Source: an uncultured Lachnospiraceae bacterium (GTDB lineage: Bacteria > Bacillota > Clostridia > Lachnospirales > Lachnospiraceae). Taken from it: a DNA stretch of 64,000 bases. A program made the position numbers and the translations under genes. The notes below the pieces were generated by a model. It searched no databases, had not been told where the DNA came from, and saw nothing but the letters and a program-made list of their open reading frames with translations. Numbering within the stretch: the first letter of the stretch is position 1; every line of letters begins with the position of its first letter. Where the stretch lies: the NCBI GenBank assembly GCA_949484645.1, contig CASYOT010000002.1, forward strand, positions 2,912 through 66,911. Reading direction: 5' to 3'. Positions 1-64,000 of the stretch are shown piece by piece.

Positions 1-2
1 AC

Positions 3-173
3 TTAGACAACGTATCTGAGAATACACAGGCAGCAGAATCCCGTATCCGTGATACAGATATGGCTTCTGAAATGGTAGAATACAGCAAGAACAACATTCT
101 TGCGCAGGCTGGACAGTCTATGTTAGCTCAGGCAAACCAGTCAAATCAGGGTGTATTATCATTGTTACAGTAA
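3..173 (+). CDS. flagellin, C-terminal fragment (gene starts upstream of window)
   Basis: Frame-3 translation ...[46 protein letters not shown] matches the conserved C-terminal D0 helix of Hag/FliC flagellins; stop at 171-173. Confidence 0.9.
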
Positions 174-192
174 TATTGAATTATTTAATAAA

Positions 193-222
193 AAAGAGCC
201 GGCGTTTGCCGGTTCTTTTTTA
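193..222 (+). terminator. rho-independent terminator of flagellin gene
   Basis: GC hairpin agagccggc-gttt-gccggttct followed by a T6 run, 20 nt after the flagellin stop. Confidence 0.8.
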
Positions 223-397
223 TATAAAATCTAAAGTTTTTGTATGTATGTCCGATATATACTATAATGAAATCAACATTTTTAAAATCTATTGTAGCAA
301 GGAAGCTGCGCCAAATTCAGGGAGGAAAATTCATGGCATTCAAAATCTGGAATTATTTTACCTAAGTATAATTGAACATTGAATAAGAAAAATATAG

Positions 398-426
398 GTT
401 GACAAATGTCAGCTTTTTATTATAAT
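398..426 (+). promoter_or_regulatory. sigma-A-like promoter (TTGACA-N16-TATAAT) driving the first island genes
   Basis: ttgacaaatgtcagctttttattataat: perfect -35 and -10 hexamers with 16-nt spacer, about 40 nt upstream of the RBS and ATG at 465. Confidence 0.6.
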
Positions 427-464
427 ACAAAAAAATATTGCTGGGCAATATGGAGGGGTATAGT

Positions 465-806
465 ATGGAGGAATTTTCAAATTTATTGTGGCACAATATT
501 GAAATTGTTCAGTGCATTTGTAATAAAATCGAGAATCAGGAAGCGTACATTGAGGATATTCGGGGATACCTTCCTTCTCTTAATCAAATGATTACATCAA
601 TATTTACAAATATGCAGCAAGGGCAAATTTCTTTGGAATTGAATCAAGGCTTTATTATTCAGGCGCTAAATGATATTCTATATGGAATAGAAAATGAAGA
701 TTCTGTATTTTTGCTTGATGTATTGCGATATGGGTTATTAGAAATTTATGGATACATAAGTAGTGAACTGCAAAGTGAGGGCTGTTATGAATCAGTTAAT
801 ATATAA
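465..806 (+). CDS. hypothetical small protein (113 aa), first gene of island
   Basis: ORF with GGAGGGG RBS 7 nt upstream of ATG 465; overlaps the Maf-like gene start by 20 nt, which suggests translational coupling; no recognisable domain. Confidence 0.45.
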   Translation: MEEFSNLLWHNIEIVQCICNKIENQEAYIEDIRGYLPSLNQMITSIFTNMQQGQISLELNQGFIIQALNDILYGIENEDSVFLLDVLRYGLLEIYGYISSELQSEGCYESVNI

Positions 807-2685
807 AAAAAATCTGGAGGCGTTAAATGCGAAATATCCTATATGGGCGGCTCTTATAGACGGGGTAAAACGTAAAAAACGAAATTTCAATGTTGAAGCA
901 GAGCAGAGTTTCATGGGAGAAACTATTTTGAAAGTAACTCAAGATGGGAAAATGCGTTACTTAAATGGAAAATATGCTCCTTCGGCAGTAGTGGAACGTT
1001 GGTTTGAAAAACAGGGAAAAATAGAAGAATACGCGCCAATTGTGATAATAGGCATTTCAAATGGAGAACATATACGACAAATTATAGAACGCTCCCCAAA
1101 GACTTCTAATATTTTAATTTATGAGCCATCTTTTGAATTATTCCGCAGGGCGATGCAAGAAGTGGATTTAACATTTCTTTTTGAGATGGATATTCCGGTA
1201 GGGATTATTGTTGAGGGATTAAATGAAGATGAGTTAGAAGCTTTCCTTTATTTATTTATATCTTATGACAATATGGCTTTTCTTCGGTGGTATATTTCAG
1301 GGAATTATCAGGAATTATTTCCAAAAGAAGTGGAAGAATTTGTAGGACGTTTAAAGAATCATGTGTCACAAATCCATATTGGCTGGAATACAAAATTACG
1401 TTATACAAATGTCAGGGCAGTAAATGTATTTGTCAATCTGCCATATTTAGCAGATGGATACAGCATTCGGGAATTGTATGGAATGCTTCCGGAAGACGTT
1501 CCGGTTATTGTCGTTTCAGCAGGCCCATCTTTAAATAAAAACATTATGGAATTGAAAAAAGCAGTCGGGAAAGCCTGTATTATTTCAACAGATACTGCGA
1601 TAAAGCCTCTCTTAAATGCAGGAATCGTGCCGAATTTCTTTATTATTATAGATGGGTTAAAGCCGGAAGTGCTATTTCAACATAAGGATATATCTAAAGT
1701 TCCTATGGTGACTATGACGGCGGTTTCCACAGAGCCGATGTCATGCCATAAAGGGAAAAAATTCTTTTATGGCGCGGAGTCTGCATTTGAAGATGAACTT
1801 ACGGGAGATATAAAGAGGAGCCGTGACGAAGACAGTGACAGAGTGATACCGTTTCTTGTAACTGGCGGTTCTGTTGCGACTTCGGCATATGCGCTGGGTT
1901 TAAATATGGGAGCTAAGACAGTGATATTAGTGGGTCAGGATCTTGCAATGACCGGGAATAAAACGCATGCAGACGGTACATTTCAGGCGCAGATGGATCA
2001 GATTGACAAAAATAGCGGCGAATACTTTGAAGTGGAAGCTATAGATGGCGGCAAGGTTTTGACGAGACTTGATTTTGATATGTACCGTAAATGGTTTGAA
2101 GACCATTTTAAGCAGTGGAATCATGTCACAGTCGTAGATGCGACAGAAGGCGGAGCATTAATTCATGGAACGAAAGTAATGACTTTAAAAAAGGCAGTTC
2201 AAAAATATTGTGTGCATGAATTTAATGTAAAGTGGCATACGGATCGCTGCAAAAAATTATTTCAAGATGAACAGCGGGAAGTTGTGTTGGATTATTTTGC
2301 AAATTCCCTAAAAAAATTACAGGAAGTGAAGAAAAAAGCGACAGAAGGGATTCGTTTCTATGAACGTCTGGAGAAGATGGCGAAAAAAAGCTCGGTATCA
2401 GATCAGGAGCTTGGAAAGGCTTTGAAAAAAATCAAGAAATTAAATCATTATATGGAAACTGACTATATGGCGCGCACTGTTATGGATAGTTTAGATGGTC
2501 TAAATTTTACGTTAAGGCCGCTTGCTTATCAATTAAGAGAGGATAAACGGAGCGAGCTTTTAGATGTGGCTAGTCAGGGAAAAGTGCTACTTTACGGGGT
2601 GGCAGTTGCAGTAGATGAAGTATCTGAGATAGCGGAAAAGACGATTGTGCAGTACGCCAATTCCAACAGGACGAAACGGAAATAA
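787..2685 (+). CDS. Maf-family (motility accessory factor, DUF115/MptE-like) putative flagellin nonulosonic-acid glycosyltransferase
   Basis: N-terminus MNQLIYKKNLEALNAKYP resembles the Maf N-terminal signature; VIVVSAGPSLNKN matches the DUF115 GPSL motif; about 630 aa, typical Maf length; located next to flagellin. Confidence 0.7.
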   Translation: MNQLIYKKNLEALNAKYPIWAALIDGVKRKKRNFNVEAEQSFMGETILKVTQDGKMRYLNGKYAPSAVVERWFEKQGKIEEYAPIVIIGISNGEHIRQIIERSPKTSNILIYEPSFELFRRAMQEVDLTFLFEMDIPVGIIVEGLNEDELEAFLYLFISYDNMAFLRWYISGNYQELFPKEVEEFVGRLKNHVSQIHIGWNTKLRYTNVRAVNVFVNLPYLADGYSIRELYGMLPEDVPVIVVSAGPSLNKNIMELKKAVGKACIISTDTAIKPLLNAGIVPNFFIIIDGLKPEVLFQHKDISKVPMVTMTAVSTEPMSCHKGKKFFYGAESAFEDELTGDIKRSRDEDSDRVIPFLVTGGSVATSAYALGLNMGAKTVILVGQDLAMTGNKTHADGTFQAQMDQIDKNSGEYFEVEAIDGGKVLTRLDFDMYRKWFEDHFKQWNHVTVVDATEGGALIHGTKVMTLKKAVQKYCVHEFNVKWHTDRCKKLFQDEQREVVLDYFANSLKKLQEVKKKATEGIRFYERLEKMAKKSSVSDQELGKALKKIKKLNHYMETDYMARTVMDSLDGLNFTLRPLAYQLREDKRSELLDVASQGKVLLYGVAVAVDEVSEIAEKTIVQYANSNRTKRK

Positions 2686-2715
2686 TAGGATCACATGATA
2701 CAGGGCATTACAAAA

Positions 2716-2756
2716 AGCAGCGGGCGGCTGAAAATCAAATTTCAGCCGCCCGCGTT
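2716..2756. terminator. bidirectional rho-independent terminator between convergent genes
   Basis: Long perfect hairpin gcgggcggctgaaa-atcaaa-tttcagccgcccgc flanked by A and T runs, between the Maf stop (2685) and the minus-strand gene end (2766). Confidence 0.75.
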
Positions 2757-2765
2757 ATGTATCTT

Positions 2766-3749
2766 TTATTTTAGGTACTTGAACCAATCTTCCGTGGCAT
2801 CGACAATGGTATCCGGCGTCCATACAGGAGCTTTCCGCCAATAGTCAATGTTTTCAAGGACTTTGCTAACGCCATCTTCAAATGAGATTTTAGGCTCCCA
2901 TCCCAGAACATCATGAATTTTTGAAGTGTCAGCAAATGTGCAGTCGGGTTCTCCGGGTCTTTTTGGGATATTTGTGATTTCACCGCCCAATAGTTCACAC
3001 AGCCTGTTTATAGAGTAGGTTCCTCCGCTTCCAACGTTGAATGTGTCTTGTTTGATATCCGACATAGCGGCTGTATAAAAAGCGTCGACAATATCTGTTA
3101 CATATGTAAAGTCCCTTGTTTGAGTTCCATCTCCTACAACGGTAAATGGTTTGTTGGCTAGTTTTTGGGCTAAAAATACGCCAAATACAGCCCCATAAGT
3201 GCCGGAAGTCCTCGATCTTGTGCCATATACGTTGAATAGTCTCAAAGTAATCACAGGAAGACCGTAGACTTGCCCCCAGTGCAAGATGGTTTCTTCCCCT
3301 AATCTTTTTGTAAGGGCATAAGGATACTGTGGCCTGATTTCGGCTGTTTCTCTGGTAGGGTATTGGTCAGGAATGCCATAACAGGAAGATGAAGCGGCAT
3401 AAAGCAGCTTTTTGATATTTGTGTTTTTCGCGCATTCCACTACATTAAACGTTCCTAGGACATTAGAGGAGTAATAATCTTGAGGCCTCTGAATAGATGG
3501 AACGATGTCGGCTAATGCCGCAAAGTGGAAAATGTAGTCCACATCTTTAAAAATAGGCTGGATTTCCTCCTTATTTCGAATGTCCATTTGATAGATGCTG
3601 AGATTTTTGTGGCCTTTGAGGTGATCTAGGTTTTCTAATCTTCCAGTGCTTAAATTATCAATTACGCGGACGTCATGCCCTTCAGATAAAAGCCTATCCA
3701 CCATATGGGAGCCAATAAATCCGCACCCGCCTGTAACCAGTGACGTCAT
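2766..3749 (-). CDS. NAD-dependent epimerase/dehydratase family (extended SDR) nucleotide-sugar modifying enzyme
   Basis: N-terminal TGGCGFIGSHMVDRL Rossmann motif, catalytic YxxxK (YPYALTK), 327 aa; last gene of a gmhA-gmhB operon, so possibly a heptose epimerase or reductase. Confidence 0.75.
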   Translation of the reverse strand: MTSLVTGGCGFIGSHMVDRLLSEGHDVRVIDNLSTGRLENLDHLKGHKNLSIYQMDIRNKEEIQPIFKDVDYIFHFAALADIVPSIQRPQDYYSSNVLGTFNVVECAKNTNIKKLLYAASSSCYGIPDQYPTRETAEIRPQYPYALTKRLGEETILHWGQVYGLPVITLRLFNVYGTRSRTSGTYGAVFGVFLAQKLANKPFTVVGDGTQTRDFTYVTDIVDAFYTAAMSDIKQDTFNVGSGGTYSINRLCELLGGEITNIPKRPGEPDCTFADTSKIHDVLGWEPKISFEDGVSKVLENIDYWRKAPVWTPDTIVDATEDWFKYLK

Positions 3750-4309
3750 ATACTGTTTCCTTCCTTTCTTTCTAATATTTTAATAAAGTCCCTCAAATCT
3801 TTCAATGTATAATCGGGAACTACTATTTCTTCTAGGCGCGCAACTCCATAACCGGAATCAAGCAATACCGTTTTTAAGTTCGCATTTTCGCCAAGCCGTA
3901 TATCACATGCGCGATCTCCAACTACATAAGAGCCATTCATAGTTATTTGAAAATCTGAACAGGCTTTTTCTAACATACCTATAGCGGGTTTGCGGCAATT
4001 ACAATTAAAGGCATAGCCTTGTATCACGCCTTTTTGATGATGTGGGCAGTAATACACAGCATCAACTCCTGTCTCTTGTATGAGATATTGATTCATGGAG
4101 AGAAGCGTTTCTTCCGTGAAATAACCGCGCGCAATCCCGCTTTGGTTAGAAACGACAATCGCATAGTAACCATAAGTATGTATTTTTTCTATACAGCTTT
4201 TGGAGTATGGGAAAATTTCCAGCTCATTTGTGGAACGGATATAGCTTTTTTCTTTAGTAAGAACGCCATCTCTATCAAGGAAAATAGCGGGTTTTGCTTT
4301 CTTTTTCAA
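3746..4309 (-). CDS. gmhB: D-glycero-D-manno-heptose 1,7-bisphosphate phosphatase-like HAD-IIIA phosphatase (GmhB-like)
   Basis: FLDRDGVL HAD motif I, SNQSGIARG motif, about 187 aa, same pattern as GmhB/histidinol-phosphatase family; overlaps gmhA by 4 nt. Confidence 0.75.
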   Translation of the reverse strand: MKKKAKPAIFLDRDGVLTKEKSYIRSTNELEIFPYSKSCIEKIHTYGYYAIVVSNQSGIARGYFTEETLLSMNQYLIQETGVDAVYYCPHHQKGVIQGYAFNCNCRKPAIGMLEKACSDFQITMNGSYVVGDRACDIRLGENANLKTVLLDSGYGVARLEEIVVPDYTLKDLRDFIKILERKEGNSI

Positions 4310-4887
4310 ATGGATGCCCCTTCACTTTCTAATATCATATCTACTATTTGTTGTAAAATTAAATTATGGGCTGATTCCACAATGCCATATTTACTGCAAG
4401 GAGTATAGACGTTAATATCGCCTAATTGCCTTGCCTTATTGTCAGGGCTAAAACCTGTAAATGTAATGACTTTTGCATTTTTTGCTTTGGCTGTTTGAAT
4501 TGCATTGATAATATTTTGTGAATTGCCTGAACTGCTGATTGCCACGACTAAATCATCTTTTTTTACAAGAAAATCCATTGGTTTTGAAAATATATATTCA
4601 TAACCATAATCGTTGCCAATGCAGGTTGTCAAAGCGTTATCATACAGGTTATATGCGTTCATTTTTCCGTTTTTCATAAAATCTGCCGCCATATGGCTGG
4701 CAATGGCAGCGCTGCCGCCGTTTCCTACGAAAAAGAGATTTGAGCAGAAACGTTTATGTTCAAGAAAAACATCAAAAAGCATTTGGATGCCTTCTGTGTA
4801 GGTTTCGTGGTATGAACCGTCTTTTTTTTGTATTTTCGTTGATTCTAATGTTTGTATAAATGTGTTAATATAATTATTTTGCAGCAT
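4306..4887 (-). CDS. gmhA: phosphoheptose (sedoheptulose-7-phosphate) isomerase, SIS domain (GmhA-like)
   Basis: SIS-domain signature FFVGNGGSAAIASHMAADF, 193 aa, typical GmhA size; 4-nt overlap with gmhB. Confidence 0.8.
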   Translation of the reverse strand: MLQNNYINTFIQTLESTKIQKKDGSYHETYTEGIQMLFDVFLEHKRFCSNLFFVGNGGSAAIASHMAADFMKNGKMNAYNLYDNALTTCIGNDYGYEYIFSKPMDFLVKKDDLVVAISSSGNSQNIINAIQTAKAKNAKVITFTGFSPDNKARQLGDINVYTPCSKYGIVESAHNLILQQIVDMILESEGASI

Positions 4888-5496
4888 AATAATCGCTTCT
4901 TTCTGATAATTATTTATAATGTATTAGTATATCACAGGAGTATAGCATGTAACAAGAATTTTTTGTAATGATTCCTGTTATTGATTTCTGTTATAAATAA
5001 TAGAAATGGTTAGAATGAAATAATTCGTAAATGATTGTATTTAATATGTATAAAGTTAAATTAAGGATAAGCCGATAAAAAGAATAAGAGTTAAATTGCG
5101 TTTTCTATCAGCATGGAAGCTGTATTTTATTCAGGGAGGAAGAAGAAATGACGAAAAGGAAAGACATGCAGCGAAAAATTGCATGGGGGGGGAAAATCAG
5201 AATCTACTAAAAAGTGGAAAAAAATTCAAACTTTATATGGATTATCTCAAGAGACGTTAGGGGCAATTTTTTTGTTGCCTTTTTTTTGGTGTCTGCCGTT
5301 TGATCCGGTTATGGCTTGTAAAGGATATAAGTGTGTTGGGATAAGAATGGATAAGAATTGTTGGAAGGACGCCTATGTTTGAAACAAAGACAGCATGGGA
5401 AACGCAGTGAATATACTACAATTCTTTTTTTGCGTTTTATAACATTTTTTGCAACAGAAGATAATATGCCAAAATAGCTGGGAAGAAGGAATTAAA

Positions 5497-7077
5497 ATGA
5501 ATTTAGAAGCTGAATTTGAACGGTTAAAAACATGTTCCCGTATTTTGATTTGGGGCGGCGGTTATCATACGAAAGAGGCGCTAAGGTTTTATAAATCTTT
5601 TTTTAGGGAACGGGACATACAGATTGTAGATAAGAATAAGGCAGGCCAAAGCATAGAAGGATATAAAATTATTGCTTCAGATGAAGCAGATTATTCGATT
5701 GATTATGTTGTGATTATGTCGTCAATATACCATGATGAAATTGAATATGCTTTGCGGAACAGACATGGTTATCAAGGGGCAGTGATAGGTTTATATGCGT
5801 TTCGGAGAGTTCTTTTAAAACTGGATTCATATGAAGAATGTATTGGGCATATGGAAGATTTTGTGTCTCATATGGAACAAGGCATAGCAAGTTATTCTTA
5901 CGACTATATATTTCAAGAAAACTATAGCGTATATAAAAAAATAAGGCTATATGCGTTTTGGGCGTCTTCTATTGGTGAATCAGTCCGGTATTTATCGGCA
6001 TATTATGAAACTGTTTTTAAGGATAAGGCAGAAGATGAATACTGCCTGTTAATTCCCTATATAAAAGGGAATGATTTCGCGAATGGGCAATTTATAGAGG
6101 TTGTTTCCCGTACAGTTCCTATGGTTACATATTGCAACTGTCATTTTTGGGAGTATGCGGTGAAAAAGTACAGAGAGCGTTTTGATTTGACGTCTTATAA
6201 TGAATTTAACGGTATTTTAGTGGATGCATATAATCAATTTGATGAACGGATTATAAACAGGACGTTTTGTGATAAAAAGTTTCCTTTGATTGCCTATACG
6301 CCGGAAGAACGTAAGATGGCGGAATATAAATTAAGGCAAATGGGCGTTTTTGGAGATTTCGTGTGTATATTTGCAAGAGATAACCACTATTTGCAGCATC
6401 AGTATGGACAGGCTTATGGAATTAATGAAATAAGAAATATGGATATCAATTCTTTTAAATCTGCAGTGGATTATTTGGAGGGACAGGGAGTAAAGGCAGT
6501 CCGCATGGGAAAAGTTGTCAACGGGCCGGTCAATCTGCCAAACTGCATAGATTATGCGGCGGATTTCCATAGCGACTTTATGGATTTATATTTATGCGGT
6601 AATTGCAAGTTTTATGCAGGGAGTTTGTCTGGGATTGTTGCGCTTGCCCAGCTTCAAAGCGCGCCTGTGGTTTTGCTCGGGGTGGTTCAGCTGGGGATTC
6701 ACAATTCAATACCATATAGGAGCAGAGATATTTACGTCCCAAAGAAAATATATGACAAAAATAAGAAACGTTTTTTAAATTTTACGGAAATATGGGATGC
6801 GGAAATGGCCGCTAAGGACAAAATATCAAAATATTATGGGGAACACGGGCTTGAGTTTATAGAGCTTGGCAAAGAAGAAATAAAAGAAGCGATAGTGGAG
6901 ATGAACGATAAATTAGATGGAGTGTATCAGGAAGACGAACAGGAAAAAGAACTTCAAAAGAAATATCATTTGCTGTTGGAAAACTGGATATTAGAGAATG
7001 GATACCAGTATTCTTATTTCTTGCATATTGACATAAGCGGCAGTTTTATTAAAAAGAATACATTTATGCTTGCATAG
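5497..7077 (+). CDS. hypothetical protein with PglD_N-like Rossmann N-domain and large uncharacterised C-terminal domain (possible transferase)
   Basis: Start chosen at MNLEAEF with GAAGGA RBS (track start 5449 also possible); N-terminal RILIWGGGYHTKEAL...IVDKN resembles the N-domain of paralogs at 26583, 28033 and 30528; no confident family. Confidence 0.4.
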   Translation: MNLEAEFERLKTCSRILIWGGGYHTKEALRFYKSFFRERDIQIVDKNKAGQSIEGYKIIASDEADYSIDYVVIMSSIYHDEIEYALRNRHGYQGAVIGLYAFRRVLLKLDSYEECIGHMEDFVSHMEQGIASYSYDYIFQENYSVYKKIRLYAFWASSIGESVRYLSAYYETVFKDKAEDEYCLLIPYIKGNDFANGQFIEVVSRTVPMVTYCNCHFWEYAVKKYRERFDLTSYNEFNGILVDAYNQFDERIINRTFCDKKFPLIAYTPEERKMAEYKLRQMGVFGDFVCIFARDNHYLQHQYGQAYGINEIRNMDINSFKSAVDYLEGQGVKAVRMGKVVNGPVNLPNCIDYAADFHSDFMDLYLCGNCKFYAGSLSGIVALAQLQSAPVVLLGVVQLGIHNSIPYRSRDIYVPKKIYDKNKKRFLNFTEIWDAEMAAKDKISKYYGEHGLEFIELGKEEIKEAIVEMNDKLDGVYQEDEQEKELQKKYHLLLENWILENGYQYSYFLHIDISGSFIKKNTFMLA

Positions 7078-7126
7078 CATTCTGGCGGGAACAAAATTTG
7101 ATGAATAAACAGGGGGAATTTGAATT

Positions 7127-8188
7127 ATGGCAGATAAAATCCGAATGGATTCGCACAAATTAATTTATCATCCAGAGAGGGTTGCGGCTTGGAAGCGTGG
7201 AGAAAATATATATCCGATTGAATTGGAAATAGGATTAACAAACGCCTGTAATCATAGATGCATTTTTTGCGCAGTGGATTATACAGGTTACAAACCGACA
7301 ATGCTTGAGGCGGATCTTTTAAAATTAAGGATCAGTGAGTTTGCAGAAAAAGGAGTGAAATCTATTATATATGCCGGAGAAGGGGAACCGCTTTTAAATA
7401 AAGACGCGGCAGATATTATTAATTTCACGAAAAAAAGCGGAATAGATGCGGCGTTATCTACAAATGGAGCATTGCTTACGCCGGAAGCATCGAGAGACTG
7501 TCTGGCTTCTTTGACATGGATTCGTTTTAGTACGGCCGCAATTAGAGAAAAAACGTATGAGAAAATCCATCAATGCCGGAAAGGAGAGCTTAAAACTGTT
7601 TTAAATAATATTCAGGAAGCAGTCCGGACGAAAAAAGATCAAGGGCTCAAAACGACGATTGGCGCGCAATTATTGCTTCTGCCGGATAATAAAGATGAAG
7701 TTGTGGAGATGGCGAAGGAAATGAAAAAAATAGGAGTGGATTATTTTACGGTAAAACCATTTTCGCAGCATCCGTCAAGCGGCAATATCTTGCAAGTGGA
7801 TTATCAGGAATTACTGGAATTGGAACGGGAATTAGAAGGAATTGGAACGGAAGAATTTAAAATATATTTCCGGGCGCATTCTATGAAGAAATTGGCATGT
7901 GAGCGCGGTTATAAGCAATGTCTGGCGCTGCCATTTATGGTATACATTGATGCGAAGGGGAATTTATGGCCCTGTATTGTGTTTATGGGGCAGGAACAGT
8001 TTAGTTATGGAAATTTATATAATGCATCATTTGAAGAAATATGGGAAGGAGAGCGGAGGAAGAAGCTGATTCAAGAGTTTTCCCAGATGGATTTAGAGAA
8101 AAATTGCAGGGAGTTGTGCAGGCTGGATGAAATGAATAAGTATCTCAATGATTTGAGAAATCCCGGACTTCATGTAAATTTTATATAG
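7127..8188 (+). CDS. radical SAM enzyme (paralog A) with Cys-rich C-terminal region
   Basis: CNHRCIFC (CxxxCxxC) 40 aa from N-terminus; GEGEPLL glycine-rich SAM motif; C-terminal cysteines suggest an auxiliary cluster; ends in ...HVNFI like the paralog at 9995. Confidence 0.8.
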   Translation: MADKIRMDSHKLIYHPERVAAWKRGENIYPIELEIGLTNACNHRCIFCAVDYTGYKPTMLEADLLKLRISEFAEKGVKSIIYAGEGEPLLNKDAADIINFTKKSGIDAALSTNGALLTPEASRDCLASLTWIRFSTAAIREKTYEKIHQCRKGELKTVLNNIQEAVRTKKDQGLKTTIGAQLLLLPDNKDEVVEMAKEMKKIGVDYFTVKPFSQHPSSGNILQVDYQELLELERELEGIGTEEFKIYFRAHSMKKLACERGYKQCLALPFMVYIDAKGNLWPCIVFMGQEQFSYGNLYNASFEEIWEGERRKKLIQEFSQMDLEKNCRELCRLDEMNKYLNDLRNPGLHVNFI

Positions 8189-8238
8189 TATCCGTTTATT
8201 CCAATAGGAGAATAAATTTTAAGAGTTAGGAGAGAACG

Positions 8239-9084
8239 ATGGATTTAAAAGAGCGGGCGGCTGAAATAAGAAAAATGATTTTTAAAATGGCATACCGGGG
8301 AGGGAGCGGGCATTTGGCATCGGCTTTTTCGATTGTGGAAATTTTAACGGTTTTATATTTTGGGGGAATTTTAAATATAGATCCGAAAAATCCGGATTGG
8401 GCGCAAAGGGATAAATTGATATTAAGCAAGGGACACGCGAGTTTGGCATTATATAGTGTATTGGGTATGAAGGGATTTTTTCCACAAAAAGAGTTACAGA
8501 CTTTTTGCAAGCCGGGTTCAGAATTCGGAGGAGAACCCAGAATGGGGCATATAACGGGCGTAGAGGCGACTACAGGCTCGCTTGGGCATGGGCTTTCATT
8601 TGGCGTGGGGATTGCAATGGCGCATAAGATGAATGGGGAAGCGAACAGGACATATGTGATAATTGGAGATGGCGAATGCCAAGAAGGAAGCATATGGGAA
8701 GCTGTAATAGCGGCGCCGCACCACAAACTAGACAATTTGACAGTGATTTTAGATAATAACAGGCTACAGGCAATGGGGAAAGTGGAGGATATTCTTGCGT
8801 TGCGCCGCCTGCGGGAAAGCTGGGAAAATTTCGGCTGGGGCATCGCAACAGTAGATGGGCACGATATAGAAAAGCTTTGTAAATGTCTGGATAAGGACAG
8901 ACAAACGGAGGATGGCAGACCGCATTTAATTTGTGCGGATACAGTGAAAGGAAAAGGCGTTTCCTTTATGGAAAGCGAGCCCATCTGGCATTATCGGATG
9001 CCGAATGAACAGGAATTAGAAATTGTATTGCAAGATTTGGGCATGACAAGAGAGGAGCTGATTCAATGCGAAATGAATATTTAG
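8239..9084 (+). CDS. transketolase, N-terminal (TPP-binding) subunit
   Basis: GGSGHLASAFS, GSLGHGLSFGVGIAMA and IIGDGECQEG motifs of the split transketolase N-subunit; 281 aa. Confidence 0.9.
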   Translation: MDLKERAAEIRKMIFKMAYRGGSGHLASAFSIVEILTVLYFGGILNIDPKNPDWAQRDKLILSKGHASLALYSVLGMKGFFPQKELQTFCKPGSEFGGEPRMGHITGVEATTGSLGHGLSFGVGIAMAHKMNGEANRTYVIIGDGECQEGSIWEAVIAAPHHKLDNLTVILDNNRLQAMGKVEDILALRRLRESWENFGWGIATVDGHDIEKLCKCLDKDRQTEDGRPHLICADTVKGKGVSFMESEPIWHYRMPNEQELEIVLQDLGMTREELIQCEMNI

Positions 9085-9989
9085 CGGAACTATATCATCT
9101 TGCAAAAAATGATCGGAATGTGCTTTCTTTAGTGTCCGATAATGGCATGATTGTATATGATGAATTTCGGGCGGCTTTTCCAGAGCAATATTTTAATTTT
9201 GGCATTTCAGAATGCCATATGATTGCGGCGGCGGCAGGAATGGCGACATGTGGGAAAATTCCTTTTGCATATACAATTAGTTCATTTTTGGCGTACCGGG
9301 CATACGAATTTTTAAGGCTGGACGTATGTCTGGAAAATTTGAATGTAAAGATAGTTGGAATAGGCACAGGCGTATCTTATGGCTATTTAGGCCCTACGCA
9401 TCATACGACAGAGGATTTGGCTCTTTTGCGATCACTGCCTAATTTGACTATATTTTCTCCGGCAAGCCCAATGGAAGCGCGCGAGGCGGTACGGGCTGCA
9501 TATCAAATAAAGGGACCTGTCTATATCCGGCTTGGCAGCAGCGGGGAACCGGAGGTTCATACGGAAAAATTTTCTTTTGAAATTGGGAAAGGGCAGGTCA
9601 TATTTGACGGGCATGACATTGCGCTGATAACTTCAGGGGCAATCACGGCTGAAGCGAAAATAGCGGCGGAGCGGCTTATGGAAGAAGGAATATCAGTTAA
9701 GCTGATTAGTATGCACACGATAAAGCCTTTTGATGAGGATCTTATAGCAAAAACGGCTGAAAAGGTTTCTAAATTAGCTGTAATAGAAGAACATAATATT
9801 ATCGGCGGGTTAGGAAGCGCAGTGGCTGAGACATTAGCAGACAGGCAGATTGCAATTCCTTTTTATAGAATTGGGTTATATGATCAATTTGCAAAAGGCT
9901 ATGGAACGGGACAACAGGTACGGATGCAAAATAGGCTGGACAGTGAAGGGATTTATCAACAAATCAGCCAATATGTAAAGGAAGGATGA
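9066..9989 (+). CDS. transketolase, C-terminal (pyrimidine-binding) subunit
   Basis: FNFGISECHMIAAAAGMA and PTHHTTEDLALLRSLPN motifs of the split transketolase C-subunit; overlaps the N-subunit gene by 19 nt. Confidence 0.9.
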   Translation: MRNEYLAELYHLAKNDRNVLSLVSDNGMIVYDEFRAAFPEQYFNFGISECHMIAAAAGMATCGKIPFAYTISSFLAYRAYEFLRLDVCLENLNVKIVGIGTGVSYGYLGPTHHTTEDLALLRSLPNLTIFSPASPMEAREAVRAAYQIKGPVYIRLGSSGEPEVHTEKFSFEIGKGQVIFDGHDIALITSGAITAEAKIAAERLMEEGISVKLISMHTIKPFDEDLIAKTAEKVSKLAVIEEHNIIGGLGSAVAETLADRQIAIPFYRIGLYDQFAKGYGTGQQVRMQNRLDSEGIYQQISQYVKEG

Positions 9990-9994
9990 CAAAA

Positions 9995-11104
9995 ATGGAG
10001 TCAGAAAAATTAATATTAGACGGCAGTAAAGTATTATGGCACAAAGATAGAATAGAGCAATGGAAAAGGGGGGAGCGTTTTGCGCCTGTTACGATTGATT
10101 GCGCGCTGACTACGAAATGCAGTTACCGCTGTGTGTATTGTTATGGAAAAATGCAGTGCATAAACCAGTCGGATAATCTTGACGAAGAAACAATTTTACG
10201 CTTTTTAGAGGATGCGGCGGAAATAGGAGTAAAAGCGGTTAGTTTTGTAAGCGATGGAGAAAGCACATGTAACCCACATTTGAAAAAAGCGGTTTTACAT
10301 GGCAAGAGCCTTGGATTAGATATGGCTCTTGGCACAAATGGCTTTTTGTTAAAAGATGAGGAATTAGAGGAAATTTTGCCGGCGCTTACTTATCTGCGTT
10401 TTAATATATCGGCTGGGGAGAGGGAACGATATGCCGAAATTCATGGCTGCGCCTTAAAATGCTATGATAAAGTAATTGAAACGATGAAAAAAGCGGTAGA
10501 TATTAGGGAGAAGAAAGATCTGGCGGTTACAATTGGAATGCAAATGGTTTTAATGCCGGATTTTGCAGATCAGATTCTTCCGCTTACAAAGTTAGGCAGA
10601 GAGATTGGCGTGGATTATCTCGTGATTAAACATTGTAGTGATGATGAGGAAGGCACGCTTGGCGTAAATTACGAAAAATATGATGCCGTGATTCCGGTTT
10701 TAAAGGAAGCGGAAACTTATTCTACGGATAAGTATCAGGTTTCGGCAAAATGGTCAAAGATTTTAAGCCATGGGAAGAAAAGTTACTGTAAGTGTTTTGG
10801 AGCCCCCTTTATTCTTCAAATGTCGGGTACGGGCCTTGTGGCTCCTTGTGGAATGTTTTTCAATGAGAAATACAGTAAATACCATATTGGAAATATTAAG
10901 GAAAAGAGATTTAAAGAGATATTTGAAAGCGACAGGTATTGGGAAGTTATGAAAATGATAACAGACGAAACTTTTGATCCAAACCGCGATTGCGGTACGC
11001 TCTGTCTTCAGCATAAAACAAATGAGGCATTGTGGAAGATCTATCAAACAGGGACAATTCCAAAGAGTCCGGAAATTGAACCGAATCATATTAATTTTAT
11101 ATAA
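9995..11104 (+). CDS. radical SAM enzyme (paralog B of 7127..8188)
   Basis: CSYRCVYC CxxxCxxC motif; aligns along its length with the 7127 protein (KRGE..P..IDCALT..C.YRC..C, shared C-terminal ...INFI); start set to ATG 9995 for better RBS spacing (track 9986). Confidence 0.8.
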   Translation: MESEKLILDGSKVLWHKDRIEQWKRGERFAPVTIDCALTTKCSYRCVYCYGKMQCINQSDNLDEETILRFLEDAAEIGVKAVSFVSDGESTCNPHLKKAVLHGKSLGLDMALGTNGFLLKDEELEEILPALTYLRFNISAGERERYAEIHGCALKCYDKVIETMKKAVDIREKKDLAVTIGMQMVLMPDFADQILPLTKLGREIGVDYLVIKHCSDDEEGTLGVNYEKYDAVIPVLKEAETYSTDKYQVSAKWSKILSHGKKSYCKCFGAPFILQMSGTGLVAPCGMFFNEKYSKYHIGNIKEKRFKEIFESDRYWEVMKMITDETFDPNRDCGTLCLQHKTNEALWKIYQTGTIPKSPEIEPNHINFI

Positions 11105-11143
11105 ATTTCAGAAATCTGGAAAAATAAGCATGGAGGCTGAAAA

Positions 11144-12673
11144 ATGGCACTTGTTGTGACAAAAGCGGAATTTAGGAATATAAGAAAGGAATTGCGGGCG
11201 GAAGGGAAGAAAGTGGTTCTCTGCCATGGCGTATTTGATTTAGTGCATCCCGGCCATATCATTCATTTTGAAGAAGCAAAAAAGATGGGGGACGTTTTAG
11301 TGGCGTCTGTCACGGCGGCAAAATATGTGAGAAAAGGTCCGGATAGGCCGTATTTTGGAGATGAGATGCGTCTGAAATTTTTATCTTCGATTGCGTATAT
11401 TGATTATATTCTTTTGTCAGAGGGCTTTACTGTAGATGATATTATTGAAGCGGCGGAGCCGGACTTGTATGTAAAAGGCTCGGAGTATCAGGCGCAAGAA
11501 GATGACATTACCGGAAAGATTGCCGGAGAAATAGAGCTGGTCCGTAAACATGGAGGGGAAATTGCTTATACAGGCGGGCAGGTGTTTAGTTCAACGAAAC
11601 TAATCAACCATGCTTTTCCATCACTTTCTGAGGAAGTGAAACAATTTATGAAATCATTTTCAGATAAGTATAGTTTATCTGAAATCAGAGCGCTGGCGGA
11701 AAAAATTTCGGGCTTTAAGATAGCGGTAATTGGAGACGTAATTATAGATGAATATATTTATTGCAATGTACAGGGGTTAATGTCGAAAGACAGGGGATAT
11801 TCTGCCCGTTATAGATATGTGGAGCAGTATTTAGGCGGTTCGTTAGCCGTGGCGAGGCATATTGCCTCATTTTGTGACGACGTCACTCTTTTGAGCGTTG
11901 TAGGGAAAGAGGAGGCGGTACATAGCCGGATGTTAGACGAACTTGGCGATAAGATGAGGATAGACGTAACGTTTAGCGATGTTTTTGAAACCATTATAAA
12001 AACACGGTACGTTTCCATGAATGAAAAACGGGAAGAGCTTGATAAAATTTTCGCTGTAAATAACCTTCCTGTATATATGCGCATTGATAAACCTGCATTA
12101 GATAAGTTTAAAGAAAAAATAAAAGAGAAAATAGAACAGTGTGACGTGGTTATTTTGTGTGATTTTGGGCATGGGCTGATAGATGAAGAAGTGATGGATT
12201 TGATTCAGTCTAAGGCGAAGTTTTTAGCGTTGAACTGCCAGACTAATTCATCGAATTATGGAAAAAATTTAATTACAAAATATAAACGGGCAGATGTATT
12301 TGCGATTGACCAGAAAGAATTGGGGCTGGCATTTGCGAATTACCGTTTAGATGAGCAAGAGCTTCTTCAGAAGTTAGAAAAACATTTGGACTGCCATGGG
12401 TGGCTGACACAGGGATCCCAAGGGGCAGTTTCGATTGAAGATGGAGAAATAAAACATTGTCCGGCATTTGTTTTAAAAGTGAAAGACACCATTGGAGCAG
12501 GGGATGCGTTCTTTTCCATTGCAAGCTTATTTGCGGCAGCAGGCGCTTCCATGGAGATGGGAACATTTATGGGAAATATTGCGGGGGCATTGGCGACAAA
12601 TATCGTAGGAAACAAAAAAGGCATTGATAAAGTAGATGTACTGAAGTACGCTTCTACTTTACTTAATATATGA
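11144..12673 (+). CDS. bifunctional sugar-phosphate nucleotidyltransferase / PfkB-family sugar kinase (HldE-like with reversed domain order)
   Basis: N-terminal cytidylyltransferase-fold domain with the HxGH motif (CHGVFDLVHPGHIIHF), as in RfaE domain II; C-terminal PfkB ribokinase-like domain ending with the GAGDAF anion-hole motif; GGAGG RBS. Confidence 0.7.
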   Translation: MALVVTKAEFRNIRKELRAEGKKVVLCHGVFDLVHPGHIIHFEEAKKMGDVLVASVTAAKYVRKGPDRPYFGDEMRLKFLSSIAYIDYILLSEGFTVDDIIEAAEPDLYVKGSEYQAQEDDITGKIAGEIELVRKHGGEIAYTGGQVFSSTKLINHAFPSLSEEVKQFMKSFSDKYSLSEIRALAEKISGFKIAVIGDVIIDEYIYCNVQGLMSKDRGYSARYRYVEQYLGGSLAVARHIASFCDDVTLLSVVGKEEAVHSRMLDELGDKMRIDVTFSDVFETIIKTRYVSMNEKREELDKIFAVNNLPVYMRIDKPALDKFKEKIKEKIEQCDVVILCDFGHGLIDEEVMDLIQSKAKFLALNCQTNSSNYGKNLITKYKRADVFAIDQKELGLAFANYRLDEQELLQKLEKHLDCHGWLTQGSQGAVSIEDGEIKHCPAFVLKVKDTIGAGDAFFSIASLFAAAGASMEMGTFMGNIAGALATNIVGNKKGIDKVDVLKYASTLLNI

Positions 12674-12711
12674 TGATTCTAAAGATATATTTATAAAATG
12701 GAGGGTAAGAA

Positions 12712-14352
12712 ATGAAGATTTTGTTGGTGGTTCCGCAATACTATAGCCGGAAAGAACGATATTATCAAATGCCATTAGGCTTAGCGTATGTGAATGCAGC
12801 TCTGCGGGAAGCAAATTTAGATGTGCAATGCCTGAATATGAACCATATTGAAGCAGAAGACGCCTATTCAGTTTTAGCTGAACGGGTAGTAAATTCCAAT
12901 ATTGACGTTGTCCTTTGCGGCGGAATAAGCCCGCTTTGGAAAACGATTGAAAAAGTGTTTGATACAGTTAAAAGGGCAAAAGCTTCCATAATTACTGTGG
13001 GGGGGGGTGGAGCCTTTACGTCGGAGCCTCTTATTTCAGCGGAACTTCTTGAAGTAGATTATGCTGTAATTGGAGAAGGGGAGATTACAGATGTAGAGCT
13101 TATTCAAACGTTGATGGCGAATCAGAATGTAAGCAATGTAAAAGGAATTGTATATAAAACGCCGGACGGATATAGGCAGACGGCTCCGAGGGAAGAAATT
13201 GCCGATGTGGATTCCATTCCATTTCCATGCTATGAGGGGTTTGACATGGATTTATATTTAGAAAATCAAATGGTGAGCGATGAATATTATTCTTTTTATT
13301 CGGACAAGCCGAGAATTATGCCGATGATTTTAGGCAGGTCATGCCCTTATCAATGCAAATTTTGTTTTCACCCTATAGGAAATAAATACAGGGTGCGAAG
13401 TCTGGATAATTTTTTTATGGAACTGGATCAATGGAAGAATAAGTATGCTCCAACCTGTATTTTGATATTAGATGAATTATTTAGCGCAAGCGTTGAAAGA
13501 GTGTATGAGTTTTGTGAAAGAATAAAAGGATATGAGATAAAATGGATTGTCCAAATGCGGGTGGATATTATCACGAAAGAGTTATTGCAGACAATGCGGG
13601 ACGCCGGATGCCTCAGCATCAGTTATGGACTTGAAAGTTTTAGCCCTGCAGTTTTGAAAAATATGAGAAAACATATCTCTTTAGCAGACATAGAAAACGC
13701 TTTAAAATTGACTTATGAAGCAAAAATAGACATTCAGGGCAATTTTATTTTTGGAGACGAGTTAGAAAATGAGCATACGATATATGAAACATTGCGGTTT
13801 TGGTTTCAGCATCCAGAATATAAAATTAATTTGGGGTGGATAGAGACATATCCGGGATGCGGCTATTATCAGGAATTATCAAAAAATTGGAGCGTTGAGG
13901 AGAAAAAAGCATTTTTAGAAATGAGTGAATGGCTGACAAATTTAACAAAGATGCCAGATGAAGAATATGGGAAATATAAAGTTGTGATTCAACTGCTTAC
14001 ATTTTATTATAACCCAGATTGTGTGAAAGAAAAAGAGACGCGGACAGACGAAAATGGCGATGGGATTATTGAAGCGAAGTGCGTGCATTGCGGTTCGGTA
14101 AATCGGTGGGCAGGAGTTAAAAAATATCTGCTAAATCAATCGTATTTTAAATTATGCTGCCGGAAATGCAATCATAGGAATGTGATTTACAGCAGGAAAG
14201 AAAGGTTAAAAAATTGGGATTTAATTCTGCCATTATGTGAGAAAATGGCTTTGGCAACAAAGGAAGATGAATTTATTAAAGCGGTAAACGCTTTATATGA
14301 GACGTATATGGTGACGCATGACCCAGAAAATCCATTTCCTGTTTTGTTTTAG
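12712..14352 (+). CDS. B12-binding (class B) radical SAM enzyme, putative sugar C-methyltransferase or related
   Basis: N-terminal B12-binding-like region (MKILLVVPQYY...PLGLAYVNAAL) followed by CPYQCKFC radical SAM motif; 546 aa; contains an in-frame G9 tract at 12999..13007. Confidence 0.75.
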   Translation: MKILLVVPQYYSRKERYYQMPLGLAYVNAALREANLDVQCLNMNHIEAEDAYSVLAERVVNSNIDVVLCGGISPLWKTIEKVFDTVKRAKASIITVGGGGAFTSEPLISAELLEVDYAVIGEGEITDVELIQTLMANQNVSNVKGIVYKTPDGYRQTAPREEIADVDSIPFPCYEGFDMDLYLENQMVSDEYYSFYSDKPRIMPMILGRSCPYQCKFCFHPIGNKYRVRSLDNFFMELDQWKNKYAPTCILILDELFSASVERVYEFCERIKGYEIKWIVQMRVDIITKELLQTMRDAGCLSISYGLESFSPAVLKNMRKHISLADIENALKLTYEAKIDIQGNFIFGDELENEHTIYETLRFWFQHPEYKINLGWIETYPGCGYYQELSKNWSVEEKKAFLEMSEWLTNLTKMPDEEYGKYKVVIQLLTFYYNPDCVKEKETRTDENGDGIIEAKCVHCGSVNRWAGVKKYLLNQSYFKLCCRKCNHRNVIYSRKERLKNWDLILPLCEKMALATKEDEFIKAVNALYETYMVTHDPENPFPVLF

Positions 14353-14369
14353 GAAAAGGATTTCCGCCA

Positions 14370-15068
14370 TTAAATTGTGACATTAAAGTATTGTTGGGCC
14401 TTACAGTATTTTTTCTGCCTGTTTCTGATTAAGACACTGCCGTCAGGGTTACGCAGCACAACGGAATCATCGGAGACCGGCTGTCCATATACAAACGCAT
14501 CTACTCCAATGGATACACGGTTTCCGATTGGTTCATTGCCTATAATTTTAGCTCCGGCGGCTAAGTAGAGCCCTTTTCCGAGTTTTGGGACAGTTTCGCC
14601 GACAGGGCTTTCACCGGTATTGATGGTGACATTTTGGCCTATTACAAGAAAATCACTGTAAGCTGCATTGCCAATTACGCTTCCTACCGGATGTGTAAGG
14701 AAGAATATTTCCGGCAGTTTGCCTTTGTAAGAGATAAAAAAACTATGTAAAGTTTTATTCAAGTAAATTAATTTGTCACAGACAGATTTGTTTGCGGAAA
14801 GCTCCCACAGTGAGTTAGCCCAAAAATATAAAAACTGGGCATACTGGTCAGAATGCAGATGCGAGAAAAATGTTTCGCCTTGGTTATCTGAATATGCGGA
14901 ATTTTTAATAAAACGGAAGCAATGCTCTGTCCGTTCTAAGGCGCGTTCAAAAGCGGCGTCAACGTCGCTGCCTTTTAGAGTATGAGTATTGCGATCCGGA
15001 AAAAAAAGCTCTAACTGATGCAGCGTATATGTTTGAAGTTCTTGTTTCGGTAATGATAGGTTCATTTC
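14370..15068 (-). CDS. hexapeptide-repeat (left-handed beta-helix) acetyltransferase, serine-acetyltransferase-like
   Basis: C-terminal LbH repeats (VIGQNVTINTG...AGAKIIGNEPIGNRVSIGVDAFV) preceded by a helical N-domain as in CysE-like O-acetyltransferases; start set to the internal MNLSL with GGAAG RBS (track start 15182). Confidence 0.65.
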   Translation of the reverse strand, partial: EMNLSLPKQELQTYTLHQLELFFPDRNTHTLKGSDVDAAFERALERTEHCFRFIKNSAYSDNQGETFFSHLHSDQYAQFLYFWANSLWELSANKSVCDKLIYLNKTLHSFFISYKGKLPEIFFLTHPVGSVIGNAAYSDFLVIGQNVTINTGESPVGETVPKLGKGLYLAAGAKIIGNEPIGNRVSIGVDAFVYGQPVSDDSVVLRNPDGSVLIRNRQKKYCKAQQYFNVTI

Positions 15069-16033
15069 TTCTTCCTTTTTTGAATATAAATTGGCTCTAA
15101 AATAAAACGTGGGAGAATTGCGTATGGCCATACATGGAACCATATCGTAGGATATTTGTATGTATTTAAAAATAATATCCATTTATCGTCCATATCATAC
15201 TGATTATCCTCTACGCTGTATTTTAGGATAGAATCTTTAATAAATCCTTTCATGTCAGTAAGAAAGATTTTTTTCATCTGGCTTTTTGGAAAACCGGCTT
15301 TTACGGCTGTTTGGAGCAAAAGTCTTTTATATTGCTTTACCCAGACTTCAAATAAATTAAATCCGCCGCTGTTATTATTTTTTGCGGCTAAATAGGGGGC
15401 TTTTGTCAGGATCATTTTAGTATTTTTGCCTGAGAGAATGTGAAATACGATATGCGCGTGTAGAAAATGGGTTCCAAAATATTTCTCAGGATGCTTTATT
15501 TGTTTAAATTTGCTCATTTTCAGAACGGTTGCAGATATATACGTTACATAAACGCCAATGTAATTCATCAGAAGGGTTTTATCGTAAGTAATCAGATCGT
15601 TTGTTTCCCTAAGTTTTATTCTTGGCGCTTTTCTAATGTCCGGATTGAATGTCTGTGTTGAATATGTAAAAGAATTTATATTAATATAGGCTGGTCTTTC
15701 TGTTTTTATCAGATATAATATTTTTTTTATCGCTCCGGGCAGCAATATGTCATCGTCCGAGAGAAACTGTATATATTCGCCGTTCGCTTTTTGGAAACAG
15801 TTAAAAAAATTTTTATCCATACCCAAATTTTTTGAATTACGATAATAACGTATCTTATGTTCTTTGCAATATTTTTTCATTACTTTTGGGGTCTCGTCTG
15901 TGGAAGCGTTATCTGATACAAGGATTTCAACGCCGTCTTCCAACTGCCCTAGCGCGCTTTCTAATGACTGGCATAATAAATGACAGCGGTTATAGGTAGG
16001 GATAGCGACTGTCAGTATAATTTTTTGTCCCAT
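15062..16033 (-). CDS. family 2 glycosyltransferase (GT-A fold)
   Basis: IPTYNRCHLLCQSLESALGQ...VSDNASTDET...DDD motifs typical of GT2; start set to MGQKIIL with RBS (track start 16138 overlaps the upstream gene). Confidence 0.8.
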   Translation of the reverse strand: MGQKIILTVAIPTYNRCHLLCQSLESALGQLEDGVEILVSDNASTDETPKVMKKYCKEHKIRYYRNSKNLGMDKNFFNCFQKANGEYIQFLSDDDILLPGAIKKILYLIKTERPAYININSFTYSTQTFNPDIRKAPRIKLRETNDLITYDKTLLMNYIGVYVTYISATVLKMSKFKQIKHPEKYFGTHFLHAHIVFHILSGKNTKMILTKAPYLAAKNNNSGGFNLFEVWVKQYKRLLLQTAVKAGFPKSQMKKIFLTDMKGFIKDSILKYSVEDNQYDMDDKWILFLNTYKYPTIWFHVWPYAILPRFILEPIYIQKRKKK

Positions 16034-16037
16034 GATC

Positions 16038-16970
16038 TTACCTCTTTCTTTTGGTTTCATAATACTGGATTGTTTTTTGGATGCCTTCTTCAAAGGGAAT
16101 TTCAGGCTTCCAGCCGGTATCTCTTGTAAGAGGTTCAATATTGATACAAGAACTTGGCATTATGCCGGGGGAGCTGATTTTTCTTTCGGGAGGGGGAGTT
16201 TTTTCTCCAATGCCTAAAGGAAGCGATGGGTTTATCATGTCCCGAATAGTTAAGACGTATTCCCGAAGTGTTTTGTGCGTTCCGCTTCCTATTCCATATG
16301 TAATATTATGCCTGCCTTTCTCTCCAATTTTAATAATTGCTTTTGCTACATCTGATACATAGACAAAATCCCAATTAGACTGGAGATTGCCATAGACAGG
16401 GTATTTGCCATCTAAAAGAGTGGTAATCGTATAAGTCAGGATATTGTCTTCTGTTCTTCCTTCCCCATATGTGCTTGGAAGAACAGTCCAAATCATATCC
16501 TGCCCTAATTGCGCGGCAACGGCTTCTAACAGATAGTGGACGGAAGTTTTTGTGGCTCCATAGATGTCAATGGGCGTCTGTTTCCTTGAAAAATCAATGA
16601 CGCATACATTATAAACATATTCTGCCACTGTGCCTGCGGCCAGAAATAGTTTGCATTTTAAATATTTAGAGAGACGTAACATATCCAGAGAAGTTTCGAT
16701 ATTGCTTAATTGCAAAGGAATGTTGTTTTTTTCTTTCCCAGAAACGCCTGCCCAGCCAAGATGATAAAATATATCATATGTTTTTCCAGACAGCCTTTGC
16801 GCCAGTTCTTTAAATTGATAGCCGGCAGTTATTGTTTTTACGGAAGAATTATGAAATGGCATAGAGGAGGGGGAGGAGGTCAGGACGGTTACGTTAGCGC
16901 CTGATTTTAATAATTCCGCAACAACATATCTGCCGATAAATCCGGTTCCTCCTGTAAGAATGGCTTTCAT
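16038..16970 (-). CDS. NAD-dependent epimerase/dehydratase family (SDR) sugar reductase/epimerase
   Basis: MKAILTGGTGFIGRYVVAELL Rossmann motif; YGATK catalytic YxxxK; 310 aa. Confidence 0.75.
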   Translation of the reverse strand: MKAILTGGTGFIGRYVVAELLKSGANVTVLTSSPSSMPFHNSSVKTITAGYQFKELAQRLSGKTYDIFYHLGWAGVSGKEKNNIPLQLSNIETSLDMLRLSKYLKCKLFLAAGTVAEYVYNVCVIDFSRKQTPIDIYGATKTSVHYLLEAVAAQLGQDMIWTVLPSTYGEGRTEDNILTYTITTLLDGKYPVYGNLQSNWDFVYVSDVAKAIIKIGEKGRHNITYGIGSGTHKTLREYVLTIRDMINPSLPLGIGEKTPPPERKISSPGIMPSSCINIEPLTRDTGWKPEIPFEEGIQKTIQYYETKRKR

Positions 16971-16980
16971 ATTCTTCCTC

Positions 16981-17994
16981 CTACTGTTCCATGCGTTTTA
17001 GAATGATGTCTGCATAGCTGTCTATATCGTCGGTTGTATTCGCCGACAGGCTTTCGCAATGTCTGCAGATTGGTATATCGTCTTTCCTCTTTTTTAAGTG
17101 GAGTTTTTGGTACTGGCAAAGTTTTTCGCCATTCCAAATATCCGCAATTTTTTCGGTTTTTAAATCGCCTAAAATATATTCTGTTTTCCAGTCTACACAG
17201 CACAGATGCGCAATGCCGGAATGGTTTATTACCATCGTAGTAAATAAAAATGGGCAGACTTCTTTTGGTTGTAGCTCCTGGCCGTAAGTGCCTTTATGGG
17301 CGTTGTTTATTTTTGCGCCGATATTTGTGTCCTGCCAAAGGGTGGAAGAAATGGTTTCTACAAATATTTCGTCAGACACTTTTTCAAATGTCTGGTAAAA
17401 ATTCTGTTTTTCTGTTTCGGTATAACCAATATCGCTGTATTTAATAAAGATTTTACAATTCTGTTTATTTTTATAGAAAAACTCGATTTTTTTATAGAAA
17501 TCCTGAAAGTCCATTTCGTATTGGCATACGTCTTTGTACTGTTGTTCATTAATTCCATTTACTGAAATATTTAATATGTCAAGACCTGCCTCAATAAGCT
17601 CAAGGCTGAGCGTTTCGTTTAGAAGCGTGCCGTTGGTCGTGATTTCAATACATTCTGCGGCCTCTGCTTTTTTGGCATAGGCTGCCATTTGGGCAATCTT
17701 GGGATTCATCAAGGGCTCTCCGATTTTAAACAGCCTTAATTTTTTGATTTTTTGTCTGCCCCAGCAAGAGACAATGTCGTCTATGATTTTTTGGAAAAGT
17801 TCCAAAGACATTGCGCCAAATGTTACATTAGATTTTTTTATGGTTTCCATGTCTGAGTGGAAACAAAAATTGCATTTTAAATTACAGGCGCTGCATACGT
17901 CAATTTGAATTGCAAAGGGCGCGGAAAGCGGCAGAACTTCCTGTAACGGGGTTCTTTCCCTTGCGTAAATTTTGGCTCTTCTTATTGCGCTCAT
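16981..17994 (-). CDS. radical SAM enzyme with C-terminal SPASM/twitch-like Cys cluster
   Basis: CNLKCNFC motif near N-terminus; C-terminal CPFLFTTMVINHSGIAHLCCVDW...C cysteine cluster; GGAGGT RBS; paralogous to 29444..30469. Confidence 0.75.
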   Translation of the reverse strand: MSAIRRAKIYARERTPLQEVLPLSAPFAIQIDVCSACNLKCNFCFHSDMETIKKSNVTFGAMSLELFQKIIDDIVSCWGRQKIKKLRLFKIGEPLMNPKIAQMAAYAKKAEAAECIEITTNGTLLNETLSLELIEAGLDILNISVNGINEQQYKDVCQYEMDFQDFYKKIEFFYKNKQNCKIFIKYSDIGYTETEKQNFYQTFEKVSDEIFVETISSTLWQDTNIGAKINNAHKGTYGQELQPKEVCPFLFTTMVINHSGIAHLCCVDWKTEYILGDLKTEKIADIWNGEKLCQYQKLHLKKRKDDIPICRHCESLSANTTDDIDSYADIILKRMEQ

Positions 17995-18020
17995 CGTTGT
18001 ACCTCCGTGTGGTCTGCTTT

Positions 18021-19805
18021 TTAAGGCAGCATAAGTTTTTTTATTTCATCTTCTTCTAAGAAAGGATACATATCATGTAAAGCGGGAGTTTTCATTTTGC
18101 CGTTTTCATCTATGCGTGACATGACTTTTGGAATAACAGGATCGTCAAATGCCTGCAATACTTCCAGTATCATATGCTTTGTTGTCTGCATAAAAGCATG
18201 TAAGCAGGAATCCACTTCGCCATTATTATGGCAGCAAAGATATTTAAACCCGAATGTGTCTGCAATTTTTTTAAAATCAGGGAAACTTACTCCGGTATCC
18301 GGCGTACAGCCAATGTATTCTCCTTGAAAGAAGTTTTTTGAAGTCTGCCGGATTGCCCCATAACCTTCATTTGAAAAGATAACGATTGAAATTGGAAGAT
18401 CGTACTGGGCAATCGTTTGAAGTTCTTGTAGGTTCATCATTATGCTTCCGTTTCCTGTAATGCAGTATACGCCGGATTTGGAGGAGATGGCGGCGCCTAT
18501 GGCCGCGGGAATATCGTATCCCATAGATCCGCAAGTATAATTTGTAAGAATCCGTTGGTTTCTCTTTTGGGTTCCAATTTGTAATTTTGCAGTATTTGCG
18601 CTGTTGTTGCCAAGCGCTAAAATGCTGTTATCCGGTTCATGTGAATGGAACTGTTTCCAAAAATAGTAGGAAGAAACCCTGTCTGACAAATGAACGCCAT
18701 GCCGGATTGCTTCATATGGAGAAAAGCGTTCTTTTAGGTTTTGGCAGTAGGAAAGCCATTCTTTATGCGGCATACAGGGGATGACGCTCTGTCTGGCAGT
18801 TTCAAAAAACTGATTTAGGTCTATATGGAGGCTCTTTTGGATTTTAAGCCCCGGTTTTAGGGCTTCGTTTTTGTCAGCGTCTATCATATAGATTTTTGCA
18901 TTTGGGGCGAAGCCGTCTTGGTTAAACCCTGTCTGCCGGAATCCCAAACTATTTCCTAAAGTTAAGATTGCATCTGCGTTTTGCAAAATAAAATTTCCGG
19001 ATCTTGATCCCACATTTCCGGAGGAGCCGAAATAAAGGGGATGCTCCATATAGAGGTTATCGGCTACCCATGCGCCTCCAATTACAGGGAGCCGCATAGA
19101 ATCAATAAAACTTAAAAACGCTTCCATACAGTTTCCGCTTCTAATGCCGGAGCCTGCAAGGATGCAAGGGCGTTTTGCAGACTGGAATTGTTGCAGAACA
19201 GATTCTATATCTTCTTTGGGAAGATGAGGGAGGGCGCTTTGATATTCTTCCGGTTCATATAATTCGCTTTCTTCGATATTTGCGCTCTGGATATCCTGTG
19301 GGACGTCTAACCAAACGGGTCCCCGCCTTCCGTCCATAGCGATATGAATTGCTTTAACCAATTCTCTCTTTACGGCGTATGGATTAGTCAGCATTGTGGC
19401 ATATTTAGTCATATTTTGAACAGATGGGATAATTTCAAATTCTTGCAAGCCACGATAACGTAAAGGAAGGCCTGATTTTGGGACGGAAATTTCATAACGG
19501 ACTTGTCCAGACAACACAATCATGGGCAGACTGTCCTGCCATGCTCCCATCACGCCTGTTATGGCGTTGGTGGAACCGGGGCCAGAGGTGACGCAGACCG
19601 CCGCCATTTTTCCGCTGTATCTTGCATAGGCTTCTGCCGCCATGGCGCACGCCTGTTCGTGGTGGTTAAAGTATTTATTCATTTTCGGACATTTTAGCAA
19701 AGCGTTGTCTAAAAACATCGCGCCTCCGCCAACGACAGCAAAACAGTCTATAATTCCGTATTCTGTCAGTGTGTCCATAATGATGTCAGCCACTCGTTTT
19801 AACAT
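18021..19805 (-). CDS. ThDP-dependent acetolactate-synthase-like enzyme (YerE-like two-carbon branching enzyme candidate)
   Basis: 594 aa with ALS/POX family architecture; ThDP-binding GDG...N-type region in the C-terminal third (CITGNGSIMMNLQEL); N-terminal VGGGAMFL...VCVTSGPGSTNAITG; GGAGGGG RBS. Confidence 0.75.
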   Translation of the reverse strand: MLKRVADIIMDTLTEYGIIDCFAVVGGGAMFLDNALLKCPKMNKYFNHHEQACAMAAEAYARYSGKMAAVCVTSGPGSTNAITGVMGAWQDSLPMIVLSGQVRYEISVPKSGLPLRYRGLQEFEIIPSVQNMTKYATMLTNPYAVKRELVKAIHIAMDGRRGPVWLDVPQDIQSANIEESELYEPEEYQSALPHLPKEDIESVLQQFQSAKRPCILAGSGIRSGNCMEAFLSFIDSMRLPVIGGAWVADNLYMEHPLYFGSSGNVGSRSGNFILQNADAILTLGNSLGFRQTGFNQDGFAPNAKIYMIDADKNEALKPGLKIQKSLHIDLNQFFETARQSVIPCMPHKEWLSYCQNLKERFSPYEAIRHGVHLSDRVSSYYFWKQFHSHEPDNSILALGNNSANTAKLQIGTQKRNQRILTNYTCGSMGYDIPAAIGAAISSKSGVYCITGNGSIMMNLQELQTIAQYDLPISIVIFSNEGYGAIRQTSKNFFQGEYIGCTPDTGVSFPDFKKIADTFGFKYLCCHNNGEVDSCLHAFMQTTKHMILEVLQAFDDPVIPKVMSRIDENGKMKTPALHDMYPFLEEDEIKKLMLP

Positions 19806-19897
19806 CTTAACGCCCCTCCAAATTTAGCTTTCGATAATTCATAACATAATTTTATATTGTTATATGGGAATTGTAAATATATATTTCTGAAAATTGT

Positions 19898-20785
19898 TTA
19901 ATAGAGTAACTGGAATAAATCTATTTCATCTTCATGTTCCAAATACCATTGATATAACTGGCGGACGGAATCTTCTATAGGCGTATATTCAAAACCGGTA
20001 AGTTCTTCCATTAAACGGGCGTTTGAAGCGGTATATTCTTTTGCCAGCCCTTCTTTACAAATGTAAATGGGGAGCTCTTTTCCGCTGATTTTTAGGACAA
20101 GGCGGCAGAGCTTTTCTAAACTGATTTTCTTTCCCGAGACGGCGTTATAGGTATGGCGGGTTGGGGCGTGATGCAAAAAATATTCTATGATCCGGCAAAA
20201 GTCTTCTACCCAGATGTAATCGAAATACACATTCTGCCGTATAGATAACGGCAGGTTTTTTATCGCTTTACAGCAGATATTTGAAATGAACTTCACGGGA
20301 TAATATTCATATTTCCCGAATATTCCGAAAAGCCGGAAGTTATAAACGTTGTCTGATTTTTCAATTAATTCCCCTATTGTATATTTCATCAAACCGTATT
20401 GGTCAGTCGGAAGGCTTTTGCCTAAATCTGTTTCCGCTACATTGGCAATGTCGAACCGTTTGTCATATTCTGCGCCTGAGCCAGAATAATACATCCTGCC
20501 AAAGAGATGGGAATTTTTATAGAAATTAAAAAAGATCCGCATATTATATTCAAATATTTTCGAACCGTCTTTCGATTTGTCTATGCTGTCGCCATATGAG
20601 GCAAAATGGAGGATGTAATCAAATCTGTGGGCTTTTAAATATTGTAATGTTTCCGTTTCTTCTATGCAGTTTAGCTCTTTGCTTGACGGAGTGTATATAT
20701 CATAATTACGGTCGTTTTTCTGGAGATATTCTTTTACGTTTCTGCCAACAAAACCGCTGGCTCCGGTAATTAATATTTTTGGCAT
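19898..20785 (-). CDS. short NAD(P)-dependent epimerase/reductase (SDR, RmlD/GDP-fucose-synthase-like size)
   Basis: MPKILITGASGFVGRNV Rossmann motif; 295 aa; paralog of 24661..25542 (shared ISNCCCKAIK...YFDY.W.EDFCRI segments). Confidence 0.7.
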   Translation of the reverse strand: MPKILITGASGFVGRNVKEYLQKNDRNYDIYTPSSKELNCIEETETLQYLKAHRFDYILHFASYGDSIDKSKDGSKIFEYNMRIFFNFYKNSHLFGRMYYSGSGAEYDKRFDIANVAETDLGKSLPTDQYGLMKYTIGELIEKSDNVYNFRLFGIFGKYEYYPVKFISNICCKAIKNLPLSIRQNVYFDYIWVEDFCRIIEYFLHHAPTRHTYNAVSGKKISLEKLCRLVLKISGKELPIYICKEGLAKEYTASNARLMEELTGFEYTPIEDSVRQLYQWYLEHEDEIDLFQLLY

Positions 20786-20955
20786 AATGTCCTCTTTTCC
20801 GAATATACAATTTTAGTTACATTTAGGGGGATGCAGCAATTAAAAAACCCTAATACTATATCGGCAATTTTTGGGGAAACATGAGAAGCGGTTGTTACGG
20901 AAAAGTTATATTTGTCCGATATAAAAATAAAGTATGGGAAAGGATGAGGGGGAAA

Positions 20956-22641
20956 ATGAGAGAAGATGAGCTTTTAGAATATGGAATACAGCAGTTTGAG
21001 AAAGAAATATACGAGGAAGCTTTAGAAGCGTTCGTTTTATTACATATGAGAGAATATAACCAAGAGGAAATCTTAAAGAATATCTATTCGTGTTATATGG
21101 AAGGGAATGAGGGGCAGTTTCGGGAGACATATGGACGTTGTAGTATTTTTAAGGAGATTCCCTATGAAGAATGTTTGCTCGATTTTGTTCCATATAAAGA
21201 AGGGGAATATTTTATTTATGATAAATTAAAAAGGGGGTTTTTGGGAACTCTTTCTTTGCCTGAAATTGAGCGTGAAAAAGAGCTGAATAGAGAATTTGAT
21301 GATATTGCGGTAGAACTTGACTGGGACTGGCGGTTGTTTAAGCCTGCTTTGAAGTGGACGGGCAAACATAAACTATACGCCATATGCCATGACAAACGGC
21401 GCTCGGTTTCATTCTGTAAGATCCCTGAAATGGAAAAATATTTTCAGAAGGTGTTTGCGTTTGGGGATCGAGAAGAATACCGGCAATATTTCCATACAAA
21501 TACCAGCGTATTTTTGCCACGTTTTTTTTGGGGGAATCAGGATGACAAACTTGCTTTGGCGCATATATGGGAGGAGGAGCACGCTTACCGTCTTACGCCT
21601 CAGGGAAGGAATACAGAGAATGTTGTGTTGTCAATCGGGATACCGACGCATGACCGTGGGAATTTAGCTTTGGAAAAAGTGGTAAATTTGCTGACGATGT
21701 GTTATGACGCAGAAATAGAAATACTGGTTTCTAAAAATGGTATGGCGTTATATCAAGAGGAATATCGTAAAATTGCCGCAATTTCTGATGCGAGGCTTCG
21801 TTATGTGGATCATAATAAGGAACTGACGGCGGATATTTCATGGATAAAAACGGTTGAGCTGTCGAAAGGACGGTTTACGTTGCTGGTCAGTGATGAGGAT
21901 AGTGTGATTATTGAAGCGCTTGATCACTATCTTTCAATGCTTTTGGAAAATCCGGAATTGATTTTTGTAAGGGCAAAAACGGCGCTGCAATATAGTTTTA
22001 TCACGACAAAGGAGATGAAAAAAGGAATAGACGCCTTTTCTCAGGTTTTTCTCCAGAATAATTATTTATCCGGCGCAATTTTAAGACGGGAGGCTTTTAT
22101 GCGGCTTCCATTTGAAAAAATTAAAGAGGAGGCCAAAAGCAATGCGTATTATATTTCATATACGCATGAATGGTGGTTTTGCTTTTTAAGTTTCGAAGGA
22201 GATTGCCGTTTGGATGGAGAATGTCTTGTTGAAGAAGGAGACTCTGTACGGGAGAAACAGGGGGAGCAGTACAAAAAACGGGGAGAAGACGCATTGTCTG
22301 CCGGATATGATTCAGATGGGGGCCTGCAAAGTTATGCCACATATGAGAGCAGGCTGGAACAATTTAAAGGATACATTGAGTTTATTCACTATATAGAGGG
22401 AAAAGGCGGGGGAAATCTGGCGCAAAAAGGGGTTAAACTTGCAATCAACAAAACAATCAGTCTGATTAAATTGGCGTATTTTGGATTTCATTATAAGACA
22501 GATGAGATTATGGAAGTGTTGGACAAGTTTAGCAGGCTTTGCATATCAGCAGTGGAAGAATTTGCTTTTACTGCGGAGGAGAAAGAGTCGCTGCTTCGGA
22601 TATTGCTTCATCAAATTCAAAATGGTGGATGGGAAATATAA
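20956..22641 (+). CDS. large GT2-domain protein with helical N-terminal domain (paralog 1), candidate glycosyltransferase
   Basis: Central VVLSIGIPTHDRGNLALEKV...LLVSDED segment resembles a GT2 Rossmann/DxD region; start set to M26 (ATG 20956) with GGATGAGGGGG RBS; 562 aa. Confidence 0.55.
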   Translation: MREDELLEYGIQQFEKEIYEEALEAFVLLHMREYNQEEILKNIYSCYMEGNEGQFRETYGRCSIFKEIPYEECLLDFVPYKEGEYFIYDKLKRGFLGTLSLPEIEREKELNREFDDIAVELDWDWRLFKPALKWTGKHKLYAICHDKRRSVSFCKIPEMEKYFQKVFAFGDREEYRQYFHTNTSVFLPRFFWGNQDDKLALAHIWEEEHAYRLTPQGRNTENVVLSIGIPTHDRGNLALEKVVNLLTMCYDAEIEILVSKNGMALYQEEYRKIAAISDARLRYVDHNKELTADISWIKTVELSKGRFTLLVSDEDSVIIEALDHYLSMLLENPELIFVRAKTALQYSFITTKEMKKGIDAFSQVFLQNNYLSGAILRREAFMRLPFEKIKEEAKSNAYYISYTHEWWFCFLSFEGDCRLDGECLVEEGDSVREKQGEQYKKRGEDALSAGYDSDGGLQSYATYESRLEQFKGYIEFIHYIEGKGGGNLAQKGVKLAINKTISLIKLAYFGFHYKTDEIMEVLDKFSRLCISAVEEFAFTAEEKESLLRILLHQIQNGGWEI

Positions 22642-22938
22642 CATTTTATTTTGTTCTAAAGTTTCTATAGGAAATATCCGATATATATTTATAGCAGTGA
22701 TTTCGGGCGTATTGTAAAAACCCAAAAATCATGGGGGGGGGGGGTAAACAGAATGAATAATTTTGTTTTGGATCGTTTTTCCAATTATATAAATAAAGAG
22801 TTTTGTATTGCCCTTCCGGGTGGTTTTTCAAAGAATTATTACTGGGCATCTATGATGCGTAAATAAAAAGTTGACATTTGCCAACTTTTTTGTTTTATAG
22901 AACACAAGTAAAATTAAGAAGGGGATGAAGGGCTTTTA

Positions 22939-24654
22939 ATGGGAAATAGAATATTAGATTATGCTTGTGAACAGTTTGAGAGCCGTAATTATTGTGAAGC
23001 GTTGGAAGCGTTTGTTTTAGCTTATATGAAAGGTTATGAGCCGGAATGGGTGATTGAAAACATTTATAATTGTTATGTGGCTTGTAATGAGCCGGAATTT
23101 CGCAATGCTTATGGAAAGTGTGGGGCAGAGGTAAGCTATGAGGATTGCGTGTTGGACTTTATGCCTTATAAAGAAGGGGAATATTATATTTTTGATAAAG
23201 AGCGAAAGCAATTTATTGGAAAGTTCTTAGTTTCAGAACTAAAGATGGTTTCATCAGAGGAAGCATTAAATGAAATCGAGTTTGGCGCGGTGGCGGAAGC
23301 GTTCCATTGGAATCTGAAGGAAGAATATCAACTGCTTGCGGCGGCAAAAGACAAGAAAGTGTATGCAGTCTGCCATGAAATCAATTATATTTCTTCCTTT
23401 TATAAAATACCGGAGTTAGAAGAATATAATAAAAATGTGAAATTGTTTCAGGATTTCAGTCAGTTTCAGCAATATTTCCATAAAAATACGGGAGTTTATC
23501 TGCCCCGGATTTTGTCAGGGGATTTAGAGAGTGTAAAAGAATTAAATGAAATAGTTGAAGCGGAACATCAATTTAGATTAACTCCGGAGGGACGCAATAC
23601 AGATCACGTATTGCTTACGATTGGGATACCTTCACGGAATAGAGGGAATCTTTTGTTAAAACGGCTGGAAAATCTGCGGAACATAAAACTGGATGCGGAA
23701 ATTGAAATTGCAATTTCGAAAAACGGCGTGGATTTCTATCAGGAAGAATATGATCAAGTGAATCAGGCGCAGGATTCCAGAATTTGTTATTATGATCATC
23801 ATAAGGATTTGGTGGCGCCTGAGAATTGGCATTTTGTGGTAGAAATGGCGCATGGGAAGTTTGTATTGCTGGTTTCGGATGAAGATGACATTATTTTAGA
23901 TTCTTTAGGGCATTATCTAAAGCTGATAACGGAGTATCCGCAAGCGAGTGTGATAAGGGCAAAGTCCTGCATATTTTATTCACGTTTATCGGAAAGATTG
24001 TATGCGGAAGGGACGGATGCATTAAAAAAAGGATTTTTGAAGCAAAATTATTTGTCAGGGTTGATTTTTAACAGGGAAAAGTTTCTAAAGCAAAATTTGC
24101 TGCGGTTAGAAAAATTCCGGGAAGATAATTTATATTATTGCCTGTATCCGCATGAGTGGTGGTGCGCCATTTTGTCAAAAAACGGCGTTTATATGGAAGA
24201 ACCGTTTTTGTTGGTTCAGGAACGTGAGTCTGTGATTCAGGAAGAAAACTCAAAATATATTGAAAAAGGAGTGATAGAAGAAGGAGAGCATATTGCAAAG
24301 GGAACAAGTCTGCCGGCGTATTCCACATATGAAAGCCGCTTACAGCAGTTTTTGGGCATGATGGAATTTGTGCGTTGGATTGCAGATGGGGATAAGGAGC
24401 TTGCTTTTTTTTGCGTTGCAAGTTGTATAAGTAAAATTTTATTTCTATTGCTGCTGGCAAGGGAGAGGGGGTATGAAGTCTCAAACTTTATGAATATAGT
24501 TGATAAATTTTGCAAAATGTCTATTGAAGCAATCCGTGAGTTTGATTTTTCTGAGGAACAGCAAGTGAAGTTATTATCAATATTAAAAACAAGCGCAATA
24601 GAAACATATGGGCAAGAGAGGGAGATTTTTGAAAAAGAACAGAATGCAGGATAG
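22939..24654 (+). CDS. large GT2-domain protein (paralog 2 of 20956..22641)
   Basis: Aligns with paralog 1 over its whole length (EALEAFVL..M..Y...I.NIY.CY......F...YG.C; GIP..NRGNL; LLVSDED; HEWW); AAGGGGATGAAGGG RBS. Confidence 0.55.
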   Translation: MGNRILDYACEQFESRNYCEALEAFVLAYMKGYEPEWVIENIYNCYVACNEPEFRNAYGKCGAEVSYEDCVLDFMPYKEGEYYIFDKERKQFIGKFLVSELKMVSSEEALNEIEFGAVAEAFHWNLKEEYQLLAAAKDKKVYAVCHEINYISSFYKIPELEEYNKNVKLFQDFSQFQQYFHKNTGVYLPRILSGDLESVKELNEIVEAEHQFRLTPEGRNTDHVLLTIGIPSRNRGNLLLKRLENLRNIKLDAEIEIAISKNGVDFYQEEYDQVNQAQDSRICYYDHHKDLVAPENWHFVVEMAHGKFVLLVSDEDDIILDSLGHYLKLITEYPQASVIRAKSCIFYSRLSERLYAEGTDALKKGFLKQNYLSGLIFNREKFLKQNLLRLEKFREDNLYYCLYPHEWWCAILSKNGVYMEEPFLLVQERESVIQEENSKYIEKGVIEEGEHIAKGTSLPAYSTYESRLQQFLGMMEFVRWIADGDKELAFFCVASCISKILFLLLLARERGYEVSNFMNIVDKFCKMSIEAIREFDFSEEQQVKLLSILKTSAIETYGQEREIFEKEQNAG

Positions 24655-24660
24655 GAAGAT

Positions 24661-25542
24661 ATGAAAACGATATTAATTTTAGGATCAACCGGATTTATAG
24701 GGAGAAATTTAAAGGAATGGTTTGAGAAAAAGAAACAGTACACAGTTTTATGTCCTAATCGCAAAGAACTGGATTTGCTCGATGAAAATATGGCAGATTC
24801 CTTTTTGGCGGCGCATAAAATAGATGTGGTTTTTAATTGCGCAATATTTTCTCCAAAGTCGGAAATGGAAGAATTGGAAGTGATTGAAAAGGATTTGCGT
24901 ATGTTTCTGAACCTTGAAAAAAATAAAGATAAATTTGGCAAAATGTTTTATTTTGGCTCTGGGGCGGAATATGATAAGACAAAGCCTATTGTACAAGTGA
25001 AAGAGACGGATATTGGGAAAAGCATTCCGAAAAGCAGATATGGCATGGTAAAATATGTAATTGGACAAATGATAGATGGATCGGATAATATCTATAATAT
25101 ACGGATATGGGGTCTGTTTGGGAAGTATGAAGACTGGTGGACGACATTTATATCGAATTGCTGTTGTAAAGCAATTAAGGATTACCCAATTTCCATTCGA
25201 AAAGACACGTATTTTGATTATCTTTGGATAGAGGATTTTTGCAGAATTGCCGAATGGGCAGTTGGACATGAATTTGAGAGCCATACATACCATGCAGGGA
25301 GCGGACGGCGTATCTTACTGTCAGAAATTGCAAAAATAGTAAGGGACGTCAGCGGCAGGGAATTAGACATTGTTATTTGCAATGAGGGGTTGGGCAATGA
25401 ATATACGGCGGACAGCTCACGTCTGATGAAGGAATATGGAAAAGACTATGTTACCCCTATGGAAACGGCAATCAGGGAATTGTATACATGGTATGAAACG
25501 CATCCGGAAATTATCAGTATGCAGAAATTAATATATGGTTAA
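24661..25542 (+). CDS. short NAD(P)-dependent epimerase/reductase (SDR), paralog of 19898..20785
   Basis: MKTILILGSTGFIGRNLKEW Rossmann motif; 293 aa; conserved blocks shared with the minus-strand paralog. Confidence 0.7.
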   Translation: MKTILILGSTGFIGRNLKEWFEKKKQYTVLCPNRKELDLLDENMADSFLAAHKIDVVFNCAIFSPKSEMEELEVIEKDLRMFLNLEKNKDKFGKMFYFGSGAEYDKTKPIVQVKETDIGKSIPKSRYGMVKYVIGQMIDGSDNIYNIRIWGLFGKYEDWWTTFISNCCCKAIKDYPISIRKDTYFDYLWIEDFCRIAEWAVGHEFESHTYHAGSGRRILLSEIAKIVRDVSGRELDIVICNEGLGNEYTADSSRLMKEYGKDYVTPMETAIRELYTWYETHPEIISMQKLIYG

Positions 25543-25570
25543 AACTTTTAGAGATTGAGAGGAATTTAAA

Positions 25571-26572
25571 ATGAACGATATTTTTGAAAACAAGTCAGTG
25601 CTGATTACCGGAGGGACGGGTTCTTTGGGAAAGTATTTTACAAGATACATTCTGACGCATTTTAATCCGCATCGGGTAGTGATATTTTCGCGTGATGAAT
25701 ATAAACAGAGCATGATGAAACAGGAATTTGCGCAGTATGGGGATAAGCTGAGATTTTTTATCGGTGACGTGAGGGATAAAGACAGGCTTCTAAGGGCGTT
25801 CGACAGAGTGCAGATTGTAATTCATGCAGCAGCGATTAAACAGGTGCCGACTTGTGAATATAACCCGATAGAGGCTATTAGGACGAATATTAATGGGGCG
25901 ATGAATGTCATTGACGCCGCGATTGACCGGAAGGTGGAGTGTGTTGTGGCGTTGTCAACGGACAAAGCGGTGAACCCGGTAAACTTATATGGCGGAACAA
26001 AATTAGTTTCGGACAAGCTTTTTGTGGCGGCGAATGCCTATGCAAAAATTTCAGGGACAAAATTTAGCGTTGTCCGGTATGGAAATGTGGCGGGCAGCAG
26101 GGGAAGCGTGATCCCGTTTTTTGAGAAACTTATGGCGGAAGGAAAGACAACGCTTCCGGTGACGGACGTGCGCATGACGCGGTTTTGGATTGATTTGGAG
26201 CAAGGGGTTAAATTAATTTTAAAAGCTTTATATACGGCTGTTGGCGGCGAAGTTTTCGTTTCTAAAATACCTTCTTTTAAAGTGACGGATTTGGTAAAAG
26301 CCATGAATCCGGATGGTTCCATTGAGGAAGTCGGTATCCGTGAAGGGGAAAAGCTGCATGAAGTAATGATTACAGATGTAGATTCAAGAAGGACGGTTGA
26401 ATTAGGGGACTGTTATGTGATTATGCCGGAATTTTCATGGTATAAGCCAAATGAAGAAATAAAAGCGGGGAAAAAGCTTCCAGATGAATTTGTTTATAGT
26501 TCAGATAAAAATACGAGCTGGCTTTCTGTGGAACAGCTTCAGGAAAAATTAAAATTATATCGAAAGAAATAG
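25571..26572 (+). CDS. pseB: UDP-N-acetylglucosamine 4,6-dehydratase (inverting), PseB/FlaA1/CapD family
   Basis: VLITGGTGSLGKYFTRYIL...HPHRVVIFSRDEYKQ...FFIGDVRD signature of the PseB/FlaA1 polysaccharide-biosynthesis family; 333 aa. Confidence 0.85.
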   Translation: MNDIFENKSVLITGGTGSLGKYFTRYILTHFNPHRVVIFSRDEYKQSMMKQEFAQYGDKLRFFIGDVRDKDRLLRAFDRVQIVIHAAAIKQVPTCEYNPIEAIRTNINGAMNVIDAAIDRKVECVVALSTDKAVNPVNLYGGTKLVSDKLFVAANAYAKISGTKFSVVRYGNVAGSRGSVIPFFEKLMAEGKTTLPVTDVRMTRFWIDLEQGVKLILKALYTAVGGEVFVSKIPSFKVTDLVKAMNPDGSIEEVGIREGEKLHEVMITDVDSRRTVELGDCYVIMPEFSWYKPNEEIKAGKKLPDEFVYSSDKNTSWLSVEQLQEKLKLYRKK

Positions 26573-26582
26573 AGGGATTCAT

Positions 26583-28040
26583 TTGGAACGGTTTGAATTA
26601 ACGGAAAAAACTAAACTATGGATTTACGGGGCAGCTTTTGGAGGGACGCTCTTATATGAAAAACTGCATAAGAATCATTATCAGGTGGAAGGGTTTATAG
26701 ATAAAAGGGCAGAGGAAATAGAGAGTTTATGCGGGCTTTCCGTCTATAGCGTAAAACAAGCCAAAGAACGTATGGGACGTGGGCAGCTAACAGTCATTAT
26801 TTCAGTGAAAAATGTGTTTGAACATAGCGGCATTGCCAGAGAGTTAATAAAAAATGGAATTACAAACATCATTTATAAGCCATATGCGGCTCTGAAAGGA
26901 TTTGCAGACGAATCAGCAAAAGAAATGTTTGAGCTTCATAATCAGTTGATTGATTGCGGCTTTTGTAAGGGCGGCAGGTTTTGCAGGGCGGACGAAATAG
27001 AAAAGAATTGGGAAATCCCAAAAGAATATCTGCTGGCCAAAGATTCCAAAATGCAGACAGTTTTTCTGCCTCTGCCTATGCTGTTTGAAAACCAAAGCGT
27101 TACGGGCGGATATAAGGAACGGAATGTTTGTTTTTTATATCCGCACATACAATTCTTCCGGTATCTTCAAGGAGAAGCCGGCGCTTCCTGCCAGCGCTAT
27201 CTGGAGTATTGTGAGATGGCAGTGGAAGAATTGGATTCTTTTCAAGTTACGGAAGCGTGGAAAGAAAATGTGATCCGAAACAGGGCAGATGTGTTTTACC
27301 AGATGAACCATGCGTTTTTGTTCCAGAAAGATTTTTTTGTCAGAAATTCGCCAGAGGCGGAATGGAATGAGGACGGATACTTTAACTTGAAAAGCGGGAA
27401 GCACAGAGCGGCATTTTTTGCCGCCCGCCGTCAGATGTATATTCCCGTAAAGATCACTCATTCGGATGCAGAAAAATGGATTTCTGAGGATAGGGCAAAT
27501 GAGGTGAAAAAAGAGCTTTTACAACAGGGCGTATTTGAATTAAAAGCTCCGGTTGAGCATCCATTTTTTTATCAGATGCCATGTACGGCAGAGAATTTTT
27601 TCTATGGCGTATGCTGTGCGTTGGCAGATGAACTCGGCGGGTTGTATTATCAAACGCCAATGGATCATGTACTGAAAGGCAAAAAGATATATTTGAATGT
27701 AGATGATTATGGGTTTGTCAGCCGTTTTTTCAGGAGAAGCGGGGCTATGGCATACGATGCCGATGAGAGGGACCGGAAATTGAAAGAAGCGTTAGAAAGG
27801 TTGTTTTCGCTTCGTTTTGGGAGGCTTGTCGCCGCTCAGGAACATTACGACTTGGCGGTGTTCAAAACAGACTGCCCGCAAAATTTGAAGCAATGTCTGG
27901 AAACTATTTTTGCGGATCATTATTTTATCCTTGCCCCAGAGAGTATTTTGTTGGAAACTGAGCGGATAAAAAGAGTTTATTGCGGGGCTGCGTGGGGAAA
28001 AAGCATGGTTTTGTGGCATTTGGAGAAATGTAATGTTTGA
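26583..28040 (+). CDS. uncharacterised protein family member 1 (PglD_N-like Rossmann N-domain + central DGHHR-type motif)
   Basis: TTG start after AGAGGGA RBS; N-domain KLWIYGAAFGGTLLYEKL...VEGFIDKRAEEI; central YFNLKSGKHRAAFFAARRQMYIPVKI; paralogs at 28033 and 30528. Confidence 0.5.
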   Translation: MERFELTEKTKLWIYGAAFGGTLLYEKLHKNHYQVEGFIDKRAEEIESLCGLSVYSVKQAKERMGRGQLTVIISVKNVFEHSGIARELIKNGITNIIYKPYAALKGFADESAKEMFELHNQLIDCGFCKGGRFCRADEIEKNWEIPKEYLLAKDSKMQTVFLPLPMLFENQSVTGGYKERNVCFLYPHIQFFRYLQGEAGASCQRYLEYCEMAVEELDSFQVTEAWKENVIRNRADVFYQMNHAFLFQKDFFVRNSPEAEWNEDGYFNLKSGKHRAAFFAARRQMYIPVKITHSDAEKWISEDRANEVKKELLQQGVFELKAPVEHPFFYQMPCTAENFFYGVCCALADELGGLYYQTPMDHVLKGKKIYLNVDDYGFVSRFFRRSGAMAYDADERDRKLKEALERLFSLRFGRLVAAQEHYDLAVFKTDCPQNLKQCLETIFADHYFILAPESILLETERIKRVYCGAAWGKSMVLWHLEKCNV

Positions 28041-29463
28041 CATTCAAAAAGAGAGCAGGATAGTCCTTTACGGGCATTCGCAATTTGACATTGTGAAAGA
28101 TAAATTCCGGGAACTAAAAGAACGTGGATATCAGGTGCTTGGATATATAGATCAAAGGGCAAAAGAGATTGAAACGTATGTACAGGCGCCTTGTTGGACA
28201 GTAGAAGATTTTCCAGTTGGGCTAAAAGAACGCCAAGACATCGTAATTATACTGTTATTGCAAAATGCGCGGATGCATGAGTCCGTTGTATCTTCACTTT
28301 GCGGCAGGGGATTTAAAAAATTTTTATTTATACCAGAAAAAGCGGATACATCTGAGAAAACATGTATGGTGCAAAAGTACAATGCCTTTATACGGTCAGA
28401 ATATGATGAGTTGATGGGGATTCCTGAATGGGACAGCTTGTGTTTAAATTCTGTAAAAGGTGGAAAGCGGTTTTTGAAATGTGGAAAAGAACGCTGTACG
28501 CTTTTGGTTCCGGTGGAAATGCTGTTTCTTTATGAACAGGAGCAGTCTTTAGAAGAAAACATCGCGTTTGCAGAGGATTATCTGGAGTTATTTGCGGTAT
28601 TGGAAGGAAAGGCATTTGAATGCGGCCGTTATTTTGATTTCATGGGAGCGGTGGAGAAGGAAGAAAAAGAAAAATTACTGGCTGACCGTTTGGCGTTATA
28701 TTGTTTGTGGGAACATTACAGACACTGCGATATAAATTATTTTATAGAAGCGGCTGCGCTTGTTTCATGGAACCGGAGAGGATATTTTAATATTATTGAC
28801 GGGCATCATAGAGTGATTTATCTGATGGCAAAGGGGTATAAGAAGATTCCCGTATCCATGCCGCTTAAAGATTATGATAAGTGGATAGGAGAGGCAGATC
28901 AGGCATTGTCCGCTGCGCTGCGCAGATTGCGCGTCCCAATTCCACATCCGTTTTTTTTGAATGAAGAATGTATCTATGAAACGCACTGGCAGAAAGTGAT
29001 TCATTATTTATATGCGGCAGGACAAAGCAGGGACTGCAGGTTTGTGGAAATAGATACTTATATGGGATATTATGCGGGGGCTTTCCAGAGAATTGTAAAA
29101 AAAGAAGCTCTGATAGTTTTAGAGAATGAGACGGATAAACGCTTATGTGAAAGTATGCAAAGGCTCATGCATCAAAAAATACCCATTTTGAACTATCCAG
29201 AAATTATGTTTCGCGAAACCGATCTTGTCTATCTGAAATTGGCTGGAAATGAGGAAGCGTCTTTTATGCGTTTTATAAAGGACGTAACTGGACAGTGTAT
29301 TTTGCTGGATATTCCTTGGGAAGAAGAAGGGAAGACGTTAAAAGAGGCTGTCCGCATTCTTGGGGGAGATTTGAAACAGATAGGCAGTTATCATAGAGAT
29401 AAGGCGTATGGAATTTATGTGATTGAAAGGAGTGTTGGCAATTATGGCAGAGGTGACGACTAG
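28033..29463 (+). CDS. uncharacterised protein family member 2
   Basis: RIVLYGHSQFDIV...VLGYIDQRAKEIE N-domain; YFNIIDGHHRVIYLMAKGYKKIPVSM motif (ParB/sulfiredoxin-like DGHHR); 8-nt overlap with member 1. Confidence 0.5.
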   Translation: MFDIQKESRIVLYGHSQFDIVKDKFRELKERGYQVLGYIDQRAKEIETYVQAPCWTVEDFPVGLKERQDIVIILLLQNARMHESVVSSLCGRGFKKFLFIPEKADTSEKTCMVQKYNAFIRSEYDELMGIPEWDSLCLNSVKGGKRFLKCGKERCTLLVPVEMLFLYEQEQSLEENIAFAEDYLELFAVLEGKAFECGRYFDFMGAVEKEEKEKLLADRLALYCLWEHYRHCDINYFIEAAALVSWNRRGYFNIIDGHHRVIYLMAKGYKKIPVSMPLKDYDKWIGEADQALSAALRRLRVPIPHPFFLNEECIYETHWQKVIHYLYAAGQSRDCRFVEIDTYMGYYAGAFQRIVKKEALIVLENETDKRLCESMQRLMHQKIPILNYPEIMFRETDLVYLKLAGNEEASFMRFIKDVTGQCILLDIPWEEEGKTLKEAVRILGGDLKQIGSYHRDKAYGIYVIERSVGNYGRGDD

Positions 29464-30469
29464 AAGCCTTAAAAATGAAAGGACAATACTGCGGGACGTT
29501 GTCCCGGTGGACACGCCTTTTTTATTAGGCATATTTTTAGGCGATATATGTAATTTTAAATGTAAATACTGCATTCAGTCTGCAGATGAATCCGTTGAGG
29601 AGAAAAAACAGTTAGTAAGGAAATTTTTAGAGTGGGAAACATTTCTTAAAATTGCAGATTCTGCAAAACAATTTCCGAAGAAAATTAAAACGGTATTGCT
29701 GACAAGCATCGGGGAGCCTTTACTGCATCCGGAAATTGTAAAGATGTTAGAGTATATGAACCGGATTGGGCTGGCGGATAACTATGAAATCATTACAAAT
29801 GCATCTATGCTTTCTGTAGATTTGGGAAGACAATTAGTGGATGCAGGGCTTACAAGATTATGCGTTTCGCTTCAGGGGCTGACGGCGGAAAAATATAAAG
29901 ACGTCTGCGGTGTAGAGATAGACTATGATGCATTTTACCAAAATTTAAAGAGTTTTTACGAATACAGCAGGGGAAAGTGCAGCGTACATATTAAGACAGT
30001 GGATCTTTCGTTAGAGGACGGTGAAGAAGACGCATTTCTAAAACTCTATGGTCCGGTATGCGACACGATTTACATTGATAAAGTCGCTCCGGTGTTTAAA
30101 GGCGTAGATTATAGCGGCATTGTGCTTGACGGGGAGCCTTATACAGAAGATAAATACAGGCAAAATGCGGCTGTGTGCTGTAGTTCTATTTTTTATACAT
30201 TGTATACGCTTGCGGACGGACGGATCGCTCCTTGTTGTGACCATCCGCAGCCGGTTATTTATGGGGACATTAACCAGACTGGGCTTGTGGAAGCATGGTC
30301 TTCTGAAAATAGAAAACGGTTTTTAAGACAGCATTTGACCCATAAAAGATGCGAAAACGGCATTTGCGCACAGTGCGCCGCGCCGCTTGTAAGAGAGTTT
30401 GACAGTGATAAGTTAGATGGCTGTGAGGAAGCAATCTTGGCCCGTTTAGAGGGGGGTATTTTTCATTAA
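29444..30469 (+). CDS. radical SAM enzyme with SPASM/twitch-like C-terminal Cys cluster (paralog of 16981..17994)
   Basis: CNFKCKYC motif; C-terminal CCSSIF...CCDHPQ...C...C cysteines; start set to ATG 29444 after GAAAGGAG (track TTG 29423). Confidence 0.75.
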   Translation: MAEVTTRSLKNERTILRDVVPVDTPFLLGIFLGDICNFKCKYCIQSADESVEEKKQLVRKFLEWETFLKIADSAKQFPKKIKTVLLTSIGEPLLHPEIVKMLEYMNRIGLADNYEIITNASMLSVDLGRQLVDAGLTRLCVSLQGLTAEKYKDVCGVEIDYDAFYQNLKSFYEYSRGKCSVHIKTVDLSLEDGEEDAFLKLYGPVCDTIYIDKVAPVFKGVDYSGIVLDGEPYTEDKYRQNAAVCCSSIFYTLYTLADGRIAPCCDHPQPVIYGDINQTGLVEAWSSENRKRFLRQHLTHKRCENGICAQCAAPLVREFDSDKLDGCEEAILARLEGGIFH

Positions 30470-30527
30470 CGAGAAGAAATTTAGTTTTCAAGATGCAGAA
30501 GAAGTTTATATATATGGCGCATCTTAT

Positions 30528-31757
30528 ATGGGTTCCGTCACAGGAAAAGCTTTGTTGGAAAATGGAAAGCGGATATGTGGGTTTATAGACAAACGGGCAA
30601 AGGACATACGACAATGCATCGGGTATCCGGTCTATGACATTGAGACATTGAAAAAGAAAGCGGGCAGACACGCTGTGATTTTTGTGGCGGTGAAAAATGT
30701 TTTTTATCATATGGACATTGCAGTGGAATTGTACGCAAATGGCTTTGAGAGAATTATATATAAGTCATGCCATGCCATTCATGGAACGATGTCAGGGGAA
30801 GAACAGTTATTAGATAAGGCGTATGAACTGATATATAAAACAGGGGACATTCCGGATTTTGAGATACCTATTGTACTGCCAAAACAGGAATTTCAATGGA
30901 CGCCAAGCAGGATTCTTTTAGAAACAGAGGAATATGTGACATTGAACGCGCCGTTAGAACAGATTTATACGGGAGTGACTGCGGCGAAATGGACAAATAC
31001 GCCCGTTTTGTCATTAATTCCGTATATTGAACTGTTCCGTTATTTTGAAGGGGACAGCCAGTGCAGGCCAGATGATTATATTGCGCTTTGTGAGGAAGGG
31101 GCGCGGAGTGAACAGATTGAAATAACGGATAGTTGGAAGCAATATGCGCTCGAAAACCGGTTTCATATTTTCGGGCAAATGCGGTGGCAGTATGAACATG
31201 AACCTGAGTTTTTTACCGTACAGGCGCCAGAGGCGGCATGGGACAAAAGGGGATATTTCCGCCTGCTGACCGGCAAGCACAGGATTTGTTTTTTGATTGC
31301 GATGGGAAAGACAAGCGCGCCGCTGAAAATTCGCAAAGACACGTGGAGGGCGATCTGTGAAGATCCTAAATTACATGAAATCCGCCAGATCTTAGAACGC
31401 AGCCCAAATGCGCAAATGCCGCTTCCGCATGTTTATTTTCAGGGAAACCGGCAGTTTCATTGTATATTCTATCAAAAAAAGCTGAGAGAACTTTATTGGC
31501 AGATGTACAAAACCGGAAAAATGTGTGGGCAGGAAAGAGAAACTTTAGAAATTCTCGATCAGACGCAGGACAGCGGATATTTTTCCCTGATATTTTCACA
31601 GATGGGCTTTTGCGTCTACAGGGATTTCAGACTGTCTTCTGATAAGAATGAAATTTATCAGAAATTGGGAATGAAAATTTCAGAACGGGCAAATAGCGCT
31701 TCAAAAACGCGGATAAGGCTGGATGGGGAGGGGAATTTTCAAAATGAAAACGACTGA
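30528..31757 (+). CDS. uncharacterised protein family member 3 (annotated start probably N-terminally truncated)
   Basis: YFRLLTGKHRICFLIAMGKTSAPLKI motif and GFIDKRAKDI N-domain; the conserved N-terminal segment ...AEEVYIYGASY is in frame upstream of ATG 30528 with no in-frame ATG, GTG or TTG before it. Confidence 0.45.
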   Translation: MGSVTGKALLENGKRICGFIDKRAKDIRQCIGYPVYDIETLKKKAGRHAVIFVAVKNVFYHMDIAVELYANGFERIIYKSCHAIHGTMSGEEQLLDKAYELIYKTGDIPDFEIPIVLPKQEFQWTPSRILLETEEYVTLNAPLEQIYTGVTAAKWTNTPVLSLIPYIELFRYFEGDSQCRPDDYIALCEEGARSEQIEITDSWKQYALENRFHIFGQMRWQYEHEPEFFTVQAPEAAWDKRGYFRLLTGKHRICFLIAMGKTSAPLKIRKDTWRAICEDPKLHEIRQILERSPNAQMPLPHVYFQGNRQFHCIFYQKKLRELYWQMYKTGKMCGQERETLEILDQTQDSGYFSLIFSQMGFCVYRDFRLSSDKNEIYQKLGMKISERANSASKTRIRLDGEGNFQNEND

Positions 31758-33288
31758 TTTAGAGTTTGAATACAATGAGCGGGCAGACGGCTATATTTAT
31801 GTGAATGAAGACAAGTTAGAAACAGAGGTAAAAGAATTGCTCCGGTCGGGAAAAGACGTTGAAGCGCTGCGCATGAACGAAGAAATTTCAAGGGAGGCCT
31901 ATCTGTGCCTTACAAAAAAACGGGAAGCTGTTTTAAAGTGGTACCATTTCAAAGAAGAATCTGAGATTTTAGAGATTGGAGCCGGATACGGGGAACTGAC
32001 AGAATATCTTTGCCGCCACAGCAGGCATGTGACGAGTTATGAGAGGAAAACCGAGCGCGCCGACATTATTAAAATGCGCTGCCAGCCATATGGGAATTTG
32101 GACTGCCATTCCGGTTTATTACAAGATATGCGTTGGCAAAAGACATATGATTATATATTTTTGCATGATATTTTAGCATTATCCCGAAAGTTTTTTAAAG
32201 GGGAAGATGCAAGCGTAGAGATGCTTAAGTTTTTGCTTCCATATCTTAAAGAAGACGGAAAATTTATCATAACGGTTGAAAACCGTCTTGGGCTTAAGTA
32301 TTTTGCCGGGGCGGCAGAAGAAATTTCCTCACAGTTTTTTTGGGGGCTTAATCTTTTTGACGAAGATGAAAGAGGCAGGACATTTTCAAGAAAAGAATTG
32401 GAACGGGTTCTGCAAAAAAGTGGTTTAGAAAATATAAATTGGTTTTATCCGTATCCTGATTTGGCATATCCGTTAGAGATTTATACAGATGAAGTCATGG
32501 ATAAAATGGGATATGGGATCTCTATGCCGGATTATGAAATTGTTTCAGACCGTTATCAGTTTTTTGATGAGCAGAGAATGTTTTGGGCTTTAAGGAACGA
32601 GGGGATTGCAAATCGGTTTGTGAATGCGTTTTTTGTGGAATGTTCCAGAAAAGAATCCGGCAAACAGCTTTTATTTGCGGATTTAAAAAATGGATTTACC
32701 ATAAAGGAACAGACAGAACAAGGCTTTATAGACGGGAGTGGGAATCTTCTTCCTAAAGGGGAACGTCTCGATGTGTATCTGGCAGGAAAACTTCAGGAAA
32801 CCGTGAATTGCAATCTGGGCGGCAAGAATCCATTTATATCTGAAATTTATGATGTGTTCCGTGAAATATATTTGTATTTACAGAAGTCTTTTTGCAGGAT
32901 ACAGGATTTCTATTATTCAGACGGCAAGATTGCGCTGCATGAACAAAAGCAAGAGAAAAAACCGGCGTCGGAGTATTGGCGCTGGGAATTGGTTTATGAA
33001 TGGTATTTCAGGCATGTCATGTTTTACAGAAACGCAAAAAGAAGAATTTTGCTGGAAGATTTGCTGGAGATTGTACAGGTAAACACCGGGCATATTGCAG
33101 AATATTTGAAGGTTTGGAAAGATAAGTCAGAGAAGCATTATATTACGCCGAGATTGTCGCAGAATATGTTTGATTTTGAAGCGGAAGCGGCAAAGGATGC
33201 GAGGTATTTTGGGCAGGAACTAATAAATAAAAGGACATTAAAAGATAAATTGGAAAGTATGTGGAGCATAGGCGGGGAAACGGAATGA
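31744..33288 (+). CDS. class I SAM-dependent methyltransferase domain protein with large C-terminal extension
   Basis: ILEIGAGYGELTEYL methyltransferase motif I; start set to MKTTDLEF with GGAGGGGAA RBS; 514 aa. Confidence 0.65.
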   Translation: MKTTDLEFEYNERADGYIYVNEDKLETEVKELLRSGKDVEALRMNEEISREAYLCLTKKREAVLKWYHFKEESEILEIGAGYGELTEYLCRHSRHVTSYERKTERADIIKMRCQPYGNLDCHSGLLQDMRWQKTYDYIFLHDILALSRKFFKGEDASVEMLKFLLPYLKEDGKFIITVENRLGLKYFAGAAEEISSQFFWGLNLFDEDERGRTFSRKELERVLQKSGLENINWFYPYPDLAYPLEIYTDEVMDKMGYGISMPDYEIVSDRYQFFDEQRMFWALRNEGIANRFVNAFFVECSRKESGKQLLFADLKNGFTIKEQTEQGFIDGSGNLLPKGERLDVYLAGKLQETVNCNLGGKNPFISEIYDVFREIYLYLQKSFCRIQDFYYSDGKIALHEQKQEKKPASEYWRWELVYEWYFRHVMFYRNAKRRILLEDLLEIVQVNTGHIAEYLKVWKDKSEKHYITPRLSQNMFDFEAEAAKDARYFGQELINKRTLKDKLESMWSIGGETE

Positions 33289-34151
33289 AAGAGTTGACAA
33301 AGGAGATTATCCAATATATCGGCGCGGTCAAAAAGGAGTATGAAAAGAGGTATCATATCCAGATTTTAATGTGGACAGTGAGAAAATCATTTCTGAGGGG
33401 CTTGGAACGAAAGACAAGTGATTTGGACGTTGTGTTTGTGTTCCAAAATTTAGATTCAAAGAAGAAAAAAATTATCTTTGAGCGCGCAGACCGCAGAATT
33501 GAGCTGCAATGCTGGGACATACAGGATATATTGGAAATCATTGCTGAGAATAAAAGGCGATCTTTACAGGAAAAGAAGTTTTTCCCATACTATAAAAGCA
33601 ATGAGTTGAAACATTATATTTTGGATTATTACCATGGCTTTTATGCCGGCTGGGATTCTGCGCTGATGAAAGATGAGTATGGATTTTGCCAAAATTGCGG
33701 GAAACATATCTTTCATCTTTATGAACCGTTTGTTGTGGCAAATATGTTGTATTTGGATTTAAAAGGGCAGTGTAAACGCGTCGAAATGGGGTATTGGTTG
33801 TCTTTAAATGAATACATTAATGCTATCTGGTCAGGGTTAGCGGGGCTTCATGCGCTTTCAAATGGCAGGCCTTCCGATACGCAGATACGGTTTTTGGCGG
33901 AAACGTATCTGAACGGGGAGGAGGCCAAAATGCTACTAAGCTATGTTGCGCATTTTAAACAGACAGTCCAAAAGCAGAGTAATTACTGCAATATGGAAGC
34001 GTTAAACCAAATGCTTTTGGATCTTAAGCTTAGGCTGGAGAAAAAAATGAAACAGTTTAACATACAAGAGATTGACATAGAAAAAGAACTTTTGGATATC
34101 CAAGGTCAATTAAAGGAAATGAGGAATGTTTATGAAAATTCAAGTTGCTGA
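33285..34151 (+). CDS. putative nucleotidyltransferase-fold (Pol-beta-like) protein
   Basis: RGLERKTSDLDVVFVF resembles the GS-x(n)-DxD minimal nucleotidyltransferase motif; ATGA overlap with the upstream stop; otherwise unrecognised. Confidence 0.35.
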   Translation: MKELTKEIIQYIGAVKKEYEKRYHIQILMWTVRKSFLRGLERKTSDLDVVFVFQNLDSKKKKIIFERADRRIELQCWDIQDILEIIAENKRRSLQEKKFFPYYKSNELKHYILDYYHGFYAGWDSALMKDEYGFCQNCGKHIFHLYEPFVVANMLYLDLKGQCKRVEMGYWLSLNEYINAIWSGLAGLHALSNGRPSDTQIRFLAETYLNGEEAKMLLSYVAHFKQTVQKQSNYCNMEALNQMLLDLKLRLEKKMKQFNIQEIDIEKELLDIQGQLKEMRNVYENSSC

Positions 34152-35937
34152 TTATGTTGCGCAGTTTTTAATGGAAAAAGGAATTACGGATCTTTTTTCA
34201 GTAGTAGGCGGCGGCTCGATGTTTCTAAATGATGCGTTTGGGAGGGCAAAAGGCATACGCTGTATTTATAACCATCATGAGCAGGCCTGCGCCATGGCGG
34301 CAGAAGCTTATTTTAAGTATAAAAACCAAATGGCGGCTGTCTGCGTGACGTCAGGGCCGGGCGGGACAAATGCTCTGACAGGGGTTCTTGGCGCATGGCA
34401 GGATAGCATCCCGTTATTTATTATTTCCGGACAGGTTCGTTATGAGACAACGGTAGACAGTGCAGGACTTCCTTTGCGGCAGTTTGGGGGACAGGAGCAC
34501 CAAATTGTGGATACTGTCAAAAATATAACGAAGTATGCGGCAATGGTGAAAAAAGCGGAAGACGTCAGATGGCATTTGGAAAAAGCGTATGATATGGCAA
34601 TGGATGGAAGACGGGGTCCGGTTTGGCTGGATATTCCATTAAATGTGCAGAGCGCTGAAATTGAAACGGAATCGTTAAAAGGGTTTCAGAAACCTGAGAA
34701 AGACAGAGAAAAGGTTAGAGGGTATGCAGACTCTATTTTGGAGGAAGTAAAGAAGGCGGAACGGCCGTTAATCATAGCTGGTTCCGCAGTACGGTCTTCA
34801 GGCGCGCAAGACGTTTTTCTCAGGCTGTTGGAACGGCTGCATATTCCGGTGACATATCCTCTGGTCGTGTCTGATTTGGTAAGCAATGAGAATCGTCAGG
34901 CGGTAGGCTGTTTTGGAGGGGCAGGGACGAGAGCCGGAAATTTTGCAGTCCAAAATGCGGATCTACTGCTTGTGTTTGGATGCAGAATGGCATTTTCCCA
35001 TATTGGGTTTAATTATGAAAAATTTTCTCCGGCTTCCAGAAAGATTGTAGTAGACATAGATGAGGCGGAACAGTCAAAACCCACGATGAAACGCGATATA
35101 AAAATATTGGCAGACGTACGGGATATACTTGAAGAAATGGAAAAGCGTGATTTATGCGGTATGCCTTCCTATCCAAAATGGAATGCGTATTGTCAGGAAT
35201 TAAAGAAAAGATTTCCGATCTATCAAAAGCATCATGAAACAAGCGAAGATGGAAGGGTCAATCCTTATTTTATGGCAAAAGCATTGTCGGATCGTATGGA
35301 TGAACATGGCATTATCGCGCTTGGCAATAGTTCGGGATTAGATCCAAAACTTCAGTATGGCATAGAGAAACAAGGGGAACGGGTTATTTTAAATTGTAAC
35401 TGCGGTTCTATGGGATACTGCCTTCCGGCAGGCATTGGCGCCGCGGCGGCTTCGGGCAGACGGGTGGTTGTATATACAGGGGACGGATGTATGCAGATGA
35501 ATATACAGGAGCTTTTAACCATTTCTCACAATAAACTTCCGGTAAAAATCATTGTGCTGAATAATAAAGGATATGGCGGAGTGGTCGCTACGCAGACTAA
35601 TTTTTTCGATGGGCATCTGTGCGGCTGTACGGAGGAATCCGGCATCAGTATGCCGGACTTTGAAAAGCTTGCGTATGCGTATGGATTTCAATATGTCAGG
35701 GCCGAGAACCATGAGCAGGTAGAAAAGGCTTTGGATGCATTATTATGTGATGACGCCCCGGCAATATGTGAGGTGTATCAAGATATGATTCAGGGGATTG
35801 AACCTAGGGTTTCAAGCAGGAAGTTAGAAGATGGGACATTGGTTTCAACCGGAATTGATGACTTAGCCCCATTCCTTCCTTTAGAAGAATATGAAGCCTG
35901 CCAATATGAGAATTGGGTGAAAGGCGGAAAAGAATGA
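34132..35937 (+). CDS. ThDP-dependent acetolactate-synthase-like enzyme (second YerE-like paralog)
   Basis: Aligns with the 18021..19805 protein (DLFSVVGGGSMFLNDAF, HHEQACAMAAEAY, VCVTSGPGGTNALTG, GRRGPVWLDIP, C-terminal ThDP motif YTGDGCMQMNIQEL); start at ATG 34132 after GAGGA. Confidence 0.75.
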   Translation: MKIQVADYVAQFLMEKGITDLFSVVGGGSMFLNDAFGRAKGIRCIYNHHEQACAMAAEAYFKYKNQMAAVCVTSGPGGTNALTGVLGAWQDSIPLFIISGQVRYETTVDSAGLPLRQFGGQEHQIVDTVKNITKYAAMVKKAEDVRWHLEKAYDMAMDGRRGPVWLDIPLNVQSAEIETESLKGFQKPEKDREKVRGYADSILEEVKKAERPLIIAGSAVRSSGAQDVFLRLLERLHIPVTYPLVVSDLVSNENRQAVGCFGGAGTRAGNFAVQNADLLLVFGCRMAFSHIGFNYEKFSPASRKIVVDIDEAEQSKPTMKRDIKILADVRDILEEMEKRDLCGMPSYPKWNAYCQELKKRFPIYQKHHETSEDGRVNPYFMAKALSDRMDEHGIIALGNSSGLDPKLQYGIEKQGERVILNCNCGSMGYCLPAGIGAAAASGRRVVVYTGDGCMQMNIQELLTISHNKLPVKIIVLNNKGYGGVVATQTNFFDGHLCGCTEESGISMPDFEKLAYAYGFQYVRAENHEQVEKALDALLCDDAPAICEVYQDMIQGIEPRVSSRKLEDGTLVSTGIDDLAPFLPLEEYEACQYENWVKGGKE

Positions 35938-36845
35938 AACTTTGTTTAGGGACTGTCCAACAGGGATTGGAATATGGGATTAATAATAAGTATGGAAAGC
36001 CTTCAAAAGAGTATAGCCAAAAAATCTTTTACGAAGCGGTAAAGCATGGGATTACAATGTTTGATACGGCAAGGGCATATGGAGATGCAGAATTGCTTTT
36101 GGGGGAATATTTAAAAGAACATGGGAATCGAAATGAAATCAAGATCATATCAAAACTCCGTCCGAACATACTAGAAGGTTGTAAGGATATATACGATACG
36201 ATATGCCGGGAATGTGAAGGCACTTTAAAGCGGATAGGCGTAGAATCCTTAGACGGATATTTGCTCCATACGCCGGAGTACATCCGAGATCCCAAAGTCG
36301 TTTCGGCTCTTTTAAAATTAAAGGAGGAGGGATATGCTTCGCATATAGGCGTATCCATTTACAATATAGAAGACGGGGACGTTGCAATCAATACGGGGGC
36401 AGTTGACTATATACAGCTTCCTTTTAGCATATTTGACCAGCGCGGAAAAAACAGCGGATTTCTCCGGCGGGCAAAAGAAGCCAAAATTACGGTATTTGCA
36501 AGAAGCATATTTTTGCAGGGATTGTATTTTATGGATGCGGGCAGTCTGCCGGAAAAAGTGAAACGGGCAGAGCCTATGCTGCGGAACTGGGAGCTGATTT
36601 TAGAGGAGCGTCACGCCAATCGGGAAGAAGTCTTAATTGAATTTGTGAAACAGTCCAAAGAGATTGATTATCTTGTGTTTGGAGTAGACACAGTGGAACA
36701 GTTACAAAGAGATATTTCTGTATTCGAAAGCGAAAGTAAATTAGATGAAACTATTTGGAACATAATCGGAGAAAAATTTTCCGATGTGGAGGAAAGCATT
36801 ATAATACCAAGTTTATGGGCGAAACAAGAAAGGAAGGGAAAATGA
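35934..36845 (+). CDS. aldo/keto reductase family oxidoreductase
   Basis: MKLCLGTVQQG...FDTARAYGDAELLLGEYL and IGVSIYN AKR signatures; ATGA overlap with the upstream stop. Confidence 0.75.
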   Translation: MKLCLGTVQQGLEYGINNKYGKPSKEYSQKIFYEAVKHGITMFDTARAYGDAELLLGEYLKEHGNRNEIKIISKLRPNILEGCKDIYDTICRECEGTLKRIGVESLDGYLLHTPEYIRDPKVVSALLKLKEEGYASHIGVSIYNIEDGDVAINTGAVDYIQLPFSIFDQRGKNSGFLRRAKEAKITVFARSIFLQGLYFMDAGSLPEKVKRAEPMLRNWELILEERHANREEVLIEFVKQSKEIDYLVFGVDTVEQLQRDISVFESESKLDETIWNIIGEKFSDVEESIIIPSLWAKQERKGK

Positions 36846-37544
36846 TGGGAGCAAAAAACATTTTTTTAACGACAGAAGGGGACGCATGGTATAGGAGAAA
36901 CCGTGAAAAGTTAGAAGAAGAAAGTGGATTTTCGGCGGTGGATTTAATGATTGATTTTCTAAATAGACAAAAAAAATCTCTGGGGGGGGGTAAATGGCTT
37001 TTCGTGGGATAAGCTGAATATTTTGGAAATCGGGTGTAGTTATGGATATAATCTGGCAAAGTTTTGCGAATCATTTTCTTGTCAATGTTATGGAATTGAA
37101 CCGTCAAAAGAAGCGGTAGAAGATGGAAATAGAAGATATAAGGATCTGCCAATTCAATTAACTCAGGGAACAGGGGATCTTTTGCCGTATGAGGCGGAAT
37201 CTATGGATGTGGTTATAATGGGATTTTGCATGTTGTGGATGGAGCGGAAAGACATATTGCAGGCATACGCGCAAGCAGACAGAGTTTTGAAAACAAATGG
37301 GATTATGATGGTTTATGATTTTGATGCGAAAATGCCATATCTTAGGGATAATATCCATAATAGAGAAGTGTTTACATATAAAATGGATTATGCGCAGCCG
37401 TTCATGGCTTTTCCAAACTATTATTTAATGGATAAGACCGTATTTTGCCATATGGGAAATTTTTTTGACAAAAGAATACAGGAAAGAATATCTTTGCAGA
37501 TTTTATATAAAGAGTCTTTGGAGGATGCGTATAGGAAAGGATAA
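36842..37544 (+). pseudogene. SAM-dependent methyltransferase, frameshifted at an A8-G9 homopolymer (candidate phase-OFF copy)
   Basis: Two consecutive ORFs (36842..37006 and 37023..37544) together align to the intact paralog 37571..38266 (about 85% nt identity); the reading frame breaks at the G9 tract 36982..36990; an 8-G version restores ...SLGGVNGFSWDKLNILEIGCSYGY.... Confidence 0.7.
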
Positions 37545-37570
37545 AGGACCAGAGAAAGGCAGGCGGTAAA

Positions 37571-38266
37571 GTGGAGGCAAAGGAGATATTCTTAACGACA
37601 GAAGGGGACGCATGGTATAGAAGAAATCGTGAAAAACTGGAAGAAACAAAAAATTTTATTGCGGCAGAGATAATCATAGAATTTTTAAACAGACAAAAGA
37701 GCGGTATGGGAATGAATGGCTTTGCATGGGAGCGTTTTAAGATTTTAGAAGTCGGATGCAGTTATGGTTATCATTTGGCAAAGTTTTGTGAAGCGTTTCC
37801 CTGCCAGTGCTATGGAATTGAGCCGTCAAAAGAAGCGGTGGAAGACGGCAGTCATAAATATAAAGGCCTGCCTATGCAGTTAGTTCAGGGGACAGGTGAT
37901 TCTCTGCCATATGAAGCGGAATCTATGGATATTGTCATTATGGGGTTTTGTATGTTTTGGATGGATAGAAATCATCTGCTGCAGGCGTATGCGGAAGCGG
38001 ACAGGGTCTTAAAACCAAAGGGATTGCTTATAATTTATGATTTTGACACGAAGCTTCCCTATGTCAGAGACAATGCGCACAGTAAAGATGTGGATACATT
38101 TAAAATGGATTATGCAAAAGCGTTGACGGCTCTGCCGCATTATTACTTAATGGATAAAACGGTGTTTTGCCATAAAGGAAATTATTTTGATGAAGATATA
38201 CAGGAAAGGATTTCCATGCAGATTCTTTATAAGGAGGATTTCAAAGATGCATATATCAGAGGGTGA
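37571..38266 (+). CDS. class I SAM-dependent methyltransferase (intact tandem paralog)
   Basis: ILEVGCSYGYHLAKF motif I and VIMGFCMFWMD; 231 aa; GTG start at 37571 as in the track, with no in-frame ATG before it. Confidence 0.65.
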   Translation: MEAKEIFLTTEGDAWYRRNREKLEETKNFIAAEIIIEFLNRQKSGMGMNGFAWERFKILEVGCSYGYHLAKFCEAFPCQCYGIEPSKEAVEDGSHKYKGLPMQLVQGTGDSLPYEAESMDIVIMGFCMFWMDRNHLLQAYAEADRVLKPKGLLIIYDFDTKLPYVRDNAHSKDVDTFKMDYAKALTALPHYYLMDKTVFCHKGNYFDEDIQERISMQILYKEDFKDAYIRG

Positions 38267-39038
38267 ACGGCCGGATGTTTTGATTATGATACAGGCGAGG
38301 ACGGGGTCTTCTAGGCTGGCGAATAAAGTTCTGCATAAAATAAAAGGAATCACGGTATTGGAACATGTGATTAACCGGATGCAAAAGTGTGAAAATGCGG
38401 ACGAAGTGATTGTTGCGACAACTGTTGAACAAAATGATTTAGAGATTGTAAAAATTTGCGCAGAAAAAGGCGTGCGGGTTTATTGCGGTTCAGAACAGGA
38501 TGTGCTTGACAGGTATTATCAGGCGGCGCGTTTATTTGGACGAGACGGGGAAAAACATATTGTAAGAATTACGGCGGATTGCCCTATGCACGATTTTAGG
38601 ATTGTAGACAGAGTAATTAAAGAGCATTTTGCCCATCATGCAGATTATACCTCTAATGCTGAGAGTGAGACATTCCCAGATGGGTTAGATGTGGAAGTCT
38701 TTCGGTTTGAGGCATTAGAACAGGCATGGCGGGAAGCTAAATTGGCATCGGATCGTGAGCATGTGACGCAATATATCAGAAGATGTGAAACAATGACGAA
38801 ATATTCCGTAGAAAGCGCGGTTAATTACAGAGAGGAACGCTGGACGCTTGATGAGCCGGAAGACGAAGCGTTTATAAAAGAAATTTTTGACAGGTTATAT
38901 GAGAAAGACCCATTCTTTGGAATGGAGCAGGTATTGGAGACGGAACGAAAAGAGCCGGAATTAAAGAAAATAAATGCCGCTTTAATTCGAAATGAAGGGT
39001 TATTGAAATCATTAGACCGGGATTATATTGTGAAATAA
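38247..39038 (+). CDS. SpsF/CMP-sugar cytidylyltransferase family (CTP_transf_3), putative CMP-pseudaminic acid synthetase
   Basis: IMIQARTGSSRLANKVL motif typical of SpsF/KdsB-type cytidylyltransferases; start at MHISEG with AAGGAGGA RBS; upstream of pseI/G/C/H. Confidence 0.6.
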   Translation: MHISEGERPDVLIMIQARTGSSRLANKVLHKIKGITVLEHVINRMQKCENADEVIVATTVEQNDLEIVKICAEKGVRVYCGSEQDVLDRYYQAARLFGRDGEKHIVRITADCPMHDFRIVDRVIKEHFAHHADYTSNAESETFPDGLDVEVFRFEALEQAWREAKLASDREHVTQYIRRCETMTKYSVESAVNYREERWTLDEPEDEAFIKEIFDRLYEKDPFFGMEQVLETERKEPELKKINAALIRNEGLLKSLDRDYIVK

Positions 39039-39051
39039 GGAGGGGTAAAGT

Positions 39052-40362
39052 ATGGGAAAATCCCAAAAACTTTATCAAAGGGCGAAATCAATGATTCCGG
39101 GCGGGACGCAGTTATTGAGCAAGCGCCCTGAAATGTTTTTGCCGGAATACTGGCCGGCATATTATAAGAAGGCAAAAGGATGCTATGTATGGGATCTGGA
39201 TGACCGTAAATATATGGATGCAAGTTATATGGGAATAGGCGCGAATGTCCTTGGATATGCAGATGAGGATATAGATCTTGCCGTTAAATGGGCCATTTCT
39301 AACGGGAGTATGTGTACATTAAATGCGCCGGAAGAAGTGGCTTTGGCGGAAAAAATTATAGAATTACATCCGTGGGCAACGCAGGTCAGATATGCAAAAA
39401 CAGGCGGTGAAGCATTGGCGGTTGCAGTCCGCATTGCGCGGGCATATGCAAAAAAGGACATGATTCTATTTTGTGGGTACCATGGCTGGAGTGATTGGTA
39501 TCTGGCTGCAAATTTAAGTGAGGATTCGGCGCTGGACGGTCATTTGATTCAGGGATTAGAGCCGGCGGGCGTACCGCGGGGATTGGCGCAGACAGCGTTT
39601 CCATTCCGTTATAATGACATAAACAATTTTTTAGAGCTTATTGAAGCATACAAAGGGAGGATTGCGGCAGTCGTTTTAGAGCCGATTCGGAATATTTATC
39701 CGAAAAATGATTTCTTGCAGACTGTCCGGGAAGTGACGAAAAGAGAGGATATTGTCTTGATAGCGGACGAGGTGTCTGCCGGATTCCGTTTGAATTGCGG
39801 AGGGGCGCATCTTACATTAGGATTTGAACCGGATATGGCAGTGTTGGCGAAGGCGTTAGGCAACGGGTATCCGATGTCTGTTATTTTTGGGAAAGCCGGA
39901 TATATGGAATCTGCGCAGAGCACATTTATCAGCAGCACTTACTGGACGGAACGGACGGGACTTTGCGCGGCGCTGGCCGTTATCAAAAAATACCAAACAG
40001 AGCATGTAGAAAAACATCTTGACAGAATAGGGAAGATGGTTTTAGGGGGCTGGAAAGATGCGGCCAACCAATATGGGGTAAAGATAAAGCTTTCCGGCAT
40101 ACCGCCGCTGGCCCACTTTGAATTTGAATTGGACAGCCCGCTTGCATACAATACTTACTTTACGCAAGAAATGTTGAAAAAAGGATTTTTGGCAACGAAT
40201 GCGTTTTATGCGTCGTATGCGCATAAGGAAACGGATATTTTGGAATATTTGAATGCGGCAAACCAAGTGTTTCGGCAAATATCGGAAATTACAGCATCGT
40301 CAGATATTATGCGGCATTTAGACGGCCCATTGCGCCAGACCGGATTTCAAAGGCTTACCTGA
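39052..40362 (+). CDS. class III (glutamate-1-semialdehyde aminomutase-like) PLP aminotransferase
   Basis: N-terminus SQKLYQRAKSMIPGGTQLLSKRP... and internal ...EPI...NDFLQ..REV...IVLIADEV..GFR resemble HemL-family enzymes; AAGGAGGGG RBS. Confidence 0.7.
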   Translation: MGKSQKLYQRAKSMIPGGTQLLSKRPEMFLPEYWPAYYKKAKGCYVWDLDDRKYMDASYMGIGANVLGYADEDIDLAVKWAISNGSMCTLNAPEEVALAEKIIELHPWATQVRYAKTGGEALAVAVRIARAYAKKDMILFCGYHGWSDWYLAANLSEDSALDGHLIQGLEPAGVPRGLAQTAFPFRYNDINNFLELIEAYKGRIAAVVLEPIRNIYPKNDFLQTVREVTKREDIVLIADEVSAGFRLNCGGAHLTLGFEPDMAVLAKALGNGYPMSVIFGKAGYMESAQSTFISSTYWTERTGLCAALAVIKKYQTEHVEKHLDRIGKMVLGGWKDAANQYGVKIKLSGIPPLAHFEFELDSPLAYNTYFTQEMLKKGFLATNAFYASYAHKETDILEYLNAANQVFRQISEITASSDIMRHLDGPLRQTGFQRLT

Positions 40363-40386
40363 CACTGGAAGTAGGAGAAAGGGAAT

Positions 40387-41427
40387 ATGGAAATGAAAAT
40401 GTATCAGCTTATGAAAGAGCGCGCCTATGTAATTGCGGAAATGTCGGCAAATCATGCGGGCTCGAAAGAAACCGCGGTAAAACTAATTCATGCAGCGAAA
40501 ATGGCGGGAGCGGACTGTGTGAAAATACAGACTTACACGGCGGATACGATGACGTTAGATTGTGATAACGCATATTTTCATATTGGAGATGGGACATGGA
40601 AAGGCGATACACTGTATTCTTTGTATGAAAAAGCGTATATGCCATGGGAATGGCAGGCGGAATTAAAGGAGGTCACAGAGACATTAGGCATGGATTTTTT
40701 GTCCACTCCATTTGATAAGACGTCGGTGGATTTTTTGGAAAGCCTTGACGTGGCGGCGTATAAGATTGCATCGTTTGAGCTGACAGATCTTCCGCTGATT
40801 CAGTATGTGGCATCGAAAGGAAAACCGGTGATTCTGTCGACGGGCATGGCGGAGTTGTATGAAATAGACGAAGCTGTAAAAACAATCCAGAGGGAACATA
40901 ATTCTCAAATTATTTTAATGCACTGCGCAAGCGCGTATCCGGCGATTACAGAGGATATGAATTTGTATACAATGCAAAATCTAAAAGAGGTTTATCAAGT
41001 TCCGGTCGGGCTGTCCGATCATTCCATGGGTTCTGTCGGAGCCATTACAGCGGTGGCGTTAGGCGCGCAAATTATTGAAAAACATTTTTGCCTTGACCGG
41101 GCCATTGAAACGCCGGATTCCTCATTTTCCATGAACCCTGCTGAGTTTCGGCAGATGGTATGTGACATACGGCAGGCGGAAAAAGCGTTAGGATCGGTCC
41201 GGTATGGGGTGAAAAGCCAAGAAAATCCAAATCTTGGCTTTAGGAGGTCTATTTTTGTCACCCAAGACATTAAAAAGGGGCAGAAGCTGACAGAAGAAAA
41301 TATCCGGGTGATTCGGCCGGGATATGGGGCGCCGCCTAAATTTTATGGGGAAGCCTTGGGACAGACGGCTTTAAGTGACCTGAAAAGAGGCACACCTCTT
41401 AAGATTTCGGATATAGGAAGTGTGTAA
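40387..41427 (+). CDS. pseI: nonulosonic acid synthase, NeuB family (pseudaminic acid synthase candidate)
   Basis: YVIAEMSANHAGSKETAVKLIHAAKMAGADCVKIQTY NeuB N-terminal TIM-barrel signature and C-terminal SAF domain (IFVTQDIKKGQKLTEENIRVIRPG); syntenic with pseG/C/H. Confidence 0.8.
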   Translation: MEMKMYQLMKERAYVIAEMSANHAGSKETAVKLIHAAKMAGADCVKIQTYTADTMTLDCDNAYFHIGDGTWKGDTLYSLYEKAYMPWEWQAELKEVTETLGMDFLSTPFDKTSVDFLESLDVAAYKIASFELTDLPLIQYVASKGKPVILSTGMAELYEIDEAVKTIQREHNSQIILMHCASAYPAITEDMNLYTMQNLKEVYQVPVGLSDHSMGSVGAITAVALGAQIIEKHFCLDRAIETPDSSFSMNPAEFRQMVCDIRQAEKALGSVRYGVKSQENPNLGFRRSIFVTQDIKKGQKLTEENIRVIRPGYGAPPKFYGEALGQTALSDLKRGTPLKISDIGSV

Positions 41428-41442
41428 AAAGAGGGGCGGCTT

Positions 41443-42447
41443 ATGAAAAAAAGAGTGTATATCCGGGCGGACATGAACCCTCAAATAGCGACCGGCCATA
41501 TCAGGCGCTGCCTTGCAATTTCAGACGCGGTCAGGGAACTTGGGGGAGAGGCGGTTTTTTTGACGGCGGATTTTAATGCAAAACGGCTGTTAGAAGAACA
41601 TGGGCTAAGATATTATGTTTTAAACAGCAGATGGGATAGGATGCAAGATGAATTAGAGACATTGTATCAGATAATCCAGAAAGAAAATATAGATACATTA
41701 TTAATTGACAGTTATCAGGTTACAAAAAAGTATTTGGAAAATCTTAAGAAAGCTGTTAAAATTGTATTGCTGGATGATTTATTTTTGTTTGATTATCCGG
41801 CAGACGAAATCATATGTTACGCAAATTACTGCCATCAGTTTCCCTATGATAAAAAAAGATATGAAAACTTATATTTGGGCATGGACTATACACCCCTGCG
41901 GCGTGTGTTTTGGAAGCCCGAAAAGAAGGAAATCCGAAAAGAAATCAGGCGGGTTTTGGTCTGTTCCGGTGGCAGTGATATGTTTGGGGCGATAGAAACG
42001 ATAGTGGGGAAATTAAAAGATCGGTATGAGTGTATCGATGCAGTTTGCGGATTGTATTCTGATTCGTATGAAAAGCTGTTGGAAACTTATGGAGGATATA
42101 AAAATATCCGAATCGTAAAAGACGTAAAAGATATTGAAACTTATATGCTTCAGGCAGATGTGGCAATTTCTGCGGGCGGGACTGCGTTGTATGAATTATG
42201 CGCAGTTGGCGCGCCGGCCATTTCTTATGCAATAGCGGACAACCAGCTTAAAAATGTTATGCAGTTTGAAAAAGACGGTCTCATTTCATATGCCGGGGAC
42301 ATACGGCGGGAAGATATTAGTGAAAACGTTTTAACTTATTTAGAGAAATATGAGAGCCAAACGACGCGCAGCGAATTGTCACGGAAAATGCAAAGCGCTG
42401 TTGATGGAAAGGGCGCGGTTAGGATTGCAAAGGCTCTCATGGAATAG
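41443..42447 (+). CDS. pseG: UDP-2,4-diacetamido-2,4,6-trideoxy-beta-L-altropyranose hydrolase (PseG, GT-B/MurG-like)
   Basis: RADMNPQIATGHIRRCLAISDAV matches the PseG N-terminal signature (R.D.s..iG.GH..R.L.La); 334 aa. Confidence 0.75.
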   Translation: MKKRVYIRADMNPQIATGHIRRCLAISDAVRELGGEAVFLTADFNAKRLLEEHGLRYYVLNSRWDRMQDELETLYQIIQKENIDTLLIDSYQVTKKYLENLKKAVKIVLLDDLFLFDYPADEIICYANYCHQFPYDKKRYENLYLGMDYTPLRRVFWKPEKKEIRKEIRRVLVCSGGSDMFGAIETIVGKLKDRYECIDAVCGLYSDSYEKLLETYGGYKNIRIVKDVKDIETYMLQADVAISAGGTALYELCAVGAPAISYAIADNQLKNVMQFEKDGLISYAGDIRREDISENVLTYLEKYESQTTRSELSRKMQSAVDGKGAVRIAKALME

Positions 42448-42453
42448 AAGCAG

Positions 42454-43584
42454 GTGATGAAAATGTATATTCCATATGGAAAGCAGTTTATAGATGAAGA
42501 AGATATAGCGGCAGTGGTTGAGACGCTGAAAAGCGATTGCATTACGACAGGCCCTAGGATAGCGGAGTTTGAGCAGGCTGTGTGTGAGTATACAGGGGCG
42601 AAATACGCGGTGGCGGTTTCGAGTGGAACGGCGGCTCTGCATATTGCCTGTCTGGCGGCAGGCATAGGAAAAGATGACGAAGCAGTTACGTCTCCGATGA
42701 CATTTGCGGCATCTGCAAATTGTGTGTTGTATTGTGGGGGAAGGCCTGTTTTTGCGGACATTAAACCAGATACCTATAACTTAGATCCGAATGACGTTAG
42801 AAGGAAAATAACGAATAAGACGAAAGCGGTCATTGCGGTAGATTATACAGGGCAGCCGTGTGAGTTGGAAGAATTAAAACAAATTGCAAAAGAACGTCAG
42901 TTGTATTTGATTGAAGATGCGGCTCATGCCATAGGGGCGGAATACAAGGGCAGGCGGGTAGGCTCAATTTCTGATATGACGACATTCAGTCTGCATCCGG
43001 TTAAACATATTACGAGCGGAGAGGGCGGCATTGTAACGACAAATAATAAGGAACTCTATAAAAAATTGATTTTATTCCGGAATCATGGTATAACAAGAGA
43101 GAGAGAAGCTATGACGAAAATGGAAGGCGGCTGGTATTACGAACAGTTAGATTTGGGGTATAATTACCGGATTACTGATTTTCAGTGCGCGCTTGCCGCA
43201 TCACAGCTTAAAAAATTAGATCGGTTTATACAAAAAAGGACGGAACTTGCCGGACGCTATGAGTATGCGTTTCAAGATATGGAAGATGTCGTTTGCCCGT
43301 ATCAAAAAGAAGGATGCAAAAACAGTTGGCATTTATATGTGATACAGGTGAAAAACAGGGCAGAGACATTCCGGAAAATGAGAGAAGCCGGGATTGGCGT
43401 AAATGTGCACTATATTCCGGTTTATAAGCATCCGTATTATCAGAGCCTTGGATATGGAAATGTAGAATGTAAAAATGCAGAATCGCTATATCAGCATATT
43501 ATCAGTTTGCCTCTCTATTATATGCTTACATATGAACAGCAGGATTATGTGATTGGGCAGTTAAAGAAAATTTTAATGGGATAA
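42454..43584 (+). CDS. pseC: DegT/DnrJ/EryC1-family PLP aminotransferase (PseC-like UDP-4-keto-6-deoxy sugar aminotransferase)
   Basis: IPYGKQFIDEEDIAAVVETLKSDCITTGPRIAEFEQAV...AVSSGTAALHIA typical of PseC/DegT; 376 aa. Confidence 0.8.
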   Translation: MMKMYIPYGKQFIDEEDIAAVVETLKSDCITTGPRIAEFEQAVCEYTGAKYAVAVSSGTAALHIACLAAGIGKDDEAVTSPMTFAASANCVLYCGGRPVFADIKPDTYNLDPNDVRRKITNKTKAVIAVDYTGQPCELEELKQIAKERQLYLIEDAAHAIGAEYKGRRVGSISDMTTFSLHPVKHITSGEGGIVTTNNKELYKKLILFRNHGITREREAMTKMEGGWYYEQLDLGYNYRITDFQCALAASQLKKLDRFIQKRTELAGRYEYAFQDMEDVVCPYQKEGCKNSWHLYVIQVKNRAETFRKMREAGIGVNVHYIPVYKHPYYQSLGYGNVECKNAESLYQHIISLPLYYMLTYEQQDYVIGQLKKILMG

Positions 43585-43594
43585 GGGGCATTTT

Positions 43595-44047
43595 ATGGAA
43601 GGTTATTTGAAAGCGGCGGAAGAATCAGATATGGATATTTTGTTTGAATGGGCGAATGACCCCATTGTCCGCCAAAATTCTTTCCATTCAGAAAGAATAC
43701 TTTATGAGGATCATAAGAAATGGTTTTATGGCATATTAGAGGGCAGTGGATGCAGGCAATATATTTATATTTGTAATAATGAAAAAATCGGACAGGCGCG
43801 TATTACAGTAAACGGATTTGAAGCAGAAATTTCGTATAGCATATGTCCGCAAAAAAGAAATCAGGGGCATGGGGCAAAGTTATTACAGTTAATCTATCGG
43901 CAAGTGAAAGAGGAGTTTCCTCAGATTCGGAAATTGATAGGAAAAGTCAAACCAGAAAATATTGCGTCTGCCAAAGCGTTTCTTCACGCAGGTTATGGGG
44001 AGCAGTATTCTGTTTATGAAAGGCAGATGGAGTTACAGGCAGAGTAA
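43595..44047 (+). CDS. pseH: GNAT-family N-acetyltransferase (PseH-like)
   Basis: 150 aa; ILFEWANDPIVRQNSF N-terminus and GNAT core (RNQGHGAKLL); position directly after pseC. Confidence 0.65.
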   Translation: MEGYLKAAEESDMDILFEWANDPIVRQNSFHSERILYEDHKKWFYGILEGSGCRQYIYICNNEKIGQARITVNGFEAEISYSICPQKRNQGHGAKLLQLIYRQVKEEFPQIRKLIGKVKPENIASAKAFLHAGYGEQYSVYERQMELQAE

Positions 44048-44128
44048 AATATTGGAAAAACGGAACCGTTTTCGGCAAATATGTGGTAAGGTGAGAGACG
44101 AAAATAGGAGAAAAGCAGAGGTGTCTAA

Positions 44129-44908
44129 ATGAAAGTGATTATTTTGGCAGGCGGGCTGCCAAGCACATTAATTGAAGAAGATGAAAAAATGCCGAAACCT
44201 ATGGCGGAAATTGGCGGAAGGCCGATGCTTTGGCACATTATGAAACAATATTCGTATTATGGCTACAATGAATTTATTATTTGCACCGGTTATAAGGGTG
44301 ACGTGATCAAAGAGTATTTTATGAATTTTTATATCTATCAATCGGACATCACGGTGGATTTACAGACGAATGCCGTTAAACTGCATAGAAAACAAACGGA
44401 AGATTGGAAAGTGTCTATTATAGATACGGGATTGTCTTCTTCTATTATTGACCGCTTGTATATGATACGGGACTATATTGAGCAGGAAGCCGCTCTGGTT
44501 TCTTATGGAGACTGCCTTTCAGATATCAACATTGCGAAAATGGCAGAAGAACATAAAAGACACAAAAAAGCCGCGACATTTGCCGCCGCGCATCCAACTG
44601 GGAGAAATGAGATTCTGCCGATGAATGACATTGGGGAATATCACAGTTTACAGCAAAGCGGGATAAAGGAAGATGCGTGGGTAAACGCCTGCAATATGAT
44701 TTTAGAGCCACAGGCGTTTGATTCTATAGGAAACAGCATAAAACAGTCTATGCCCCTGCCCTTGATTGACTGTCTGGCGACTCAAGGGGGGATACATATG
44801 TACCGCCATAGTGGTTTTTGGTCTCCGGTTGAGACGGTAAGGGATAAAACTTGGCTGGAAGGTTTGTGGGCTCAGGGACAAGCACCGTGGAAGGTTTGGG
44901 AAGACTAG
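44129..44908 (+). CDS. glucose-1-phosphate cytidylyltransferase-like protein with degenerate nucleotide-binding loop
   Basis: Aligns with the RfbF-like protein at 46012 (MKVIILAGG...KPMAEIGGRPMLWHIMKQYSYYG..EFIICTGYKG..IKEYF.N.Y) but the G-loop reads GGLPSTL instead of GGKGTRI. Confidence 0.6.
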   Translation: MKVIILAGGLPSTLIEEDEKMPKPMAEIGGRPMLWHIMKQYSYYGYNEFIICTGYKGDVIKEYFMNFYIYQSDITVDLQTNAVKLHRKQTEDWKVSIIDTGLSSSIIDRLYMIRDYIEQEAALVSYGDCLSDINIAKMAEEHKRHKKAATFAAAHPTGRNEILPMNDIGEYHSLQQSGIKEDAWVNACNMILEPQAFDSIGNSIKQSMPLPLIDCLATQGGIHMYRHSGFWSPVETVRDKTWLEGLWAQGQAPWKVWED

Positions 44909-44953
44909 CCCAAGGTTAGTTTTATGCACAATACATAAAAGGAGGGCTGAAAA

Positions 44954-46015
44954 TTGAGTATATTGGATTTTTACCGGGATAAAACTGTTTTAGTCACGGG
45001 CCATACCGGATTTAAAGGAAGCTGGCTGTGCGTGATGCTTCAAATGGCAGGCGCAAATGTAGTAGGTTATGCGTTAAAGCCGGAAAGGGAATCACTGTAT
45101 GCGTTATCAAAAGCGGGCAGGCAGATGGAGTCCGTTGAAGGAGATGTCCGTGATTTAAACCATTTAAAGTCTGTATTCCGGCAATATCAGCCGGAGCTGG
45201 TATTTCATTTAGCGGCTCAGCCTATTGTACGGACAAGTTATGAAGATCCTGTCTTTACCTATGAAACAAACGTAATGGGAACGGTCAATCTGTTAGAGAG
45301 CGTAAGAACAGTTTCAAGCGTTGCCGCAATTTTAAATGTCACAACCGATAAAGTTTATGAAAACAGGGAATGGGAGTGGGGCTACCGTGAAACAGATCCG
45401 TTAGACGGATATGATCCTTACTCAAACAGCAAATCCTGTTCGGAATTGGTAACGCACAGCTACAAGAAATCTTTTTTCGATTCCATGGGAACCGCAGTTT
45501 CTACGGCAAGGGCAGGAAATGTCATTGGCGGCGGGGATTTTGCAAAAGACCGGATTATTCCGGACTGCATACGGGCGGCAATGGAAGGGAAAGAAATTGT
45601 AATCCGCAACCCATACTCGATACGGCCGTTCCAGCATGTGTTAGAGCCGCTTGGCGCCTATTTAATGATTATGCAACAGCAGGCGCGTTTTCCGGAAAAA
45701 CAGGGATATTATAATGTGGGGCCAGAGGAAGGAGACTGCATTACGGTAGGCGCATTAGCGGATTTGTTTTGTGAAGAATGGAAAGACGGCGCTTCTTGGA
45801 AAAATATTTGTGACGAAGGCCCTCACGAAGCGGCCTATTTAAAACTGGACTGTTCTCACATAAAACATAACATCGGCTGGAAACCCCGCTGGAATATCCA
45901 AAAGGCAGTGGAAAAAACGGTGGAATGGACAAAGGCATACCAGTCGCATGGAGACGTCAGGGCGTGTATGGAACGCCAGATTCATGAATTTTACAAAGGA
46001 AGAACAACGATATGA
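44954..46015 (+). CDS. rfbG: CDP-glucose 4,6-dehydratase (RfbG/DdhB-like)
   Basis: FYRDKTVLVTGHTGFKGSWL signature of CDP-glucose 4,6-dehydratase; TTG start after AAAGGAGGG RBS; 353 aa. Confidence 0.8.
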   Translation: MSILDFYRDKTVLVTGHTGFKGSWLCVMLQMAGANVVGYALKPERESLYALSKAGRQMESVEGDVRDLNHLKSVFRQYQPELVFHLAAQPIVRTSYEDPVFTYETNVMGTVNLLESVRTVSSVAAILNVTTDKVYENREWEWGYRETDPLDGYDPYSNSKSCSELVTHSYKKSFFDSMGTAVSTARAGNVIGGGDFAKDRIIPDCIRAAMEGKEIVIRNPYSIRPFQHVLEPLGAYLMIMQQQARFPEKQGYYNVGPEEGDCITVGALADLFCEEWKDGASWKNICDEGPHEAAYLKLDCSHIKHNIGWKPRWNIQKAVEKTVEWTKAYQSHGDVRACMERQIHEFYKGRTTI

Positions 46016-46785
46016 AAGTAGTCATTTTAGCGGGCGGAAAAGGGACGAGAATCAGTGAGGAGTCAAGGCTGCGTCCAAAACCAATGGTGGAAATTGGCGG
46101 AAAACCAATCCTTTGGCACATTATGCGCCAATATGCCGCATATGGATTTTGCGAGTTTATTATTTGCTGTGGCTATAAAGGGCATATGATAAAAGAATAT
46201 TTTGTCAATTATTACCGGAATAACAGCCAAATCGAAATTAGCCTGAAAAACCAGCAAGCACAGGTGTTAGTGAAAAACAGCGAGCCATGGAAAGTGACAT
46301 TGGTGGATACGGGACTTGAAACGCTGACCGCCGGCAGGATATTAAAGGTGAGGGACTATATCGGAGACGAGCCGTTTTTTCTGACGTATGGAGACGGCGT
46401 GTCCAATGTAAATATCCATGAGTTGTTGAAATTCCATAAGGAGCAAAAGAAAACCGTAACGATATCAACGACACAGCCGGAAGGCAGGTTTGGGGCATTA
46501 CAGCTCGATGGATCGGGGACGCAGATTCTTGGGTTTAAGGAAAAAGCAAGGGCGGATCAAGCTTGGGTCAACATTGGTTTTATGGCGTTAGAGCCGTCCG
46601 TTTACCCATATTTGGGAGATGGAAACGCAATGTTAGAAGCCCTTCCGTTTGAGCGGTTAGCCAGAGACGGACAAATGGCGGCATATAAACATACCGGATT
46701 TTGGTCTCCGATGGACAATATCCATGACAGGGAATATTTGGAAAAACTATGGAACAGCGGCAGCGCGCCTTGGAGAGTAGGATAG
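46012..46785 (+). CDS. rfbF: glucose-1-phosphate cytidylyltransferase (RfbF/DdhA-like)
   Basis: MKVVILAGGKGTRISEESRLRPKPMVEIGGKPILWHIM signature; 257 aa; 4-nt overlap with rfbG. Confidence 0.85.
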   Translation: MKVVILAGGKGTRISEESRLRPKPMVEIGGKPILWHIMRQYAAYGFCEFIICCGYKGHMIKEYFVNYYRNNSQIEISLKNQQAQVLVKNSEPWKVTLVDTGLETLTAGRILKVRDYIGDEPFFLTYGDGVSNVNIHELLKFHKEQKKTVTISTTQPEGRFGALQLDGSGTQILGFKEKARADQAWVNIGFMALEPSVYPYLGDGNAMLEALPFERLARDGQMAAYKHTGFWSPMDNIHDREYLEKLWNSGSAPWRVG

Positions 46786-46801
46786 AAAGGATAGGGGTAT
46801 T

Positions 46802-48145
46802 ATGTTTGAACAGAAAACAGAAGCAGAGGCAAGGGAAGAAATTCTTACAATGGTGACAGAGTATTGCAAAACATTTCATATGACGAAAAAGGAATATCAG
46901 GAAGGAGACAGGATTTCGTATGCCTCCCGCGTATATGATGAAGCGGAAATGTGGAATCTTGCAGACAGCGCATTGGAATTTTGGCTGACTTCCGGCAGGT
47001 ATACCGAGCGGTTTGAAAAAGAATTCGCAGAGTATATCGGCGTATCTTACTGTTCTCTCGTTAATTCCGGCTCGTCCGCGAATCTGCTTGCGTTTATGGC
47101 TCTTACGTCTCCGTTATTAAAAGAAAGGCGCATATGCCGCGGCGATGAAATTATTACGGTGGCGGCAGGATTCCCGACGACGGTCACGCCCTATCTGCAA
47201 TATGGCGCAGTCCCTGTTTTTTTGGATTTAACGGTTCCGCAGTATAATATCGATACGGAACAATTAGAGCGGGCATTGTCAGATAAGACAAAGGCAGTGA
47301 TGATTGCGCATACACTTGGGAATCCATTTGATTTAAAAACGGTAAAAGAATTTTGTGAGAAACATACGCTATGGCTGATAGAGGACAACTGCGATGCGCT
47401 GGGAAGCGAATATTGTTTGGATGGAGTTTGGAAAAAAACAGGCAGTGTGGGGGATATAGGAACCAGCAGTTTTTACCCGCCGCATCATATGACGATGGGG
47501 GAAGGCGGGGCGGTTTATACTGACAACCCGCTTTTACATAAAATTATCCGTTCGATGCGCGATTGGGGGCGGGATTGTATGTGCCCGTCCGGTCAGGATA
47601 ATCTATGTGGGCATCGGTTTGATAAACAGTATGGCGAATTGCCATTAGGCTATGACCATAAATATGTATATTCCCATTTTGGCTATAATTTAAAAGCGAC
47701 TGATATGCAGGCGGCAATCGGCTGCGCCCAGCTTCAAAAACTGCCGGAATTTACGAAACAAAGGAGAGCAAATTTTAAGCGGTTAAAGGAGCGGTTATCG
47801 GATTTGCAGGATAAACTGATTTTGCCGGAAGCGTGTCCGGATTCAAACCCGTCATGGTTTGGTTTTTTAATTACCTGTAAAGAAGGCGTGGATAAAAATC
47901 AAATCGTTTCTTATTTAGAAGAACATGGCGTACAGACCAGAATGTTATTTTCCGGAAACTTAACGAAACAGCCTTGTTTTGATGAATTGCGTAAGTCAAA
48001 AGAGGGCTACCGGATTGTGGATACGCTGAAACAGACAGACATTATTATGGAAAGAAGTTTTTGGATTGGCGTATATCCCGGAATGACGGATAAGAAGATT
48101 GACGCTATGGCAAAACTGTTAAAGGAAGCGGTGGCGTCCATTTGA
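46802..48145 (+). CDS. rfbH: CDP-6-deoxy-D-xylo-4-hexulose-3-dehydrase (E1, RfbH/DdhC-like, PMP-dependent)
   Basis: 447 aa DegT-fold protein with the RfbH-type N-terminus (...YASRVYDEAEMWNLADSALEFWLTSGRY...EFAEYIGVSYCSLVNSGSSANLLAF). Confidence 0.8.
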   Translation: MFEQKTEAEAREEILTMVTEYCKTFHMTKKEYQEGDRISYASRVYDEAEMWNLADSALEFWLTSGRYTERFEKEFAEYIGVSYCSLVNSGSSANLLAFMALTSPLLKERRICRGDEIITVAAGFPTTVTPYLQYGAVPVFLDLTVPQYNIDTEQLERALSDKTKAVMIAHTLGNPFDLKTVKEFCEKHTLWLIEDNCDALGSEYCLDGVWKKTGSVGDIGTSSFYPPHHMTMGEGGAVYTDNPLLHKIIRSMRDWGRDCMCPSGQDNLCGHRFDKQYGELPLGYDHKYVYSHFGYNLKATDMQAAIGCAQLQKLPEFTKQRRANFKRLKERLSDLQDKLILPEACPDSNPSWFGFLITCKEGVDKNQIVSYLEEHGVQTRMLFSGNLTKQPCFDELRKSKEGYRIVDTLKQTDIIMERSFWIGVYPGMTDKKIDAMAKLLKEAVASI

Positions 48146-48185
48146 CAGGCATTCTATCCATAGGCGGGAAGGAATTAAAAGAAAA

Positions 48186-48845
48186 ATGAATGATATTATC
48201 CTAATCGGCTCTGGAGGCTGTATGCGGGAGCTGGTCTGGCAGATACAGCAGTTGAACGGGGAATGCCGTGTATGGAATATTTTAGGCTATGTTGACAAAG
48301 CCGATCGGTCCGGCGTTTCCGACATAAAAGTTTCCGGCCAGAGCATTCCCTATCTTGGCGGAGATGACTTCCTTTTACGCCGGACCGAACAGACGAATGC
48401 CGCTATATGTGTCGGGAATCCTTCCTTACGGAAAAAAATTGCCAAGAACATACAGAAAAACCCGCATATCTGTTTTCCTAATTTAATTTTAGGCAATGTA
48501 AAAATCTGCTCTGACGTACAAATCGGGAAAGGCTGTATTATCAGTATGGACGCCCGTATTTCTACGAATGTTGCATTGGGGGATTTTGTTTTTTTAAATA
48601 TGGGAAGCGGGATCTGCCATGACGGAAAAATTGGAAATTATGTCACATTAAGCCCAGATGTGCGTCTTGCCGGAAACGTAACCGTGGAAGAAGGCTGTGA
48701 CATTGGCATGGGAGCAAAGATTATACAGGGCAGGCATATCGGCGCAAATGCAGTGATCGGGGCAGGAAGCGTCGTCATCACTGACATAGCGGCTGGCTGC
48801 ATGGCGGCCGGCGCGCCGGCAAAGGAGAAGAAGAAAAAAATATGA
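48186..48845 (+). CDS. NeuD/PglD-family hexapeptide sugar N-acetyltransferase (LegH-like)
   Basis: N-terminal Rossmann-like ILIGSGGCMRELVWQI...LGYVDKAD followed by LbH repeats (GNYVTLSPDVRLAGNVTVEEGCDIGMGAKI). Confidence 0.75.
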   Translation: MNDIILIGSGGCMRELVWQIQQLNGECRVWNILGYVDKADRSGVSDIKVSGQSIPYLGGDDFLLRRTEQTNAAICVGNPSLRKKIAKNIQKNPHICFPNLILGNVKICSDVQIGKGCIISMDARISTNVALGDFVFLNMGSGICHDGKIGNYVTLSPDVRLAGNVTVEEGCDIGMGAKIIQGRHIGANAVIGAGSVVITDIAAGCMAAGAPAKEKKKKI

Positions 48846-49831
48846 GCGTCACTATTATCGCCGAAGCAGGCGTAAACCATAATGGCAGTTTCACGCTTGC
48901 GAAGAAAATGGCAAAAGCCGCAAAAGATTCCGGAGCGGATTATGTCAAGTTCCAGACATTTAAACCGGAAAATTTAGTTTCAAAATATGCCGCAAAAGCT
49001 GATTACCAAAAAGCATCTGGCAGTCAGGACGAAAACCAGTTGCAAATGTTAAAAAAGCTTGCCTTAACGGAACAGGATTTTTTGGCATTAAAGCGGTACT
49101 GTGAAAGCATCGGGATCGGATTTTTGTCTACACCGTTTGATTTGGACAGCATAGAATTTCTAGATACCATAGGCATGGATTTCTGGAAATTGCCGTCTGG
49201 GGAAATTACAAATTATCTTTATTTAGAAAAAATTGCAAAGACGAAGAAAAAAATCGTTTTGTCCACGGGCATGTGTGAGATTTCAGAAATTCGGGACGCT
49301 ATAACTGTTTTGAATAAAAACGGCGCAGCGGATCTTACGCTTTTGCATTGCAATACGGAATACCCGACGCCTTTTGCAGACGTAAATTTGCTCGCTATGC
49401 ATCATTTAAAACGGGAATTTCAAATGCCTGTCGGATATTCTGACCATACGATTGGCATTGAAGTCCCCATTGCCGCCGCCGCGCTTGGCGCAGTTGTAAT
49501 AGAAAAGCATTTTACGCTTGACAGAAATATGGAAGGCCCGGATCAGAAAGCCAGCTTAGAGCCCAAAGGGCTTCGTCAAATGATACGCGCAATCCGCAAT
49601 ATAGAACTCAGCATGGGCGATGGTTATAAACGCCGCTCGCCTTCCGAAGAAAAAAACCTTGCCGCCGCCAGAAAAAGTCTTGTCGCAAAACGCGCGATCC
49701 GCAAAGGAGAGCTTTTTACAGCGGAGAACCTGACTGCAAAACGTCCGGGAAATGGGATAAGCCCGATGAAATGGAACGAAGTTTTAGGCATGGCGGCCGA
49801 AAAAGATTATGAGGTGGACGAACTGATATGA
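48842..49831 (+). CDS. legI: nonulosonic acid synthase, NeuB family (legionaminic acid synthase candidate)
   Basis: TIIAEAGVNHNGSFTLAKKMAKAAKDSGADYVKFQTF NeuB signature plus C-terminal SAF domain; adjacent to the NeuC- and NeuA-like genes. Confidence 0.8.
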   Translation: MSVTIIAEAGVNHNGSFTLAKKMAKAAKDSGADYVKFQTFKPENLVSKYAAKADYQKASGSQDENQLQMLKKLALTEQDFLALKRYCESIGIGFLSTPFDLDSIEFLDTIGMDFWKLPSGEITNYLYLEKIAKTKKKIVLSTGMCEISEIRDAITVLNKNGAADLTLLHCNTEYPTPFADVNLLAMHHLKREFQMPVGYSDHTIGIEVPIAAAALGAVVIEKHFTLDRNMEGPDQKASLEPKGLRQMIRAIRNIELSMGDGYKRRSPSEEKNLAAARKSLVAKRAIRKGELFTAENLTAKRPGNGISPMKWNEVLGMAAEKDYEVDELI

Positions 49832-50979
49832 AAAAAATTGCAGTGGTTACAGCGACGCGGGCAGAATATGGGATCTTGCGGCCTTTACTGGAACGTTTGG
49901 AAAAAGAGCCGGAATTTCAGCTTTTACTTTATGTAACGGGAACCCATCTGGTTTCCCAATACGGAAATACACAGACAGAAATAGAAGCTGACGGCATAGC
50001 GGTTCACAGAAAAATCCCAATCTTAGAAAGCGGGAACACGCCATATGCGGTGTCCCTGACAATGGCAAACGCAATCCGTGGATTTGCGGATGCGTTTGCG
50101 CAGGATAAACCCGATTTTTTAGTGGTCTTAGGAGACCGTACAGAATTGCTTGGGATATGCAGCGCGGCTATGAACGAACGAATCCCAATCGCCCATCTGC
50201 ATGGCGGGGAATTGACCGAAGGGGCTGTAGACGATTGCGTCCGCCATGCCGTCACGAAAATGAGTTACCTGCATTTTGCGGCGGCGGAGCCTTACCGGCA
50301 GCGGATTATCCAGATGGGGGAAGCGCCGGAACGCGTATTTAACGTTGGCGCGCTTGGCGTGGAAAATACATTAAACGTTCCGCTTTTCAGCCGTGAAGAA
50401 CTTTGTGAAGAAATCGGGATTCCTGCTAATCTCAGGTATGCAGTCGTTACCTTTCACCCAGTTACATTAGAAGCGGAATGCGCCGTTGAACAGACGAAAG
50501 CATTGTTAGATGCGATTCAGGAAGAAAACCAATTTTTCTATCTGATTACAAAAGCGAACGCAGACGTCGGCGGTGAAATAGTCAATACATTGTGTGAACA
50601 GTTCGCAAAACAAAACAGCCATGTGAAACTGACTGCTTCGCTTGGCATGAAGCGTTATTTAAGCGCAGTCAAATACAGCGCATTCGTACTGGGCAATTCA
50701 TCAAGTGGAATTATTGAAGCTCCCGCGCTTGGCGCGCCTGCCGTCAACATTGGGAACCGCCAGAAAGGAAGGCTTATGGCGGATACTGTAATTTCCTGTG
50801 GAAATACAAAAGATGAAATAGCGGCCGCTATGAAAAAAGCCATTCGGACGGAACGGAAAAAATCCATTCTCTATGGAAGCGGGGGAACTTCTGAGAAAAT
50901 AATAAAAACGCTTAAAGAAGTGTTACAGGGCGGGAACATAAATCTGGAAAAACAGTTTTACGATTGGAGAATGAAATGA
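49828..50979 (+). CDS. legG: hydrolysing NDP-N-acetylhexosamine 2-epimerase (NeuC/LegG-like)
   Basis: KIAVVTATRAEYGILRPLLERL N-terminus typical of NeuC-type 2-epimerases; 383 aa. Confidence 0.8.
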   Translation: MKKIAVVTATRAEYGILRPLLERLEKEPEFQLLLYVTGTHLVSQYGNTQTEIEADGIAVHRKIPILESGNTPYAVSLTMANAIRGFADAFAQDKPDFLVVLGDRTELLGICSAAMNERIPIAHLHGGELTEGAVDDCVRHAVTKMSYLHFAAAEPYRQRIIQMGEAPERVFNVGALGVENTLNVPLFSREELCEEIGIPANLRYAVVTFHPVTLEAECAVEQTKALLDAIQEENQFFYLITKANADVGGEIVNTLCEQFAKQNSHVKLTASLGMKRYLSAVKYSAFVLGNSSSGIIEAPALGAPAVNIGNRQKGRLMADTVISCGNTKDEIAAAMKKAIRTERKKSILYGSGGTSEKIIKTLKEVLQGGNINLEKQFYDWRMK

Positions 50980-51662
50980 AGCAAATCGCAGTCATTCCGG
51001 CAAGAAGCGGCTCGAAGGGATTGAAAGATAAAAACATTAAAGTCTTAAACGGAAAACCAATGATGGCGTATACCATAGAGGCGGCATTAAACTCCAAATT
51101 ATTTGACTGCGTCCACGTTTCTACAGACAGCGCGCAGTACGCTTCCATAGCAAAACAGTATGGCGCAGACGTTCCTTTTTTACGGGATAAGGAGCTGGCA
51201 GATTCAAAAGCCAGCACATGGGACGCCCTTCGGGATGTCATTCAAAAGTATAAAGAAGCAGGGCGGGAATTTGACGCTGTGACGCTGTTACAGCCTACGT
51301 CTCCGTTAAGGAGCGCTGCAGACATTAGGGAAGCACACTGCATTTTTCAGGAGAAAAACGCTGATTCCGTCGTAAGCGTCTGTCAAATGGAGCACCCAAT
51401 ACAGATTTGCAATACACTTGGAGAAAACGGCTCTCTCTATCAGTTTCTTGACAGCAACCGAATCGGAGCAAGGCAGGATCAGGCTGTTTACTACCGTATC
51501 AATGGCGCAATTTATATTTTGAAATTATGGATGCTTTTGGAAAAAGAAAATATTTATAATAAAAACTCATACGCATATATTATGAGTAAAGCGCATTCGG
51601 TCGATATTGATGATTATTTAGATTTTAAATTGGCGGAAATTCTGGCAAAGGAAAATTTCTAA
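50976..51662 (+). CDS. legF: CMP-nonulosonic acid synthetase, NeuA family (LegF-like)
   Basis: IAVIPARSGSKGLKDKNI motif of acylneuraminate cytidylyltransferases; start at MKQIAV (ATGA overlap with the legG stop). Confidence 0.8.
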   Translation: MKQIAVIPARSGSKGLKDKNIKVLNGKPMMAYTIEAALNSKLFDCVHVSTDSAQYASIAKQYGADVPFLRDKELADSKASTWDALRDVIQKYKEAGREFDAVTLLQPTSPLRSAADIREAHCIFQEKNADSVVSVCQMEHPIQICNTLGENGSLYQFLDSNRIGARQDQAVYYRINGAIYILKLWMLLEKENIYNKNSYAYIMSKAHSVDIDDYLDFKLAEILAKENF

Positions 51663-51739
51663 GAGAATCGAGCGCGTATGCCGATATAAAAGGCAGAGAC
51701 CTATCAGGGAGGATATGGAACAAACATGGAGGTTGCCCT

Positions 51740-52813
51740 ATGAATGCAGAAAAATTGACGTCATTTTTAATCTCCCCCGATCATACTGTGGTAGAAGCTA
51801 TGCAGAAAATCGACAGTAACGCGAGGGGAATTTTATTTGCGGCAGATGAGAGCCGGAAATTATTAGGCGTTGTGACGGATGGAGATATCCGCAGATGGCT
51901 GATTAAAACGGGAGAATTAAAAGGTTCTATAGAAAGCGTGATGAACCGCAGCCCGAAAACCATACGTCCGGATAAAGTTTCCGCTTCCAGAGAATACATG
52001 GAAAAATTAGTGATTACGGCGTTGCCTGTCGTAAACGAAAGCGGGATTATCTGCGATATTATATTTCGGGAGCCAAAGGAAGGCAGATGCATCAAACGGA
52101 AAGGCCATTTGGATAGCGTTTCCGTTGTAATTATGGCGGGAGGAAAAGGGACAAGGCTGTATCCTTTTACAAAAATACTTCCGAAACCGCTTATTCCGAT
52201 CGGGGATATTCCAATAATGGAACGTATTATAAATAAATTCCGCGAGTTTGACGTCAAAGATTTCTATGTTACGGTGAATTACAGGAAAAATATGATTAAA
52301 TCATATTTTTCGGAAATCAGCTCGGACTATTCGATCTCTTATGTAGAAGAAGACAAGCCGCTTGGAACGGCGGGAAGCCTTGGGCTGATTCCGGCAAATT
52401 TTGAAAAACCGTTTCTGATTACAAATTGCGATATTTTAATCCATGCGGATTATAGCGATATATACCGCCATCACATAGAATCTGGAAATGAACTTACAAT
52501 AGTAACTGCTTTAAAAAATATTGTAGTTCCATATGGCGTGATACATTCAGGAGAAAATGGAGGAATCGAGCGGCTTGAAGAAAAGCCGAAGCTTTCTTAT
52601 TTTGTTAATACCGGAATGTATATTTTAAATCCGGATATACAACATGAAATTCCGCAAGAAACATTTTTCCATATGACTGATTTGGCGGATAAATTGTTAA
52701 AAGAAAACCGGAAAGTGGGTATGTACCCTATCAGCGAAGATTCCTTTTTGGATATGGGGGAATTTGAGGAAATGCGCCGTATGGAAGAAAAATTAAATAT
52801 GAAGACGGAATAA
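51740..52813 (+). CDS. CBS-domain sugar-phosphate nucleotidyltransferase (PtmE-like GlcN-1-P guanylyltransferase candidate)
   Basis: N-terminal CBS pair (VVEAMQKIDSNARGILFAADESRKLLGVVTDGDIRR) fused to an NTP-transferase domain (VVIMAGGKGTRLYPFTKILPKPLIPI). Confidence 0.7.
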   Translation: MNAEKLTSFLISPDHTVVEAMQKIDSNARGILFAADESRKLLGVVTDGDIRRWLIKTGELKGSIESVMNRSPKTIRPDKVSASREYMEKLVITALPVVNESGIICDIIFREPKEGRCIKRKGHLDSVSVVIMAGGKGTRLYPFTKILPKPLIPIGDIPIMERIINKFREFDVKDFYVTVNYRKNMIKSYFSEISSDYSISYVEEDKPLGTAGSLGLIPANFEKPFLITNCDILIHADYSDIYRHHIESGNELTIVTALKNIVVPYGVIHSGENGGIERLEEKPKLSYFVNTGMYILNPDIQHEIPQETFFHMTDLADKLLKENRKVGMYPISEDSFLDMGEFEEMRRMEEKLNMKTE

Positions 52814-52839
52814 GCAGGAGGAAAAAGGAGGCATTTAAT

Positions 52840-53820
52840 ATGAAGAAAGCGCTTGTAACAGGTGCGGACGGGTTTATCGGGAGCCATTTGACGGAAAGCC
52901 TTTTAGAAAAAGGCTATCAGGTAAAAGCATTTGTTTATTATAATTCATTTAATAACTGGGGGTGGCTGGATACGCTGCCCAAAGAGAAGTTAAGCCAGAT
53001 TGAAATTTTTTCAGGCGACGTCAGAGATCCGAATGGCGTGCGGGAAGCGATGAAAGGCGTAGATTTGGTATTTCATTTAGCAGCGCTTATCGCAATCCCA
53101 TTTAGCTACCATTCTCCGGATTCTTATGTGGATACGAATATTAAGGGGACACTAAACGTTTTGCAGGCGGCAAGGGAGCTAAACACGGAGCGTCTGCTTG
53201 TCACGTCCACTTCAGAAGTGTATGGAACTGCGCAGTATGTTCCTATTGACGAAAAGCATCCGTATCAGGGGCAGTCGCCATATTCCGCGACCAAAATTGG
53301 GGCAGACCGTCTGGCAGAGAGTTTTTACCGCAGTTTTAAGCTTCCGGTGACGATTGTGCGCCCATTTAACACATACGGGCCAAGACAGTCTGCAAGAGCG
53401 GTGATCCCAACGATTATTACCCAGCTTTTGGCGGGGAAAGATGAGATCAAACTGGGTTCTTTGGCCCCGACAAGAGATTTCAACTATGTCAAAGACACTG
53501 CGGCAGGCTTTCTTGCAATCGCTAAATCCCAAAAAACGATCGGCGAAGAAATCAATATAGCGACGCAACAGGAGATTTCCATTGGAGATTTGGCAAACGA
53601 AATTATTTCTCAAATCCGTCCGTCCGCTAAAATCATTTGCGATGAAGCAAGGCTGCGGCCTGAAAAAAGCGAAGTCAACCGTTTGCTTGGCTCAAATGAA
53701 AAAATTATGCGGCTCACGGACTGGAAACAGCAATACACGTTTGCCCAAGGGATTTCCGAAACCATTGAATGGCTCCGCCATCATATGGATGCTTATAAAA
53801 CAGATATTTATAATGTATAG
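52840..53820 (+). CDS. legB: NDP-N-acetylglucosamine 4,6-dehydratase, retaining (LegB-like SDR)
   Basis: KALVTGADGFIGSHLTESLL Rossmann motif; YSATK catalytic motif; 326 aa; position in the leg-like block. Confidence 0.7.
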   Translation: MKKALVTGADGFIGSHLTESLLEKGYQVKAFVYYNSFNNWGWLDTLPKEKLSQIEIFSGDVRDPNGVREAMKGVDLVFHLAALIAIPFSYHSPDSYVDTNIKGTLNVLQAARELNTERLLVTSTSEVYGTAQYVPIDEKHPYQGQSPYSATKIGADRLAESFYRSFKLPVTIVRPFNTYGPRQSARAVIPTIITQLLAGKDEIKLGSLAPTRDFNYVKDTAAGFLAIAKSQKTIGEEINIATQQEISIGDLANEIISQIRPSAKIICDEARLRPEKSEVNRLLGSNEKIMRLTDWKQQYTFAQGISETIEWLRHHMDAYKTDIYNV

Positions 53821-53832
53821 GGGAGAAATGTT

Positions 53833-55020
53833 ATGAGCCGTTATATACCATTGTCTATTCCGAATTTTGAAGGAAATGAAAAAAAATATGTTCTCGATGC
53901 AGTTGAACAAGGCTGGGTTTCTACGGGAGGGGCGTATATTACAAAACTTGAACGGATGCTGGCGGATTATCTGCATACGGAGGAGGCTGCCGCCTGTCAA
54001 AGCGGCACAAGCGGGATACATCTTGCGTTAATAGAATGTGGGGTTTTGCCGGGCGACATGGTTTTAGTTCCGACTCTAACATTTATTGCGGCTGTGAATC
54101 CGGTGCGTTACCAGTTTGCAGAGCCTGTGTTTTTGGACTGTGATAAGAGTCTGTGCGTCGACCCTGTCAAACTGCGTCAATTTTGCGAACAAGAGTGTAC
54201 GTTAAAAGAAAACCGCCTTGTCCATAATCTGACCCAAAAAACCGTAAAAGCGCTGATCGTTGTGCATGTTTTTGGAAATTTTGCCGATATGGAAGCGATT
54301 ATGGAAATAGCGGAAACGTACCATATTAAAGTGATTGAAGATGCGACGGAAAGTTTGGGAAGCCGGTACGAAAAGGGGCGTTTTGCCGGAAAGTATGCTG
54401 GCGCGATAGGGGATTTCGGTGTATTCTCCTTCAATGGAAATAAAATTATTACAACGGGCGGGGGCGGCGCAGTCACTGCAAAAAATGCGGAAACAGTCCG
54501 CCATATCCGCTATCTGTCCACACAGGCAAAAGATGATCCGCATTTTTATATACATGATGAAGTCGGTTATAACTACCGCATGACGAACTTACAAGCGGCG
54601 CTTGGAGTGGCGCAAATGGAAAAATTAGAAGAATTTATTGAGCGGAAGCATAAAAATTATGAGCTGTACCGTGAATTGTTTTCTGATTTTGCATATGGGA
54701 AACTGCTTGGGTTCCGTGAAGACACGTATTCCAATCAGTGGTTTTATGCGTTAGAGTTAAATGGAAAACTAAAGTTTCCGCTTCGGAATCTGATTGAACG
54801 GCTGGAGACTTTCGGCGTGCAGACAAGAGCAGTCTGGGGGCTGATTCACAGGCAAAAGCCGTATCAGAATTGCCTTGCCTATGAAATGGAACGGGCGCCT
54901 TATTATAGCGGCTGTATTTTAAATCTGCCTTGCAGTACGCAAATTACAGAAGAAGAAATCCGTTATGCGGCGCAGACCATACAAAGAGAAATAGAATCAT
55001 GGAGGATAACAGATGATTGA
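53833..55020 (+). CDS. legC: DegT/DnrJ/EryC1-family aminotransferase (LegC-like)
   Basis: IPLSIPNFEGNEKKYVLDAVEQGWVSTGG...FNGNKIITTGGGGAV DegT-family signatures; 395 aa. Confidence 0.75.
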   Translation: MSRYIPLSIPNFEGNEKKYVLDAVEQGWVSTGGAYITKLERMLADYLHTEEAAACQSGTSGIHLALIECGVLPGDMVLVPTLTFIAAVNPVRYQFAEPVFLDCDKSLCVDPVKLRQFCEQECTLKENRLVHNLTQKTVKALIVVHVFGNFADMEAIMEIAETYHIKVIEDATESLGSRYEKGRFAGKYAGAIGDFGVFSFNGNKIITTGGGGAVTAKNAETVRHIRYLSTQAKDDPHFYIHDEVGYNYRMTNLQAALGVAQMEKLEEFIERKHKNYELYRELFSDFAYGKLLGFREDTYSNQWFYALELNGKLKFPLRNLIERLETFGVQTRAVWGLIHRQKPYQNCLAYEMERAPYYSGCILNLPCSTQITEEEIRYAAQTIQREIESWRITDD

Positions 55021-55375
55021 AAATAGAGATGAGCAAAAAGAGGCATTGGAAGTTTTGCTTGGGTTTAATGAACGTTTGGTGAAAAACATGAAATTAGTTG
55101 CAAAGGAGTTAAAAGACGGAAGGTTAGACGATACCGAAGCGTTTTTAAATGACATTACGCAAGCGATGAATTGGGAGATTCAAGTTGTCAATGGGACGTT
55201 GGATTTGCTGAATGAAGGAAAAGAGCGTCTGGATAAAGTAAGATTTAATGAGAAGATCCAAGCGTTAAGCGGCGCAATCGCATCCAAAGACGACAAACAA
55301 ATGGCGGAAACGTTTCTGGAGGCTGTTTCTGTGTTTGAGGAGCTTGGCGCTGCGGCGAAAGAGGTTGTTTCCTAA
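55013..55375 (+). CDS. hypothetical small acidic helical protein, last gene of the island operon
   Basis: 120-aa ORF overlapping the legC stop by 8 nt; no recognisable motif. Confidence 0.4.
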   Translation: MIENRDEQKEALEVLLGFNERLVKNMKLVAKELKDGRLDDTEAFLNDITQAMNWEIQVVNGTLDLLNEGKERLDKVRFNEKIQALSGAIASKDDKQMAETFLEAVSVFEELGAAAKEVVS

Positions 55376-55408
55376 GTAAATAATGATAGAATCGGATAAG
55401 TATTAGAA

Positions 55409-55458
55409 ATAGCGTATTTTATTTATATTTTGATAAATAAAATACGCTATTTTTTTCT
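55409..55458 (+). terminator. rho-independent terminator ending the island operon
   Basis: Inverted repeat aaatagcgtattttattta / taaataaaatacgctattt followed by T7. Confidence 0.7.
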
Positions 55459-55629
55459 CGTGATTTAGAAAAGTTTAAAAATGTTTTCTGAAATTTATAG
55501 AATACAACTTACAGTTTTCTTAATTCTTTAAAAAAAACGAAATATTTTACCATATATGGAAGTATATATTAAGTTAAAAATAGTAAAATTATGCTAAAAA
55601 AATATATTGAATACGAAAGGATAATCAGT

Positions 55630-55872
55630 ATGAAAGAACAAAAGATAGTGGCTGAAAGAATTAAGTATCTGTGTGAACAGGAAGGGATTTCTTATTACGA
55701 ATTGTCTTATAAAGCTGCAGTGCCGATTACAACATTGATACATATTATTAATTGTTCCACAAAAAATCCCGGAATATTTACAATTATCAAAGTGTGCAAT
55801 GGATTAAATGTAACGATACAGGAGTTTTTCAATTCGAAAGAATTTATTGATATTGAGTATGAACCGGAATAA
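55630..55872 (+). CDS. XRE-family helix-turn-helix transcriptional regulator (small)
   Basis: IKYLCEQEGISYYELSYKAAVPITTLIHII fits the Cro/C1-type HTH pattern; start chosen at MKEQ with GAAAGGA RBS. Confidence 0.6.
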   Translation: MKEQKIVAERIKYLCEQEGISYYELSYKAAVPITTLIHIINCSTKNPGIFTIIKVCNGLNVTIQEFFNSKEFIDIEYEPE

Positions 55873-55974
55873 TGTGTTCGGGAAAGGGAAGTTTTTAAGT
55901 CGTTTTTATTGTATTTGACAGATGTTTTGGCATATGCTATTCTTGTCATAGAAAAACTGCATAAGAATCTTCAG

Positions 55975-56140
55975 GGCAGGGTGACTTTGCAAAGCAGGGG
56001 ATTCCCTACCGGTGGTAAAGCCCACGAGCCGCAAGGCATGATTCGGTGACTCTTATCAAACGGCAAAAGTCGGATAAGCGGGATTCCGAAGCCGACAGTA
56101 TAGTCTGGATGAAAGAAGGTAAATGTCGTATCGTTTTTAG
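55975..56140 (+). ncRNA. FMN riboswitch (RFN element) aptamer
   Basis: Conserved RFN blocks: cagggcagggtga...ggattccctaccggtggtaaagcccacgagcc...gattcggtga...cggcaaaagtcggata...gggattccgaagccgacagtatagtctggatgaaagaagg; lies upstream of ribD. Confidence 0.85.
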
Positions 56141-56207
56141 GCGCTTCCTGTATGCCATTTGGCTTTAAAAGACGGCATATATAAGACGAGGGACATGGTT
56201 TGCATTG

Positions 56208-56245
56208 TGGGAGAACCGGCTCTGAAATAGATTGTTTCAGCGCCG
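56208..56245 (+). terminator. riboswitch expression-platform terminator
   Basis: Hairpin ccggctctgaaa-tagattg-tttcagcgccgg followed by T6, between the aptamer and ribD. Confidence 0.65.
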
Positions 56246-56354
56246 GTTTTTTGATGGCAGAGTTTTTGCGCAAGCCAGAGTTTTTGCGCAAGCCAGAGTT
56301 TTTTTGACAGGGCAGTGTTTTTTGGGGATTGAAAAAGGGAAGGGAAGTGACAAG

Positions 56355-57455
56355 ATGGAAGATAGGGACTATATGCGGATTGCAATAAAAGAAGCAAAAA
56401 AGGGAGAAGGCTTTACGAATCCAAATCCGATGGTTGGGGCCGCGCTTGTGAAAGACGGGCGGGTAATTGGCAAGGATTTCCACCATAGATACGGTGGATT
56501 CCATGCTGAGCGGAATGTAATTTTAAATTGCAGGGAGCCTGTGGAGGGAGCAAAACTTTATGTGACATTAGAGCCATGCTGTCATTATGGAAAAACGCCG
56601 CCCTGTACGGATATTATCATTGAAAGTGGCATTCGGGAGGTATATATTGGCTCAATGGACCCAAATCCGCTTGTCGCGGGAAAAGGCGTAAAGCAGTTAA
56701 AAAAGCATGGCATAAAAGTTGTGACGGGCGTTTGCGAAGCGGAGTGCCTAGAACTTAACCGCGTGTTTTTTCATTATATAAAACATAAAACGCCCTATGT
56801 TATCATGAAATATGCGATGACGGCTGATGGGAAAATTGCGACGCGGACGGGAAAGTCAAAGTGGATTACTTCAGAAGCTGCCAGAGGACGCGTTCAGGAA
56901 AGCCGCCATAAATATATGGGGATTATGGCAGGGGTTGGCACTGTGCTTTTGGACAATCCGAGATTAACGTGCAGATTGGAAGGGAAAAGAAGTCCGGCGC
57001 GGATTATTTGCGATACGCATCTGCGGACGCCGCTTACGGCAGAAGTGGTACAGACGGCGCGTGAGATTCCGACAATTCTTGCAACGGCAGAAACAGACAG
57101 TAAAAAGATGGAGCCTTATCATGCAAAGGGGGTTCAGATGCTTGCCGTTCCCTTAGAAGGGGAAAGACTGGATTTAAAAATCTTAATGCAAAAATTGGGC
57201 GAACAGGGGATCGACAGTATATTGTTGGAAGGCGGGGCAATACTGAATTATAGCGCATTAAAAAGCGGGATTGTCCATGCGGTTGAGATGTACATTGCGC
57301 CGAAACTGTTTGGCGGGACACAAGCGAAAACGCCCGTGGAAGGGCTTGGCGTAGAACTGCCGGATCAGGCGTTTCAACTGTGTGATCCAAAGATTTCCCA
57401 GATCGGGGAGGATATTTTAATTGAATGGAAGGTGGGTGTATGTTTACAGGAATAA
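56355..57455 (+). CDS. ribD: bifunctional riboflavin biosynthesis deaminase/reductase RibD
   Basis: MEDRDYMRIAIKEAKKGEGFTNPNPMVGAALVKDG...HAERNVILNC...TLEPCCHYGKTPPC deaminase zinc motifs, then reductase domain; start set to ATG 56355 (the track start 56232 would run through the terminator). Confidence 0.9.
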   Translation: MEDRDYMRIAIKEAKKGEGFTNPNPMVGAALVKDGRVIGKDFHHRYGGFHAERNVILNCREPVEGAKLYVTLEPCCHYGKTPPCTDIIIESGIREVYIGSMDPNPLVAGKGVKQLKKHGIKVVTGVCEAECLELNRVFFHYIKHKTPYVIMKYAMTADGKIATRTGKSKWITSEAARGRVQESRHKYMGIMAGVGTVLLDNPRLTCRLEGKRSPARIICDTHLRTPLTAEVVQTAREIPTILATAETDSKKMEPYHAKGVQMLAVPLEGERLDLKILMQKLGEQGIDSILLEGGAILNYSALKSGIVHAVEMYIAPKLFGGTQAKTPVEGLGVELPDQAFQLCDPKISQIGEDILIEWKVGVCLQE

Positions 57456-58078
57456 TAGAAGAAATCGGCACAGTGCGGAGGATTGGATCGGGCAGAATCC
57501 ATATTCGGGCAAAAACGGTTTTAGAAGGCGTGAAAATTGGGGACAGTATTGCCGTTAATGGGGTTTGCCTGACGGTGACGGAATTGGGCGCGGATTTTTT
57601 TGCCGCAGACGTTATGCCGGAGACTTTTCAGAGAAGCTCTTTGGGAAAGCTTAAGACGGGAAGCGGCGTGAATTTAGAGCGGGCGATGGCGGCGGACGGA
57701 CGGTTTGGCGGGCATATTGTTTCCGGACATATTGATGGGACGGGGAAAATCCAGTCTATTACAAAAGACGGGAATGCGGTCCGTTACCGGATTGACACAT
57801 CGAAAGAGCTTTTGCGTGGGATTGTGGAAAAAGGGTCGGTGGCTGTAGACGGCATTAGCTTAACAGTTGCCGCAGTGGCATCGGATTGGTTTGAACTTTC
57901 GGTGATTCCCCATACGCTTCATGAGACGGTTTTGGAGAAGAAACGGATAGGGGAAATTGTGAATCTGGAAAATGATATGATCGGAAAATATGTAGAGCGG
58001 CTGTTGTCTTTGAATCAGGAAGAAGAAAAAAAGCCGTCTGCGTTGACAAAAGAATTTTTGCTTCGGGCAGGATTTTAG
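57440..58078 (+). CDS. ribE: riboflavin synthase alpha subunit
   Basis: [12 protein letters not shown]...two lumazine-binding repeats ([13 protein letters not shown] / [12 protein letters not shown]). Confidence 0.9.
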
Positions 58079-58089
58079 GAGGGAAAAAC

Positions 58090-59295
58090 ATGCAGGCATT
58101 TAGTTCGGTGAAAGAAGCGTTAGAAGATTTAAGGCAGGGAAAAATTATTCTTGTCACAGATGATGAGGATAGGGAAAATGAAGGGGATTTTATTTGCGCG
58201 GCGGAATTTGCGACGACGGAAAATGTTAATTTTATGGCGATGCATGGCAAAGGGCTGATTTGTATGCCGATGGGGAAGGCGCTTGTGGAAAAATTAATGC
58301 TTCCGCAAATGGTTTCGAATAACACGGATAACCATGAAACGGCGTTTACGGTTTCGATTGATGCGGTGGAAACGACGACAGGGATTTCAGCGAAAGAGCG
58401 TGGGATTACCGCCAGAAAGTGCGTCGATGAAAACGCCGTTCCTGAGGATTTCAGAAGGCCGGGGCACATGTTTCCGCTTTTAGCGAAAAAGAACGGCGTG
58501 CTGGAGCGTAACGGGCATACGGAAGCGACAGTCGATTTGATGCGGCTTGCGGGATTAAAGGAATGCGGCTTGTGCTGTGAAATTATGCGGGAAGACGGAA
58601 CGATGATGCGGACAGAGGAATTGATGGGTCTTGCGAAAGAATTTCAAATTAAGATGATTACGATTCAGGCAATTCAGGAATACAGGAAAGTGCATGAAAA
58701 GCTGGTAGAGGAAGTTGCAATTACGAAAATGCCGACGCGTTATGGGGAGTTTTTGGCGCATGGGTATGTCAACCGCTTAAATGGAGAGCATCATGTGGCA
58801 TTGGTAAAAGGAGAGATTGGAGACGGAGAGCATTTGCTTTGCCGCGTCCATTCGGAGTGCTTGACGGGCGATGCGTTTGGCTCGATGAAGTGTGACTGTG
58901 GGCAGCAGCTTCAATCGGCGATGAAGCAAATTGAAAAAGAAGGCCGTGGGATTTTGCTTTATCTGCGGCAGGAGGGCCGCGGGATTGGGCTTATCAATAA
59001 ACTTCGGGCGTATGAATTGCAGGATCGGGGAATGGATACGGTGGAAGCGAATTTGGCGCTGGGCTTTGAGGAGGATTTGCGGGAGTATTATATTGGGGCG
59101 CAGATTCTCAGGGATTTGGGCGTAAAAAGTTTGCGGCTTTTGACAAATAATCCGAAGAAGATTGACGGCCTTTCGGAGTTTGGGCTTAGCATTGAACAAA
59201 GAGTGCCGATTCAGATGGAGCTGACGCCGTTTGATGCGTATTATATGAGGACGAAGAAGAAGAAGATGGGGCATATGTTGGAGGGGGAGTTTTAG
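58090..59295 (+). CDS. ribBA: bifunctional 3,4-dihydroxy-2-butanone-4-phosphate synthase / GTP cyclohydrolase II
   Basis: [16 protein letters not shown] synthase motif; C-terminal GTP cyclohydrolase II with [21 protein letters not shown] zinc motif. Confidence 0.9.
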
Positions 59296-59678
59296 CGGAC
59301 GCTGCCCAGCAGATACAATTTTCCGCTGGGAGCGCTTTTGCTTGTTGACGCTCGCAGCGGCGCTAAGACGCCAAAATACGGCGTCTAAGAGCCGGCGGCG
59401 TCAAGAATCCCTGCGGCTAATTGTATCTGCTGTTCATCTGGCATTGGGGGACGGTAGGTTTGGTGGGCATTAATGGGTATTGGGTTAGGGAGGAATTTCA
59501 TGTTGGAAAGCGGGGGCTTGTGTTTGAAGCGCAGTGTAGTGGGGGTTGAATAATGGAGAATTGGACTATGGCAGGTTTAGTTTTGGGAAACTGGCTGGTT
59601 TTATCTGCTGTTTAACGGGGGATTGACGGACGGTAGGTTTAGGCGGCTGTAAAATAATAGTTAAGGAGATGGAATGAG

Positions 59679-60146
59679 ATGAATGTATTTGAGGGAAAGA
59701 TTGTTGCGAAGGATATTAGAATTGGGATTGTGGTGGCTAGGTTTAATGAGTTTATTACGGATAAGCTTCTGGGGGGAGCGGTTGACGGGCTTAAGAGGCA
59801 TGAAGTGTCTGAGGATTTGATTGATGTGGCTTGGGTTCCGGGAGCGTTTGAGATTCCGTTGGCGGCGAAGGCTATGGCGGAAAGTGGAAAGTATGATGCG
59901 GTGATTTGTCTTGGCGCGGTGATTCGGGGGGCGACTTCACATTATGATTATGTTTGTAGTGAGGTTTCGAAGGGAGTCGCTCAGGTGGCGCTTCAGTCGG
60001 GGCTTCCGGTGATGTTTGGCGTGTTGACGACGGATACGATTGAGCAGGCGATTGAGCGCGCAGGAAGCAAGGCTGGCAATAAGGGATTTGACTGTGCGAC
60101 GGGCGCGATTGAGATGATTAATTTGCTGCGGGGGATTCGCGGTTAG
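59679..60146 (+). CDS. ribH: 6,7-dimethyl-8-ribityllumazine synthase
   Basis: [33 protein letters not shown]...VPGAFEIP lumazine synthase signature; 155 aa. Confidence 0.9.
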
Positions 60147-60321
60147 TGGGTGTTTGGAAATGAAATCAGGCATTCTTTTGCTTTTGGGCAGGAGGATGCC
60201 TGATTTATTTTTGGGTTTATTGTAAACTTATTTTTGTGATTGGTTGACAATCTGGAAGGGGTATTATAGAATTGGAAATGGATATTATGGAGGGGAGGGG
60301 TATGGGACGATGGGTTTATCG

Positions 60322-62229
60322 TTTTATAGTGTGAAAATGAGGGCAAGTGAACAGGGAAAGCATATTTCAGGGGCGGAGCGTCTTGTTTTGGAGCGGGAAG
60401 TGGACGTTTGCGTGGAGCAGATGCTTGGGCGTGGGCGGAATCATTCGAAGGGGAAGGCGGATTTGCTGAATATTAAAATGGAAAAGATTGAGGAGAATGA
60501 GATTTTATATTTGGATACACTTCCGGTTTCTACGGTTGAAGTGAAGGATTTCAGAGACGGGCTTAAGGAAGTCAGAAATTGTTTGTTGGAATTGGGGATT
60601 GTGAACGTAGAGGGGATCTTGGGGCGTTTGCCGGAAACGTATGCGATGCGTGGGGCTATGTTGTTAGATGTGGATACGCTGAAACGGTTAGAGCCGGACA
60701 GGGAGCGTGGGGTTAGGGCTACTTATATGGACGGAGTAAGGACGGGGGAAGCTGTTTTTACGAAGGGGAAACATCATTTTCAAGAGGCGGTTGTGCTGGC
60801 GGCGAAGGTGGCGAATGCGCCGAATATTATTGGGGAAATTTGTATTTCGGACGATCCGGATTATGTGGCGGGGTATGTCGCATCGAAGGTGTTTGGGTAT
60901 CGGCGGATTACGAAAGTGAAGGAAGCTGGAAGTGAATTGGGCGGGAGGATTTTTTTGTATCGGGGGCGGGAGGAGGATGTGGCGGAGACGGTTGGCTTTT
61001 TGGAGCATCAGGCTGTGCTTGTGAGGAATGCGCCGGAACTTTTTTCGAGGAACCATAGCGAGGGGAAGTTTGGGTTTCTTAATGAGGAGCTTAAACGTCT
61101 GCGGGAGGATTTTTTATTTCGGAGTATGAAGACTATGCAGTCTGCGCAGTCCTCGTCGGTTTTATGTGATGGAAGGCGTGTGCTTTTGCTTGCTTCAAAT
61201 CATTATTTGGATTTGGCCCGCCGTAAGGATGTGAAGGAGTCTGCGGAGCGGGCGCTTGACTTGTATGGAACGGGTTCGGGAGGTTCGCGGCTTACGACGG
61301 GCAATACGGTTCTGCATGAAAAATTGGAAAGCAGGATTGCAGAGTTTAAAGGGGAGGAGTCTGCGCTGCTGTTTAATTCGGGTTATGTTGCGAATCTTGC
61401 CGCAATTTCTGCGCTTATGGGAAAAGGGGACGTGATTTTCAGTGATGAATTAAATCATGCGAGCATTATTGACGGCTGCCGTCTAAGCGGGGCGGAGATT
61501 GTAATATACCGGCATAATGATATGAGGGATTTGGAGCAAAAGCTGGCCAAGTGTCCGTTTCGGAGGGGGCTTGTGGTGAGTGATGCGGTGTTTAGCATGG
61601 ACGGGGATATTTTAAATCTGCCGGAGTTTGCGCAGCTTGCGGATCGGCATCAGGCGTTGTCGATGGTAGATGAGGCGCATTCGACGGGAGTGATTGGAAG
61701 GACGGGGCGTGGGATTGTGGAGCATTATCATGGCGTATGCAGGCCGGATATTTTGATGGGGACGCTTAGTAAGGCGATTGGCAGTGAAGGCGGGTTTGTT
61801 TGTGGGAGCAGGGCGCTGACGGAATTTTTAAGGCACAAGGCTCGGGGGTTTGTCTTTTCCACTTCACTTTCTCCGGCTGTGGCGGCGGCTTCAATTCAGG
61901 CGCTTGAGGCATTGGAGGAGAATCCGCAGTTGGTTTTAAGGCTTAGGGAAAATGTGTTGTTTTTTTGTGGCTGTTTACGCGAGGGAGGGATTTTGGCTGA
62001 TTCAAAAAGCGCGGTGATACCGATTATGATTGGAGACGAGAAAAAGGCGATTGAGATTTCGGAGGAGCTTTTTTCGGAAGGGTATTTTATCCCTGCAATT
62101 CGTTACCCTACAGTGAAAAGAGGGAGCGCAAGATTGCGGGCGGCGCTTATGTCGGAACATTCGAAAAAAGATCTTAGGGAAGCGGCAGAAGCAATTTTGA
62201 GAGTGTGCGGAAAATATGGGATTGTATGA
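60322..62229 (+). CDS. bioWF: fused 6-carboxyhexanoate-CoA ligase (BioW) / 8-amino-7-oxononanoate synthase (BioF)
   Basis: N-terminal about 250 aa FYSVKMRASEQGKHISGAERL...SDDPDYVAGYVASKVFGYRRITKVKE matches BioW; C-terminal about 390 aa LLLASNHYLDL...GSGGSRLTTGN...FNSGYVANLAAIS...TLSKA matches BioF; single uninterrupted ORF. Confidence 0.75.
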   Translation, partial: FYSVKMRASEQGKHISGAERLVLEREVDVCVEQMLGRGRNHSKGKADLLNIKMEKIEENEILYLDTLPVSTVEVKDFRDGLKEVRNCLLELGIVNVEGILGRLPETYAMRGAMLLDVDTLKRLEPDRERGVRATYMDGVRTGEAVFTKGKHHFQEAVVLAAKVANAPNIIGEICISDDPDYVAGYVASKVFGYRRITKVKEAGSELGGRIFLYRGREEDVAETVGFLEHQAVLVRNAPELFSRNHSEGKFGFLNEELKRLREDFLFRSMKTMQSAQSSSVLCDGRRVLLLASNHYLDLARRKDVKESAERALDLYGTGSGGSRLTTGNTVLHEKLESRIAEFKGEESALLFNSGYVANLAAISALMGKGDVIFSDELNHASIIDGCRLSGAEIVIYRHNDMRDLEQKLAKCPFRRGLVVSDAVFSMDGDILNLPEFAQLADRHQALSMVDEAHSTGVIGRTGRGIVEHYHGVCRPDILMGTLSKAIGSEGGFVCGSRALTEFLRHKARGFVFSTSLSPAVAAASIQALEALEENPQLVLRLRENVLFFCGCLREGGILADSKSAVIPIMIGDEKKAIEISEELFSEGYFIPAIRYPTVKRGSARLRAALMSEHSKKDLREAAEAILRVCGKYGIV

Positions 62230-62248
62230 TTAGAAAGGGTGTGAAACT

Positions 62249-62929
62249 ATGGGGAAAGGGCTTTTTATTACGGGCACTGGCACAGATGTTGGAAAGACAT
62301 ATGTTTCCGCTTTGATTGTAAAAAAACTGCGGGACGCTGGTTTTCGCAGTGGCTATTTTAAAGCGGCGGCCAGCGGCAGCCAAAGAACCCAAAGTGGTCT
62401 GGCGCCGGAAGATGCGGAATATGTAAAGGCTGTTGCGGGGATTGGCGGGAAGCTGTCTGAAATGGTTCCATATGCGTATGAACATGCGTATTCTCCGCAT
62501 TTGGCGGCTCAGATTGAGGGGAATCCGGTGGAAATGGACGTTGTCTGTGGGAAATATGAAGCTATGTTGGAACGGTATGAGTATGTGACTGTGGAAGGCA
62601 GTGGAGGAATTGTCTGTCCGATTCGTTTTGACACGCAGGTGATTTTACTGGAAGATGTGATAAAGAAACTGAACCTTGGCGTTTTGGCTGTTGCAGATTC
62701 AGGGCTTGGGGCGATTAATCGGAGTGTCTTGACGGTGAGTTATTTAAGGAGCAGGGAAATAGAGGTGAAGGGGATTGTATTGAATCGTTTTCGGGACAGC
62801 ATTGTGGAAATGGATAATAGGAAGATGATCGAGTATCTGACAGGCGTTCCGGTAGTGGCTGCCTTGCGTGAAGGTGAAATGTGTCTGGATATTGGGATAG
62901 AGAGGCTGGCGGGATTTTATGACGAATGA
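62249..62929 (+). CDS. bioD: dethiobiotin synthetase
   Basis: MGKGLFITGTGTDVGKTYVSA P-loop signature of BioD; 226 aa. Confidence 0.85.
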   Translation: MGKGLFITGTGTDVGKTYVSALIVKKLRDAGFRSGYFKAAASGSQRTQSGLAPEDAEYVKAVAGIGGKLSEMVPYAYEHAYSPHLAAQIEGNPVEMDVVCGKYEAMLERYEYVTVEGSGGIVCPIRFDTQVILLEDVIKKLNLGVLAVADSGLGAINRSVLTVSYLRSREIEVKGIVLNRFRDSIVEMDNRKMIEYLTGVPVVAALREGEMCLDIGIERLAGFYDE

Positions 62930-63395
62930 ACGGGGGGATTCGGTTAAAAAACTTGTAACGGACGGTATGCTGGCGGCGGTTCTGCTGGTTACGGGAATGT
63001 TTAAAATCCCATCGTTTCTACCGGGCGCGGAATTTCAGATTTCGGCTCCGTTTGCGGTGGCGGTTGCAAAGATTTTGGGATTTAAAAGGTATCTTATGAT
63101 TGGCCTTGCGGCAAGTGTCTGTGGGTTTGCGGTTGGCGCGCAAAATTTGTTAAATATCATGGTTGCCATGGTTTACAGAGTTGTAGTTGGACTTTTGCTG
63201 GATCTGTTTCCAGACAGCAAAGCCGCGGTGGCGCTTTGCGGGCCTTGCGGCACGTTTGTTTCCAGACTTTTGCTGGCGCAGGTTTTGGGCGTTGACTGGG
63301 TTCTGTTGGTTTTGTATGCGCTTCCGGGCATGGCGTTTACGGCGGTTTTGGCTCCGGTGTTTATAAAAGCGGGAAGGAGGTTTGGTTTGCAATGA
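62919..63395 (+). CDS. bioY: biotin transporter substrate-binding component BioY (ECF-type)
   Basis: 158-aa hydrophobic protein with 4-5 predicted TM helices and BioY-like GMLAAVLLVTGMFKIP N-terminal pattern; located inside the bio operon. Confidence 0.6.
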   Translation: MTNERGDSVKKLVTDGMLAAVLLVTGMFKIPSFLPGAEFQISAPFAVAVAKILGFKRYLMIGLAASVCGFAVGAQNLLNIMVAMVYRVVVGLLLDLFPDSKAAVALCGPCGTFVSRLLLAQVLGVDWVLLVLYALPGMAFTAVLAPVFIKAGRRFGLQ

Positions 63396-64000
63396 AGATG
63401 CAAGAGGATTTTGCAAAGAGGGATTTAAGGCATATTTGGCATCCATGTTCGCAGATGAAGGATTATGAAGAACTTCCCCCAATGATTATTGATCATGGGA
63501 AGGGCGTTTATTTATACGATGTGAACGGAAAGGAGTATATGGATATTGTAAGCTCTTGGTGGTGTAATCTGCTGGGGCATTGTAATCCTAAGATAAATGA
63601 AAGCATAAAACGGCAGTTGGACAAGTTAGAGCATGTGATTTTCGCAAATTTTTCACATGAACCGGCGATCCGGCTTTGTGAGGAATTAAAAGAGGAGCTT
63701 CCGGAAGGATTAGAAAAATTCCATTTTTCGGACAATGGTTCTGGGGCGGTGGAGTGCGCGCTTAAGATGGCGTTTCAATACCAGTATCAGACGGGGAATC
63801 CGCAGAAGAAAAAGTTTATGTGCTTTACGGATGCGTATCATGGAGAGACGATTGGGGCGCTGTCTGTCGGATGCATGGATTTGTATGCAAAAATTTATCA
63901 GCCGATGCTTATGGATACGATTCGGGTACAGGCGCCGGACTGTTACCGCTGCCCTTTTGGGTTAAACAGGGATTGTTGTAATGCGGAGTGTTTTGTATAT
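63392..64000 (+). CDS. bioA: adenosylmethionine-8-amino-7-oxononanoate aminotransferase, N-terminal part (runs off window)
   Basis: MKMQEDFAKRDLRHIWHPCSQMKDYEELPPMIIDHGKGVYLYDVNGKEYMDIVSSWWCNLLGH matches the BioA N-terminus; open to the end of the window. Confidence 0.8.
   Translation, partial: MKMQEDFAKRDLRHIWHPCSQMKDYEELPPMIIDHGKGVYLYDVNGKEYMDIVSSWWCNLLGHCNPKINESIKRQLDKLEHVIFANFSHEPAIRLCEELKEELPEGLEKFHFSDNGSGAVECALKMAFQYQYQTGNPQKKKFMCFTDAYHGETIGALSVGCMDLYAKIYQPMLMDTIRVQAPDCYRCPFGLNRDCCNAECFVY

What the first reader, a model, noticed from the sequence alone, without database searches (positions are those of the whole stretch)
38247..40362. SpsF-type cytidylyltransferase plus a HemL-like class-III aminotransferase inserted at the head of the pse block
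The canonical Pse pathway needs only the DegT-type PseC aminotransferase, which is present at 42454. A glutamate-1-semialdehyde-aminomutase-like enzyme directly between the cytidylyltransferase and pseI is unexpected. It might aminate a different keto sugar or a side-chain precursor (for example an amino-acid-derived acyl group attached to the nonulosonate). Or the cytidylyltransferase plus aminotransferase pair belongs to yet another CMP-activated sugar.
Basis: inference. Interest (0 to 1): 0.5.

Follow-up and report, generated by a model that had tools for sequence, protein, structure and literature searches.

The report
Aminotransferase module that tailors pseudaminic acid
The two genes are real and are not a stray haem gene: with a nearby reductase they form a widely conserved three-enzyme unit inside pseudaminic-acid sugar clusters, and it most likely adds an extra amino group to that flagellar sugar, a step nobody has characterised.

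Summary
Observation confirmed. 38247-39038 encodes an SpsF-type CTP_transf_3 cytidylyltransferase (CT). 39052-40362 encodes a 436-aa class-III PLP aminotransferase (AT3). Both sit in a tight operon with pseI, pseG, pseC and pseH.

AT3 is not HemL. It scores 207 bits against a 527-bit cut-off and is 29.6% identical to E. coli HemL. Its orthologues are 47-79% identical in at least 474 GTDB species, bacterial and archaeal, and almost always lie in nonulosonic-acid (NulO) clusters.

- The oxidoreductase is an aldo-keto reductase (AKR, here 35913-36845) in 46 loci or a Gfo/Idh/MocA enzyme in 19, never both.
- Natural fusions link the parts: AKR::CT, and CT::AT3 on a Pseudosulfitobacter plasmid and on giant-virus-like contigs.

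Published systems with a CT plus AKR or Gfo oxidoreductase plus an SDR (EpaAB, ElaABC) epimerise C8 of Pse or Leg, by a proposed 8-keto intermediate. Here an aminotransferase replaces the SDR. My best inference (about 0.45) is 8-keto-Pse converted to 8-amino-8-deoxy-Pse, then CMP-activated. That sugar skeleton is known chemically only from Tenacibaculum maritimum, and no genes have been assigned to it. There is no experimental proof, and neither the position nor the step order is resolved. I class it as a new variant of a known kind.

The parts
35913..36845 (+). Aldo-keto reductase, the oxidoreductase partner of the module. The gene call in an independent assembly corresponds to 35934-36845 (303 aa).
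   Evidence: PF00248 at 1.2e-32. Orthologues sit two genes upstream of AT3 in 30 loci, and within 3 genes in 42 of the 46 loci that carry an AKR. AKR is mutually exclusive with a Gfo/Idh/MocA oxidoreductase in the same slot. It is fused to the CT in L022, L032 and L041 (Pfam-confirmed for L022).
36842..37544 (+). Disrupted tandem copy of the methyltransferase, split into 36842-37012 (56 aa) and 37023-37544 (173 aa).
   Evidence: The two pieces are 69-71% identical to the 37571 methyltransferase and together cover its length. The same split is called in the independent contig L087.
37571..38266 (+). Class I SAM methyltransferase inserted between AKR and CT; it overlaps the CT start by 20 nt.
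   Evidence: PF08241 at 1.2e-17. The order AKR-MTase-SpsF-AT3 also occurs in L067 and L072, and L029 has the methyltransferase two genes downstream of AT3. A methyltransferase upstream of the sps-like pseF was also noted in Clostridium (PMC13317340).
38247..39038 (+). SpsF-type cytidylyltransferase (CTP_transf_3), the dedicated CMP-transferase of the module.
   Evidence: PF02348 at 8e-29, but only 20 bits on the PseF model against a 205.7 cut-off. Best solved relative is 6oew. It lies immediately upstream of AT3 in 55 of 80 loci. B. subtilis SpsF is genetically the CMP-activation and transfer step (PMC7439481).
39052..40362 (+). Class-III PLP aminotransferase (AT3, family A). Predicted NulO keto-group aminotransferase, with C8 favoured.
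   Evidence: PF00202 at 2.5e-43. Schiff-base Lys267 and PLP Asp239 are invariant and align with those of GSAM. It is 29.6% identical to E. coli HemL against a median of 57% to 101 cluster-embedded orthologues. The AF2 model has pLDDT 75.6, and the top structural match is the FumI aminopentol aminotransferase.
40387..41427 (+). Pseudaminic acid synthase PseI.
   Evidence: TIGR03586 at 470 bits, cut-off 340.
41443..42447 (+). PseG, the UDP-sugar hydrolase.
   Evidence: TIGR03590 at 170 bits, cut-off 153.6.
42454..43584 (+). PseC, the DegT-type 4-aminotransferase of the canonical pathway.
   Evidence: TIGR03588 at 495 bits, cut-off 423.5.
43595..44047 (+). GNAT N-acetyltransferase, PseH-like but below the cut-off.
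   Evidence: PF13302 at 1.4e-10; TIGR03585 at 38 bits against a 93 cut-off.
25571..26572 (+). PseB, the inverting UDP-GlcNAc 4,6-dehydratase and first step of the pathway, 12 kb upstream.
   Evidence: TIGR03589 at 508 bits, cut-off 407.8.

Best explanation
The two genes belong to a three-enzyme, late-stage tailoring module for a pseudaminic-acid-type nonulosonic acid. The module sits inside a flagellin glycosylation island of a gut Eubacterium/Lachnospiraceae species.

Proposed steps, all inferred:
1. The canonical enzymes PseB, C, H, G and I make Pse5Ac7Ac.
2. The oxidoreductase (here the AKR at 35913; a Gfo/Idh/MocA enzyme in other lineages) oxidises a secondary hydroxyl of the nine-carbon sugar to a ketone. 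C8-OH is the most likely target.
3. The HemL-like class-III aminotransferase transfers an amino group from an amino acid donor, via PLP/PMP, onto that ketone. The product would be an 8-amino-8-deoxy (5,7,8-triamino-3,5,7,8,9-pentadeoxy) nonulosonic acid.
4. The SpsF-type cytidylyltransferase supplies the CMP-activated form, either before oxidation or after amination.
5. A Maf-type transferase then puts the sugar on flagellin.

The neighbouring methyltransferase may further modify the product.

Shown here: gene identities, module conservation, gene fusions, and the mutual exclusivity of the two oxidoreductase types. Inferred: the substrate, the position (C8) and the order of steps.
For: 1. Tight, cross-domain linkage. 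In 80 loci the SpsF-type CT is immediately upstream in 55, and a NeuB-family synthase is present in 44 of 50 full-context loci.

2. The reverse sampling agrees. Among SpsF-seeded metagenome loci with at least 1.5 kb on both sides, 28 of 32 have a class-III aminotransferase within 3 genes. In 2 of the other 4 (L124, L166) a DegT aminotransferase stands beside the CT instead.

3. A redox partner is nearly universal and interchangeable. AKR occurs in 46 loci and Gfo/Idh/MocA in 19, never both, and both occupy the slot upstream of the CT. Three of the loci that seemed to have neither turned out to carry AKR::CT fusions, one of them Pfam-confirmed.

4. Rosetta-stone fusions. CT::AT3 occurs on Pseudosulfitobacter plasmid pSMR1-1, inside a PGAP-annotated pseB-pseC-AKR-...-pseG-pseI cluster. 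It also occurs in P0181 and in six contigs of 22-26% GC from the viral collection, plus one family-B fusion.

5. Two unrelated class-III lineages (family A and family B, about 31% identical to each other) fill the same slot, so the cluster needs 'an aminotransferase here'.

6. Experimental precedents for the rest of the module. EpaA (a CTP_transf_3 + AKR fusion) plus EpaB (an SDR) convert Pse5Ac7Ac to its 8-epimer, shown by NMR (PMC12053666). In ElaABC a CT, a Gfo/Idh/MocA enzyme proposed to oxidise C8, and an SDR reductase act on Leg; this rests on genetics and structures (PMC13656337). The module here has the same architecture with the SDR swapped for an aminotransferase.

7. The predicted product class exists: an 8-amino-3,5,7,8,9-pentadeoxy-beta-manno-nonulosonic acid is in the Tenacibaculum (Flexibacter) maritimum O-antigen (PMC3210612).

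8. The closest non-HemL solved relatives act on ketones, aldehydes or amines of sugar-like or polyol substrates: FumI (which acts on a CH3-CH(NH2)- terminus), GenB3/GenB4 and PctV.
Against: - There is no biochemical or genetic datum for any member of this aminotransferase family, and no paper I could search assigns it a function.
- I could not test whether T. maritimum, the only known producer of the 8-amino sugar, carries the module.
- AKRs usually run in the reductive direction.
- About a dozen full loci show no recognisable AKR or Gfo enzyme nearby.
- Some clusters lack a PseC-type DegT (L044, L046, L047, L052, L083). In those, AT3 might be the only aminotransferase and could act at another position.
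- Six of 50 full-context loci have no NeuB synthase within 10 kb.
- Sequence and fold cannot distinguish a transaminase from an aminomutase or epimerase, and the two active-site loops are modelled with low confidence.
- The window holds a second, NeuA/PseF-like CT at 50964 (191.6 bits against a 205.7 cut-off). The SpsF-type CT is therefore not strictly required for CMP-Pse.
Confidence: 0.45

Rival explanations
1. AT3 is an alternative or additional 4-aminotransferase acting on the UDP-4-keto-6-deoxy-hexose made by PseB. It would give a different C4 (NulO C7) stereochemistry, or replace PseC.
For: Several clusters have PseB, CT, AT3 and a NeuB synthase but no PseC-type DegT (L044, L046, L047, L052, L083). 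Class-III enzymes can act on NDP-4-keto sugars (AcbV; own knowledge).
Against: A PseC-type gene is present in 44 of the 80 loci, including the window. AT3 is fused to, or adjacent to, the late-acting CT and not to PseB. The near-obligate extra oxidoreductase would have no role, because PseB already delivers the ketone.
Confidence: 0.12
2. AT3 makes a side-chain or acyl-donor precursor, for example an amino-acid-derived N-acyl group that is later attached to Pse.
For: The island is rich in tailoring enzymes: TPP enzymes, radical SAM enzymes and methyltransferases. A GNAT::AT3 fusion exists in L003/L004.
Against: AT3 is far more conserved (median 57% identity across domains) than the variable tailoring genes around it. 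The TPP enzyme co-occurs in only 6 of 80 loci. Fusions are to the CT. The GNAT fusion sits next to a transposase, and its GNAT is unrelated to the cluster GNATs.
Confidence: 0.1
3. AT3 is not a net transaminase. It would be a HemL-style aminomutase or a PLP-dependent epimerase that rearranges or epimerises an amino-bearing carbon of the sugar, for example swapping a 7-amino/8-keto pair or epimerising a C7 amine.
For: The nearest sequence relatives are GSA aminomutases. Class-III members include racemases and epimerases (9wrf).
Against: In a few clusters AT3 is replaced by an ordinary DegT transaminase (L124, L166). The HemL substrate motif GGVNSPVR is replaced by GGTQLLSKRPEMF. The amines at C5 and C7 are normally N-acylated before the NulO stage (established Pse pathway).
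Confidence: 0.1
4. The CT + AT3 (+AKR) unit makes a separate CMP-activated sugar acid unrelated to Pse, and is merely co-located with the pse genes.
For: Six of 50 full-context loci have no NeuB synthase within 10 kb; L001, for example, has an HMGL-like aldolase and an ATP-grasp enzyme instead. Some clusters carry a canonical NeuA/PseF-type CT as well as the SpsF type (L013, L015, L023). The window has a second CT at 50964.
Against: The module usually sits in the middle of pseB-pseC ... pseG-pseI operons with no second synthase. EpaA shows that a dedicated CT::AKR acts on Pse itself.
Confidence: 0.1
5. AT3 is a housekeeping HemL stranded in the island.
For: The best family-level names are all HemL, and JGI annotations call the orthologues GSA aminotransferase.
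Against: It scores 207 bits against a 527 cut-off on TIGR00713 and is below every other HemL cut-off. It is 29.6% identical to E. coli HemL, no closer than the unrelated family B. Hundreds of orthologues lie in NulO clusters, including on plasmids and viral contigs.
Confidence: 0.01

Closest known systems
EpaA/EpaB of Acinetobacter baumannii prophages (Pse5Ac7Ac to 8-epi-Pse5Ac7Ac; PMC12053666)
   Same: Both have a CTP_transf_3 cytidylyltransferase physically coupled to an aldo-keto reductase: EpaA is a fusion, and AKR::CT fusions occur here in L022, L032 and L041. Both act on a Pse-type sugar made by a canonical pse pathway, and both need one further enzyme to finish the job.
   Different: In Epa the finishing enzyme is an SDR reductase that gives the 8-epimer. 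Here it is a class-III aminotransferase, with no SDR in the slot. The domain order in EpaA is CT-AKR, whereas the fusions here are AKR-CT. I could not obtain the EpaA sequence, so homology of the domains is not tested.
ElaABC of A. baumannii KL49 / Vibrio vulnificus nab cluster (CMP-Leg5,7Ac2 8-epimerisation; PMC13656337)
   Same: Both combine a CT, a Gfo/Idh/MocA oxidoreductase proposed to oxidise C8-OH of the CMP-sugar, and a second enzyme acting on the 8-keto intermediate. Nineteen loci here use a Gfo/Idh/MocA enzyme in the AKR slot, and its best solved relative (3EZY) is the same structure reported as the closest to ElaA.
   Different: ElaB is a NeuA/PseF-like CT, not SpsF-type. Its substrate is Leg, not Pse. 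The second enzyme is an SDR, not an aminotransferase.
KdnB/KdnA of Shewanella (Kdo to 8-amino-8-deoxy-Kdo before CMP activation; own knowledge, product cited in PMC3210612)
   Same: The logic is the same: dehydrogenase, then PLP aminotransferase, converts the terminal-region hydroxyl of a 2-keto-3-deoxy sugar acid into an amine, and a KdsB/NeuA-superfamily cytidylyltransferase activates the product.
   Different: The enzyme families differ (a metal-dependent alcohol dehydrogenase and a different aminotransferase fold class). The substrate is an eight-carbon sugar with a primary C8 alcohol/aldehyde, rather than a secondary alcohol/methyl ketone.
HemL, glutamate-1-semialdehyde 2,1-aminomutase
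   Same: Both share the class-III fold, the Schiff-base lysine and the PLP-binding aspartate. They are about 25-30% identical, with TM-scores of about 0.75-0.78.
   Different: AT3 is below all family cut-offs. The N-terminal substrate-binding motif differs. The genomic context is glycan biosynthesis, not tetrapyrrole biosynthesis.
GenB/NeoB-type and FumI-type class-III aminotransferases of natural-product pathways
   Same: These are GSAM-like enzymes that aminate or deaminate carbonyls on sugar-like or polyol scaffolds after a dedicated dehydrogenase has acted. FumI is the top structural match.
   Different: They are only 21-26% identical, belong to different pathways, and have no link to a cytidylyltransferase.

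Membership tests
HemL / glutamate-1-semialdehyde 2,1-aminomutase (TIGR00713 and PRK models) | Whole-protein score at or above the curated family cut-off | tested here: not met
   TIGR00713 207.2 against 527.3; NF004856 246.4 against 486; NF000818 220.3 against 398; NF009055 188.1 against 637.
HemL / glutamate-1-semialdehyde 2,1-aminomutase | N-terminal substrate-binding motif GGVNSPVR | tested here: not met
   The window protein and all 16 aligned orthologues have IPGGTQLLSKRPEM. E. coli HemL has IPGGVNSPVRAF. The alignment to 2e7u shows the substitution and a 2-residue insertion.
HemL / glutamate-1-semialdehyde 2,1-aminomutase | Is the organism's only route to 5-aminolevulinate (tetrapyrrole context; no other hemL in the genome) | not testable with these tools
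   Only a 64-kb window and metagenome contigs are available. No tetrapyrrole genes lie within 64 kb.
Class-III (fold type I) PLP aminotransferases, PF00202 | Pfam gathering score; Schiff-base lysine and PLP-ring aspartate present | tested here: met
   148.7 bits against 30.5. K267 and D239 are invariant in 17 orthologues and align with the GSAM lysine and aspartate.
PseF, canonical CMP-pseudaminic acid synthetase (TIGR03584) | Score at or above the 205.7-bit cut-off | tested here: not met
   The 38247 protein scores 20.2 bits. The other CT, at 50964, scores 191.6 bits, just below the cut-off.
SpsF-type cytidylyltransferase (COG1861-like branch of PF02348) | CTP_transf_3 domain plus a C-terminal extension; closer to SpsF-like proteins than to KdsB, NeuA or PseF | tested here: inconclusive
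   PF02348 at 101 bits. The only strong solved relative is 6oew (96 bits), whereas KdsBs reach at most 35 bits. JGI names the identical protein SpsF. No direct comparison with B. subtilis SpsF was possible.
Epa/Ela-type NulO C8-tailoring module | Cytidylyltransferase coupled, by adjacency or fusion, to an NAD(P) oxidoreductase of AKR or Gfo/Idh/MocA type inside a NulO cluster | tested here: met
   AKR in 46 loci and Gfo in 19, mutually exclusive; AKR::CT fusions exist. In the window the AKR lies 1.4 kb upstream of the CT.
Epa/Ela-type NulO C8-tailoring module | A second-step SDR reductase (EpaB/ElaC) that returns the hydride to give the 8-epimer | tested here: not met
   No SDR occupies the slot in the window. 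The position is taken by AT3 in 55 of 80 loci. A FabG-like SDR is present in only 15 loci, at scattered positions.
Epa/Ela-type NulO C8-tailoring module | Chemistry takes place at C8 of the nonulosonic acid | not testable with these tools
   Needs an enzyme assay or glycan MS/NMR.

The most novel reading that the evidence does not exclude
This module is the missing biosynthetic route to 8-amino-8-deoxy (5,7,8-triamino) nonulosonic acids. If so, such three-nitrogen 'sialic-acid-like' sugars, so far reported from a single fish pathogen, would be made by hundreds of bacterial and archaeal species, by common human-gut Lachnospiraceae (on their flagella) and by giant-virus-like genomes.
Probability: 0.35. 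Interest if true: 0.75.

Novelty: new variant of a known kind. Interest (0 to 1): 0.58.

Why it matters
- Pseudaminic and legionaminic acids decorate flagella, capsules and S-layers. They affect motility, phage and antibody recognition, and immune sensing.
- The C8-tailoring modules EpaAB and ElaABC were worked out only in 2025-2026, and they change capsule type and virulence in Acinetobacter.
- If an aminotransferase version of that module exists, it would add a positive charge, or a new acylation or methylation handle, to the sugar. It would also give a gene marker for predicting such glycans from genomes.
- It would assign a function to a very large, highly conserved enzyme family that is currently annotated as 'glutamate-1-semialdehyde aminomutase' or 'class III aminotransferase'.
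- Because the exact protein is common in gut metagenomes, it bears on how Lachnospiraceae flagellins, which are major immune antigens, are decorated.

Tried and rejected
1. Genotype-chemotype link in Tenacibaculum maritimum. The serotyping paper gives only generic names, and no supplement is held. A protein search seeded with a Bacteroidota orthologue found Flavobacteriales hits but none named Tenacibaculum. A literature search gave nothing. Unresolved.

2. Retrieving EpaA from the phage collection. The only hits were a genuine kdsB on a host fragment.

3. Recognising ElaA in the PDB copy. 8w9s ('NADH-dependent dihydrogenase', 342 aa) is the second-best hit of the Gfo partner, but I could not verify its identity.

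4. Structure prediction and fold search. All GSAM-like enzymes match about equally at 21-28% identity, and the two active-site loops have low confidence, so this does not reveal the substrate.

5. The TPP (acetolactate-synthase-like) enzyme at 34126 as a module member. Rejected: it occurs in only 6 of 80 loci. It more plausibly goes with the CDP-hexose genes as a YerE-like enzyme (own knowledge).

6. The GNAT::AT3 fusion (P0005) as evidence that the new amine is acylated. Weak: it sits next to a transposase, and its GNAT is not related to the cluster GNATs.

7. Literature searches for 'triamino' NulOs, and for AKR + CT + class-III aminotransferase together, found no functional assignment.


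Full report
**1. What is in the sequence**

The region is a run of co-directional, tightly packed genes.
- ORF 38187-39038 most plausibly starts at ATG 38247, behind an AAGGAGG ribosome-binding site. It encodes a 263-aa CTP_transf_3 cytidylyltransferase (PF02348, 8e-29). It scores only 20 bits on the PseF model, whose cut-off is 205.7. Its one close solved relative is the uncharacterised cytidylyltransferase 6oew.
- Thirteen bases downstream, behind GGAGGGG, ORF 39052-40362 encodes a 436-aa class-III aminotransferase (PF00202, 2.5e-43). Its best curated matches are all HemL models, and all lie far below their cut-offs: 246/486, 220/398, 207/527, 188/637.
- Next come pseI (470 bits, cut-off 340), pseG (170/153.6), pseC (495/423.5) and a PseH-like GNAT.
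- Upstream lie an aldo-keto reductase (AKR, 35913-36845), a disrupted methyltransferase copy, and an intact methyltransferase.
- pseB is 12 kb upstream at 25571 (508 bits, cut-off 408).
- A Maf/MptE-like protein at 763-2685 marks the whole region as a flagellin glycosylation island. It also holds CDP-hexose genes and a complete legionaminic-acid block at 48186-55020.
- The identical proteins are annotated in an 'Eubacterium sp.' MAG. The exact aminotransferase sequence is indexed in 169 blocks of public assemblies.

**2. It is not HemL**

- The protein is 29.6% identical to E. coli HemL.
- It is 48-68% identical (median 57%) to 101 orthologues drawn from unrelated phyla.
- The HemL substrate motif GGVNSPVR is replaced by an invariant GGTQLLSKRPEM. 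The PLP lysine (K267) and aspartate (D239) are kept.
- I could not test whether the genome has another hemL.

**3. The pair is part of a conserved module**

*Sampling from the aminotransferase.* A protein search saturated at 8000 hits. The best 120 were 60-99% identical, and nearly all were exactly 436 aa long. The best 80 span Firmicutes, Bacteroidota, Proteobacteria, Campylobacterota, Spirochaetota, Planctomycetota, Omnitrophota, CPR lineages and four archaeal lineages. A haloarchaeal megaplasmid carries it too.

I called ORFs in these loci and labelled them with the window's own proteins.
- The SpsF-type CT is immediately upstream of the aminotransferase in 55 of 80 loci.
- Among the 50 loci with full context, 44 have a NeuB-family synthase and 38 have a PseB-type dehydratase. 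PseC-type aminotransferases are present in 44 of the 80 loci.
- The recurrent order is pseB-pseC-[AKR-CT-AT3]-pseG-(GNAT)-pseI.

*The oxidoreductase slot.* Clustering the unlabelled neighbours gave a 334-aa family in 19 loci, sitting in the slot just upstream of the CT. Pfam identifies it as Gfo/Idh/MocA. It never co-occurs with the AKR, which is in 46 loci. Three loci that seemed to have neither carry a ~550-aa AKR::CT fusion, Pfam-confirmed for L022. Two unrelated oxidoreductase folds in the same slot argue that a redox step is required.

*Sampling from the CT instead.* I took 80 metagenome loci seeded with the SpsF-type CT.
- 28 of the 32 loci with enough flank have a class-III aminotransferase within three genes.
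- Two of the other four have a DegT aminotransferase beside the CT instead.
- AKR and Gfo again alternate, 20 loci against 8.
- The aminotransferases fall into two lineages, family A (the window's) and family B, about 31% identical to each other. That is as far apart as either is from HemL.

The slot needs 'an aminotransferase', whatever its ancestry.

**4. Fusions tie the parts together**

- On Pseudosulfitobacter pseudonitzschiae plasmid pSMR1-1, PGAP annotates pseB, pseC, an aldo/keto reductase, a GNAT, a hypothetical protein, a 677-aa 'class III aminotransferase', pseG and pseI.
- The first 242 residues of that 677-aa protein are 36% identical to the window's CT at E = 2e-45. It is a natural CT::AT3 fusion.
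- A second such fusion is P0181.
- Six contigs of 22-26% GC in the viral collection also encode CT::AT3 fusions next to an AKR. Two of them are labelled giant-virus MAGs. pseB-, pseC-, pseG- and pseI-like genes are scattered around on both strands. Pfam confirms the fusion in L175.
- One family-B fusion exists as well (L178).

**5. What the module most likely does**

Two recent experimental systems share the chassis.
- EpaA/EpaB. EpaA of A. baumannii prophages is a CTP_transf_3 + AKR fusion. Together with the SDR EpaB it converts Pse5Ac7Ac into 8-epi-Pse5Ac7Ac, shown by NMR of the capsule (PMC12053666).
- ElaABC. This comprises a CT, a Gfo/Idh/MocA enzyme proposed to oxidise C8-OH of CMP-Leg5,7Ac2, and an SDR that reduces the 8-ketone from the other face (PMC13656337). 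The closest solved structure reported for ElaA, 3EZY, is also the top hit of the Gfo/Idh/MocA partner found here.

In the present module the SDR slot is taken by an aminotransferase. The simplest reading is that the ketone is transaminated rather than reduced, which would give an 8-amino-8-deoxy nonulosonic acid.

Supporting points:
- The skeleton is a known natural product. The O-antigen of Tenacibaculum (Flexibacter) maritimum contains an 8-amino-3,5,7,8,9-pentadeoxy-beta-manno-nonulosonic acid (PMC3210612). I found no genes assigned to it.
- The logic matches Kdo8N formation by KdnB/KdnA (own knowledge) and the dehydrogenase-aminotransferase pairs of aminoglycoside pathways.
- GSAM-like class-III enzymes such as GenB3/GenB4, PctV and FumI act on exactly such non-alpha-keto-acid carbonyls.
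- FumI works on a CH3-CH(NH2)- terminus that resembles C9-C8 of the proposed product. It is the top structural neighbour of the AF2 model (pLDDT 75.6).

Still inferred: the position (C8 rather than C4, or C7 in clusters without pseC), the order of steps (free sugar or CMP-sugar), and the amino donor.

**6. Caveats**

- No member of the family has been studied, and I found no paper giving it a function.
- Some clusters lack a PseC-type DegT. They contain instead a PseB-like dehydratase, an RmlD-like reductase, AT3 and a GNAT (L014, L046), or PseB, CT, AT3, NeuB and a DUF218 protein (L044, L047). In those, AT3 may supply the only late amino group.
- Six full-context loci have no NeuB synthase nearby.
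- The window has a second CT at 50964 that falls just short of the PseF cut-off. As in Acinetobacter, where PsaF and EpaA coexist, the SpsF-type CT may therefore serve only the modified sugar.
- I could not establish the link to T. maritimum.

**7. Verdict**

- The feature is a new variant of a known kind, namely a C8-type NulO tailoring module with an aminotransferase in place of the reductase.
- It is very widespread and directly testable with three proteins and one available substrate.

Noticed in passing
L171-L176 (for example L175:6248-8290 +; AKR at L175:8287-9150 -): Six IMG/VR contigs of 22-26% GC, two of them labelled GVMAG (giant-virus MAGs), encode CT::AT3 fusion proteins of 627-735 aa next to an AKR. 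pseB-, pseC-, pseG- and pseI-like genes lie around them on mixed strands, and a class II aminoacyl-tRNA synthetase and a reverse transcriptase are nearby. Giant viruses may make the same modified nonulosonic acid.
   Followed up: partly
window 36842-37012 and 37023-37544 (+), next to 37571-38266: This is a tandem duplicate (about 70% identical) of the methyltransferase, split into a 56-aa and a 173-aa ORF. The same split is called in the independent metagenome contig L087, so it looks like a genuine pseudogenised copy and not a sequencing error.
   Followed up: partly
window 34126-35937 (+) and 18021-19805 (-); 44129-44908, 44954-46015, 46802-48145 (+): Two acetolactate-synthase-like TPP enzymes score well below the ALS cut-offs. 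They lie in the same island as glucose-1-phosphate cytidylyltransferase, CDP-glucose 4,6-dehydratase and a 447-aa DegT-family protein that looks RfbH-like by length and context (not scanned against NCBIfam). Together these resemble the YerE route to branched-chain 3,6-dideoxyhexoses (yersiniose-like; own knowledge).
   Followed up: no
window 50964-51662 (+): A second, NeuA-type cytidylyltransferase sits inside the legionaminic-acid block (NeuD-, LegI-, LegG-, PtmE-, LegB- and LegC-like genes, 48186-55020). It scores 191.6 bits on the PseF model, just below the 205.7 cut-off. The island therefore has two CMP-NulO synthetase candidates and probably makes at least two nonulosonic acids.
   Followed up: partly
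window 763-2685, 7127-8188, 9986-11104, 12712-14352, 29423-30469 (+): A Maf/MptE-like putative flagellin NulO transferase lies with three radical SAM/SPASM enzymes and one B12-binding radical SAM enzyme. Several 400-600-aa ORFs (5449, 20881, 26583, 28033, 30528) have no Pfam match. This is an unusually large tailoring repertoire for a flagellin glycosylation island.
   Followed up: no
L107, L116, L120, L143, L146, L177, L181 and others (class-III aminotransferase next to an SpsF-type CT): A second class-III aminotransferase lineage ('family B') is about 31% identical to the window's family and as distant from it as HemL is. It occupies the same position beside the SpsF-type CT and the AKR or Gfo oxidoreductase. 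In L124 and L166 a DegT-type aminotransferase does so instead.
   Followed up: partly
L003:10001-11971 and L004:1998-3968: In a close relative of the window's island (78% identical AT3), a DDE transposase replaces the methyltransferase and CT genes, and the aminotransferase carries an N-terminal RimJ/L-like GNAT domain (656 aa). This may be a rearrangement product and not a functional fusion.
   Followed up: partly
window 11144-12673 (+): A bifunctional PfkB kinase plus cytidylyltransferase-like protein (HldE/RfaE-like architecture) suggests that a nucleotide-activated heptose, or a similar sugar, is also made in the island.
   Followed up: no
window 55971-64000: The island ends near 55.4 kb. 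After it come housekeeping genes (riboflavin RibD, and a BioW-BioF fusion for biotin) with higher GC (0.47-0.50 against about 0.40-0.45), consistent with a chromosomal hypervariable glycosylation region.
   Followed up: no

Follow-up and report, generated by a model that had tools for sequence, protein, structure and literature searches.

A foldback repeat of gut Lachnospiraceae as the probable origin of a long ribBA–ribH spacer

The 383-nt spacer that separates ribBA from ribH in the rib operon studied here is an insertion relative to close relatives and not an ancestral rib regulator. It probably consists of one intact copy (about 59296–59473) and one truncated or decayed copy (59593–59652) of a non-coding chromosomal foldback repeat that resembles MITEs and REPINs, has multiple copies in this species as well as in other gut Lachnospiraceae, and would be carried as a passenger in the rib mRNA. 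Positions are those of the window, by which we mean the whole 64-kb stretch of DNA that was analysed. The repeat family is apparently undescribed and unannotated; whereas the rib-operon copy is ordinary in its consequences, the family has unusual properties.

The rib operon and its spacer

The operon comprises the following features:

55963–56124, + strand, FMN riboswitch aptamer in the rib operon leader (Rfam RF00050, 82.1 bits against a gathering score of 66.2)
56232–57455, + strand, ribD
57425–58078, + strand, ribE
58090–59295, + strand, ribBA, 401 aa, 5' of the insertion (ORF; Pfam DHBP_synthase and GTP_cyclohydro2 on the identical gene in L001)
59296–59678, + strand, spacer between ribBA and ribH, 383 nt
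59679–60146, + strand, ribH, 155 aa, 3' of the insertion (ORF; Pfam DMRL_synthase)
60163–60206, + strand, intrinsic-terminator-like hairpin and T-run at the operon end (terminator scan)

The ribBA stop codon (TAG) occupies 59293–59295. Along the operon, the plus strand carries an extreme excess of G over C (skew 0.3–0.9) that falls to about zero at 59300–59450 only, as expected because this segment is self-complementary. No promoter-like sites were found within the spacer, and the terminator scan listed no terminator in 59296–59678; a second FMN riboswitch or a terminator in the spacer was rejected by the Rfam and terminator scans.

Structure of the spacer

Within the spacer, we distinguish the following parts:

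59296–59306, + strand, 11-nt leader before the hairpin (7/11 match to the same position in the purN–purD copy, which is weak; the L220 insert has a 13-nt leader)
59307–59432, + strand, foldback hairpin, 126 nt, intact copy of the repeat family (inverted repeat, folding, model R1, purN–purD identity)
59333–59342, + strand, conserved bulge in the left arm only, CGCTTTTGCT (family consensus CGCTYYCGCT; alignments A2 and A3)
59356–59396, + strand, conserved apical core: AGCGG-CG-CTAAG, variable stem-loop (GACGCC AAAATAC GGCGTC), CTAAG-AG-CCGGC (pattern that retrieved the family; near-invariant columns)
59433–59473, + strand, 3' tail of the element with GGACGGTAGGTTT (L102 paralogue similar up to 59461; GGACGG-AG-TTT motif placed alike in L102 and L220)
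59474–59592, + strand, G/T-rich filler (in-register alignment z = 1.9–2.4)
59593–59652, + strand, apparent partial second copy, right arm and tail (direct repeat of 59415–59473; nhmmer match at 59599–59643, E = 0.029)
59653–59678, + strand, native ribH translation-initiation region with AAGGAG at 59663–59668 (alignment with the short spacers in relatives, ending in ..ATAAAGGAGATGTTGGAG ATG)

A preliminary description of this DNA had pointed to a 14-bp inverted repeat after ribBA, and indeed CAGCAGATACAATT at 59307–59320 recurs as its exact reverse complement at 59419–59432. There are no other exact matches in the 64 kb, and no shuffle reached four matches at up to two mismatches. The full hairpin arms are 25 nt long (59307–59331 and 59408–59432) and 88% complementary. 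Both nested palindromes described there are present: TTGACGC at 59345–59351 pairs with GCGTCAA at 59398–59404, and the innermost one, TAAGACGCC-AAAATAC-GGCGTCTAA, lies at 59364–59388, although its 'ggcgtctta' arm has one mismatch. The long imperfect hairpin, put at about 130 nt, spans 126 nt (59307–59432) and folds as RNA with −74.9 kcal/mol, compared with −43.7 ± 3.5 for shuffles (z = −9.0); folded as DNA, the opposite strand gives z = −8.9. Its 3' flank reads TTCATCTGGCATTGGGGG and has no U-tract, and we therefore conclude that the hairpin does not terminate transcription. An intrinsic terminator or attenuator was rejected, as no U-tract directly follows the window hairpin.

The 12-bp direct repeat, GACGGTAGGTTT, does occur twice, but at 59450–59461 and 59629–59640 rather than near 59445 and 59622. 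Both occurrences lie inside a longer direct repeat of about 60 nt (59415–59473 and 59593–59652, 75–78% identical), which would be the right end of the element in duplicate. Tentatively, the intervening filler (59474–59592) might be the decayed left part of a second tandem copy. The covariance model and nhmmer detected nothing at 59474–59592, and a tandem-repeat search of the tail gave nothing significant. That the second unit is a tandem copy decayed over its full length is weakly supported (z about 2), and we keep this reading as tentative.

At its 5' side, the 11-nt leader is possibly part of the inserted unit, to judge from its alignment with the other copies. Compared with relatives, window ribBA has an extra GGGGAG (Gly-Glu) ahead of its last codon (59278–59295; LEGEF* vs LEF*). 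The 11-mer GGAGGGGGAGT at the ribBA end also ends purN (L102:9840–9857), just 5' of the purN–purD copy, which may be a coincidence or part of the inserted unit.

Comparison with the rib operons of relatives

We surveyed the ribBA–ribH gap at 80 ribH loci, one genome per species. In 75 other species it mostly measured 0–100 nt and exceeded 383 nt in two only, which agrees with the expectation that ribH normally lies close behind ribBA. The gap is 16 and 26 nt in the two closest genomes, and 27, 51 and 16 nt in metagenomic relatives with 90–93% identical RibBA; over the nearest relatives as a whole (RibBA 88–93% identical), it ranges from 16 to 51 nt. The spacer is thus not conserved, as an ancestral attenuator might have been.

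A related hairpin was found directly after the ribBA stop in the P0005 lineage (L086, L087). Its arms differ from those of the window hairpin, the common core being CGCTCGCAGCGG..CTAAG.CGC.AAAA.AC.GCG.CTAAG..CCGGCGGCG, and the window and L086 hairpins differ by compensatory changes. Nine of nine Logan contigs with a P0005 RibBA end within the foldback hairpin (L086:3213, L087:3019). The element thus breaks short-read assemblies and will be under-represented there.

L220, a complete contig of the L086/L087 lineage, has a spacer of 258 nt, compared with 27 nt in the sister lineage L082. Alignment of this filled and this empty site reveals a 231-nt insert within a T6 run, composed of a 13-nt leader, a 136-nt hairpin and a tail of about 80 nt. 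Sites are filled in L220 and L086 and empty in L082–L085, i.e. the element is present or absent between close lineages. The L220 and L082 lineages are 90% identical in ribBA DNA, with the window as outgroup at 83%. On the resulting tree, ((empty, filled), window-filled), one gain and one precise loss are equally parsimonious as two gains. Any target-site duplication at L220/L082 amounts to at most 2–4 T within the T6 run, which is indistinguishable from none, and the other family copies checked showed no consistent duplication either. Together, the short gaps in relatives, the filled and empty sister pair and the copies elsewhere bear out the earlier suggestion of an inserted MITE- or REP-like element.

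The other suggestion made at that stage, a large regulatory RNA structure or attenuator, found no support. A rib-specific cis-regulator (attenuator, processing site or second flavin-responsive element) might tune ribH against ribD-E-BA, and the very stable hairpin does lie inside the operon, co-oriented with transcription and directly after the ribBA stop; the other copy in this species is likewise co-oriented in a biosynthetic operon. However, apart from the L086/L087 lineage, 90 other genomes, close relatives included, lack the element in their rib operons, and the covariance model R1 introduced below gave no match on 90 other rib loci except L001, L086 and L087. Moreover, the same element occurs at unrelated loci, has neither a U-tract nor, for the window copy, an Rfam riboswitch match, and shows an orientation across the family that is unlinked to transcription direction. 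We thus consider a rib-specific regulator very improbable and largely refuted already.

Two further arrangements were seen at rib loci. L214 was tried as a within-species empty site and rejected, its downstream ribH being only 75% identical to the window. Through ribD-E-BA, L214 matches the window at 99.8% identity as far as 59282, 13 nt before the ribBA stop; from there on (L214:4193–4839) it switches to a 36-nt spacer and the 75%-identical ribH. Either the strain is recombinant, or the assembly, at 4x coverage, is chimeric. In some P0005-like strains (L219:1070–2824, L221:379–2133, L222:245–1999), an insertion sequence with a 584-aa DDE transposase (DUF772/DDE_Tnp_1) lies inside the foldback-element tail, 176 nt 5' of ribH, and what lies upstream of it is not ribBA. 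Either these loci have been rearranged, or the assembly was joined across the insertion sequence.

A purN–purD copy in the same species

Another copy of the element lies in L102 between purN and purD, in the order purE-purM-purN-element-purD, i.e. inside a biosynthetic operon and co-oriented with it. PurN and PurD of L102 correspond to MCI9427517 and MCI9427516 ('Eubacterium sp.'), and window RibBA to MCI9426183, which carries the same label and an accession of the same series. L102 is thus from the same species as the window, a Lachnospiraceae MAG labelled 'Eubacterium sp.'

The window and L102 copies have 83% identity over 59307–59461, which covers the hairpin and 30 nt of tail. In their stems, 44 pairs are identical and five have changed on both sides, with no one-sided change and no broken pair, so that five of five stem substitutions are compensated within one species. 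This is an unusually clean case of concerted arm evolution, and such arms could be used for studying the upkeep and movement of bacterial palindromes. L102 and L220 carry the GGACGG-AG-TTT tail motif at matching positions, and the window has it twice; from this recurrence, the mobile unit of this subfamily would be the hairpin plus tail, of roughly 180–230 nt. Only two copies are documented in the window species, which counts against the reading as a mobile repeat.

As a side observation, the purN–purD spacer 3' of the element (L102:10040–10360) contains five to seven degenerate direct repeats of about 40 nt (TATTTGWGTRAYGGGAGTTTATTTGATAAGAG), each of which echoes the tail motif GAYGGNAGNTTT.

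Size and hosts of the repeat family

The proposal to look for further copies outside the rib operon was rewarded well beyond purN–purD. A relaxed pattern, AGCGGNNCTAAGN{13,27}CTAAGNNCCGGC, run on the metagenome collection retrieved at least 123 copies on at least 120 contigs, almost all from gut metagenomes and with many different flanks. The covariance model R1, built from 90 copies, found at least 102 copies at E < 1e-6 in at least 84 sources, with scores of 36–101 bits. About 17 of the R1 copies are additional to those through which the contigs had been retrieved, a density of about one in 50 kb. In total, more than 130 copies are present in gut metagenome contigs, with unrelated flanks and too small to encode a protein. 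According to the neighbouring proteins, the carriers belong in or near Coprococcus, Blautia-like Lachnospiraceae, Clostridium sp. TF06-15AC, Eisenbergiella-like bacteria and 'Eubacterium sp.'

On the 64-kb window, R1 gave exactly one significant match (59314–59428, 80.6 bits, E = 4e-24), and searches for further copies there with blastn, nhmmer and the covariance model with filters off returned only the one copy and the partial repeat. No copy was found in phage, plasmid and IMG/VR collections with the spacer, a consensus-like copy and four patterns as queries. Rfam 15 lists no such family: the window copy had no match at E ≤ 10; among 28 other copies searched (E ≤ 0.1 for 8, E ≤ 1 for 20) only the L102 copy matched anything, and no searched copy reaches an Rfam threshold. 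A literature search by core sequence and by topic yielded nothing relevant on the family.

Anatomy of the family and upkeep of pairing

Family foldbacks measure 120–325 nt, and some (L127, L187, L188) have about 125–140 almost perfect base pairs. Variable, complementary arms surround a conserved asymmetric apical core, CGCTYYCGC ... GCAGCGGTACTAAG-variable stem-CTAAGGACCGGCG. In the alignments, conservation of the family centres on the hairpin apex and not on the termini. This is where the likeness to MITEs proposed in the preliminary description needs refinement: the element is an inserted repeat, but its conservation is not terminal as in a classical MITE. Features that the search pattern did not select, and that are nevertheless common to all pattern copies, are a CGCTYYCGC bulge on the left arm, YGC ahead of AGCGG, G behind CCGGC, and complementary arms. 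The near-invariant core columns include conserved A.G and A.A mismatches, and the 2-bp mini-helix of the left-arm bulge covaries (GC 92/AU 5 and CG 85/UA 10). The apical loop is AAAATAC in the window, mostly AAAATAC-like in the family, and AAAGGAC or ACAGGAC in some copies.

From copy to copy the arm sequences change, yet double substitutions preserve their complementarity. Over the R1 alignment, 93.1% of cells are paired, compared with 78.4% in shuffles, and 358 cells carry double changes, compared with 118 in shuffles (0/500 shuffles) and 30–81 in slid controls. Between L164 and L188 we counted 21 double changes against 5 broken pairs. Among arm mismatches, G.T exceeds A.C (227 vs 138), with a ratio of about 2:1 in both gene-relative orientations; as this excess is independent of gene direction, one specific strand appears to fold. 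The strong covariation and the G.U bias would fit a functional RNA too.

Arms also differ between subfamilies, and in several loci the outermost pairing is locus-specific yet self-complementary, which simple cut-and-paste does not explain. Hence a small core might insert into pre-existing palindromes or create inverted duplications of its flanks. Such a mechanism would account for the self-complementary flanks that each locus has beyond the region common to paralogous copies, as well as for the nested copies and the partial CTAAG-hairpin-CTAAG modules inside other copies. It sits poorly with the long arm stretches that different loci have in common across unrelated flanks (319 nt in L127/L187, 157 nt in window/L102), and with the L220 insert, which brings its own arms to a site where the empty allele has no palindrome. 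We consider it improbable.

One subfamily of 300 nt, named here after GGATAAAC (L103, L110, L127, L137, L187 and related loci), has left arms strongly rich in pyrimidines and right arms rich in purines. The ends of this subfamily are conserved (ACTCAAACTTCGCACATGCC ... GGCATGTGCGAAGTTTGAGT), and its loci show no evident target duplication.

Genomic setting of the copies

Family copies are intergenic. Among the matches listed, 35 copies between co-directional genes are co-oriented with them and 30 opposed, 11 lie between convergent and 7 between divergent genes; GC skew in motif orientation is positive for 48 copies and negative for 47. There is thus no orientation bias with respect to gene direction or GC skew among the copies listed. 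Clustering of 615 neighbouring ORFs returned ordinary housekeeping families only, and a conserved neighbouring gene as partner of the element was rejected on these grounds. Within 4 kb of any copy we found no transposase or parent insertion sequence, which counts against a mobile repeat, and saw no RAYT or other HUH gene among the neighbours.

Inverted pairs of copies 230–380 nt apart occur. Inverted pairs or nested copies were seen at L161:63–524, L117:4544–4973, L157:2551–3047, L108:2130–2603 and L126:718–1933, and copies or partial CTAAG-hairpin-CTAAG modules were observed nested inside other copies. Pairing and nesting suggest insertion near or into existing copies.

Relation to known elements

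REPs (repetitive extragenic palindromes) and REPINs, which are inverted doublets of REPs, belong to Proteobacteria and are mobilised by RAYT transposases, Y1 HUH enzymes whose genes are flanked by REPs. Bacterial MITEs include bcr1 of the Bacillus cereus group, RUP of pneumococcus, Correia elements and the 127-bp ERIC palindromes. In function, REP/REPIN, ERIC, bcr1 and other bacterial MITEs would be the nearest analogues of the family, which is set apart from them by its conserved apex, very long concerted arms, confinement to chromosomes and hosts.

Like REPs and REPINs, the family is non-coding, extragenic and multi-copy, forms imperfect hairpins in both orientations, often within operons, keeps its pairing by compensatory change and includes inverted pairs. 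In contrast, its unit of 120–325 nt with stems of up to about 140 bp is much larger than the 20–40 or about 100 nt of REP/REPIN; its conserved sequence lies at the apex and not in a pair of REP units at the ends, we recognised no REP head of the GTAG type, and its hosts are Lachnospiraceae. With MITEs the family has in common a size of about 100–300 nt, the lack of an ORF, inverted-repeat arms, an intergenic and often A/T-rich target inside transcription units, and variable presence among relatives. Unlike insertion-sequence-derived MITEs, however, it is not conserved at its termini, which counts against the mobile-repeat reading; its arms diverge freely between subfamilies yet stay paired, neither a parent insertion sequence nor a defined target-site duplication was found for it, and no copy turned up in the plasmid, phage and viral collections searched.

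Two other assignments were tried and rejected. Integron attC sites carry R''/R' boxes (RYYYAAC/GTTRRRY) at the hairpin base and occur in arrays beside cassettes; the family has CTAAG/CTAAG and not CTAAC/GTTAG, and its copies are solitary between housekeeping genes. An IS200/IS605-derived (PATE-like) element, whose orientation would follow the replication strand, was dismissed because orientation is not tied to local GC skew (48/47) and no TnpA/TnpB genes lie nearby; IS605-type Rfam motifs matched none of the copies searched.

The closest relation to a described RNA concerns TwoAYGGAY, a motif of gut Clostridiales of unknown function that was rated 'probably RNA, not cis-regulatory' (PMC2864571) and has been proposed as a CsrA binder or sponge (PMC4333381). 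The L102 copy aligns end to end with the TwoAYGGAY model RF01731 at 35.5 bits, below the gathering threshold of 43, whereas no TwoAYGGAY match was obtained for the window copy (E ≤ 10), for 7 copies at E ≤ 0.1 and for 20 copies at E ≤ 1. A genuine TwoAYGGAY RNA (L141:460–626, 123.5 bits) lies 270 nt 3' of the family copy L141:74–188, and both hairpin families thus coexist in the same genomes. They resemble each other in habitat and hosts, in a long, poorly conserved outer stem around a conserved interior and in the absence of a consistent gene association; they differ in that our family has one apical hairpin flanked by CTAAG and not two hairpins with AYGGAY loops. A CsrA-sponge role for the tail or loops was rejected, GGA not being a family-level feature.

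The copies could accordingly be functional genes for a structured non-coding RNA, an sRNA or protein-binding RNA of the TwoAYGGAY kind, of which the rib copy would be one that became embedded in an operon. The strong covariation, the conservation of loops, bulges and non-canonical pairs, and the excess of G.U over A.C on the motif strand whatever the direction of the host gene all speak in its favour, as do the L102 alignment and the neighbourhood in L141. Against it, the copies have no conserved flanking promoter or terminator and no U-tract after them, fill intergenic gaps in operons in either orientation, and occur at high density, nested and in inverted pairs. Furthermore, near-perfect duplexes of 100–140 bp are atypical for functional sRNAs, the apical loops are mostly AAAATAC-like without a GGA motif, and the window copy has no Rfam match. 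On balance, we judge an RNA gene class unlikely and favour the mobile foldback repeat.

Possible spread and consequences

We assume that the foldback repeat spreads in trans, like MITEs and REPINs, through a folded single-stranded form of the motif strand. A protein might recognise the conserved apex, in which bulges and mismatches are fixed, and arm complementarity could result from selection for folding, from template switching or conversion inside the palindrome, or from both. The rib-operon copy would be a passenger co-transcribed from the FMN-riboswitch promoter; its hairpin of −75 kcal/mol presumably does not terminate transcription, and ribH would keep its own Shine-Dalgarno sequence. 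The long duplex may nevertheless act as an RNase III or stability determinant between ribBA and ribH and so uncouple ribH from ribD-E-BA levels, although a selected regulatory role is not needed to explain the rib copy.

A bolder and rather doubtful idea is that the family represents an undescribed class of element in dominant human-gut Lachnospiraceae. Its members would be foldbacks whose apex forms an asymmetric, conserved recognition module (a CGCTYYCGC bulge, an AG bulge, A.G and A.A mismatches at fixed places, and a variable tip between CTAAG flanks) and whose arms, of up to about 140 bp, are homogenised in concert. A hairpin-specific recombinase or nuclease that acts on single-stranded DNA might propagate them or make use of them, or they might serve a function as long double-stranded RNA hairpins. 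TwoAYGGAY could then be a sister family of such a foldback class.

For the window, reading the long structured gap in an FMN-riboswitch operon as a passenger repeat, and not as a second layer of riboflavin regulation, removes a false lead. More generally, the family is abundant in the Lachnospiraceae lineages named above, where it can mislead screens for non-coding RNAs and puts very stable hairpins inside biosynthetic operons.

Neighbourhood of the operon

Some observations concern the DNA on either side of the rib operon. The region between the FMN riboswitch and the gene upstream of it contains an A/T-rich hairpin of 20 bp with perfect pairing and a T-run behind it (55406–55453). This hairpin is likely a terminator; it attracts spurious microRNA-family matches in Rfam. 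Beyond the rib terminator, a near-consensus promoter-like site is found at 60244–60272. The next gene (60310–62229) encodes a 639-aa product with BioW (PF03744) and class I/II aminotransferase (BioF-like) domains, and a BioD-like gene comes after this BioW/BioF-like fusion gene.

Follow-up and report, generated by a model that had tools for sequence, protein, structure and literature searches.

The open reading frame at 60310-62229 very probably encodes BioWF, a naturally fused bifunctional enzyme of the biotin pathway. In the proposed route, the BioW domain would convert free pimelate, ATP, and CoA into pimeloyl-CoA, and the PLP-dependent BioF domain would then form 8-amino-7-oxononanoate (KAPA) from pimeloyl-CoA and L-alanine. 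BioD and BioA, whose genes belong to the operon as well, would carry KAPA on to dethiobiotin, with BirA repressing the bioWF-bioD-bioX-like-bioA genes via an operator lying over the -35 box. The fusion itself is of a known kind, and we regard bioWF as an ordinary gene because such fusions are common in bacteria and have been tested experimentally. The features on which we draw are listed below, by position in the window, meaning the whole 64,000-nt stretch of DNA that was analysed.

60163-60206, plus strand: terminator-like hairpin with a 20-pair stem, followed by the T-run ATTTTTGGGT
60220-60250, unstranded: BirA-operator-like palindrome TTGTAAAC-N15-GTTGACAA, candidate bioO
60244-60272, plus strand: sigma-70-like promoter TTGACA-17-TAGAAT (11/12 matches, the best in the region)
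60289-60300, plus strand: ribosome-binding site GGAGGGGAGGGG
60310-62229, plus strand: coding sequence of bioWF (639 aa and a stop codon), predicted bifunctional pimeloyl-CoA synthetase / 8-amino-7-oxononanoate synthase
60325-61023, plus strand: BioW domain (aa 6-238), with predicted pimelate-carboxylate contacts Y185, Y197, and R199
61027-61071, plus strand: interdomain linker NAPELFSRNHSEGKF (aa 240-254, ~15 residues)
61078-62214, plus strand: BioF domain (aa 257-635), with H383, S429, D454, H457, T485, and the PLP-lysine K488
62249-62929, plus strand: bioD, dethiobiotin synthase, 226 aa (TIGR00347, 147.6 vs. a cut-off of 83.3)
62919-63395, plus strand: orf158, a small membrane protein of the BioX family, predicted to fold as an ECF S-component
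63392-64000, plus strand: 5' part of bioA, covering its first 202 codons; the complete gene on contig L002 encodes 451 aa

A single open frame without internal stops extends from 60244 as far as the TGA at 62227-62229. Within it, translation is placed at the ATG at 60310, which lies 9 nt 3' of the ribosome-binding site and is also the start used in public gene calls of the identical protein (P0001). The TTG at 60244, given as the start in the ORF list, was dismissed as a start codon because it belongs to the promoter -35 hexamer and sits upstream of the ribosome-binding site. An earlier sequence-only reading began the protein at 60322, which is a TTT codon and no start codon; homology to BioW begins there (FYSVKMRAS). 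From this codon to 62229 there are 636 codons counting the stop, making the 636 aa given by that reading essentially right. Both alternative frames contain stops across the BioW/BioF junction, and the continuity of the junction is therefore frame-specific. In public records the identical protein is named solely “8-amino-7-oxononanoate synthase,” which overlooks the BioW half. Annotations should name that half and take ATG 60310 as the true start. A study of CaBioWF, the fusion from C. amycolatum, found that inclusion of the N-terminal beta-strand mattered to BioW activity (PMC9544090).

Each half is a full-length domain with an intact active site. The Pfam BioW model PF03744 covers aa 6-238 (1.6e-75, 254 bits, profile positions 1-239 of 239), and two NCBIfam equivalogs pass their cut-offs on the same half (NF002360, 243.3 vs. 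226; TIGR01204, 203.1 vs. 193.55). This half aligns end to end, with the active site conserved, with the stand-alone BioW enzymes of B. subtilis (5FLL) and A. aeolicus (5TV5). Residues Y185, Y197, and R199 align with Y199, Y211, and R213 of BsBioW, which contact the distal pimelate carboxylate, and they are invariant in an alignment of 15 diverse fusions. By analogy with these characterised homologs, we infer that the BioW half forms pimeloyl-CoA in an ATP- and CoA-dependent manner. The protein is further predicted to be specific for pimelate, because both specificity positions, Y185 and Y197, carry Tyr and not Phe.

The BioF half matches Pfam Aminotran_1_2 at aa 291-629 and aligns end to end with stand-alone E. 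coli BioF (1BS0), again with a conserved active site. Its residues H383, S429, D454, H457, T485, and K488 correspond to H133, S179, D204, H207, T233, and K236 of EcBioF, and this catalytic set is invariant in 15 diverse fusions (alignment A1). KAPA synthase activity would be expected when read across from the characterised homologs. The earlier suggestion of a natural fusion of enzymes for consecutive steps was correct.

Between the two halves lies the linker, close to the junction that the sequence-only reading had put at about 61100. Linkers of homologs differ in sequence and length. In the full-length AF2 monomer model, aa 244-250 have pLDDT <50 and the linker is predicted to be disordered. 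The same model has a pTM of 0.57 and thus leaves the relative orientation of the domains unfixed, so we gave it no weight on the matter of an interdomain tunnel. None of the PDB sequence matches was a chain spanning both BioW and BioF domains, and BioWF has no solved structure.

One indel could in principle mimic such a fusion, because relatives exist in which bioW and bioF are unfused and overlapping. At one locus (L090) the two genes overlap by 4 nt, and at another (L096) they are separate, so that a sequencing or assembly artefact hiding a stop between two genes had to be weighed. We consider this almost certainly not the case. In public assemblies, an identical 639-aa sequence turns up on 260 contigs and in 609 index blocks, and the window agrees with an independent ENA assembly at 99.93% identity over 7001 nt with no gaps; both observations argue against the hidden stop that the sequence-only reading had allowed for. 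In a database search, all 120 of the 120 best matches (clusters at 90% identity) were the same fusion, carrying both domains in about 630-660 aa, and fusions from 15 taxa align through the linker without a shift of frame. The claim that BioW and BioF form one continuous polypeptide is upheld by the single frame, the full-length domains, and the recurrence of the identical protein across assemblies. A different doubt concerns the C-terminal half, which might instead be a Kbl- or SPT-like alpha-oxoamine synthase, or the enzyme might be a broad-scope aminoketone synthase of the CaBioWF type serving another pathway. BioF, Kbl, SPT, and ALAS are closely related, and several models score high on this half; its closest PDB sequence match is a dual-annotated Thermus AONS/KBL; and the substrates of CaBioWF include many acids and three amino acids (PMC9544090). 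However, the bioF equivalog TIGR00858 alone clears its cut-off, if narrowly (434.4 vs. 426.45), while the sister equivalogs fall below theirs (Kbl, 396.8 vs. 460; SPT, 351.5 vs. 640; ALAS, 294.9 vs. 338.55). This half is also fused to BioW, and the gene shares an operon with bioD and bioA, downstream of a bioO-like site. As for breadth, the acid scope of CaBioWF was traced to Phe192 at a pimelate-contact position, and F192Y brings back pimelate specificity (PMC9544090). By contrast, the protein here, compared with CaBioWF by its published description, has Tyr at both candidate positions. Another synthase or another pathway is thus very improbable, and we retain the reading of a BioWF enzyme of biotin synthesis, with which none of our results conflicts.

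The fusion is also widespread. In an exhaustive BioW-domain search, which served as our census of prevalence, W-to-F fusions made up about 16% of BioW-family representatives, and the remaining 84% or so were unfused. Among the 150 best representatives there were 22 fusions, and all 22 had the W-to-F order. The architecture spans distant taxa, including Clostridia, Bacilli, Desulfovibrio, Malonomonas, and Corynebacterium. A contig profile search with the fusion alignment returned mostly stand-alone BioF, with 5 of 80 loci fused; it was seeded by BioF-domain motifs alone and is unsuited to a taxonomic census. The sequence-only reading had not recognised the fusion as a described arrangement. This claim of novelty fails because, as the 120 fused best matches illustrate, the arrangement is widespread, and because the BioWF enzymes of D. 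orientis and C. amycolatum have been published and characterised.

BioWF fusions have been exploited as biocatalysts, and the Cronan laboratory has reportedly cited them in arguing for pimeloyl-CoA as the substrate of BioW-type BioF enzymes. The BioWF of Desulfosporosinus orientis (P0103) has the same W-to-F order and is 55% identical to ours over aa 1-636 (710 bits), with all catalytic residues common to both. It is 649 aa long, compared with 639 aa here, and its linker is 5 residues longer. D. orientis belongs to the Peptococcaceae, whereas the gene studied here comes from a gut Eubacterium/Lachnospiraceae-like MAG, and the former enzyme is known from in vivo work, the latter from sequence alone. 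According to the account in PMC9544090, D. orientis BioWF complemented an E. coli bioF mutant on pimelate (Manandhar and Cronan 2018, Appl Environ Microbiol). CaBioWF, like the present protein a natural BioW-BioF didomain with a disordered linker, was purified and converted pimelate to KAPA (Richardson et al. 2022, ChemBioChem, PMC9544090). A further natural fusion of consecutive biotin-pathway enzymes is Arabidopsis BIO3-BIO1 (BioD-BioA; cited in PMC9544090), but it is eukaryotic, catalyses other steps, and has no homology to the BioW or BioF halves. The copy described here adds one more member to the BioWF enzymes, from an abundant gut Eubacterium-like organism, and carries small weight as a discovery.

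Substrate channelling is plausible, as modelling of CaBioWF yielded, in silico only, a tunnel of about 5 nm linking the active sites (PMC9544090), and the fusion might thereby confer a kinetic advantage. Alternatively, pimeloyl-CoA may simply equilibrate with the bulk, with the fusion either kept solely because it secures 1:1 co-expression or having arisen neutrally from overlapping genes. In favour of this alternative, the two domains are joined by a short and variable linker with predicted disorder, most BioW-family representatives do without a fusion, and overlapping unfused bioW-bioF genes occur in relatives. Moreover, the kinetics of the CaBioW domain are described as comparable to those of stand-alone BsBioW, and kinetic evidence for channelling was absent from the CaBioWF literature that we searched (PMC9544090). 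Still, the uniform W-to-F order, the distant taxa that share it, and the modelled tunnel all speak against a fusion without channelling, and we give that alternative a substantial chance that falls somewhat short of even.

The bioWF gene is the first in an operon with the order bioWF-bioD-orf158-bioA, from which bioB is absent. Upstream lies a riboflavin operon, in which ribH stops at 60146 and is followed by the terminator-like hairpin at 60163-60206. Because this hairpin ends the riboflavin operon, we treat the bio genes as a separate transcription unit. The candidate bioO at 60220-60250 has one mismatch and is the sole such site in the window, and sites with ≤1 mismatch appeared in 0 of 100 shuffles. 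Its half-sites match those of E. coli bioO (TTGTAAAC-N18-GTTTACAA), with a spacer of 15 nt here vs. 18 nt. Our yardstick was this E. coli operator (NC_000913), together with recurrence across taxa. Operator-like sites recur ahead of bioWF or bioX in five other taxa. They lie immediately 5' of bioWF at four loci (L003, L021, L086, and L088), and a perfect copy adjoins birA at the unfused, overlapping locus L090, where birA has an HTH. The promoter -35 hexamer falls within the right half of the candidate operator. From these sequence matches, BirA probably represses the bioWF operon through the putative operator. A scan of 54.5-64 kb with Rfam returned only an FMN riboswitch, indicating that no RNA regulator precedes bioWF.

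The third gene, orf158, shares 11 nt with the 3' end of bioD and 4 nt (ATGA) with the 5' end of bioA. We tentatively propose that orf158 and the BioX family are ECF-type S-components of a new substrate class, importing free pimelate, or a close biotin precursor, and passing it to BioW or BioWF, a proposal that we think has a worse than even chance of being correct. If true, it would explain the pimelate source of BioW-dependent gut and skin Firmicutes, and this BioX-family neighbour is the item here that could bear on the source or uptake of pimelate in BioW pathways. In the literature searched, we found no pimelate transporter, uptake, or import. BioX is said to await functional assignment (PMC11661456) and has elsewhere been guessed to be an ACP (PMC12642757).

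The S-component part of this proposal draws on fold prediction. The AF2 model of orf158 (pLDDT 87, pTM 0.81) has six helices, and when it was searched against the PDB, the top 22 matches were all S-components (RibU, BioY, PanT, FolT, and ThiT), with TM scores of 0.43-0.73 and 21 of the 22 at 0.53 or more. At the sequence level, Pfam gave no match for orf158 even with E allowed to reach 10, and the one match seen was a faint one to RibU (E 0.026). No curated S-component model (QueT PF06177, ECF_trnsprt PF12822, or BioY PF02632) scored above its gathering score for orf158. Its relatives reached 27 bits with QueT, vs. a gathering score of 33.7, or an E of 0.01-0.02 with ECF_trnsprt.

Genomic context places the family beside BioW. 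The BioX proteins of L. sphaericus (bioXWF) and S. aureus (bioDABFWX) are, like orf158, small membrane proteins encoded next to bioW. This likeness to the S. aureus and L. sphaericus proteins is by description, and the sequence match is to the protein in the X position of plasmid pWHA07, where the gene order is bioD-bioA-bioB-bioF-bioW-X (hhalign 99.8%, E 6e-30). With tblastn, orf158 matched the X-position protein beside bioW in staphylococcal-type clusters at 32% identity and 93% coverage (E 4e-17 to 6e-14). The family comprises at least 721 clusters. In all 12 of the 12 contexts examined, the gene is linked to bioW or bioWF; these contexts represent seven gene orders and include bare two-gene modules of bioWF-X and bioW-X. 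BirA-operator-like sites also lie upstream of members of this family.

The BioW-BioF fusion is real and was correctly identified in the sequence-only reading; it is also already known, widespread, and experimentally characterized. That reading had described one continuous ORF, and the ORF listing and raw sequence bear this out, with a single open frame running from 60244 to a TGA at 62227-62229 and stops in both other frames across the BioW-BioF junction. Its length (636 codons, with the stop counted) and junction (about 61100) came close to the 639 aa and the linker at aa 240-254 (NAPELFSRNHSEGKF, between BioW's final strand, VLVRN, and BioF's first helix) that we found, but its start, 60322, is a TTT codon at the onset of BioW homology rather than a start codon. 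The start that makes biological sense is ATG 60310, which follows a strong RBS (GGAGGGGAGGGG, 60289-60300) by nine bases and yields a 639-aa product. Public gene callers also give 639 aa for the identical protein (database cluster P0001). We rejected TTG 60244 as a start, as it begins the -35 hexamer TTGACA.

The identical 639-aa protein stands for 43 member sequences from 260 contigs, and the assembly collection indexes it in 609 blocks. Window positions 57000-64000 also matched L002, a 231-kb contig of an independent ENA assembly, at 99.93% identity (5 mismatches, gapless). Across 15 aligned fused homologs, the linker varied in sequence and length and was always in frame. Given this recurrence across 260 contigs, the gapless L002 match, and the in-frame linker, a sequencing or assembly artifact merging bioW and bioF is effectively ruled out. 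All 120 of the best 90%-identity clusters listed (53-68% identity) contained both PF03744 and PF00155, mostly in proteins of ~630-660 aa.

Both halves are intact. In Pfam, the BioW domain is complete and covers aa 6-238 (profile 1-239 of 239, E 1.6e-75), and a domain of the class I/II aminotransferase fold follows at aa 291-629. The BioW half exceeds its NCBIfam equivalog cut-offs (NF002360, 243.3 vs 226; TIGR01204, 203.1 vs 193.55), as does the BioF half (bioF TIGR00858, 434.4 vs 426.45), while the sister alpha-oxoamine synthase models Kbl, SPT, and ALAS all scored under their own cut-offs in the same scan. Y185, Y197, and R199 align with Tyr199, Tyr211, and Arg213 of Bacillus subtilis BioW (solved structure 5FLG/5FLL), which hold the distal carboxylate of pimelate according to Richardson et al. 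(PMC9544090). Likewise, H383, S429, D454, H457, T485, and K488 align with H133, S179, D204, H207, T233, and the PLP-lysine K236 of Escherichia coli K-12 BioF (reference sequence from NC_000913), and all nine residues are invariant across the 15 diverse fused homologs.

For BioWF, the sequence shows the architecture, intact active sites, and operon membership. By analogy with characterized homologs, the BioW domain would form pimeloyl-AMP and then pimeloyl-CoA, and the BioF domain, presumably dimeric like all alpha-oxoamine synthases, would carry out decarboxylative Claisen condensation with L-alanine to give 8-amino-7-oxononanoate (KAPA). The same paper attributes the broad acid scope of Corynebacterium amycolatum BioWF (CaBioWF) to Phe192, with pimelate specificity regained in F192Y; because the window protein has Tyr at both candidate positions, we predict that it is strictly pimelate-specific. 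The fusion might serve kinetic channeling, and that paper describes a ~5 nm tunnel joining the CaBioWF active sites, as a computational model. Our AlphaFold2 model of BioWF contains two confident domains, with pLDDT falling below 50 at just aa 244-250 and in three short loops, but its pTM of 0.57 means that it does not fix their relative orientation. Equally, overlapping genes could have merged neutrally or been driven together by stoichiometry. Separate bioW and bioF genes do occur in relatives, with a 4-nt overlap in L090 (1697-3024) and a 100-nt gap in L096 (6034-8026), plausibly representing the pre-fusion state. BioX, a small membrane protein considered below, still neighbors the unfused pair in both.

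The same reading had suggested that this arrangement might be undescribed, a view that did not hold. Exhaustive HMMER searching with only the BioW domain as query returned 476 clusters at 50% identity (E <=1e-3). Among the best 150 representatives, 22 also carried a BioF domain, always in W-to-F order, a fused share of ~16% (22 of the 139 representatives of >=225 aa). Among the named sources are Eubacterium, Lachnospiraceae, Pseudoflavonifractor, Clostridium novyi, C. botulinum, C. luticellarii, Desulfosporosinus, Bacillus sp., Priestia flexa, Desulfovibrio, and Malonomonas rubra, and PMC9544090 adds Corynebacterium amycolatum, whose BioWF was purified there and converts pimelate to KAPA. It also credits the Cronan group (Manandhar and Cronan 2018) with the earlier report of the Desulfosporosinus orientis BioWF fusion (P0103) and with its complementation of an E. 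coli bioF mutant on pimelate; this protein and the window protein are 55% identical from end to end. The fusion is therefore both widespread and experimentally characterized, and the window bioWF is a routine member of its class. We found no solved structure of a fused BioWF in the PDB copy searched. The discovery potential is confined to the adjacent BioX-family gene.

This gene lies in a biotin operon that follows a riboflavin operon (FMN riboswitch, then ribD, ribE, ribBA, and ribH).

Features around bioWF (window positions)
55963-56124, + strand, FMN riboswitch RF00050 (Rfam, 82 bits), before ribD; ordinary
60163-60206, strong terminator-like hairpin at the end of the riboflavin operon
60220-60250, BirA-operator-like palindrome TTGTAAAC-N15-GTTGACAA, upstream of bioWF
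62249-62929, bioD, downstream of bioWF
62919-63395, + strand, orf158, a 158-aa membrane ORF between bioD and bioA
from 63392, bioA (451 aa in L002)

Stop and start codons overlap among the genes downstream of bioWF, indicating translational coupling. The operon, bioWF-bioD-X-bioA (X being the BioX-family gene), has no bioB, and unrelated genes come after it in L002; by contrast, close relatives L088 and L093 (65-66% identity) have bioB between bioWF and bioD. In the 383-nt ribBA-ribH gap (59296-59678), Rfam gave nothing at the gathering threshold, and the ORF listing shows none of >=60 aa. Across both operons (56000-64000), GC was 0.47-0.50 vs 0.35-0.45 in the remaining window, and the strongest G-over-C skew of the window also fell there, at 0.45 in bioWF; amino-acid or codon usage, or a horizontal origin, might account for this.

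The palindrome is the sole such site in the window, and a site with <=1 mismatch appeared in 0 of 100 shuffles. The best promoter-like site (TTGACA-17-TAGAAT, 11/12) has its -35 box inside the palindrome's right half. The half-sites are as in E. coli bioO (TTGTAAAC-N18-GTTTACAA), although the spacer there is 18 nt vs 15-16 nt in the window and relatives. In four other taxa, equivalent palindromes precede bioWF by 30-150 bp, and a perfect one in L090 separates a bifunctional birA from the X-bioW-bioF cluster.

Palindromes in relatives (positions in each locus)
L003 (Clostridium sp.), 201-232
L021 (Malonomonas rubra), 4227-4258
L086, 3900-3930
L088, 2374-2405
L090, 1111-1142, TTGTAAAC-N16-GTTTACAA

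Ahead of bioWF or bioX in distant taxa, the conserved pattern is TTGTMAAC-N15/16-GTTKACAA, and we infer from sequence that BirA may repress the bioWF operon through this candidate operator. Between birA and bioX-bioW in L090, a second palindrome (TTGTCAAC-N9-GTTGACAA, 1056-1080) lies on the upstream side of the perfect bioO-like site.

The orf158 product had no Pfam match even at E up to 10 and resembled RibU only faintly. Searching with the single sequence gave 23 unnamed clusters and a profile search 721; the family numbers at least 721 clusters, and all 120 of those listed lacked a Pfam domain and were unnamed, "hypothetical," or "uncharacterized." Its AlphaFold2 model is confident (pLDDT 87, pTM 0.81, six helices), and the top 22 PDB matches were all ECF-transporter S-components (RibU, BioY, PanT, FolT, ThiT; TM up to 0.73). 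In each of the 12 contexts examined (ten family members and two annotated plasmids), X was tied to bioW or bioWF, in seven different arrangements.

Arrangements of X beside bioW or bioWF
bioWF-bioD-X-bioA: window, L002
bioWF-bioB-bioD-X-bioA: L088, L093
bioWF-X alone: L086, L091
X-bioWF: L083; as X-bioWF-bioD-bioA: L094 (Priestia flexa)
X-bioW-bioF adjoining birA: L090
X-DUF3781-bioW-bioF-bioB-bioD: L096
X divergent from bioD-bioA-bioWF: L098

Mammaliicoccus sciuri plasmid pWHA07 has bioD-bioA-bioB-bioF-bioW-X, the staphylococcal bioDABFWX layout. Its X protein aligned with the orf158 family at 99.8% probability (hhalign, E 6e-30), and both share the motif K(I/L)PSxxPGxEFQxSAP. On a conjugative Staphylococcus xylosus plasmid (NZ_CP066722.1, 6294-7471), bioW-X sits beside an IS257 transposase, with no other bio genes listed in the annotation, which suggests that the pair is a mobile functional unit. 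PGAP labels plasmid X a "QueT transporter family protein," a name that comes from a Pfam QueT hit below threshold (27 bits vs 33.7). We place orf158 in the BioX family; its ECF S-component fold is predicted, and it belongs to no curated family.

BioX has been described as "the small membrane protein ... awaits functional assignment" (PMC11661456) and guessed to be an ACP (PMC12642757). According to a 2024 review, there is no strain for which the source of BioW's pimelic acid is known (PMC11089781), and a Roseburia genomics paper notes that the transporter for precursor salvage has yet to be identified (PMC7478625). We tentatively raise the hypothesis, which we rate as possible but somewhat doubtful, that BioX is an S-component-type uptake protein for pimelate (or a biotin precursor). 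The S-component matches and the constant bioW neighborhood are compatible with it, but BioX could alternatively carry biotin, dethiobiotin, or KAPA; a role other than transport is a further alternative.

Public records for P0001 read only "8-amino-7-oxononanoate synthase," omitting the BioW function, and this shortfall could make pathway reconstructions score such genomes as lacking bioW. Other BioW architectures also appeared. P0044 (965 aa, one ENA contig) is an apparent BioW-BioF-BioB triple fusion (PF03744, PF00155, Radical_SAM, and BATS), either genuine or a read-through/frameshift artifact. Of P0271 (1046 aa) and P0160 (680 aa), one is an apparent Mur ligase with a C-terminal BioW, and the other apparently has BioW C-terminal to flavin monooxygenase-like and alpha/beta-hydrolase domains, a layout that could suggest a module for making pimelate joined to its ligase.
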